Below, in pieces: positions 1-32,000 of a DNA stretch of 32,000 nucleotides. The position numbers and the translations under genes are program-made. This stretch comes from Corynebacterium glutamicum ATCC 13032 (lineage in GTDB: Bacteria; Actinomycetota; Actinomycetes; Mycobacteriales; Mycobacteriaceae), in assembly GCF_000011325.1 (NCBI RefSeq), contig NC_003450.3:1200001-1232000 (forward strand), in the 5' to 3' direction. The notes under the pieces were generated by a model. It searched no databases and had not been told where the DNA came from. It saw nothing but the letters and a program-made list of their open reading frames with translations. How positions within the stretch are numbered: the stretch's first letter is position 1; each line of letters begins with the position of its first letter.

Positions 1-1084
1 TCGGCCCATCGCGTCCATCAGCGCGAAGCTTTTCGACGCTCACCTCCAGCCCGCCTGCAACGTCGCGGGGTGTGTGGGTAGGCGCGTCGACAAGCGAAGA
101 AACGCTGAGTAATTTTAGGATCTCATCGGTGGCAACCAGGCCGTCTTGGGCGTCGTGGAAGCGGGTGCCGACTTCGCGGATCGGCGCGTAGACCTCTGGG
201 ATGATGATCAGTACGGTCAGGCCGATGGCGAGGGTGAGATCGCCCGCGAGCAGGCGAAATCCGATGCCAACCGCTACCAATGCGACCGATAGTGTGGCCA
301 AAAATTCCAACACAAAGCTGGAAAGGAACGCGATTTTCAGCACGCTCAACGTGGAGCTTGCATGTTGGGAGGATAGTCGCGTGACCTGAGCTGCCATGTC
401 TTGGTGGCGCCTGAATGCTCGCAAGGTGGGCAAGCCTGCGATGAGATCAAGCAGCTGACCTCCCAAAATGGCTAGGTCGCTGAGGCGTTGTTCGGTGCGA
501 CCTGCGGTGAGTGTTCCCACCAGCCACATGAACACCGGAATGAGGGGGAGCGTGATGATCGCGATGACCATGGACCCAACATCCAGCCAACCCACCACCG
601 CGAGCATGACCGGGGTGGCAATGATCGTGGCGGCTAGAGCTGGCAAAAATCCGGTGAGGTAAGGCCCCAAACCATCAAGGCCAGAGGTCAAACGGGTGCG
701 CCACAAGGCTTGATCGATGGTGCGGGGATCGCTTTGTGCCAGGTGCCGCAGGGTTTTCTCCCGAAGATCCACAGTCACCTGGGACGATGCGCGTTGCGCG
801 AACCGATCCTGTGCCCACGCAAGAAGTCCGCGCACAACCACCGTGATGGCGAGCGCGATGAGTTCCATTCGGGGCAAAGAACTTCCCGAAACCTCAATGA
901 TGCCCGCTGCCATCTGGCCGATGAGCAAGCCCATTGCGACTGTCGCGAGGGTTTTCAACGCGGTGAGAACACCTGCGATTATCACCCAACGGCGGGTAGC
1001 GGGGGATAGGCGCAAAAGCCGCGGATCGACGGGGCCGGCGCGCCTTTTTGCAGGAGCTGAAGATTTAGTACTCAATTTTTCCAA
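1..1084 (-). CDS. cydD: ABC transporter ATP-binding/permease CydD (thiol exporter needed for cytochrome bd assembly). N-terminal transmembrane part only; the 3' end runs off the left edge of the window.
   Basis: My own translation of the minus strand from TTG at 1084 gives an uninterrupted frame to position 2: LEKLSTKSSAPAKRRAGPVDPRLLRLSPATRRWVIIAGVLTALKTLATVAMGLLIGQMAAG...LPALAATIIATPVMLAVV...GLPTLRAFRR. This is typical of an ABC exporter TMD. It starts 2 nt after the cydB stop, the classic cydABDC order. It is absent from the ORF track, presumably because it is truncated by the window edge. Confidence 0.85.
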   Translation of the reverse strand, partial: MEKLSTKSSAPAKRRAGPVDPRLLRLSPATRRWVIIAGVLTALKTLATVAMGLLIGQMAAGIIEVSGSSLPRMELIALAITVVVRGLLAWAQDRFAQRASSQVTVDLREKTLRHLAQSDPRTIDQALWRTRLTSGLDGLGPYLTGFLPALAATIIATPVMLAVVGWLDVGSMVIAIITLPLIPVFMWLVGTLTAGRTEQRLSDLAILGGQLLDLIAGLPTLRAFRRHQDMAAQVTRLSSQHASSTLSVLKIAFLSSFVLEFLATLSVALVAVGIGFRLLAGDLTLAIGLTVLIIIPEVYAPIREVGTRFHDAQDGLVATDEILKLLSVSSLVDAPTHTPRDVAGGLEVSVEKLRADGRDGP

Positions 1085-1086
1085 CT

Positions 1087-2088
1087 TTAAGCAGACACTG
1101 GCTCGGCGTGAAGTCGTTTGCGGAACACCCAGTAGGTCCAGCCTTGGTAGAGGACAACCAGCGGTGCGATCACAGCGGCGGTCCAAGTCAGGATAGTAAA
1201 TGCGTAGGCGCTTGCGGAGGCGTTCCAGATATCCAGGCTCACGCCATCAGCAAGCGTTGTTGGCATGACGTTGGGGAAAAGCGAACTAAACAGCAGTGCA
1301 ACGACACCGATGACAGCGACGGAAGTGGACAGGAAGCTTAATCCATCGCGGTCTTTGATCAGTGCGAAAGCTCCACCGAGAACCGCTGCGATGATCAGCA
1401 CTGCGAGGATCCAGGACCAGGAACGGCCGTATGCGATGGCAGCCCACAACACGAAAGGTCCACCAGTCACCGCAGCAAGAAGTGCGACTACTGGAGCTGC
1501 CTTCGCCGCATCGGTGCGCACCCGACCAGCAGTTTTCAGGCGGATGAATGCGAGACCATGAAGGGCGAACAGTGCGGTGAACGCAAGTGCACCCAGAATG
1601 GCGAAGACGTTGACCATGCCAGGAAGGGCTGCCGCAGCATCGATGGTGTGATCCGCCTTGAGGGGCATGCCACGCAAAATATTGGCGAAGATGAATCCCC
1701 ACATCAGCGGTGGAGTCCAAGAACCAATAAAGATGGCCCGGTCAGACCACTTTTGCCAACGAGGATCATCGACTTTCTTGCGCCATTCAAGGCCCACCAC
1801 GCGCATGATCAACGACACAAGCACGAGGAACAGCGGCAGATACATTCCGGAGAACATCGTTGCGTACCACTCAGGGAAGGCAGCAAACAAAGCGCCACCT
1901 GCCACGATCAGCCACACTTCATTTCCGTCCCAGACAGGGCCAATCGTACGGATCACTGTGTTCCTAGCCGCTGAATCTTTACCGATGATGGGTGCCAAAA
2001 TTCCGACGCCGAAGTCGAATCCTTCGAGGAGAAAGTATCCCGCAAACAAAAATGCGATGAGAATAAACCAAAAGGTATTGAGATCCAT
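1087..2088 (-). CDS. cydB: Cytochrome bd menaquinol oxidase subunit II
   Basis: 333 aa polytopic membrane protein. The N-terminus MDLNTFWFILIAFLFAGYFLLEGFDFGVGIL is the conserved CydB start. It lies 2 nt downstream of cydA. Confidence 0.95.
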   Translation of the reverse strand: MDLNTFWFILIAFLFAGYFLLEGFDFGVGILAPIIGKDSAARNTVIRTIGPVWDGNEVWLIVAGGALFAAFPEWYATMFSGMYLPLFLVLVSLIMRVVGLEWRKKVDDPRWQKWSDRAIFIGSWTPPLMWGFIFANILRGMPLKADHTIDAAAALPGMVNVFAILGALAFTALFALHGLAFIRLKTAGRVRTDAAKAAPVVALLAAVTGGPFVLWAAIAYGRSWSWILAVLIIAAVLGGAFALIKDRDGLSFLSTSVAVIGVVALLFSSLFPNVMPTTLADGVSLDIWNASASAYAFTILTWTAAVIAPLVVLYQGWTYWVFRKRLHAEPVSA

Positions 2089-2090
2089 GG

Positions 2091-3632
2091 TTATTCCTTT
2101 TCACCTGTGGTTGGGGCAGCGGCAGTAAATTGCAGCGGTGTCATGGGCATATCTGAACCAATCGGGGTTGCCGGTCCAGTCTTTGCCTCCACGGATGGAG
2201 CGCCTTCCTCTGGTGGTCCGATCAGAACTGCGCGGCGAATCAGCCACACCCACACCACGAACAAAATGAGATAGAGAATCGTGAAGCCAATGAGAGTCAG
2301 CCAGACTTGCCATGGCGCATGATCAGATACACCCATATCAACAGTCATCCGGATCATCTCTGTTCGGGCATCGCCGGCAGATTCAGGGTTCGGGTGCACC
2401 ACCCAAGGCTGGCGGCCCATCTCGGTGAAGATCCAACCAGCAGAGTTGGCCAAGAATGGGAACGGGATAGCAATGAGGCTGCCGATCTGGAACAGACGAG
2501 CAATCTTTCCAGTTGGTGTGCGCTTCTTACGCAGCAACAGCCACGCAATCGCAGCGATAGCCAAAGAACCAAGCATCAGGCCGATCATTGCGCGGAATGA
2601 CCAGTAGGTGACAAACAAGTTAGGGGAGTAGTTGCCAGGACCGTATGCTTGCTCCGCTGCAGCTTGGAGCTGGTTTACACCCTGCAAAGTCACACCGGTG
2701 AATTTTCCTTCAGCCAAGAATGGAAGCACAAACGGAACATCGATCAGGTGGGTTACCGTATCGCAGTTGTTGTGCGTACCAATTGTCAGAATGGAGAAGT
2801 TTGGATCTGTGGCGGTTTCACACAAGGATTCCGCCGACGCCATCTTCATTGGCTGCTGCACGAACATGAGCTTCGCCTGGATATCGCCAGTGATGAACAG
2901 CGCCACGGAAGAGACAACTGTGGTCCACCAACCAACCCACAACGCGGGCCTGTGCATCGAATGCTTCGACTCGATTTCCGACTCAGCCTTCTTGGCCTGA
3001 CGGTGCGCACGAATAATCCACCAACCCGAAATTCCGAGAACGAAAGTTCCAGCTGTTAAAAAACCACCGGCAACAGCATGCGGGAACGCAGCCAGCGCGG
3101 TGGAGTTTGTGAGAAGAGCCCAAAAATCAGTAAGCTCCGCACGACCAGTCTCAGGGTTATACTCAGCACCCACCGGATGCTGCATAAACGAGTTGGCCAC
3201 GATGATGAAATAGGCAGAAATATTCGTCGCAATAGCAACGATCCAAATGGATGCAGTGTGCAACCAACCAGGAATCTTCCCCCATCCGAAAATCCACAGT
3301 CCCAGGAATACAGACTCAAGGAAGAACGCGATAAGACCCTCCAAAGCCAGCGGTCCGCCGAAAACATCACCGACGAAACGCGAATATTCCGACCAGTTCA
3401 TACCGAACTGGAACTCCTGCACAATGCCCGTTGCTACACCAACCGCGAAGTTGATGAGCAGCACAGTGCCAAAAAATCTTGTGGCCCGATACCAGTGCTC
3501 TTTGCCGGTAACTTGCCAAAACGTTTGCATGATTGCGACCAGCGGCGCTAAGCCAATGGTCAGTGGGACAAAAATGAAGTGATAGACGGTGGTAATTCCG
3601 AATTGCCACCGTGCGATGTCGACGACATCCAC
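2091..3632 (-). CDS. cydA: Cytochrome bd menaquinol oxidase subunit I
   Basis: 513 aa. ARWQFGITTVYHFIFVPLTIGL and GRQPWVV are CydA hallmarks. GTG start at 3632-3630. Confidence 0.95.
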   Translation of the reverse strand: MDVVDIARWQFGITTVYHFIFVPLTIGLAPLVAIMQTFWQVTGKEHWYRATRFFGTVLLINFAVGVATGIVQEFQFGMNWSEYSRFVGDVFGGPLALEGLIAFFLESVFLGLWIFGWGKIPGWLHTASIWIVAIATNISAYFIIVANSFMQHPVGAEYNPETGRAELTDFWALLTNSTALAAFPHAVAGGFLTAGTFVLGISGWWIIRAHRQAKKAESEIESKHSMHRPALWVGWWTTVVSSVALFITGDIQAKLMFVQQPMKMASAESLCETATDPNFSILTIGTHNNCDTVTHLIDVPFVLPFLAEGKFTGVTLQGVNQLQAAAEQAYGPGNYSPNLFVTYWSFRAMIGLMLGSLAIAAIAWLLLRKKRTPTGKIARLFQIGSLIAIPFPFLANSAGWIFTEMGRQPWVVHPNPESAGDARTEMIRMTVDMGVSDHAPWQVWLTLIGFTILYLILFVVWVWLIRRAVLIGPPEEGAPSVEAKTGPATPIGSDMPMTPLQFTAAAPTTGEKE

Positions 3633-3746
3633 GCTAGGTACACTTCCTCTTCCATTGCAGGTTGACAGGAACAGCCTTATTAAGCCAGGAAACCGATTGT
3701 ATTTATCGATACAAAACGAAGAACCAATAAGAGCTTCTTAAAGGTT

Positions 3747-3773
3747 GTCGTTGAAGTTTATTCCTAAGTTCCC
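3747..3773 (-). promoter_or_regulatory. Candidate ECF-type promoter for cydABD (GGGAAC-N17-CGAC)
   Basis: The minus strand reads GGGAAC (3773-3768), a 17 nt spacer, then CGAC (3750-3747), about 110 nt upstream of the cydA GTG. It resembles the sigma-C-type promoter I recall being reported for C. glutamicum cydA. The consensus is from memory. Confidence 0.35.
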
Positions 3774-3792
3774 GCTCACAGCTTAACTTTAT

Positions 3793-3822
3793 AAAGGTTA
3801 ACCCCGATTGTGGTCAACCTTT
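3793..3822. promoter_or_regulatory. Imperfect 11-bp inverted repeat AAAGGTTAACC-N8-GGTCAACCTTT upstream of the cydA promoter region. A third half-site, AAAGGTTGTCG, lies at 3739-3749.
   Basis: Read directly from the sequence: arms 3793-3803 and 3812-3822 match 10/11 as reverse complements. A related copy overlaps the putative -10. Confidence 0.4.
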
Positions 3823-3865
3823 TCCTGTCAATGACTGATTTCGCTCCCCCTTGTTGACAAGTCAC

Positions 3866-3905
3866 CAAAAAGCGTCGAAAAGATTTTGCTTTTCGACGCT
3901 TGGTT
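3866..3905 (-). terminator. Rho-independent terminator after the PLD-helicase gene
   Basis: Perfect 12-bp stem AGCGTCGAAAAG (3871-3882) / CTTTTCGACGCT (3889-3900) with a 6-nt loop. On the minus strand it is followed by TTTTTGG. It sits 8-40 nt downstream of the stop at 3913. Confidence 0.85.
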
Positions 3906-3912
3906 GCGGTGG

Positions 3913-6828
3913 TTACTCCGTTACGGCGAGATTTGTGCTCAGGTACTCAAACAGGCTTTGTTCGACGGGTGTGTCGAACTGTAGATCCATTGTGACCACC
4001 GGTTGCACAACTCCTTTGTTTCCGGGCATCGATGACTGTTTGCTGTTTTCTGAATGCGCTTGACCAAGGTAGAAGAAATCAAGGCCTTCGGCATCGTCCT
4101 TCTTCACAAAAACATGAAGATCCACAGCATTCGCAGCGATGGGCTTGATCTCATTAGACGTGATCTTTCGGTTGCCGCGGGAATACCAATGAAGGGTATT
4201 CGGATCGACGAGTTCATCCTGGTAACGAGTACTTTCGGATACATCATCAGCCTTGTGATAGGTCACAAAGATTGGGCAAGTAGATGTGTAACTGTCCACT
4301 TTGTATCCATAAATCGTGCTCTCGTTGTTTCGTTCCCAATTGAGAATTCGGCAGACATCTCGTCGGGAGTATCTCTCGCCAACAACGAGGTTTCCTTGCC
4401 AAAATCCATTGTTTCTGGCGATAAACAAACCAGTGTCGATGATGTCTTGGACGTGAAACTTAAAATTCTGAGCAGCCTCATCTCGGTCCGTCACTTCTAG
4501 GCTTTCGTCGAGGGCACGTCGGAACTCGGGAGTAAAAGAGTAGGTGCGGTTTTGAACAGAGAGGATCGGATGTTCGCCAAACTTCTTGCGGTTTGGTCCC
4601 GTATAGAATTCTTGGCTCAAAATCCTTTCAACCGAGTTGATTGTTTGCTCATCTGAACTAGTCGATTGGGCCTGCAAGAGCTTACGGAATTCTTCAGTAG
4701 AAGTTTCAGGCTGTTTCATTAGTTCCTGGATCAGCAACAGCTCATGAGGTCGCTTGCCGTTAAGAAGCTCTCCGGTAAGGAAATCCAGAAAGTACTTCTC
4801 CGATTCGCTGGGAGCGTGATCGACAAACTTCACTGAACTGAGCAGCGACCAGTAGTTGCCAGAATGCGTGGCAAGGATAAACGGATCAACAGTATTGAAG
4901 CGAGCGAAGTCTAACAGTGCTGGCACATGATTGAGTCGATCTTGAAGCTGAACAATATCCTGCTTGAATTGTGCTTTTGAGTCCAACTTCGCAGCCTTCA
5001 ACGCAGCAAAAATTCTCTCCTGCGCGATGGGATCAAAGTTAACACTTGAAACACCTGAGATTGTTCCATCAATATCGCTCTCAATCAGGCGGCGTCTGAT
5101 GCTGTTCTTATTGCGAGAATTATCGCCAAACAATGCGATGGGAATGAGATAGTTGTTCGCGTAGTTGCCAATGAAATCAATAACGCGCAGATGGTCTTTG
5201 CCAGCAGCTTTTCGGAGTCCACGCCCGAGCTGCTGCGTAAACACAATGCTTGATTGAGTACTACGAATCATTACGATTTGATTCACCGAAGGAATATCAA
5301 TGCCTTCATTGAAGATGTCAACCGTCAAGATGTAGTCCAGGTCGCCGGACTCCAGCTCAGCTACAACCTCTTCGCGGTAGGGAATTGAGTCCTTCGCAGA
5401 GAGCGCCTTGGTTTTAAGCAAGCTGCCATTAAACAACGACTGGTCGAGAAGTTTTGACAGCTCCTCAGCCTCTTCAGTCTTGGAACAGAAGATCAGTCCA
5501 CGAACATTTTCTGGATGACCATAAGTTTTGAGGGCCTCCAGAATGTGATGGACTCTCTCTTCGCTCACCAAGGCACTTAGTTTGGAGGTATCAGTCACCG
5601 TTGTTTCAGAATCAAGCGTGAAGTCTGTGACACCGTAATAGTGAAACGGTACGAGCATGTTGGATTCTAAAGCAGCTTGAAGTCGGATCTCATATGGCAC
5701 GTTGAAATCGAACAACTCATAAATATTGAATCCATCAGTTCGCTCTGGGGTAGCAGTCAGGCCCAATAAAAACTGTGGCTGCAGATGATTGAGCAATGCC
5801 AAATAGGATTCGGCACCGGCGCGATGGACTTCATCGACGATGACTAAATCAAAGTCAGTAGGGGAGATCTGGGAAAGTGTAGCTTCCTTTGTCAGCGTTT
5901 GGATGGTGCCAAACACAAACGGCTTATCTAGCTCCTTGGTCGAGCCAGACATTTTTCCGAAATCAACAGCGGGACGTTCAAGAACTTTGATGAACTCGGA
6001 TCGCGCCTTATCCAGAATTTGTTCGCGGTGCACGACAAACAAAACTCGTTCAGGCTTGAGCATTCTTGTAGCTAGAGCAGCCAGGATAGTCTTGCCAGTT
6101 CCTGTCGCAGAAATAATGACACCACGTTTCTCTCCCTTCTCCGTCAAAGAAAGTAGAGCGTCGAGGGCCTCTTCCTGCATGACGTTTGGAACAATTGTTC
6201 CGGCGTTACTTTGATCCTCGAGAGGAATATTCTGAGACACCAAACGCTCAGGTACACGTCTGGTTGCCTCATACTCTGAGATCCATTCAGGCGTCAGTGG
6301 CGTGGATCGTTCAATTTGGCGATTAATCGCATCATCAAGTTGAAAAGCAATGTCGCCATTCTTGCTGGCAGAGAACTTCAGATTCCATTCCCGGTTTACC
6401 AACAGAGCATTATCTGTGAGGTTGGAACTACCCACTACTGCGGTGATTCCCACGTCGTGATGGAAAACGTAGCCCTTGGAGTGGAAACCATCGCCTTGAT
6501 GTATGAGGACTTCCACGTTCTCCAAAGTAAGAAGCTCACGAAACATCGTTGGATCATTGAAATCCAGGTAGCGGGACGTGATAATTCGTCCTTTACCCTT
6601 GAAGTCCAACAATGCCTGTTTCAACAACGCGATACCGCGACTGGAAATAAAAGCGACTGAAAATGTAAAAGACTGTGCGGTACGAAGCTCTAACTTGATC
6701 GCCTGCAACATGGTGTGCGGATCCTCATTAGAAATCAATGAAGGATTCAGCAGTTGTTGCGAAGCAGTGGTCTTATCGAGGAATCCAAAATGGGTATCGC
6801 GACCAAGCTTTGAATCGAATGGGCTCAT
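3913..6828 (-). CDS. Three-module protein of 971 aa: N-terminal PLD-family (single HKD) nuclease domain, central SF2 DExH helicase (ResIII/Helicase_C type), and a C-terminal DUF3427-like domain
   Basis: HKD motif HSKGYVFHHD...VGSSNLT at aa 116-136 (nt 6421-6483). Walker A ISATGTGKT (aa 239-247). DExH box VIVDEVH (aa 329-335). Motif III LTATPER. Motif VI QQLGRGLR (aa 532-539). The C-terminal RYSRRDVCRILNW...GYKV...CPIFVTYHK...HWYS...LHVFVKK...FFYLGQA matches my memory of Pfam DUF3427, which co-occurs with ResIII/Helicase_C/PLDc_2. Confidence 0.85.
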   Translation of the reverse strand: MSPFDSKLGRDTHFGFLDKTTASQQLLNPSLISNEDPHTMLQAIKLELRTAQSFTFSVAFISSRGIALLKQALLDFKGKGRIITSRYLDFNDPTMFRELLTLENVEVLIHQGDGFHSKGYVFHHDVGITAVVGSSNLTDNALLVNREWNLKFSASKNGDIAFQLDDAINRQIERSTPLTPEWISEYEATRRVPERLVSQNIPLEDQSNAGTIVPNVMQEEALDALLSLTEKGEKRGVIISATGTGKTILAALATRMLKPERVLFVVHREQILDKARSEFIKVLERPAVDFGKMSGSTKELDKPFVFGTIQTLTKEATLSQISPTDFDLVIVDEVHRAGAESYLALLNHLQPQFLLGLTATPERTDGFNIYELFDFNVPYEIRLQAALESNMLVPFHYYGVTDFTLDSETTVTDTSKLSALVSEERVHHILEALKTYGHPENVRGLIFCSKTEEAEELSKLLDQSLFNGSLLKTKALSAKDSIPYREEVVAELESGDLDYILTVDIFNEGIDIPSVNQIVMIRSTQSSIVFTQQLGRGLRKAAGKDHLRVIDFIGNYANNYLIPIALFGDNSRNKNSIRRRLIESDIDGTISGVSSVNFDPIAQERIFAALKAAKLDSKAQFKQDIVQLQDRLNHVPALLDFARFNTVDPFILATHSGNYWSLLSSVKFVDHAPSESEKYFLDFLTGELLNGKRPHELLLIQELMKQPETSTEEFRKLLQAQSTSSDEQTINSVERILSQEFYTGPNRKKFGEHPILSVQNRTYSFTPEFRRALDESLEVTDRDEAAQNFKFHVQDIIDTGLFIARNNGFWQGNLVVGERYSRRDVCRILNWERNNESTIYGYKVDSYTSTCPIFVTYHKADDVSESTRYQDELVDPNTLHWYSRGNRKITSNEIKPIAANAVDLHVFVKKDDAEGLDFFYLGQAHSENSKQSSMPGNKGVVQPVVTMDLQFDTPVEQSLFEYLSTNLAVTE

Positions 6829-7223
6829 TAAGCAAGCTGCTCGACGAGAAGTTTCACCGCAGGAATATCAGCAGGTGCCCACTCCAAAGATTCCAATTCG
6901 TGTGGTGCCACCCAGCGGATCTCAGCATGCTCGGTCAATTGAGGCTCTGCATCATTTAGTGTGCAGAAGTAGGTGGAAAGCACGACGATTCCAAAGTCGT
7001 ACTCGTGCTCTGTAGTGGTGAGGTGTTCGCCTACGGTGGCGTCGCAAAGCAATTCTTCTTTGAGCTCTCGTGCAAGTGAAGCTTCTGGAGTTTCGCCCTG
7101 CTCGATCTTTCCTCCCGGAAACTCCCAATATCCGGGAAGTGACATCTCTGGACCACGTTGTGCTGCAAGGATACGGTTTTCCTTGACTAGGACGGCGCCG
7201 GTTACATTGATGCGTTTCTTCAC
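6828..7223 (-). CDS. Nudix hydrolase (MutT/NudG-like nucleoside triphosphate pyrophosphohydrolase)
   Basis: Nudix box GGKIEQGETPEASLARELKEELLCD (GX5EX7REUXEEXGU). GTG start at 7223 preceded by GAGGAG. The TAA stop overlaps the ATG of the downstream helicase by 1 nt (TAATG at 6826-6830). Confidence 0.9.
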   Translation of the reverse strand: MKKRINVTGAVLVKENRILAAQRGPEMSLPGYWEFPGGKIEQGETPEASLARELKEELLCDATVGEHLTTTEHEYDFGIVVLSTYFCTLNDAEPQLTEHAEIRWVAPHELESLEWAPADIPAVKLLVEQLA

Positions 7224-7373
7224 GATTCTCCTCAGAACTACTGGTCAGAAACCCAATGCTAACAGTAATGAAGTGCCCCTTTGTGTTGCACCCCGCAGGG
7301 GTAGATTGATTTTCTGTTGCCTTCATAAGCTAAAGTTCTAATTTCCTAAATTGGTAAAGATCGGAACTCAAAA

Positions 7374-8141
7374 ATGTCGCTTCGAAAGCTCACAAGCTTA
7401 ATTGGCATACTGGCTGTTGTTGGCCTAGTGGCGTTTATCCTTTTCAACTTCGTGAAAACAAACGACGAAACATCGAATGTCTCTCAGAGCGAGTCAACTG
7501 CAGAGACAGTCAGCGAAACAAATGGCGTGCTCTCCGACGGCGCAGAAAACATCGCTTCTCAATCTGATGAGAGTAAATCGGGTGTAGAGATTATTGATTC
7601 TGGATTTGGGCAGAGCTCAAATTCGGCGATGGCAATTGTTATTGCCAAAACTTCTGGTGGAAGCCTCGCAGGGGAATTTGTTACGGCGACGGTGAATTTC
7701 CTCGATGAAAGTGGCGCCGTTGTAGCGACTGAAGATCAAGTAGAAACACTCAGTTGGGAAGACCAGGAATTGGTATTGCCAGTATCTCACTACAAGGAGG
7801 ATTCAAGCCGCCCAGAAATTACAAGCATTGAGGCTTTTCTTTCAGTAACGGATTACGGTTCAGGACAACCAGATGAAACTGCATTGCCGGTGTTGGAAAC
7901 CACCGATATTTCCAACCCATACGCTGGTAGTTACAATGCCTCATTTGCGTTGAAAAATGACTCCTCAGATGATTTTAAGAACCTGAGAGTTGGTATTGTT
8001 TGCTACAACGAGCAAACTGACATCATTGGTGGTGGTTTCAAATTTCCGAACCTGGTTCCAGCGGGTGGGAGTATTCGAATGGACGCTAGTGTGACGGTCT
8101 CCGAAATGCCAGCTTCTTGTAAGGCATATTTAAATCACTAA
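7374..8141 (+). CDS. Hypothetical membrane-anchored extracytoplasmic protein
   Basis: 255 aa. One N-terminal TM helix (LIGILAVVGLVAFILFNFV), a Ser/Glu-rich linker, then two roughly 85-aa segments with similar beta-rich patterns. I recognise no catalytic motif. Confidence 0.6.
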   Translation: MSLRKLTSLIGILAVVGLVAFILFNFVKTNDETSNVSQSESTAETVSETNGVLSDGAENIASQSDESKSGVEIIDSGFGQSSNSAMAIVIAKTSGGSLAGEFVTATVNFLDESGAVVATEDQVETLSWEDQELVLPVSHYKEDSSRPEITSIEAFLSVTDYGSGQPDETALPVLETTDISNPYAGSYNASFALKNDSSDDFKNLRVGIVCYNEQTDIIGGGFKFPNLVPAGGSIRMDASVTVSEMPASCKAYLNH

Positions 8142-8150
8142 TAGATTCTT

Positions 8151-8197
8151 AAAAGGCAGCATCTCCTCCATATTGGAAAAGATGCTGCCTTTTTCGT
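8151..8197. terminator. Bidirectional rho-independent terminator between convergent genes
   Basis: Stem AAAAGGCAGCATC (8151-8163) / GATGCTGCCTTTT (8181-8193), with T-tracts on both strands. Confidence 0.85.
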
Positions 8198-8208
8198 GCG
8201 AGTCTAGA

Positions 8209-9615
8209 TTAATCGCGTCGCGGATCTAGCTCTTCATAATCGATCGGAGCGATCGCCTTTGGTCGGCCTGTGGCGTAGTAAAGGATTGTCATCAGGACAA
8301 GGAATCCAACGCCGACGGCGAGTGGCAGGTGGTAGTTGTCGTACCAGACCATGATGCCGAAGGTGAAGGCGATAAATAGGATCGCGAAGTATTGTCCGAA
8401 GGGGTAGAAGGGGACAGGGAACTTCAGGGACTTGACCTCGTCGGCAGGCATGTTTCGGCGGGATCCCACCTGTGCGAGCAGGATCATCAGCCAGACGTAA
8501 ACTGTGGCGAAGGTTGCTAGGGAAGCGACGATCTCGAAGACGCGCTCGGGAAGCACTGCGTTGAGGATTACTCCCACGATCAAGACGATGATCATGATGG
8601 TGGTGGTCATGACTGGAACGCCGTTCTTGGCGATCTTGCCCATGGCCTTTGGTGCGAGGTTTTCCTTCGCAAGACCAGTGAGAACGCGGCCAGCGCCGAA
8701 GAGGTCAGCGTTGATGGCAGACAGTGCAGCGGTGATGACCACGGCGTTGAGGAGACCAGCAGCCCAGTTGACGCCGAGGGTGTCGAAGATCTGGACGAAT
8801 GGGGATTCTTCGCCGGTGATGGAAGGCCAAGGATTAAGGGCAAGGATCACCAGGATGGCACCCACATAGAAGAGGAGGATGCGTACTGGGACAGTATTAA
8901 CAGCCTTGGGGATGGACTTCTCAGGATCTTCAGCTTCAGAGCCTGCAACACCGATGATTTCGGTGCCACCGAATGCGAAGAGAACAAGGATGAAGGCTGC
9001 GATCATGCCTTCAACACCGTTGGGGAAGAATCCGCCGTGCTCCCAGAGGTTGGATACGCCGGCAACTTCAGCGTTGGCGCCGAGACCGAATGCGAGGATG
9101 GCTGCGCCGCCGACGATCATGGCGACAACTGCGGTGACCTTAATGATGGTGAAGATGAACTCGAGCTCACCGAACCAACGCACTGATGCGAGGTTTGCGC
9201 CACCGACAATAAGAAGGGTGGCTACCACCCAAGTCCATTGTGGGGTGCCGGGGAACCAGAAGTTCATATAGATGCCGATGGCTGTGAGGTCAGCCAGGCA
9301 GACGATGAGCATCTCAAACGCGAACATCCAGCCGGTGATGTAGCCTGCCCATCCGCCAAGGTGTGCGCGGGTGTAGACCGCGAAGGAACCACGGACTGGG
9401 TGATGCACAGCCATCTCGCCGAGTGCGCGCAGCATGAAGTACACGACGGCGCCACCGAGAAGGTAGACCAAGAGTACAGATGGACCAGCTGCTTGGATTG
9501 CGCCAGCGGAACCGTAGAACAAGCCGGTGCCGATCGCGGAACCCAGCGCGATGAAGTGAATGTGTCGAGCCCGCAATCCTTTAAAAGATCGGGTTGGGGC
9601 AGGGGAGGCATTCAT
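8209..9615 (-). CDS. pheP: APC-family aromatic amino-acid permease (L-phenylalanine transporter)
   Basis: 12-TM AroP/PheP-type sequence (LRARHIHFIALGSAIGTGLFYGSAGAIQAAGPS...). The ORF track extends to 9669, but its first 18 aa (MICVKKCPLFTRNEVSIS) look non-native, so I place the start at ATG 9615 (MNASPAPT). The position just upstream of the resorcinol cluster matches what I recall for C. glutamicum NCgl1108. Confidence 0.85.
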   Translation of the reverse strand: MNASPAPTRSFKGLRARHIHFIALGSAIGTGLFYGSAGAIQAAGPSVLLVYLLGGAVVYFMLRALGEMAVHHPVRGSFAVYTRAHLGGWAGYITGWMFAFEMLIVCLADLTAIGIYMNFWFPGTPQWTWVVATLLIVGGANLASVRWFGELEFIFTIIKVTAVVAMIVGGAAILAFGLGANAEVAGVSNLWEHGGFFPNGVEGMIAAFILVLFAFGGTEIIGVAGSEAEDPEKSIPKAVNTVPVRILLFYVGAILVILALNPWPSITGEESPFVQIFDTLGVNWAAGLLNAVVITAALSAINADLFGAGRVLTGLAKENLAPKAMGKIAKNGVPVMTTTIMIIVLIVGVILNAVLPERVFEIVASLATFATVYVWLMILLAQVGSRRNMPADEVKSLKFPVPFYPFGQYFAILFIAFTFGIMVWYDNYHLPLAVGVGFLVLMTILYYATGRPKAIAPIDYEELDPRRD

Positions 9616-9933
9616 CGAGATGCTGACCTCGTTTCGGGTGAATAGCGGACATTTTTTGACGCAGATCACCTTACTCTGAAGGATAAGGATTCTTAGTGTC
9701 GGTGCACTTTTACTGATGTTTCACTGTGGAGGTCAACGACTCAAAGTCGAGAATTGGTGGCGCGTGTCACTGGAATTGACGCGTGAATGGGGTGGAAGTG
9801 GACGTCGAAAAGCATTTTTGAGACGTTTATGTGAGCAATGTCCCATTTTCCCTGCTCACCTGTATGGGCACCCGCGGCGGAAGTGGAATTGCATATGGAG
9901 TTTTGATGATATTTAGCGTAACTTAAAGGAACA

Positions 9934-12132
9934 ATGAGTAATACCGAGAACGTCAACGGCGACGTAGAACAGCCGAATAACGTCATTTCGTCGGAATCTC
10001 AGGAAACCCCGCAGGGTGACTCAGCATCAGCTGACTTCGCTCTCGAAACCCCAACCAACACTGTTGAAGATGCACCAGCATCTGAGGGTAGCGAAGAGAT
10101 CACCAGGGTTGCGGATACTTCTGAGGACGCCGACTCTGCAGATGCAGACAACGCGAGCAATGTAATCAATGAGAATGAGGACTCCTCGGAAGGTGCTAAC
10201 CAGCCTTCAAACGAGTCATCCTCTACGGAAGCCAAATCCGGCTTCGATGCACTCGGACTGCCAGAGCGTGTTCTTGACGCTGTGCGCAAGGTGGGTTACG
10301 AAACTCCTTCCCCAATTCAGGCACAAACCATCCCAATCCTCATGGAGGGCCAGGATGTTGTTGGTCTAGCACAGACCGGTACCGGTAAGACTGCAGCTTT
10401 CGCGCTGCCAATCCTTGCCCGTATTGACAAGTCCGTGCGCAGCCCACAGGCACTTGTGCTTGCCCCTACCCGTGAGCTGGCACTTCAGGTTGCTGACTCC
10501 TTCCAATCCTTCGCTGACCACGTCGGTGGCCTGAACGTTCTGCCAATCTATGGTGGACAGGCTTACGGCATTCAGCTCTCTGGCCTGCGTCGTGGCGCTC
10601 ACATCGTCGTGGGTACCCCAGGCCGAATCATCGATCACCTCGAAAAGGGCTCCCTGGATATCTCCGGACTGCGCTTCCTCGTGCTCGATGAAGCAGACGA
10701 GATGCTGAACATGGGCTTCCAGGAAGATGTCGAGCGCATCCTCGAGGACACCCCAGACGAGAAGCAGGTTGCACTATTCTCCGCAACGATGCCAAACGGC
10801 ATTCGTCGCCTGTCCAAGCAGTACCTGAACAACCCTGCTGAAATCACCGTTAAGTCCGAGACCAGGACTAACACCAACATCACCCAGCGCTTCCTCAACG
10901 TTGCACACCGCAACAAGATGGATGCACTGACCCGTATTCTCGAGGTCACCGAGTTTGAAGCAATGATCATGTTCGTGCGCACCAAGCACGAAACTGAAGA
11001 AGTTGCTGAAAAGCTCCGTGCACGCGGATTCTCCGCAGCAGCCATCAACGGCGACATTGCTCAGGCACAGCGTGAGCGCACCGTCGACCAGCTGAAGGAC
11101 GGCCGCCTGGACATCCTCGTTGCAACCGACGTTGCAGCCCGTGGTCTTGACGTTGAGCGCATCTCCCACGTGCTTAACTTCGACATTCCAAACGACACCG
11201 AGTCCTACGTTCACCGCATCGGCCGCACCGGCCGTGCAGGACGTACCGGCGAGGCAATCCTGTTCGTGACCCCACGTGAGCGTCGTATGCTTCGCTCCAT
11301 CGAGCGCGCAACCAACGCACCACTGCACGAAATGGAACTGCCAACCGTCGATCAGGTCAACGACTTCCGCAAGGTCAAGTTCGCTGACTCCATCACCAAG
11401 TCCCTCGAGGACAAGCAGATGGACCTGTTCCGCACCCTGGTCAAGGAATACTCCCAGGCCAACGACGTTCCTCTAGAGGACATCGCAGCGGCACTGGCAA
11501 CCCAGGCACAGTCCGGCGACTTCCTGCTCAAGGAGCTCCCACCAGAGCGCCGTGAGCGCAACGACCGCCGTCGTGACCGTGACTTCGACGACCGTGGTGG
11601 ACGTGGACGCGACCGTGACCGTGGCGACCGCGGAGATCGTGGCTCACGCTTCGACCGCGACGACGAGAACCTGGCAACCTACCGCCTCGCAGTGGGCAAG
11701 CGCCAGCACATCCGCCCAGGCGCAATCGTTGGTGCACTTGCCAACGAAGGTGGCCTGAACTCCAAGGACTTCGGCCGCATCACCATCGCAGCCGACCACA
11801 CCCTGGTTGAACTGCCAAAGGATCTCCCACAGAGCGTTCTTGACAACCTGCGCGACACCCGCATCTCCGGCCAGCTCATCAACATAGAACGCGACTCCGG
11901 TGGACGCCCACCACGCCGCTTCGAGCGCGATGACCGTGGCGGACGCGGCGGATTCCGCGGCGACCGTGATGACCGCGGTGGACGTGGACGTGACCGTGAC
12001 GATCGTGGAAGCCGTGGAGGTTTCCGCGGTGGACGTGACCGTGATGATCGTGGCGGACGCGGTGGATTCCGCGGACGCGACGACCGCGGAGACCGTGGTG
12101 GCCGTGGCGGTTACCGTGGCGGACGCGACTAA
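9934..12132 (+). CDS. DEAD-box ATP-dependent RNA helicase (DeaD/CshA-like) with an acidic N-terminal extension, a DbpA-like RNA-binding domain and RGG/RD-rich tails
   Basis: Q-motif GYETPSPIQ, Walker A AQTGTGKT, DEAD box VLDEADEM, SAT, and motif VI HRIGRTGRAG. The DbpA-like segment is YRLAVGKRQHIRPGAIVGALANEGG. RBS AAAGGAACA precedes the ATG. Confidence 0.95.
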   Translation: MSNTENVNGDVEQPNNVISSESQETPQGDSASADFALETPTNTVEDAPASEGSEEITRVADTSEDADSADADNASNVINENEDSSEGANQPSNESSSTEAKSGFDALGLPERVLDAVRKVGYETPSPIQAQTIPILMEGQDVVGLAQTGTGKTAAFALPILARIDKSVRSPQALVLAPTRELALQVADSFQSFADHVGGLNVLPIYGGQAYGIQLSGLRRGAHIVVGTPGRIIDHLEKGSLDISGLRFLVLDEADEMLNMGFQEDVERILEDTPDEKQVALFSATMPNGIRRLSKQYLNNPAEITVKSETRTNTNITQRFLNVAHRNKMDALTRILEVTEFEAMIMFVRTKHETEEVAEKLRARGFSAAAINGDIAQAQRERTVDQLKDGRLDILVATDVAARGLDVERISHVLNFDIPNDTESYVHRIGRTGRAGRTGEAILFVTPRERRMLRSIERATNAPLHEMELPTVDQVNDFRKVKFADSITKSLEDKQMDLFRTLVKEYSQANDVPLEDIAAALATQAQSGDFLLKELPPERRERNDRRRDRDFDDRGGRGRDRDRGDRGDRGSRFDRDDENLATYRLAVGKRQHIRPGAIVGALANEGGLNSKDFGRITIAADHTLVELPKDLPQSVLDNLRDTRISGQLINIERDSGGRPPRRFERDDRGGRGGFRGDRDDRGGRGRDRDDRGSRGGFRGGRDRDDRGGRGGFRGRDDRGDRGGRGGYRGGRD
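11893..12129 (+). repeat. Coding low-complexity tandem repeats (RGG / DRDDRGGRGGFRG units) forming the helicase C-terminal tail. A first, shorter RD block lies at about 11539-11669.
   Basis: The protein reads DDRGGRGGFRGDRDDRGGRGRDRDDRGSRGGFRGGRDRDDRGGRGGFRGRDDRGDRGGRGGYRGGRD. At the nucleotide level there are reiterated cgtgaccgtga/ggtggacg units. Confidence 0.9.
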
Positions 12133-12185
12133 GAGTTCGTTTTAGCTTCAGCTCAGGTTTTCGCCTGAGTCTGGTGCTTAGCTAG

Positions 12186-12233
12186 AAAAATCCGTTGCTC
12201 TCTCTTTACTGAGAGGGCAACGGATTTTTTCTG
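12186..12233 (+). terminator. Rho-independent terminator of the DEAD-box helicase gene
   Basis: Stem ATCCGTTGCTCTCTC / GAGAGGGCAACGGAT (one mismatch) followed by TTTTTTCTGTTTTC. Confidence 0.85.
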
Positions 12234-12336
12234 TTTTCTTAGGCTTTGGTTCTTGGGGGATCTTGGGGGAGGAATTCTAGGAACTTAGAGAAGTAAATGA
12301 TGGTGCTTCGACCGCAGCACCATCGTTAAGATTCTG

Positions 12337-12366
12337 ACCAAAGAAGAGAGCATTGCGTTGCTCTCT
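12337..12366 (-). terminator. Candidate terminator of the TetR gene
   Basis: Perfect 8-bp stem AGAGAGCA (12345-12352) / TGCTCTCT (12359-12366). On the minus strand it is followed by TTCTTTGG. It lies 60 nt downstream of the stop at 12426. Confidence 0.5.
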
Positions 12367-12425
12367 AGTCAGAGTGCGAGGTATTGAACTCGGCTTATTG
12401 CCGAAGTTTATTTGAGGCCCGATCA

Positions 12426-13115
12426 CTACTGCGGTTTGACTGGGGATATTTCGGGGAGTGGACGCGAAGCGATCTCCCGGGCTTCTGCTGCTTGAACACC
12501 CACCATCCGGAGCATCGCGGCTGCGAAAATCTGATCTTTGTCATCGTTGGAATCTTGATCTGCAGAAAGCGCCATTTGGATCGCTGCGATGAGTGAACCA
12601 AAAGTGCATGTGGTTGCTAGGTCCAGATCTTCGATGGTGAATCGGCCAGTTTCTAAACCATGAAGTAGATCTCGGCGTGCGCGGGGTCCTAGGATGCGCA
12701 TGAGTACGGGATGAGCAGCACCCATTTGTATGAAAAATCCGCCCCAAATCCGATCTTCTAACGAGTGCCGTACTAGATGTCGAAGCGACCCTGCAAATAC
12801 TTCAGCCGGATCGTCTAATTTGGTTAGCACCTGGTCGAGGGCAATTCCCACGGATTCAAAGGCATCTTCTGCGACAGCTTGGAGTAGTTGTTCACGGTCT
12901 GGGAAGTAGTTGTAGAAGGTTCCCGTTCCGATGTTTGCGCCTTCGGTGATTTCAGCTATTCCTACATTGTCGACACCCCGTTCTGCCATGAGTGTGCGAG
13001 CGGAAGTGATCAGGCGCGCGCGGGTTTGTTCGCGTTTTTGTGCACGGCGGCCAGTTGGTACCTGGTTGTCGGTTTGTGCTGTTGAAGCGTCCTTGTGCTG
13101 CGAAGGCGTGGGCAT
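12426..13115 (-). CDS. TetR-family transcriptional regulator, divergent from the aromatic catabolic cluster
   Basis: 229 aa. N-terminal HTH TRARLITSARTLMAERGVDNVGIAEITEGANIGTGTFYNYFPDREQLL is the canonical TetR_N signature. Confidence 0.9.
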   Translation of the reverse strand: MPTPSQHKDASTAQTDNQVPTGRRAQKREQTRARLITSARTLMAERGVDNVGIAEITEGANIGTGTFYNYFPDREQLLQAVAEDAFESVGIALDQVLTKLDDPAEVFAGSLRHLVRHSLEDRIWGGFFIQMGAAHPVLMRILGPRARRDLLHGLETGRFTIEDLDLATTCTFGSLIAAIQMALSADQDSNDDKDQIFAAAMLRMVGVQAAEAREIASRPLPEISPVKPQ

Positions 13116-13200
13116 AGGGAAAACCTTAGCTGATCTGCGGTGACTTAAATATAAGGGGGTGGAATGGGGGTATTGTAAAATCTGAACCCTTGTTCATTTA

Positions 13201-13214
13201 TGAATCATGATTCA
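13201..13214. promoter_or_regulatory. Perfect 14-bp palindrome TGAATCATGATTCA, a candidate TetR operator, flanked by further TGAA/TTCA half-sites (13181-13216)
   Basis: Read directly from the sequence; the motif is self-complementary. It lies about 20 nt downstream of an extended -10-like TGTAAAAT (13174-13181) in the divergent intergenic region. Confidence 0.5.
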
Positions 13215-13268
13215 GAATGTGATCTAGATAATGTTGTTCAGTTCACTATTCAAGAAGGGTTAGATCCC

Positions 13269-14861
13269 ATGTCACCCAATAACTTCGATACCGATGTCTG
13301 CATCGTCGGTGGAGGTCCTACCGGAACGCTCCTTGCAGTACTGCTCGGCCAAAAAGGTCACCGCGTCACCATCCTGGAAAAGTGGCCAACATTCTACGAA
13401 CGACCTCGTGCAGTCACCTTTGACCACGAAATCGCACGGATCCTTGGATACATTGGCATTGATTCTGAAAACGACGAAGCCATCGATTACCACTCCGACA
13501 GCTACGACTGGAAGAACGCAGCGGGGGAGACGCTTTTGGAAGTCGATTGGACCTCCATGACAGATTCCGGATGGCGCACCCGATACTGGTTCTACCAGCC
13601 AGAACTTGAAAAGCGTCTGCGCGATCTGGCCCTGACCATGGATTTTGTAGATATTCGCTGTGGCTTCACCGCTGTCGGATTGTCCCAAGATGAAAACTCC
13701 GCCATCATTCACGGCATTGTCACTGATACCCCAGAGAACATTCCAGCAGATGCTCAGCGCGAAGATATCCGAGCGAAGTATGTCATCGGTGCAGACGGAG
13801 CTAACAGTTTCGTGCGTAACTCCCTTGGCTTAGAGATGAATGATCTTGGATACTTCTTCGACTGGCTGATCCTGGACCTCAAGCCAACTCAGGACATTGA
13901 CTACGGAACAGATCACTGGCAACTGTGTGATCCCAAGCGCCCAACCACCATCGTTCCTGGAGGCCCCGGCCGCCGACGTTGGGAATTCATGGCGCTGCCT
14001 GGTGAAGATCTCAAGGAACTCGCTTCTGAAGAAAGCGCGTGGAATCTACTTGAGCCATGGGATGTCACACCTGGCAAGGCCATTCTCGAGCGCTCCGCAG
14101 TGTATCGATTCCAAGCTCGCTGGGCCCAGGAATGGCGCTCCGGAAGAGCTCTCATCGCAGGCGATGCCGCTCACCTCATGCCACCTTTCGCAGGTGAAGG
14201 CATGTGCGCTGGCCTGAGAGACTCACTGGCGTTGGCATGGCGTCTTGATTTGGTGCTGAGCGGAAAATCAGATGATGCATTGCTAGACACCTACGGAGAA
14301 GAACGCCGCGAACACGTCCACTACTACATTGATTTCTCCATGGACCTGGGCAATGTCATCTGCATTACTGATGAAGATGAAGCACGTTTGCGCGATGAGC
14401 GCATGATTAAAGAGCTTGAAGCACAAGACGGGGTCCCTGTTAATACCGATGTCGCACACTTGGGACCGGGAATTTGGGATAAAGATTCTTCCCATGGTGG
14501 CGAGCTAGCGAAGCAGGGCATAGTGGAATACCAAGGTCGAAAGGCGCGTTTCGACGACGCAGTCGGCCGTGGCTGGGCAGTTTTAGGCCTCAACACTGAT
14601 CCACGAGAAGTGCTTGATGAGGATTCGCTTGTGGCACTTGACGCCATCGGTGCAATCGTCGAATCAGTAGGTGATGCAACTTCCGCAGTTTTAGATGTTG
14701 AAGGTCTTTACACTCGCTGGCTCAAGGAAGCCGGGGCAACATTTATTATTACCCGCCCCGATTTCTACGTCTATTCCACAGCAGTGGACGCTGAACAACT
14801 TCAAACACAGATTAAGCAGCTATCGGATCTACTTCACCTCAACTCAGTTGTCGGAGCATAG
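13269..14861 (+). CDS. FAD-dependent aromatic-ring monooxygenase (resorcinol / 3-hydroxyphenyl hydroxylase type)
   Basis: GxGxx[22 protein letters not shown] motif [12 protein letters not shown], and GD motif [24 protein letters not shown]. The ORF track starts at 13200. I prefer ATG 13269 (MSPNNF) because it has the RBS-like AAGAAGGG and because the 13200 ATG sits inside the palindromic operator. Confidence 0.88.
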
Positions 14862-14870
14862 GAGCTAAAA

Positions 14871-15941
14871 ATGTCTTTACAGTTCGATCATGAAACCCTC
14901 GGTCAACGAGTTCTGTTCGGTTCAGGTGAGGCGGCGCAAAATCTCGCCGCTGAAATTAGCCGACTCGATGCCAAAAACGTCATGGTGGTTGCCGGTGATT
15001 TCGAGCTTCCCATGGCACGGCAAGTAGCAGCAGATATTGATGTCAAGGTGTGGCATTCAAATGTCGTGATGCATGTGCCCATCGAAACAGCAGAAGAAGC
15101 ACGCAGTGTTGCGAAAGAAAACGACATTGATGTTGTGGTGTGTGTGGGCGGTGGATCCACAACAGGTCTAGCTAAAGCGATTGCCATGACCACCGCATTG
15201 CCGATCATTGCGGTACCCACTACTTATGCAGGTTCTGAAGCAACAAATGTGTGGGGATTGACCGAAGCCGCGCGCAAAACAACTGGTGTTGATAACAAAG
15301 TGCTGCCAGTGACAGTTATCTACGATTCAGCGTTAACCATGTCTTTGCCGGTAGAAATGTCGGTTGCTTCTGGTCTCAATGGTTTGGCTCACTGCATTGA
15401 TTCTTTGTGGGGACCGAAGGCGGATCCCATCAATGCGGCTATGGCTGCTGAGGGAATTCGAGCACTTTCTGCTGGCCTTCCCAAGATTGTGGCAGATGCT
15501 CAGGACGTAGATGGTCGCGATGAAGCGCTCTACGGTGCCTACCTGGCTGCGGTGTCTTTTGCCTCTGCTGGCTCTGGTCTCCACCACAAGATCTGCCACG
15601 TGTTGGGTGGAACTTTTAACCTTCCACACGCGCAAACCCATGCAACAGTACTGCCTTATGTTCTTGCCTTCAACGCGCCATATGCGCCACAGGCAGAACA
15701 ACGCGCAGCGGCAGCTTTCGGTTCTGCGACAGCACTTGAAGGATTGCAACAGCTGCGTGCCCAAGTGGGAGCACCACAGCGACTATCCGATTACGGATTC
15801 ACCGCAGCAGGAATCCCAGAGGCAGTGGAAATCATCTTGGAGAAAGTACCGGCGAATAATCCACGGACGGTCACAGAAGAAAACCTCACTGCGCTGCTTA
15901 CCACAGCGCTCAACGGCGACGATCCAGCAACTTTGAATTAA
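14871..15941 (+). CDS. Maleylacetate reductase (iron-containing alcohol dehydrogenase family)
   Basis: 356 aa. [13 protein letters not shown], the conserved His cluster [10 protein letters not shown]...PHAQTHA, and the position between the hydroxylase and the intradiol dioxygenase. Confidence 0.88.
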
Positions 15942-15951
15942 GGAGACCAAC

Positions 15952-16839
15952 ATGACTATTTCAGCACAACAGCAAGCAGTGGAAGAAGACCTTGTAGAGC
16001 GCGTACTCGCATCTTTTGATTCGTGTGAAAACCCTCGCCTCAAACTAGTGATGAAATCCCTGACTGTGCATCTCCATGATTTCATCCGCGATGTTCGACT
16101 CACTGAAGAAGAGTGGAACTACGCCATTGATTTCCTCACCAAGGTTGGGCATATCACCGACGATAAGCGCCAAGAATTCGTGTTGCTCTCTGACACCTTG
16201 GGTGCATCCATGCAGACCATCGCTGTTAATAACGAAGCATATGAAGACGCTACCGAAGCAACAGTCTTTGGCCCCTTCTTTGTCGATGATGCGCCACTGG
16301 TCCAAAACGGAGATGACATTGCCTTTGGCGCAGTCGGCCAGCCGGCATGGGTGGAGGGAACGGTCAAAGACACTGAAGGAAACCCCATTCCCAATGCACG
16401 CATTGAAGTATGGGAATGCGATGAAGATGGACTTTATGATGTGCAATACGCCGATGAGCGCAGTGCTGGACGCGCACACCTGTATTCAGATGAAAACGGC
16501 GAATACCACTTCTGGGGACTAACTCCCGTGCCATATCCCATCCCACACGATGGTCCAGTAGGACAAATGCTCCAAGCAGTTGGTCGTTCCCCCGTTCGTT
16601 GCGCGCACCTACACTTCATGGTGACTGCGCCAGAGAAGCGAACCTTGGTAACCCATATCTTCGTTGAGGGCGATCCGCAGCTAGAGATCGGCGATTCCGT
16701 GTTTGGCGTGAAGGACTCACTGATTAAGAAATTCGTTGAGCAACCTGCAGGAACCGCAACTCCAGATGGTCGCGATGTGGGTGATCAAACCTGGGCACGC
16801 ACACGTTTTGATATTGTGCTCGCCCCCGGCAATGTCTAA
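15952..16839 (+). CDS. Hydroxyquinol 1,2-dioxygenase (intradiol ring-cleavage dioxygenase)
   Basis: 295 aa. [13 protein letters not shown]...RCAHLHFMV is the intradiol dioxygenase iron-ligand region. RBS AAGGAGA precedes the ATG. Confidence 0.9.
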
Positions 16840-16852
16840 GTAGAAGCAGCAA

Positions 16853-16884
16853 AAAACCACCAAGAAAAAGTTCTTGGTGGTTTT
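16853..16884. terminator. Bidirectional rho-independent terminator
   Basis: Perfect stem AAAACCACCAAGAA / TTCTTGGTGGTTTT with loop AAAG, located between convergent genes. Confidence 0.85.
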
Positions 16885-16900
16885 GGCAATTTGAGATGTG

Positions 16901-17374
16901 TTAGATGAACATCAGCACAGCGATGATGACCCACAGCAGAGCCCAGATGCCGCCGAACATGGACAGCTGGCTCTTCGCCTTGTCCCAGTTTTCGATCTCG
17001 TAAGTCTTTGCAGCCTGCTCATCGTCCTCCAGAAGGTCAAGAGCACCCATCATCTTCTTCTGGCGTGGGAAGATAACGAAGAGAAGCAGCGCCCAGGTGA
17101 TAACACTGAGAGCGATTGCTGCGTGGAACTGGCCTTCAGACTTGTAGAAAGACCAATCGAGAAGCATGATGGCGATACCCAGCAAAGGCACGAGCAGGGA
17201 CAGCATGCCGTAGGACTGGGAAATCTTGAAAAGGGTTTTTGCGGAGCCAGCGGCTTGGGTGTTGCCGTTGTGTGCATCGTACGCGCGGACGTGGAACTGA
17301 GAGTTAGCTACTGTTGCTGGTCCTAGGAACAGGATTGCTGCAATAGCGTGAATAGCGATCATGATGGTGGTCAC
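16901..17374 (-). CDS. Small integral membrane protein (4 predicted TM helices), function unknown
   Basis: 157 aa with hydrophobic segments IMIAIHAIAAILFLG, MLSLLVPLLGIAIMLL, AAIALSVITWALLLFVIF and GGIWALLWVIIAVLMFI. GTG start. Confidence 0.6.
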   Translation of the reverse strand: MTTIMIAIHAIAAILFLGPATVANSQFHVRAYDAHNGNTQAAGSAKTLFKISQSYGMLSLLVPLLGIAIMLLDWSFYKSEGQFHAAIALSVITWALLLFVIFPRQKKMMGALDLLEDDEQAAKTYEIENWDKAKSQLSMFGGIWALLWVIIAVLMFI

Positions 17375-17439
17375 GGGCTGGTGGACCTTTCAATTATGGT
17401 TGGGCAAAAAGAAAATGCTTGATACATACACTAACGAGA

Positions 17440-17982
17440 TCACCAAGGTTTGGCGAACCCGCACTGTTTTCGTCCAACCCGAATGTCGTTTTCTGGTAAC
17501 GGAAGTTCGTATGCGTTGGCCACGGCGAAAAGGCGTTCCACGTACCAACATCGTGCACTTCGATCAGAGGGGAGCCACTCGCTGGGAAGTTGATCGGATT
17601 TTTCTTGGTTCTCAGCTTTTGAGACGAGCACGAGGTTGAGGGGGTCGTTGGCAAAGCTGATTCTCTCGCCAGCGCTCCACCGGTGTGCGCCTAGATCCCA
17701 GGCGGCGCTGAGCGGGAGAATATGATCCACCTCGGCACTAGAGAGGTCTAATCGATTCCCGGAGTATGGATCAGTGTCGCCGGCTTCATCCACGATGCCT
17801 TCCCGCACGCCACCCAACCATCCGCCAAACATGGAGGCTCTGTCATAGCCTAGGACTGTGGCTCGTTGGGGGATTGCTGTAACTGGTGCGAGGTCTCCAG
17901 GACCTCGGCCAATGTGGGGAGCAACGGTATATATACAGAGGAAAACACTAAAGGCGATGAGTACCCGAATAAAGTTCTTCAT
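17440..17982 (-). CDS. Secreted DUF1524/HNH-like (His-Me finger) protein
   Basis: Signal-like N-terminus MKNFIRVLIAFSVFLCIYTVA. The core VDHILPLSAAWDLGAHRW...NDPLNLVLVSKAENQEKSDQLPSEWLP resembles the GmrSD C-terminal/DUF1524 nuclease fold motif (DH...N...N..K.D). Confidence 0.65.
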   Translation of the reverse strand: MKNFIRVLIAFSVFLCIYTVAPHIGRGPGDLAPVTAIPQRATVLGYDRASMFGGWLGGVREGIVDEAGDTDPYSGNRLDLSSAEVDHILPLSAAWDLGAHRWSAGERISFANDPLNLVLVSKAENQEKSDQLPSEWLPSDRSARCWYVERLFAVANAYELPLPENDIRVGRKQCGFAKPW

Positions 17983-18027
17983 ACTCGGGTTAGACTCATC
18001 GCCTTGGCGTTTGGTTCCCTCTAAGGC

Positions 18028-19602
18028 TTAACTTTCTTTCGAAAGCTTCTGAGCTGCGTCAGCGAAATCAACATCCTCGTTTGATTCCACAGCGGCAGCA
18101 AGATCCTTGGCGGTTTCAAACTCGTTGAGGATTTCTTCGGAGGGTTCCTTTGTCAGGAGGGAAACAACGACCATCACGATGGTTGCCAAGGCGAAACCTG
18201 GGATGATTTCATACAACGTATCGCTTAGTGGGGACATACCCCACGCGATGGAGACAATAGCACCAGTAATCATGCCGGAGATAGCGCCGGCGGCGTTGAG
18301 ACGCTTCCAATAAAGGCTAGCAAGTATGATCGGACCAAATGCAGAGCCGAATCCTGCCCACGCAAATCCCACCAATCCGAGGATGGAATCAGACGGGTTA
18401 ATAGCCATGGCTGCTGCAATGATCGCCAGAATGATGACTGTGGCACGAGACAGCATGATCAGGGTGCGTTCGCTCAGCGAGTCCTTTTTAACTACCTTCA
18501 GCAGGTCCTCAATCAGGGAAGATGCGGTGACCAGCAGCTGTGACGACATGGTAGACATGATGGCCGCGAGAACAGCAGTCAGAATAAGTCCAGCGATCAA
18601 TGGGTGGAACAGCATCCGGGCAAGATCTAGGAAGATGGACTCATAAGCCCTTGTGTCAGTGATGTTGGCGTCGGGGTTTTGTGCAAAGAAAACTGTGGAG
18701 ATAATTGCGGTAAAGGTTGCACCAATCAGGCAGATTATCATCCAGGAAATACCGATGCGACGACCTTGCTTTGCTTCAGCTGGTGTGCGAAGTGCCATGA
18801 AACGAACCACAATGTGTGGCTGGCCGAAGTATCCAAGACCCCAACCTAAGTTACCAATGATTGCTGCTGCAGAAATGCCACTGATCATGGAGAAGTAGGT
18901 GGGATTGCCAATTCCATCGGTGTGCGGGCCGTAATCATTAGAGTTTGCAAAGCTCCAAATATCCATGGGGTTCGCCAGTGCGAAATATGCCATGACTGGC
19001 ACGATGATCAACGAGAAGAACATGATAGTCCCCTGAACTGCGTCTGTATAAGACACAGCAAGGAATCCTCCAATGAAGGTATACAGCACTGTCACACCTG
19101 CGACAATGGCCATACCGAGTAGATAATCTCCACCAAACGTGGACTCCCAATACACTCCACCAGCAACCATGCCTGAAGAAATGTAGAAGGTGAAGAACAC
19201 AATGATAATTAGTGCTGCAATGATGCGAAGCGCGCGAGATTTATCGCGAAGTCGGTTCTCAAAGAATGAAGGCAGGGTGATTGAGTTGGCCGAGATTTCG
19301 GAATAAGAACGAAGACGAGGTGCCACCCACATCCAGTTCGCCCATGCACCAATGGTGAGTCCGACTGCGATCCACAACTCGGACATGCCGGTGACAAACA
19401 GCGCGCCGGGCAGACCCATGAGCAGCCAACCTGACATATCTGAGGCACCTGCGGACATTGCGGCAACAAAAGGGTTGAGCCCGCGGCCGGCGAGCATGTA
19501 GTCGTCGTATTTTTCTGTCTTGCGGTAACTCCAATAGCCGATGAGCACCATCACCAACATATAGATAACGATGGCTATGATGAACCAGGTGTTATCGCTC
19601 AT
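18028..19602 (-). CDS. putP: Sodium/proline symporter
   Basis: SSS-family sequence (YMLAGRGLNPFVAAMSAGASDMSGWLLMGLPG). The ORF track runs to 19869, but ATG 19602 (MSDNTWFIIAI) has a strong RBS (AAAGGAGAAACCTC ATG). It gives 524 aa, the size I recall for C. glutamicum PutP. Confidence 0.93.
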   Translation of the reverse strand: MSDNTWFIIAIVIYMLVMVLIGYWSYRKTEKYDDYMLAGRGLNPFVAAMSAGASDMSGWLLMGLPGALFVTGMSELWIAVGLTIGAWANWMWVAPRLRSYSEISANSITLPSFFENRLRDKSRALRIIAALIIIVFFTFYISSGMVAGGVYWESTFGGDYLLGMAIVAGVTVLYTFIGGFLAVSYTDAVQGTIMFFSLIIVPVMAYFALANPMDIWSFANSNDYGPHTDGIGNPTYFSMISGISAAAIIGNLGWGLGYFGQPHIVVRFMALRTPAEAKQGRRIGISWMIICLIGATFTAIISTVFFAQNPDANITDTRAYESIFLDLARMLFHPLIAGLILTAVLAAIMSTMSSQLLVTASSLIEDLLKVVKKDSLSERTLIMLSRATVIILAIIAAAMAINPSDSILGLVGFAWAGFGSAFGPIILASLYWKRLNAAGAISGMITGAIVSIAWGMSPLSDTLYEIIPGFALATIVMVVVSLLTKEPSEEILNEFETAKDLAAAVESNEDVDFADAAQKLSKES

Positions 19603-19894
19603 GAGGTTTCTCCTTTTGGGTAGGGGACAAACGTGCAAAGATACAAATAAAAAATAAGCACTGTGAACTACAACACTAATCGACGTGGGTGTCTGAATAT
19701 ACATAGGCATGAAAATCACCCCTATCTGCGCGGGGGGCGCGCAACCCGGGCCGGGGCGGGTGAGGGGTGGCGTCGACAAGCAAAATCTTTTAAGCAGTGG
19801 TGATTTTTCAAATAACCGGTAGGCTGGAGTACTTGTCCAATGGTTTCGCACAAGGTTACGAGAAACCACTCTTCAACATAGGTGAAATGAATTC

Positions 19895-22800
19895 ATGACT
19901 TCTCACTTGCTTCACGGTCTCTGGATCAAAGATCGCGGTCTGCAACTGTGGATTGAGCAGGTCGAAGGGCACCGAATTGTGCTTCCAGAGGCGGTGGAAA
20001 AAGGCACGTTCCCGCCGGTAGTGGAGCAAATCCTCGACGGGAAAACCTTCCGCGCGCGCATGAATGTGCATCTGCGCACTCCGAAAGGGCGCCATGTTGA
20101 GCTGCCCACGCCAACAGCAGCTTTTACCCCTGAAGAAGCAGTCACGGTTTTCTCACAATTAAGTTTTTTGAAAGCAGAAACCCCTGCCGCCACCCGAGCG
20201 CAACGTGACTCCATTGCGCCCGATCTGTGGTGGCTGATTGTCATGTATCAAGGCCTGGCGCGTTTTGTGCAGGCCGGCCGCGTCACGCTTCGCACGGTGA
20301 TGATGGATAATGCCTGGTGGCCCCAGTGGCAACTATCTGCCAGCCTGTCGGAGCGTGGGTGGCTCGCGGAAATGAACCATGCCGCGCCGGGTATTTTGCG
20401 GATTAATGGTGGCCGAGATTTGGCCGGAAGCATGTCCAATGAGCTTCCGCACTGGATCGCCAACGCCATTTTGCGTGATTACCGCGATGAAACCATGCCG
20501 TATGCGCGCCATGAGTTTGTTGAGGCGTTGCTGTTTAACCATTCGCTGCGCAAGGGCTCGACCATGCTCACCCATGCGCTGAATCAGTGGAAAAACACCA
20601 TTACATCTGCGTCTTTGCAGCTGGTGATTTTGGTGGAGGAGCCCCCTGCGGAATCGGATTATGAAGATCCGATGGATTCCGTGTGGCCGGTGCGTTTGAT
20701 GGTGCGCACGGGCGTGGATGCGCCGCAGGCGATTCAAAAAGGATCGATCGATAGCGGGGGAATGGAGCAACTGCGCTCCCAATACGAAACCGCAAAAACC
20801 ACCTCCATGCTGCTGGATCCTGCGCGCGAAGACGCGATGCTGGGGCATATGGTGGACATCGCCCAAAACGGTGACTGGGATATTTTCTTAACCACCGAGG
20901 AGATCGTCAACTTTATCTCCCACGATGTAGCCAAGCTGCGCAAAGCCGGCATTCCCGTCATGCTGCCCAAAGCCTGGAGCACCTATGAAACCCGCGCGCA
21001 GGTGGAAGCGCGCACGCCGAATGATGCCGCGGACTCTTCAACCAAGGCAATCATTGGTCTTGACCAGCTCGTGGAATACAACTGGCGCATCAGCGTCGGC
21101 GATATTCAGCTGTCCGACGAAGAGATGCGCGAACTCATCGATTCCAAAACAGGCCTCATCCGCCTGCGCGGCGATTGGGTCATGGCGGACCAAGACGCGT
21201 TGCGACGCATCACCAGCTACATGGAGGAACTATCAAAGTCCTCCGAAAAACGCGCGCGCACCGAAATGGAAAAAGTGGCCATGCAGGCCAAACTCGCCGA
21301 AGCAAACGGCGAAGAAGGTTGGCAACTCCTGGCTGCCAAGGCTGAAACTCTCCGCAAGGAATTCAATGAGAAATTCAGTGGCGATGGACAAGGCGAAGTA
21401 ACCCTTGCTGAACTGCGCGAAATCGCACTGAAAGCCGCCGAAAACGAACCAGTGGAATTCACCGGCTCGCAATGGTTCAACTCCTTGCTCGGCGGCACCG
21501 AAACACCCGCGCCGGTGCGCGTCGACATCCCCGACACGGTCCTTGCTGACCTGCGCGAATACCAGCGACGCGGCGTGGACTGGCTGTACTGGATGTCCGC
21601 AAATAATTTAGGTGCAGTGCTTGCCGACGACATGGGCTTGGGAAAAACCCTCCAGTTGTTGTCCCTTTTGGCAGTCGAGCGCGCAGAAAACCCAGAGTTG
21701 GAACGCGGCCCGACGCTCGTGGTGTGCCCAACATCTGTGGTGGGAAACTGGGCAGCCGAGGCGGCTAAATTTGTGCCTTCACTAAAGGTATTGATGCATC
21801 ACGGCCCGCAGCGTTTGAATGATGCCGATTTCCTGAGTCAATCCAAGGGCATGGACTTGATTATCACCTCATACGGTGTGATCACCCGCGATTTCAAACT
21901 CATGGGCCAGGTAGGTTTTGAACGCGTCGTGCTCGATGAAGCGCAGGCAATTAAAAACTCTTCCACACGCGTATCAAAGGCAGTGCGCTCGTTGCCTTCC
22001 CGCCACCGCGTTGCACTGACTGGCACGCCCGTGGAAAACCGCCTGTCTGAAATGCGCTCCATCTTGGACTTCTGCAACCCCGGCGTGCTGGGTTCTGCAT
22101 CGTTTTTCCGCAACCACTTTGCCAAGGCCATTGAGCGTGAACAAGACGACACCATGACTGAGCGCCTCCGCCAGCTCACCGCACCGTTTATTTTGCGACG
22201 CCTCAAAACCGACCCGAATATCATCGACGATCTGCCTGAGAAAACCGAACAGATCATCCGCGTGGATATGACCACCGAACAGGCATCTCTGTACAAAGCG
22301 CTGGTTGAAGATGTGCAGAAACAACTCGATGAACGCCAAGGAATGTCACGTAAAGGCCTGGTCCTGGCGACCATCACGCGCATCAAGCAGATCTGTAACC
22401 ACCCAGCGCACTTCCTTGGCGACGGCTCAGAGGTGACACTGAAAGGTAAACACCGTTCCGGCAAGGTGGAAGCGCTCATGGAACTGATCGATACGGCAGT
22501 AAAAGAAGAGCGCCGCATGCTGATCTTCACCCAGTACGCAGCCTTTGGCCGTATTTTGGCGCCGTACCTGTCTGATCGATTGGGCACGAATATCCCATTC
22601 CTGCACGGCGGCGTGACCAAACCAGGACGCGACCGCATGGTGGCGGAATTCCAATCCGAAGACGGACCACCGGCAATGATCCTGTCTTTGAAAGCCGGCG
22701 GTACTGGCTTGAACCTGACAGCTGCATCCATCGTGGTCCACATGGATAGATGGTGGAACCCAGCCGTGGAAAACCAAGCAACTGACCGTGCCTTCCGCAT

Positions 22801-22999
22801 CGGCCAGCGCAAAAACGTGGATGTATACAAGATGATCACAGTCGGAACCATGGAGGAATCCATCCAAGATATCCTCGATGGAAAAACACACCTGGCCAGC
22901 GCCATCGTGGGCGAGGGCGAAGGCTGGATCACCGAACTCAACCCAGAAGAATTGGCTATGCTGATGAGTTACCGCGAAAAGGAGGGTGCAGATGACTGA
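19895..22999 (+). CDS. SNF2-family DNA-dependent ATPase/helicase (HelZ-like) with a long N-terminal accessory region
   Basis: 1034 aa. Motif I LADDMGLGKTLQ, motif II VLDEAQAIKN, motif III LTGTPVENRL, and C-terminal lobe LKAGGTGLNLTAA...WWNPAVENQATDRAFRIGQ. Confidence 0.92.
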   Translation: MTSHLLHGLWIKDRGLQLWIEQVEGHRIVLPEAVEKGTFPPVVEQILDGKTFRARMNVHLRTPKGRHVELPTPTAAFTPEEAVTVFSQLSFLKAETPAATRAQRDSIAPDLWWLIVMYQGLARFVQAGRVTLRTVMMDNAWWPQWQLSASLSERGWLAEMNHAAPGILRINGGRDLAGSMSNELPHWIANAILRDYRDETMPYARHEFVEALLFNHSLRKGSTMLTHALNQWKNTITSASLQLVILVEEPPAESDYEDPMDSVWPVRLMVRTGVDAPQAIQKGSIDSGGMEQLRSQYETAKTTSMLLDPAREDAMLGHMVDIAQNGDWDIFLTTEEIVNFISHDVAKLRKAGIPVMLPKAWSTYETRAQVEARTPNDAADSSTKAIIGLDQLVEYNWRISVGDIQLSDEEMRELIDSKTGLIRLRGDWVMADQDALRRITSYMEELSKSSEKRARTEMEKVAMQAKLAEANGEEGWQLLAAKAETLRKEFNEKFSGDGQGEVTLAELREIALKAAENEPVEFTGSQWFNSLLGGTETPAPVRVDIPDTVLADLREYQRRGVDWLYWMSANNLGAVLADDMGLGKTLQLLSLLAVERAENPELERGPTLVVCPTSVVGNWAAEAAKFVPSLKVLMHHGPQRLNDADFLSQSKGMDLIITSYGVITRDFKLMGQVGFERVVLDEAQAIKNSSTRVSKAVRSLPSRHRVALTGTPVENRLSEMRSILDFCNPGVLGSASFFRNHFAKAIEREQDDTMTERLRQLTAPFILRRLKTDPNIIDDLPEKTEQIIRVDMTTEQASLYKALVEDVQKQLDERQGMSRKGLVLATITRIKQICNHPAHFLGDGSEVTLKGKHRSGKVEALMELIDTAVKEERRMLIFTQYAAFGRILAPYLSDRLGTNIPFLHGGVTKPGRDRMVAEFQSEDGPPAMILSLKAGGTGLNLTAASIVVHMDRWWNPAVENQATDRAFRIGQRKNVDVYKMITVGTMEESIQDILDGKTHLASAIVGEGEGWITELNPEELAMLMSYREKEGADD

Positions 23000-23846
23000 A
23001 TCACGCCGCGTGAAAATGGATAACGTTATTTACGCCAATTTTGGCAGCAAACAGCGCGTATCTACTCCTGATGACCGCACCCAGGTGATTAATAAATCAC
23101 GACACAAACAATTCAGCCCAGCGGGTACTCGTACCGTGATGTTGACGGAGAAAAACGCCGACAGCGGACGACGGTCCCGCGGTGAGCAGTACTACCGAAA
23201 CGGCAATGTCACCGGCATGACTGTGCTGGAAGGCCGCGTGGAATGCACTGTCGCGGGCTCCCAAAACGAGCCGTTTGTTACCACAGTGACCTTCCCATAC
23301 CGAAGCTCGGAAAAACTCCGCGAAGCCTACGCAGCTATTGCGGATACTCCCAATGGCCTGCGGCTTGTGCGTGATGGCCATCTGACCTCCTCCATGCTGG
23401 ATCACTTGGTGGGAAGTCCTGATGAGTCGATTTATTTTGACTGCACCTGCCCCGACCGATCGCTTGTGTGTAAACATGCCGTTGCCAGCGCGTATCACGT
23501 TGCCGAGAAGATGACCGCGAACCCCGGTCTGATCTTGGATATTCGTGGTCAAGGGATGGCTGGATTAGAAGCACTGATTCGGACCTATCACACCAAGGTT
23601 GAAACTGAACCTGAAGACAATGACAGTTTTTGGAACGGCAGGGAACTTCCTGCTTTGCCTGATCCAAAGATTGCCCCTGCTATCGACGATTCCGATATCA
23701 ACTACCTCCACAAGGCTTTAAGGATGGTCTCATACACCTCCCTGGAGCAGCTTCGTGCGGTCAGTGATATTGAAGATATGTACGAGATTTTGGTAGCCAA
23801 CCACCCTGATAACCAGCAAGTGTATGAGGAAGAAGACACTGATTAA
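22992..23846 (+). CDS. SWIM zinc-finger protein, partner of the SNF2 helicase
   Basis: CxCx6CxH motif FDCTCPDRSLVCKHAV (nt 23442-23477). ATG 22992 follows GGAGGG (22981-22986) and overlaps the SNF2 stop (ATGACTGA). The ORF track begins at GTG 22986. Confidence 0.85.
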   Translation: MTESRRVKMDNVIYANFGSKQRVSTPDDRTQVINKSRHKQFSPAGTRTVMLTEKNADSGRRSRGEQYYRNGNVTGMTVLEGRVECTVAGSQNEPFVTTVTFPYRSSEKLREAYAAIADTPNGLRLVRDGHLTSSMLDHLVGSPDESIYFDCTCPDRSLVCKHAVASAYHVAEKMTANPGLILDIRGQGMAGLEALIRTYHTKVETEPEDNDSFWNGRELPALPDPKIAPAIDDSDINYLHKALRMVSYTSLEQLRAVSDIEDMYEILVANHPDNQQVYEEEDTD

Positions 23847-23886
23847 CCAGGGCTTATGGTTGTGGTCTACCCCCGAATAGGAAACC

Positions 23887-25062
23887 ATGTCCACCGTGCA
23901 TGATGAGATGGGCGTTATGAATACAACAGTGAAGTTTTTACACTCCTCGGACCTACAAATAGGCATGACACGGTGGTTCTTATCCGATGAAGCCCAGGCC
24001 CGTTTTGACGATGACCGGATTAGGGCCATCGAAAAGATGGGCAAGATCGCACGGAAAAATCAGTGCGAGTTCATTGTGCTCGCCGGCGACGTCTTCGAGC
24101 ACAACTCTTTAGAACAACGCACCACTGGACGTGCCTTAGAAGCCTTACGATCCTTAAAGCTGCCGGTTTATCTGCTGCCGGGTAACCATGATCCTTTAAC
24201 AGCGGATTCGTTGTTTTACCGCGCCAAAGATATTGATGGCGTGACAATCTTGTCGGACACCACCGTGCATGGGGTGGCCCCTGGGGTGGAAATTATTGGA
24301 GCACCCTTGCTGCACAAGATGGCTACTTCAGATCTAGTGGCAGAAGCATTGAAAGATTTGGAACCAACCTCCAACGTCCGTATCGCTGTGGGGCACGGCC
24401 AAGCAGAAGCTCGCACCACTGACCACCGGGCTGACTTAATCGATCTGAACACTGTTGAAGCCAAATTGGCTGACGGTACGATTGACTACCTCGCTCTCGG
24501 CGATACCCACTCGGCTCAGCCAGTAGGTACCAGTGGAAAAGTCTGGTTTTCTGGAGCTCCAGAGACCACAGACTTCCATGACTTAGATCCAGACCGTGTG
24601 GGCGGTGAGGTGAACTCTGGCAAAGTTCTCATTGTCAGCGCCTCAAAGGGTGACGTTTCAGTCGAAGAAGTCGAGGTGGGGAAGTGGACCTTCCACGCTT
24701 TATCTAAAGAAATCACCTCGGGTACCGATGTGGAAGATTTCTTGGATACCTTGCAGGCATACCCTGATAAATCTCGAACAGTCATCAAATATGGTCTCCG
24801 CGGAACCATCACCCTGGAACAAAACAGGCGTTTGGAAGAAGGCATCGCTGGGTTAGAAGATGTCTTTGCTTCACTCAAGCCTCGGGAACGCACCACTGAC
24901 CTCGTGCTGGAGCCAGGGGAGGAAGAATTAGCCAATCTCGATGCCACAGGTTACGCCGCTGAAGTATTGCGAGAGCTCGCTGACTCTGTGGTCAATGGTG
25001 CAGCGCCGGAAGAAGACCGCGATGCGCTCAACCTATTGTTCCGACTAAGCCGGGAGGTCTAA
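23887..25062 (+). CDS. SbcD/Mre11-like calcineurin-type metallophosphoesterase (variant motifs)
   Basis: Motif II LAGDVFEH, motif III LLPGNHDP, motif IV VGHGQ, motif V ALGDTHS. Motif I reads HSSDLQIG (DxQ instead of DxH). RBS AGGAAACC precedes the ATG. Confidence 0.85.
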   Translation: MSTVHDEMGVMNTTVKFLHSSDLQIGMTRWFLSDEAQARFDDDRIRAIEKMGKIARKNQCEFIVLAGDVFEHNSLEQRTTGRALEALRSLKLPVYLLPGNHDPLTADSLFYRAKDIDGVTILSDTTVHGVAPGVEIIGAPLLHKMATSDLVAEALKDLEPTSNVRIAVGHGQAEARTTDHRADLIDLNTVEAKLADGTIDYLALGDTHSAQPVGTSGKVWFSGAPETTDFHDLDPDRVGGEVNSGKVLIVSASKGDVSVEEVEVGKWTFHALSKEITSGTDVEDFLDTLQAYPDKSRTVIKYGLRGTITLEQNRRLEEGIAGLEDVFASLKPRERTTDLVLEPGEEELANLDATGYAAEVLRELADSVVNGAAPEEDRDALNLLFRLSREV

Positions 25063-25065
25063 GAC

Positions 25066-27696
25066 ATGCGTATTCATGAAATCATCATTGACAATTTCCG
25101 AGCCATCGAACATCTAGAACTTCGTGACATTCCTGACCAGGGCGTTATCGTGATCCACGGTGACAATGAGCAAGGCAAATCTTCAATCCTTGAAGCCATA
25201 AAAACAGTTCTGAATAGTAAACACAGAACCACCAGCAAGACGATCAAGGCCATTCAGCCTGTTGACCGTGATGTTCCCATCAGCATCACCCTCGAGGCAA
25301 CCGTAGGCACGGTTCGATTCCGCATACACAAACGCTTCCTAAAATCCACAGCCGCAGAACTGCAAGTCATCGAGCCACGTCCATCCAACCACCGTGGACT
25401 AGAAGCCGAAGCTGCACTGGCAGAAATACTGGAAAGCCATTTGGACACCTCTTTGCTTGACGCATTGTTTATGAAACAGGGTGAAGTAGAAGCAGGTATC
25501 AGCGCTGTAGGAATTCCTACCCTGACCAGCGCTTTGAACGCTCAAAATGGCAATACCGAAGATGCCACCGAAGACACCGCACTCATGGAGGCTGTAGAAA
25601 AGGAATACCTAAAGTTCTACACCAACTCCGGAAAGGCGAATACGAGGTTCCTACAGTTTTCCAAACAGGTGGAAACCCTTCGTACTGATTTGGATGAGGC
25701 TAACGCTGAAGTAGCAAAGCTCTCCTCCCATGTTGACCGAGTTAAACGATTGGAAATTGATCGGGATCAGGCCACAGCACAGTTACCCAAGGCAGAGGAA
25801 GAACTCGCAGGGAGGAAAGCAGAACTGGAGGAAGCCCAAAAGGTTAAGGCTCAAGCCACGGAAATCCTTGCGCAGTTTTCCCGGGCGGAAGAACAGTTAG
25901 AGCAGGCAACAGGAGCTCAGAAACGACGTAAAGAACTCCGCAATAAGCTGGAATTAGCACAGACAGAAGTCGAAAAGGCTGAAGCAGGGCAAGAGAACCT
26001 GGCGCAAGAAGCTTCCCGTGAAGCAGAAGAATTCCTAGCCTTAAGTGAAAAGTTCGAGGCAGCGCGCGCAGCTGAAACTCTGGCCGTTGAAAAGGTGAAA
26101 GCAGCACGTCAATCGGTTGCTGGAATCAAAAACCGTGACCGTAAAGAACACCTCACGGTTATGCTTGGTGAACTTGATCGAATTGGGCAGCGCCTCTACG
26201 AATTGCGCAGCGTCCAGCACTCATCGGTGCGTGTGAGCCAGCGTGATATTGATGCTCTGCAAAAGGCGATCACCGAGGTCGATATCCAAAGGACGCTCGT
26301 TGAAGCGCAGCAGGGAAGTATTACCCTCAGTGCTTCCACACCCACCGACATTCAACTAGGTGATGACACCGTTTCAGCTACCGACGCTGGAACCACAGTT
26401 GCCCTCGACCGAGAACTCACCGTCGTGGTCGGCGATGTCACCTTGGTGATTAACCCAGGAAAAACAGCAGCGGAAAGTCGCACCGATTTTGAATCCGCCG
26501 AGGCAGCATTGGCGGAGCTGCTTGATCAACTCGACGTCTCAGACTTGGACCAGCTCAGGGAACGTTTCACTGCCCAAGAGCAACGAGACGCGGATATTGC
26601 AGAACTGGTTCGCGAACAACAGCGCATGAGCGGTGGGACAGAAACAACAGTTTTACGTGCCGAGCTAGAAGGCCTGCACGTCCCAGAGGATCTAGACCCA
26701 TCAATTTCTGTGGATGATGCGCAAACTCAGTTGAATGAGGCAGAAGAGTCCAGAGAGCTCGCTGCGGAGGCGCATAAACACGCAAATGCAGCACTTGATG
26801 GATTGCGTTCGCGTCCCGTAGATAAAGCTCTGACAGTTTTCAACGCTCAGCTCGCAGCACTGCAGAGAAACCTCTCTTCCGCACAAGTTGAATTAGACCG
26901 TGCAGTGGCAGAAACCTCGGATGACGAAGTTGATGCTGCTGTACAGCGGTGCGCTGAAGCTCTAGCTGGGGTGCGGGTACAGAAGCAGGAGATTGAACAG
27001 GTCTTGGCAAAAACCAACCCAGACATGGCTCAACGCTTATGTGATGCTGCTGAAGCAAATGTGCGATCGTATAAAACGGCAGTGTCTGATGCCACCACAG
27101 AGTTGGTGCGCCTGGAAGGCCTCATCGGTGTAGCTGCAGGTGCGAAAGAACGACTAGATAAAGTTAAGTCTGCGCTGACAGCAGCTGAAAACCGGTTTGA
27201 ATCAGAACAACGTCGCGCCCACGCTGCACGTCGCCTCTATGCCCTCATGGTGTTCTACCGTGATGAATCCCGAAAGCGCTACGCAGCACCCTTCGCGGAC
27301 AAACTATCCAGGCTGGCAGCATCCGTATTTGGAGAATCAGCAGACTTTGATCTTGATGATGAGCTGAAGATCTCCAGTCGTTCCATAGGACCACGAACAG
27401 TGGACCTTGCCAATCTTTCTGGCGGCGCAAAGGAACAGCTGGCAATCCTCACCCGCTTTGCTATCGCAGAATTGGTAGCAGAATCCTCCGCGCAAGGTGC
27501 TGTGCCTGTGTTTATTGATGATGCATTGGGGAGCACAGACCCAGAGCGACTGACCCGCATATCTACTCTGTTTAGTGATGCAGGCAAGGACTCTCAGGTG
27601 TTTGTTCTCACCTGTGTTCCAGACCGGTACAACTATGTAGAGGTCACCCAAAAGCACAGCATCGAGTCATTGAAAACTGCCAACGCTCTGCTGTAG
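25066..27696 (+). CDS. SbcC/Rad50-like SMC-family ATPase without a zinc hook
   Basis: Walker A HGDNEQGKSS, long heptad-rich Glu/Ala/Lys/Arg arms, signature LSGGAKEQLAI, and Walker B VPVFIDDALG. There is no CxxC anywhere in the 876 aa. The start lies 3 nt after the sbcD-like stop, with RBS GGGAGG. Confidence 0.88.
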   Translation: MRIHEIIIDNFRAIEHLELRDIPDQGVIVIHGDNEQGKSSILEAIKTVLNSKHRTTSKTIKAIQPVDRDVPISITLEATVGTVRFRIHKRFLKSTAAELQVIEPRPSNHRGLEAEAALAEILESHLDTSLLDALFMKQGEVEAGISAVGIPTLTSALNAQNGNTEDATEDTALMEAVEKEYLKFYTNSGKANTRFLQFSKQVETLRTDLDEANAEVAKLSSHVDRVKRLEIDRDQATAQLPKAEEELAGRKAELEEAQKVKAQATEILAQFSRAEEQLEQATGAQKRRKELRNKLELAQTEVEKAEAGQENLAQEASREAEEFLALSEKFEAARAAETLAVEKVKAARQSVAGIKNRDRKEHLTVMLGELDRIGQRLYELRSVQHSSVRVSQRDIDALQKAITEVDIQRTLVEAQQGSITLSASTPTDIQLGDDTVSATDAGTTVALDRELTVVVGDVTLVINPGKTAAESRTDFESAEAALAELLDQLDVSDLDQLRERFTAQEQRDADIAELVREQQRMSGGTETTVLRAELEGLHVPEDLDPSISVDDAQTQLNEAEESRELAAEAHKHANAALDGLRSRPVDKALTVFNAQLAALQRNLSSAQVELDRAVAETSDDEVDAAVQRCAEALAGVRVQKQEIEQVLAKTNPDMAQRLCDAAEANVRSYKTAVSDATTELVRLEGLIGVAAGAKERLDKVKSALTAAENRFESEQRRAHAARRLYALMVFYRDESRKRYAAPFADKLSRLAASVFGESADFDLDDELKISSRSIGPRTVDLANLSGGAKEQLAILTRFAIAELVAESSAQGAVPVFIDDALGSTDPERLTRISTLFSDAGKDSQVFVLTCVPDRYNYVEVTQKHSIESLKTANALL

Positions 27697-27775
27697 CTGA
27701 GCAAAAAGCCAAGCAAGTAGCTGATCAAGTAACCAACCCCTGCAGCCACTCATGCAGCGAAACGGAGCATTTCCC

Positions 27776-28312
27776 ATGAGTCTTCATCCAGAAGCCCAGC
27801 ATTTTGTTTAGCTCACCTCTAAAGCTCCTGATCTGGATACGAGGACTCCTGCGGAAAACCGTGTGGCTAGTGAAGCTACCCGGCATCTCATGGGGGAGAA
27901 GACTTCTGTCGCGTATGTTCACGATGTTCTGATCAAGGGCGTGCCAGTGCGGATATACAATCCGCACCCCAACGACGGGCCGCTTCCTGTCTTTATCTAC
28001 TTCCATGGTGGCGGATGGGTTTTGGGGGACCTTGAATCAGTGGATTCCACCGTGCGCGATATTGCCGTTGCTTCAGGCGCCCTGTGTATCAGTGTGGATT
28101 ATCGCCGTGCACCGGAACATCCTTTTCTCGCTGCATTGGATGATTGCCAAGTGGTCACGGAAGCTGTCCTCAATGGTGAACTCGCCAGTGCTAACCAGCA
28201 TCTAGTGGCAGTCGGCGGGGACAGCGCCGGTGGCAATATTGCGGCGGTCATCGCTCAACAGCTGCGCGATCAGATCACCCACCAAGTTCTTGTGTATCCG
28301 GTGATGGACGTA
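27776..28312 (+). pseudogene. 5' fragment of an HSL-family alpha/beta-hydrolase (esterase/lipase) gene, with an in-frame TAG at 27809-27811 and no 3' half
   Basis: MSLHPEAQHFV*LTSKAPDLDTRTPAENRV... continues in frame into the ORF at 27863. The oxyanion HGGG (28004-28015) and nucleophile GDSAG (28217-28231) are present. The Asp/His part of the catalytic triad is absent: the sequence after YPVMDV switches to a different protein family. Confidence 0.75.
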
Positions 28313-29098
28313 ATCTTGCTGGTGATTTGTTCTATCATTACCACTGGTTTTGCGCTGCTCATGCATCCAAAGAGCAAGGACAAGACGGAGACGATTTCTG
28401 ATGAATTCCTCGCAGAGATCCAAGCGGGAAGTGAAAAGATCTCCATTCTGCGTTCGACCCCTGCTGAAAAAGCCAATGCGAGCCGCTGGATCATGTACTT
28501 CGTTGGCGGAATTGGCCTGCTCTACAGCGTGTTCAGCCTGTGGACAGGTGGCGTAACCGGACTGACGTTGAACTCCTTCAACTTCCTGTTCCTGTCACTC
28601 GGCATGGTGCTCACCGCTAATTACGGGCCAGAGTATTAAGCAAAGCTTATTCGCGAAGGCATCCAAGGAACGTGGGGATTCATTCTTCAATTCCCGTTCT
28701 ACGCAGGCATTTTCGGGTTGATTTCCTTCACCGGTCTGGGTGTTGTGATCTCCGGATTTTTCACCTCGATTTCCACGGCAACCACGTGGCCTGTCATCGC
28801 GTTCCTCTACTCTGGACTGCTCAACATCGCGGTGCCTTCAGGTGGCTCGAAATTCATCATCGAAGCCCCGTACATCATCCCAACCCCAGTGGATCTTGGC
28901 GCTGACATGGGCCTTGTCCTGCAGGCTTATCAAATGAGTGATGGCGCGACCAACCTGCTCATTCCGTTCTTCGCGCTGCCATATTTGGCCAATTTCAAGA
29001 TCAAATTCAGCCAAGTGGTGGGCTATACAGTTCCGCCTGTCCTCGTTGTTATCGCCGTGATCTGCATTTACCTGTTCCTGCGAGCATCAATCATTTAA
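28313..29098 (+). pseudogene. 3' portion (roughly the last 55 percent) of an AtoE-like short-chain fatty acid transporter gene, fused in frame to the esterase fragment and interrupted by an in-frame TAA at 28637-28639
   Basis: ...LNSFNFLFLSLGMVLTANYGPEY*AKLIREGIQGTWGFILQFPFYAGIFGLI...NIAVPSGGSKFIIEAPYIIP...GADMG aligns, from memory, with E. coli AtoE residues about 195-440 (VNLMFMIAGLLLHKTPMAYMRAI...GILVQFPFYAGI...NFAVPSGGGHWVIQGPFVIP). The N-terminal ~195 aa are missing. Confidence 0.75.
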
Positions 29099-29117
29099 AA
29101 AGATGCTTCTCGACGCC

Positions 29118-29164
29118 AAAAGCCGCGGCACCTTCAGCAATTACTGAAGGTGCCGCGGCTTTTT
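29118..29164. terminator. Bidirectional rho-independent terminator
   Basis: 20-bp perfect stem AAAAGCCGCGGCACCTTCAG / CTGAAGGTGCCGCGGCTTTT with loop CAATTAC. Confidence 0.9.
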
Positions 29165-29176
29165 GTTTGTGGGCGC

Positions 29177-29716
29177 TTAAGCAGCCTTGATTGCGGAGCC
29201 GTCGATCTCGATCTTGATCTTCTCAGAAACCAGAACGCCACCGGTGGAGAGTGGAGCCTGGAAATCTACGCCGAAGTCCTTGCGGTTGATTTCGGTGGAG
29301 GCTTCGAAGCCAAGGCGGGTGTTGCCGAATGGATCCTCAGCAACGCCACCAACCTCAACGTCCAGGGTGACGGACTTGGTGGTGTCACGAATTGTGAGGT
29401 CGCCGGTAACGGTGCCTTCGTTTTCGTTCTTGATAACAAAGGAAGTAGCTTCGAAAGTCATTTCAGGGAACTTGTCTACTGCGAAGAAGTCGTCGCCCTT
29501 AACGTGTGCATCGCGGTCTGCGTTGCCGGTGGTAACGGAAGCGGTCTTGATAACAACCTTTGCAGAGGAGTTCTCTGGGTTTTCAGCATCTACGACAATG
29601 GAGTCGGTGTACTCGGTGAATTCACCGCGAACCTTGGTAACCATTGCGTGGCGAGCCACGAACTTGATTTCGGTGTGTGCAGGGTCGAGGGTCCAGGTGC
29701 CAGTCAACTTGCTCAT
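29177..29716 (-). CDS. YceI-family (polyisoprenoid-binding) protein
   Basis: 179 aa. GTWTLDPAHTEIKFVARHAMVTKVRGEF...GDLTIRDTTKSVTLDVE is the YceI lipocalin-like signature. Confidence 0.9.
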   Translation of the reverse strand: MSKLTGTWTLDPAHTEIKFVARHAMVTKVRGEFTEYTDSIVVDAENPENSSAKVVIKTASVTTGNADRDAHVKGDDFFAVDKFPEMTFEATSFVIKNENEGTVTGDLTIRDTTKSVTLDVEVGGVAEDPFGNTRLGFEASTEINRKDFGVDFQAPLSTGGVLVSEKIKIEIDGSAIKAA

Positions 29717-29812
29717 TGTGAAGTCCTTTTCGGTGAAAGTGTGTTTCGTTTTTTAACGGTACCGACACTCTTGCATCTGTGCAGTTTGTGTCGCTGCCGT
29801 TGTTCGTGTTCT

Positions 29813-29840
29813 ATACTAGCCAAGATTGATGATGTGTCAA
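29813..29840 (-). promoter_or_regulatory. Candidate sigma-A promoter for the yceI-family gene (TTGACA-N16-TAGTAT)
   Basis: On the minus strand, -35 TTGACA (29840-29835), a 16-nt spacer, then -10 TAGTAT (29818-29813). The -35 lies inside the RosR-type operator. Confidence 0.45.
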
Positions 29841-29843
29841 CAA
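29826..29843. promoter_or_regulatory. RosR (MarR-type) operator
   Basis: TTGATGATGTGTCAACAA matches 17 of 18 positions of the RosR consensus as I remember it (TTGTTGAYRYRTCAACWA). It sits in the yceI-rosR divergent intergenic region. Confidence 0.6.
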
Positions 29844-29994
29844 TATTTCTAAAAAACTTGATGTGGAAACTAAAACCCGCAGGTGGAGGCGTGAATAAAA
29901 TTGTTTGTTGGGCCGGAGAGTGGGCTGCTGTGTATTGAGCTTGTAACAGGGGGTTCTTTGAATAAATCTTCAGGAGCAGGCTAGGGTAGGTGAT

Positions 29995-30483
29995 ATGACA
30001 ACACCACGATGGCTCTCCACTGAAGAGCAACAACTCTGGCGCATGATCTTGTCTGCAACCCGCAAAATGGAACGCACACTAGATGAGACCCTCGTGGAAA
30101 ACCACAACCTGACCACTTCAGAATTTGCAGTACTAGTTACTCTTTCTGAGGCAACGGGTCAGCAAATGCGCCTGCGAGACATGTGCCAAGAACTAGATTG
30201 GGACCGCAGTAGAACCTCTCACCAAGTCACCCGCATGGACAAAAAGGGCTTAGTGGCCAAGGTTAAATGCGCAGGTGACGCACGAGGTGTGAACGTAGAA
30301 ATCACCCCGGAAGGTGAACGACGCCTCAAGGATGCCGTACCTGCTCATGTAGAAACAGTCCGCCAACTAGTTTTCGACCCCATGGAAGAACGCCACATGG
30401 AAGGACTTCGTTCCTACCTCACCGCAGTGTTGAACTCCAACACCTGCATTGAGATCAACAACCAACGCGCGGCAGAGCTGTAA
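29995..30483 (+). CDS. rosR: MarR-family redox-responsive transcriptional regulator
   Basis: 162 aa. Winged-HTH LTTSEFAVLVTLSEATGQQMRLRDMCQELDWDRSRTSHQVTRMDKKGLVAK. It is divergent from the yceI-family gene, the arrangement I recall for C. glutamicum RosR (cg1324). Confidence 0.8.
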   Translation: MTTPRWLSTEEQQLWRMILSATRKMERTLDETLVENHNLTTSEFAVLVTLSEATGQQMRLRDMCQELDWDRSRTSHQVTRMDKKGLVAKVKCAGDARGVNVEITPEGERRLKDAVPAHVETVRQLVFDPMEERHMEGLRSYLTAVLNSNTCIEINNQRAAEL

Positions 30484-30618
30484 GGGTTTACTTGGAGCGT
30501 TTTCTCAGGGGTTTTTAGGGGTTAGGAGAGGGGAAATCCCCGATGTGCTCTAGGTTCTTATTGGCGATGATTGAAGAAGAAAGAAAAACTCAATCAGCCA
30601 TAAAGGAGCTTGATCCCG

Positions 30619-30834
30619 ATGACTTTCCCAGCACAATCTCGACGACTCGCCCGAAGCACCACCGACAAATGGATCGGCGGCGTCGCTGGTGGCCTCGCAG
30701 AGACCTACGGTTGGAATCCGGCCTATGTGCGTCTCGCGTTCGTGGCGTCGGTTCTGTTTCCACTGCCAGGTTCACAGATCCTGTTCTACGCCCTAGCGTG
30801 GCTGATCATCCCATCCCGAGAAAATCGCTTCTAA
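30619..30834 (+). CDS. PspC-domain membrane protein
   Basis: RRLARSTTDKWIGGVAGGLAETYGWNPAYVRLAFV...FYALAWLIIP is the PspC domain pattern. ATG 30619 lies 10 nt after AAGGAG. The ORF track starts at TTG 30610. Confidence 0.8.
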   Translation: MTFPAQSRRLARSTTDKWIGGVAGGLAETYGWNPAYVRLAFVASVLFPLPGSQILFYALAWLIIPSRENRF

Positions 30835-30852
30835 CGTGCGTTGCATAACGCA

Positions 30853-30887
30853 GAAGGCCTGCACCAGAAGTTGGGGCAGGCTTTTTT
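30853..30887 (+). terminator. Candidate rho-independent terminator after the pspC-domain gene
   Basis: Stem GAAGGCCTGC / GCAGGCTT (one bulge) followed by TTTTTT. Confidence 0.55.
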
Positions 30888-30910
30888 AATATGCAATTGG
30901 TGGGGTGGGA

Positions 30911-31339
30911 CTAGCCAACAAGGCGGGCGAAGCAGCGCGACACCTGAGCCAAACCCTCATTGTCATCAATATAAAGCTCGGAAAGAGGCCAGCTGCGCTT
31001 CGGGGTATGAATTTCCAGAAGGGAGTGAACTGCTTGTCCTTCGGAATGGCCCAGTGCGTCAACCTCTTCATTGCCCAGGGCAACTACTGACAAGGTCAGG
31101 TTGGAAGGTGAAATGACGGGGATCATCACCTGGGTTGCACCATTGTCGAGGTGCTCGCGGGCGTCAGCATAAAGCTCGGCAACTGAGGTGCCCGTGGTGA
31201 TGGGAACGACTGGAGTTAGTGGGTCGATCATCTGCATGACGTTGTGGACTTCATTGAGTGCTTTGAAGTACACGGTGGCTGTCAGGAGTCGAAGCTCGGT
31301 GGTCTGCTTGGCGGAAGCCGGGTGCGTCTTCATGTTCAT
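30911..31339 (-). CDS. Hypothetical cytoplasmic protein
   Basis: The ORF track extends to 31432. I prefer ATG 31339 (MNMKTHPASAK), preceded by GAGAAAG. No motif recognised; codon usage looks native. Confidence 0.5.
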   Translation of the reverse strand: MNMKTHPASAKQTTELRLLTATVYFKALNEVHNVMQMIDPLTPVVPITTGTSVAELYADAREHLDNGATQVMIPVISPSNLTLSVVALGNEEVDALGHSEGQAVHSLLEIHTPKRSWPLSELYIDDNEGLAQVSRCFARLVG

Positions 31340-31729
31340 CTTTCTCAACAATCTATAAATATTCGCAACAACTAGGGGCAGTCGGTGGGAACTTACGCAA
31401 AGTACTTTCAAGCGGTACCGACTCGAATCCAATTCTTAAATCTTGCTTAAGGGAATTGTAATCTAACTCTTATTATTTGGCGTCGCTGTCCAAAAGCTTA
31501 GAAAAAGATGTTTTCATTAGTTTAGATTCTCTATCAGTTTAGAATAGCCTGTCACAAGCGCTGAACCAATTAAGCGGACAGCGTGTTGGCTTTCTCAATT
31601 AAATACACGTAGAAGTACCGATGTGATTGAATTCGCTAATCTTTAAGTGACCAAATTCGCCCCCATACAGGGTTTCGTTGAAACTGAAGTTTATGGGGCA
31701 AATGAAAATATCCTGGGTAGCATGGGCTT

Positions 31730-32000
31730 ATGAGCACTGATAGCCAAAACCCTGTAAGAAAATCCTGCGCACAGCCACATTCTTGTTCCCAAGAGGTGCG
31801 ATTGAAAGCGATGTCCAGGTCACCGCTTACTAAAGGTCTAAATCAACTTGAACACCTCGAGTTAGATAAGTCACTAACTGCGTGGTCGTGGGCAGAAGAT
31901 GATCCTTTGTACCTCGCAGGTGAGAACTTAAACGGCAGTTACCTCATTGTCGCAGGACGAGTGCGGGTCTCTCGCGACACCATCGACGGGAAAGAACTCA
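31730..32000 (+). CDS. Crp/Fnr-family transcriptional regulator, N-terminal cNMP-binding-like part (3' end outside the window)
   Basis: My translation from ATG 31730 is open to the window edge: MSTDSQNPVRKSCAQPHSCSQEV...DPLYLAGENLNGSYLIVAGRVRVSRDTIDGKEL. This is the typical beta-roll effector-domain pattern. It is not in the ORF track because it is truncated. Confidence 0.65.
   Translation, partial: MSTDSQNPVRKSCAQPHSCSQEVRLKAMSRSPLTKGLNQLEHLELDKSLTAWSWAEDDPLYLAGENLNGSYLIVAGRVRVSRDTIDGKEL

Follow-up and report, generated by a model that had tools for sequence, protein, structure and literature searches.

A SauUSI-like restriction gene and its Nudix partner in Corynebacterium glutamicum ATCC 13032: a candidate type IV restriction cassette

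Organization of the locus

The window analysed here, a 32,000-nucleotide stretch of C. glutamicum ATCC 13032, contains two overlapping minus-strand genes: a Nudix hydrolase gene (6828..7223, 131 aa, GTG start) followed by the gene of a predicted SauUSI-family type IV (modification-dependent) restriction endonuclease, or REase (3913..6828, 971 aa, ATG start). The Nudix stop codon TAA (6830-6828) overlaps the start codon of the large gene, ATG (6828-6826), by a single A, and the resulting TAATG (6826..6830, minus strand, by sequence read) suggests that the two genes are translationally coupled. Upstream lies an intergenic region (7224..7373, minus strand, GC 0.41, by sequence read) that is shared divergently with an orphan ORF at 7374-8141 and carries a ribosome-binding site, GAGGAG (7228-7233), 4 nt 5' of the Nudix GTG. 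It is also the presumed promoter region of the operon; a sigma-70 consensus scan found no minus-strand promoter in it, so the promoter itself is inferred. At the other end, an intrinsic-terminator-like hairpin (~3866..3905, minus strand) with a 13-bp stem and a U-run would close the two-gene operon. Its predicted folding energy is -23.3 kcal/mol (z = -5.75 against shuffles, with 0 of 200 shuffles folding equally well). A simple consensus terminator scan missed this hairpin owing to that scan's T-run rule.

These features, namely the two genes with their domains, the TAATG overlap and the strong terminator, had all been described in an initial annotation of the locus and were verified against the ORF list and translations, by reading the sequence, by Pfam and by folding. 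The pair is surrounded by cydAB(DC), an orphan 255-aa ORF, an amino-acid permease and a DEAD-box helicase, and neither a methyltransferase nor a specificity subunit adjoins it. The REase gene has a GC content of 0.47, as against 0.53-0.59 in the flanks.

The large protein

Pfam resolves the 971-aa protein into PLDc_2 (aa 70-155, E = 1.6e-7), ResIII (aa 213-363, E = 1.6e-37), Helicase_C (aa 437-539, E = 1.1e-11) and DUF3427 (aa 683-963, E = 9e-90), the last of which the initial annotation had proposed from the sequence alone. The Pfam matches of this protein, as well as that of the Nudix protein, are far beyond chance. The N-terminal PLD-family nuclease domain (aa 1-190; 6259..6828, minus strand) has a single HKD-type motif, FHSKGYVFHHD...GSSN, that includes H116 and K118. 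The SF2 DExH helicase-like ATPase or translocase (aa 213-615; 4984..6192, minus strand; limits transferred from SauUSI residues 221-617) contains a Walker A GTGKT (243-247, with K246), DEVH (332-335), TATP (358-361) and QQLGRGLR (532-539), all invariant in the family alignment (A2). The remainder (3916..4983, minus strand) encloses DUF3427 and corresponds to a coupler (~aa 616-816) and an SRA-like target-recognition domain (~aa 817-965).

The closest characterised relative is SauUSI of Staphylococcus aureus (SAUSA300_2431, PDB 7clg), a protein of 953 aa with the same domain order, which aligns collinearly (aa 8-964 to 8-952, E = 9.4e-218) with 41% of residues identical along its full length; the PADLOC model mREase_IV PDLC03658 is matched at E = 2e-224. 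SauUSI is a type IV restriction enzyme that depends on 5-methylcytosine (5mC) or 5-hydroxymethylcytosine (5hmC) and requires ATP, for which it also accepts dATP. It targets S5mCNGS sites, is the main transformation barrier in S. aureus, and restricts on its own both in E. coli and in vitro. Its crystal structure shows that it dimerises through its nuclease domains and that the DUF3427 region consists of a coupler and an SRA-like domain reading 5mC and 5hmC. Thus the earlier description of DUF3427 as a domain with no assigned function is outdated.

The predicted PLD catalytic residues H116, K118, N136 and E147 are invariant in the alignment and correspond to SauUSI H119, K121, N139 and E150, whose alanine mutants lost activity (Xu et al., 2011). 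The helicase motifs and most residues of the SRA pocket are also the same. When the SauUSI pocket residues M829, Y831, F841, I842, D858 and W868 are mapped through the 7clg alignment, four of the six are kept (as Y842, F854, D871 and W881, conserved in the alignment), I842 is conservatively replaced by V855, and the intercalating M829 is replaced by Y840. Because of these last two changes, the sequence context preferred here may differ from S5mCNGS. The 971-aa protein is very probably a SauUSI-type type IV restriction enzyme, and its dependence on modification would follow from this homology. Judged by sequence, the C. glutamicum pair is a copy of the known Staphylococcus system in a host of another phylum, Actinomycetota, rather than a novel type of system.

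The Nudix protein

The 131-aa protein matches Pfam NUDIX (E = 1.4e-19) and, over its full length, PADLOC PDC-S07 (E = 5e-55), which by sequence assigns it to a Nudix subfamily associated with type IV restriction. The Nudix box is intact (G38, E44, R52, E53, E56, E57), and Y75, E98-H99, W104 and A116-P-A-D119-x-P121 are invariant among 92 family members. Its nearest PDB entry is 5x1x ('Mutator mutT protein', 130 aa, E = 2.3e-47), which is probably SAUSA300_2432, the Nudix protein encoded upstream of SauUSI. That S. aureus protein is 59% identical to the one described here (tblastn), and in S. aureus the two genes almost abut (Nudix end 5354, REase start 5356), like the pair in C. glutamicum.

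Literature searches turned up neither a paper on the S. aureus Nudix protein nor a PDC-S07 member with a reported substrate. Among its PDB relatives, however, are the CTP/5-methyl-dCTP pyrophosphatases 5zrc (80 bits), 2rrk (75 bits) and 3gwy (69 bits), as against 45 bits for true MutT (1mut). The latter two pyrophosphatases, E. coli NudG (Orf135, 2rrk) and B. fragilis Q5LBB1 (3gwy), act on CTP, 5-methyl-dCTP and 5-hydroxymethyl-dCTP with a measured preference for C5-modified dCTP: NudG prefers 5-methyl-dCTP, and Q5LBB1 has a kcat/Km of ~5e6 for the 5-methyl as well as the 5-hydroxymethyl form. Both share the fold, size and branch of MutT-like Nudix enzymes with the C. glutamicum protein, together with the WEFPGGK, EH and APAD-P motifs; the last includes the position of NudG D118, which is invariant in the family. 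On the other hand, the protein scores 100.6 against the NCBIfam NudG model, under its equivalog cut-off of 156, and H and G stand in place of NudG R72 and R77, which indicates that its base pocket differs from that of NudG. The nudG gene lies between ynjF and ynjH and has no adjacent restriction gene. On balance, these relationships tilt slightly in favour of C5-modified (d)CTP as the substrate of the 131-aa enzyme.

Genomic linkage of the Nudix family

Among 80 species-level loci from Actinomycetota and Bacillota that contain a close SauUSI homologue, 78 have this Nudix gene directly adjacent. As the 80 loci are those most closely related to the query, the frequency may not hold for more distant DUF3427 helicases. 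Nudix and REase are the only genes conserved across these loci. The Nudix gene is upstream on the same strand in 67 loci (mostly ~-11 to +38 nt relative to the REase start in other species), downstream on the same strand in one, and downstream and convergent in ten; gut contigs also have the order REase, then Nudix. The pair occurs on Bacteroidota and Lactiplantibacillus plasmids as well, and homologues of the large protein occupy variable contexts, both chromosomal and plasmid. The initial reading of the locus as a defence module therefore stands: the Nudix gene is not confined to one lineage, and the gene for the helicase does not behave as a core gene in a stable context.

PDC-S07 Nudix copies are also found beside other systems (E = 1e-38 to 1e-50 for the copies scanned against PADLOC, a set that excludes those of loci L099 and L100). 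In some loci they adjoin McrB/McrC and in others VcaM4I-family EVE-HNH endonucleases, which recognise 5mC and 5hmC. In one genome the Nudix is fused to Vsr, in another two Dcm methyltransferases lie near it, and a GmrSD_N protein is found 1.3 kb from a further copy. In five of the ~22 Nudix contexts that were read, no enzyme recognisably concerned with modified cytosine lies in the vicinity; the Nudix gene is surrounded by toxin-antitoxin cargo or by hypothetical genes without names in L096, L097 and L098, and by housekeeping genes in L093 and L102. As a separate observation, two loci have MazG-like genes as neighbours of a SauUSI-like gene and of an EVE-HNH gene.

McrBC and the VcaM4I-type enzymes share the logic of the SauUSI type in that they cut DNA only if its cytosine is C5-modified and have no methyltransferase partner. 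Nevertheless, they are unrelated proteins, consisting of an AAA+ GTPase with the McrC nuclease in one case and an EVE reader with an HNH nuclease in the other, and PLD and SF2 domains are absent from both.

Proposed function

The locus is best explained as a type IV restriction cassette of two genes that is horizontally mobile. By homology, the REase would dimerise through its single-HKD PLD nuclease domains, and its SRA-like domain would flip out 5-methyl- or 5-hydroxymethylcytosine. Recognition would switch on the SF2 ATPase, the enzyme would translocate along the DNA, and cleavage would occur when it stalls, so destroying foreign DNA with C5-modified cytosine such as Dcm-type methylated plasmids or hmC phages. 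Since unmodified host DNA would be no substrate, no partner methyltransferase would be needed. The initial view of a defence-type module with type IV logic, not a classical type I/III system, holds.

The Nudix protein, a predicted active pyrophosphohydrolase translated in step with the nuclease, may convert 5-methyl-dCTP and 5-hydroxymethyl-dCTP to monophosphates. Such nucleotides could come from salvage of degraded methylated DNA, from the host's own 5mC-containing DNA or from phage synthesis, and clearing them would keep the replicative polymerase from writing REase targets into the chromosome. I propose this self-protective role tentatively, as something just short of an even call, and hold the combined reading of restriction cassette plus clearance of modified dCTP with modest confidence. 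A link to the modified-dNTP pool had already been suggested when the locus was first annotated, and it remains the best explanation here. The deletion of the S. aureus Nudix gene in 2012, which was viable and left restriction unaffected, fits an accessory protective role. It counts against the proposal that the same deletion had no reported phenotype (data not shown in that paper); a host that lacks 5mC cannot depend on self-protection for its survival. A further point against it is that the strain lineage of ATCC 13032 carries the 5mC methyltransferase CglIM, which S. aureus lacks; consequently, either the REase must recognise a sequence context other than that of M.CglI sites, or there must be some limit on its activity.

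The arrangement would be analogous to classical restriction-modification, also a two-gene cassette of a nuclease and a small enzyme that keeps host DNA from becoming a target. There, however, the methyltransferase marks the DNA, whereas here protection would act on the nucleotide pool and be conditional rather than essential. Eukaryotic DCTPP1, a dCTP/5-methyl-dCTP pyrophosphatase that presumably belongs to the Pfam MazG-like family PF12643, has the same proposed job of keeping 5-methyl-dCTP out of DNA synthesis, but it has an unrelated all-alpha MazG fold and no link to restriction.

Alternative explanations

The strongest competitor, though an unlikely one, is that the Nudix is itself an anti-phage factor that depletes the 5-hydroxymethyl-dCTP or 5-methyl-dCTP pool of phages, starving those with modified cytosine or forcing their DNA to remain unmodified and open to other systems, either alone or alongside the nuclease. 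PADLOC lists PDC-S07 as a stand-alone candidate defence gene and calls it as a lone match in S. thermophilus, the family occupies variable defence-type slots on Bacillus plasmids, a related Nudix enzyme hydrolyses 5-hm-dCTP as efficiently as 5-Me-dCTP, and a 2025 review raised the possibility that the hm-dCTP pool is attacked or sensed. Tight coupling to a type IV enzyme would nonetheless be odd, because less modified dCTP means less modification of phage DNA and hence lower activity of the adjacent nuclease. The Vsr fusion and the proximity of Dcm methyltransferases point instead to management of host 5mC, and no phage-resistance phenotype has been reported.

Still less likely is a house-cleaning MutT-type enzyme (an 8-oxo-dGTPase or general (d)NTP pyrophosphatase) that is merely co-inherited with the REase and has no functional link to it. 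Databases do name the Nudix 8-oxo-dGTP diphosphatase or MutT, restriction was unchanged in the S. aureus deletion, and the pairwise divergences of Nudix and REase correlate (Mantel r 0.58), as plain co-inheritance would also predict. Yet the match to the MutT model TIGR00586 (83.4 bits) is below the curated cut-off of 97.9, and no PDB relatives are more distant than the true MutT proteins. Moreover, adjacency is kept through three gene orders, including convergent transcription, in three phyla, and the same subfamily is linked to the unrelated modified-cytosine enzymes McrBC, EVE-HNH and Vsr.

That the Nudix serves or regulates the nucleotide chemistry of the nuclease, through ATP/dATP hydrolysis products or a nucleotide signal, is improbable. 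SauUSI uses ATP or dATP, the genes are translationally coupled, and a role in pyrophosphate handling, or in clearing ATP/dATP hydrolysis products, was the original proposal (Xu et al., 2011). The Nudix is dispensable for SauUSI restriction in vivo, however, and SauUSI needs no partner in E. coli or in vitro. A role tied to ATP hydrolysis also does not generalise, because this Nudix also accompanies McrBC, which depends on GTP, and EVE-HNH enzymes, which lack an NTPase domain. Nudix enzymes, moreover, are not known to hydrolyse free pyrophosphate.

An RppH-like RNA 5'-end pyrophosphohydrolase or decapping enzyme acting on host or phage transcripts is more improbable again: the second-best PDB match is 3ees (83 bits), the Bdellovibrio RNA pyrophosphohydrolase BdRppH, and Nudt16-like and RppH models match weakly, but scores with the RppH models are 22-32 bits where their cut-offs require 116-259, and the neighbourhoods are DNA-modification systems with no RNA systems among them. 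Finally, that the large protein is a RadD/XPB-like DNA-repair helicase-nuclease and no restriction enzyme can be set aside almost entirely, since its partial matches to RadD, XPB and UvrB models cover the ATPase core only and fall far under the cut-offs (RadD 107 versus 720), whereas SauUSI is matched over the full length by a gene that is low in GC, patchily distributed and plasmid-borne in other phyla.

Conclusions

The initial annotation knew of no characterised system with this exact pairing, but SauUSI has been characterised both biochemically and structurally, and its conserved Nudix neighbour was reported in 2011 (Xu et al., 2011) and deleted the year after. The novelty of the locus is accordingly lower than first thought. 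What the present analysis adds is the adjacency in 78 of 80 species, its three gene orders, the occurrence of the same Nudix beside other modified-cytosine systems, and its kinship with characterised enzymes that hydrolyse 5-methyl- and 5-hydroxymethyl-dCTP. Within the preferred reading, that of a type IV restriction cassette with a Nudix clearing modified dCTP, the Nudix would fill the self-protection role that a methyltransferase has in classical restriction-modification, with the nucleotide pool, not the DNA, as its point of action. If this is true, the Nudix keeps the host from building restriction targets into its own DNA.

Gene pair and chromosomal setting

The reverse strand of the window encodes a 131-aa Nudix hydrolase with a GTG start (6828-7223, -) and, directly after it, a 971-aa nuclease with an ATG start (3913-6828, -). 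The two genes are joined at TAATG (6830-6826), where one base is common to the Nudix stop codon and the nuclease start codon. A GAGGAG ribosome-binding site lies upstream of the Nudix GTG, and 3' of the nuclease stop codon stands a hairpin (about 3866-3905, -) with a 13-bp stem and a U-run (-23.3 kcal/mol, z = -5.75); the reading frames, their lengths, the overlap and the strong terminator are all as the initial annotation described them. Upstream of the Nudix gene, a scan for sigma-70 promoters returned nothing usable, and the real terminator hairpin escaped the same scan. Both proteins are identical to C. glutamicum entries (MB001 AGT05142.1, described as 'putative nuclease, HKD-family', and Q8NR99_CORGL), and the identical sequence of the pair is present on hundreds of C. 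glutamicum contigs.

Within 10 kb of the cassette are cydABDC, an orphan ORF, a permease, a DEAD-box helicase, a TetR regulator and catabolic genes, and none of these encodes a cognate methyltransferase or specificity subunit. On one side (1-3632) lie cydA (2091-3632, -), cydB (1087-2088, -) and the start of cydD; on the other (8209-16800) lie an amino-acid permease gene (8209-9669), a gene for a 732-aa DEAD-box helicase with a DbpA domain (9934-12132), and the TetR regulator with a monooxygenase, Fe-ADH and dioxygenase cluster. Since both flanks consist of ordinary chromosomal genes, the cassette is not in a defence island. The low GC content of the nuclease gene (0.47) and of the orphan ORF (0.46), set against 0.53-0.59 in the flanking genes, suggests instead a horizontally acquired islet. 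The orphan ORF itself (7374-8141, +; 255 aa with an N-terminal hydrophobic segment, divergent from the Nudix gene) was considered as a third component and ruled out, because Pfam gives no match for it and none of about 100 related loci contains a homologue; it seems to be part of that low-GC islet and not of the cassette.

The large protein belongs to the SauUSI family

SauUSI, an ATP-dependent type IV endonuclease of S. aureus, cleaves DNA containing 5mC or 5hmC in S5mCNGS sites and is the main obstacle to transformation of that species. Its crystal structure shows a dimer formed through the PLD nuclease domains, an SF2 translocase, a helical coupler and an SRA-like target-recognition domain (TRD) that is predicted to flip the modified base. 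Residues 8-964 of the C. glutamicum protein align with residues 8-952 of SauUSI (PDB 7clg, E = 9.4e-218), and the PADLOC type IV profile mREase_IV is matched along its whole length (E = 2e-224, positions 9-952 of 953), which bears out the type IV-restriction-like function first proposed. The order of domains is collinear with that of SauUSI (PLD, SF2 ATPase, coupler, SRA-like TRD), all within a single polypeptide of about 950 aa. Pfam agrees with the domains named at the outset, reporting PLDc_2, ResIII, Helicase_C and DUF3427 (E = 9e-90), and the motifs FHSKGYVFHHD...GSSN, GTGKT and DEVH are all present.

Residue conservation was read from an alignment of the large protein, SauUSI and six actinobacterial homologues. 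H116, K118, N136 and E147 of the single HKD-type PLD motif are invariant in it, and so are the complete SF2 DExH motifs GTGKT (243-247), DEVH (332-335), TATP (358-361) and QQLGRGLR (532-539). In SauUSI the catalytic H, K, N and E of the PLD motif (H119, K121, N139 and E150) are essential, according to the mutants reported by Xu et al. (2011). The SauUSI pocket for flipped 5mC comprises M829, Y831, F841, I842, D858 and W868. Four of these six residues are identical here (Y842, F854, D871 and W881, invariant in the alignment), I842 is conservatively replaced by V855, and the intercalating M829 is replaced by Y840. With four of the six retained, base reading is probably kept by the C. glutamicum enzyme, whereas the sequence context it recognises may differ from that of SauUSI. 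Because the DUF3427 region aligns with the coupler and the SRA-like reader, with most of the pocket kept, the label 'domain of unknown function' does not fit it in the SauUSI family, contrary to the initial annotation.

Other identities fare poorly. A type I or III restriction-modification system, already discounted at the outset, is contradicted by the lack of an adjacent methyltransferase or specificity gene and by the HsdR and Res models, which cover the ATPase core only and score far below their cut-offs; a RadD/XPB repair helicase was dropped on curated score cut-offs. The large protein is very probably an active modification-dependent nuclease and, judged by sequence, the locus is a C. 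glutamicum member of the known SauUSI family together with its known Nudix partner. A literature search that included the locus tags cg1302 and cg1303, the NCgl numbers, SauUSI in Corynebacterium, and cglIM or the methylome found no paper on this C. glutamicum locus.

A pairing known since 2011

The initial annotation knew of no characterised system with this pairing, but published work had already described a Nudix gene paired with a SauUSI-type enzyme. A conserved MutT/Nudix gene linked to SauUSI, SAUSA300_2432, was reported by Xu et al. (2011), who counted at least 60 such pairs in KEGG and, without settling what the gene does, raised pyrophosphate handling as a possibility. When Monk et al. 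(2012) removed the Nudix gene from S. aureus Newman, the strain stayed untransformable, so restriction does not require the Nudix protein. My literature search found no paper after 2012 that gives the SauUSI-linked Nudix a function and no substrate study of the S. aureus protein (5X1X), and Nudix goes entirely unmentioned in a 2025 review of restriction biology.

A broken SauUSI gene was seen on 'plasmid unnamed2' of S. aureus strain 333 (NZ_CP077890.1; 5356-8211 of comparison locus L083), where it follows the Nudix gene in at least three reading-frame pieces, with a second, partial copy inverted downstream. The nuclease is absent from the PLSDB gene table, which omits pseudogenes. This looks like either a naturally restriction-deficient strain or an assembly problem.

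Linkage seen from the nuclease

One genome per GTDB species was scanned, and the 80 closest full-length nuclease homologues (42-59% identity, from Actinomycetota and Bacillota) were read in context. A Nudix homologue is directly adjacent to the nuclease in 78 of these 80 closest relatives, and in one of the two exceptions the contig breaks off immediately behind the nuclease gene. The Nudix gene lies upstream on the same strand in 67 loci, downstream on the same strand in one, and downstream and convergent in 10, mostly streptococci. When all flanking ORFs of the 80 loci were clustered, only the nuclease and the Nudix were conserved. Of the neighbourhood check proposed in the initial annotation, co-occurrence of Nudix and helicase holds among these close relatives in two phyla; residence in a defence island does not hold for the cassette here.

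The pair also occurs on plasmids: those of Hymenobacter and Lactiplantibacillus are mobilisable, and one from Chondrinema is typed as non-mobilisable. On gut-derived contigs the order is nuclease then Nudix. That adjacency outlasts operon break-up and changes of gene order argues for a functional link and against hitch-hiking. Divergence of the nuclease and of the Nudix is correlated (Mantel r = 0.58), but I give this little weight because shared phylogeny alone would yield such a correlation. Four GenBank contigs from human faeces labelled 'UNVERIFIED: Bacteriophage sp.' (L101-L104) carry SauUSI-like/Nudix pairs along with glutamyl-tRNA synthetase and MatE transporter genes, and look like fragments of bacterial chromosomes rather than phage genomes.

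The Nudix family and its candidate substrate

The 131-aa protein matches Pfam NUDIX (E = 1.4e-19), as first described, and contains the Nudix box (Gx5Ex7REUxEExGU) as G38-x5-E44-x7-R52-E53-L-x-E56-E57, with the catalytic glutamates present and a minor deviation at the end, where GU is LL. It is a full-length match to PDC-S07, a candidate defence family of PADLOC (E = 5.1e-55, aa 1-128 on positions 3-130 of 135), and shares about 59% identity with its S. aureus counterpart (PDB 5x1x, E = 2e-47). Next to this orthologue, the nearest solved structures include those of M. smegmatis MutT2 (5zrc series, complexes with 5-methyl-dCMP), E. coli NudG and B. fragilis Q5LBB1 (3gwy); true MutT proteins are the most distant (E. 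coli MutT, 1mut, matches with 44.7 bits only).

Orthology to MutT, the 8-oxo-dGTP diphosphatase, was rejected on curated cut-offs (TIGR00586, 83.4 against 97.9; PRK10776, 81.1 against 148), and so was orthology to NudG (NCBIfam PRK10546, 100.6 bits against 156). NudG R72 and R77 are H and G in the window protein and are not conserved, while NudG D118 is kept as D119, and the APAD-P motif around this position is invariant in 92 family members. Y75 and E98-H99 are, like D119, invariant in the family. The window Nudix is, on these comparisons, a relative of NudG and not its orthologue, and its place below both sets of cut-offs marks a distinct subfamily, for which C5-modified dCTP is a candidate substrate. 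E. coli NudG prefers 5-methyl-dCTP, and B. fragilis Q5LBB1 hydrolyses 5-Me-dCTP and 5-hydroxymethyl-dCTP with a kcat/Km near 5e6. The modifications in these substrates, 5-methyl and 5-hydroxymethyl, are exactly the two that SauUSI reads.

Linkage seen from the Nudix

The reverse search, tblastn with the Nudix against plasmids and phage records, yielded about 22 contexts that were read; the whole context survey is a sample of about 100 loci. Every Nudix copy scanned matches PDC-S07 (E = 1e-38 to 1e-50; the copies at L099 and L100 were left out of the scan). On three Bacillus plasmids the Nudix gene is immediately upstream of genes for a McrB-like AAA_5 protein and McrC (PF10117, E = 2e-68 and 1.5e-89). 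On Priestia and B. albus plasmids it adjoins genes for EVE-HNH endonucleases of the family of VcaM4I, a 5mC/5hmC-dependent enzyme (PDB 6yex, E = 1e-64 and 6e-44), and a Ureibacillus locus with two Nudix copies has an EVE-HNH gene at 1.2 kb. In Collinsella aerofaciens (NZ_OY725717.1; L087, 5998-6987) a 329-aa fusion joins a PDC-S07-type Nudix (aa 5-127) to Vsr (aa 197-257), the endonuclease that repairs 5mC deamination. In Treponema the Nudix gene overlaps that of an AbiLi-like ATPase with two Dcm methyltransferases close by, and in Selenomonas it lies 1.3 kb from a gene for a GmrSD_N protein. Five of the roughly 22 contexts have no recognisable modified-cytosine enzyme: three contain toxin-antitoxin cargo or unnamed hypothetical genes (L096, L097, L098), and the other two contain housekeeping genes (L093, L102). 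At one further locus, L086, the genes after the Nudix encode a zeta toxin and, in broken form, a GIY-YIG/SLFN-g3 helicase. The thread common to the Nudix contexts is C5-modified cytosine, and not one nuclease or NTPase chemistry. The literature searched contains no description of such a cross-family association between the PDC-S07 Nudix and modified-cytosine systems.

Several of these loci deserve separate mention. The idea that the Bacillus plasmid Nudix always stands beside McrBC was discarded, since in most Bacillus plasmids the McrC homologue is tens of kb away; adjacency in just three of the plasmids read points to a variable-cargo slot and not a fixed pair. On B. cereus-group megaplasmids (L084, L085, L086, L096-L100) the Nudix appears to be a conserved anchor followed by swappable cargo, which includes McrBC, an EVE-HNH gene with a MazG-like gene, the zeta toxin with the broken helicase, a SocA-domain gene (L097, L098), and unnamed hypothetical genes with a recombinase gene (L096). 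An ArsR-family regulator gene is just upstream at L097, L098 and L099, and the slot looks like a defence hotspot. The Collinsella fusion is annotated merely as 'Vsr'. A second Nudix paralogue lies 1.6-1.9 kb upstream of the first in Nocardioides (L025, 2978-3388) and Ureibacillus (L045, 2758-3117), with genes for a NERD-domain protein, a nucleotidyltransferase and EVE-HNH between or beside the copies.

A Schlafen-group-3/DUF2075-type helicase, in one case with a GIY-YIG nuclease domain, recurs beside the Nudix or the SauUSI-like gene (L086, 7621-9302; L090, 8654-10348; L104, 647-2647) and may be another partner nuclease family. MazG-like PF12643, an NTP pyrophosphatase unrelated to Nudix, occurs just after the SauUSI-like gene in L. 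plantarum (L090, 8316-8636) and near the EVE-HNH gene in B. albus (L099, 7676-8005). I take PF12643 to be the family of eukaryotic DCTPP1, a 5-methyl-dCTPase, and if so these neighbours would be a convergent hint of pool sanitation.

What the Nudix may do

Type IV systems are regarded as single-component and as requiring no self-protection. Salvaged or phage-made modified dCTP, if written into the host chromosome, would set off self-restriction, and a Nudix that removes C5-modified dCTP from the pool would keep the host from writing targets for its own enzyme. The best reading of the window Nudix, from its relatives and its neighbours, is such a sanitiser. It accounts for the fusion to Vsr, and the viable, still-restricting S. 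aureus deletant fits it, given that this species makes no 5mC itself. The chief competing reading is an offensive role, in which the Nudix would deplete phage hm-dCTP; the two roles are not mutually exclusive. The pyrophosphate idea of 2011 does not account for the link to the NTPase-free EVE-HNH enzymes, whereas sanitation does. More broadly, and with confidence somewhat short of even, I propose that the PDC-S07 Nudix is a missing 'immunity' part, a 5-methyl/5-hydroxymethyl-dCTP pyrophosphatase recruited independently by SauUSI-type, McrBC, EVE-HNH and Vsr/Dcm systems, which would block self-restriction.

ATCC 13032 encodes a 5-cytosine methyltransferase, CglIM, on prophage CGP3 together with CglIR and CglIIR. 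For CglIM and a SauUSI-type enzyme to be present in one strain, the two must differ in the sites they recognise, unless activity is kept in check. It is in such a host, with 5mC DNA of its own making, that a 5-methyl-dCTP sanitiser would be most important.

The industrial workhorse C. glutamicum takes up DNA from E. coli to a degree set by the methylation state of that DNA. The intact SauUSI-type enzyme offers a concrete candidate for this uptake barrier and an obvious deletion target for better transformability. The residual interest lies with the Nudix and its cross-family association with modified-cytosine systems. A footnote to SauUSI since 2011, it now has, through this linkage, a specific and cheaply testable hypothesis: that modification-dependent restriction brings along a nucleotide-pool sanitiser, so that the host makes no targets itself. 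If this is true, type IV systems would not be strictly single-component and a PADLOC 'candidate defence gene' would gain a mechanism; if the Nudix is indeed an immunity part, type IV systems would face a conditional autoimmunity that is solved at the level of the nucleotide pool.
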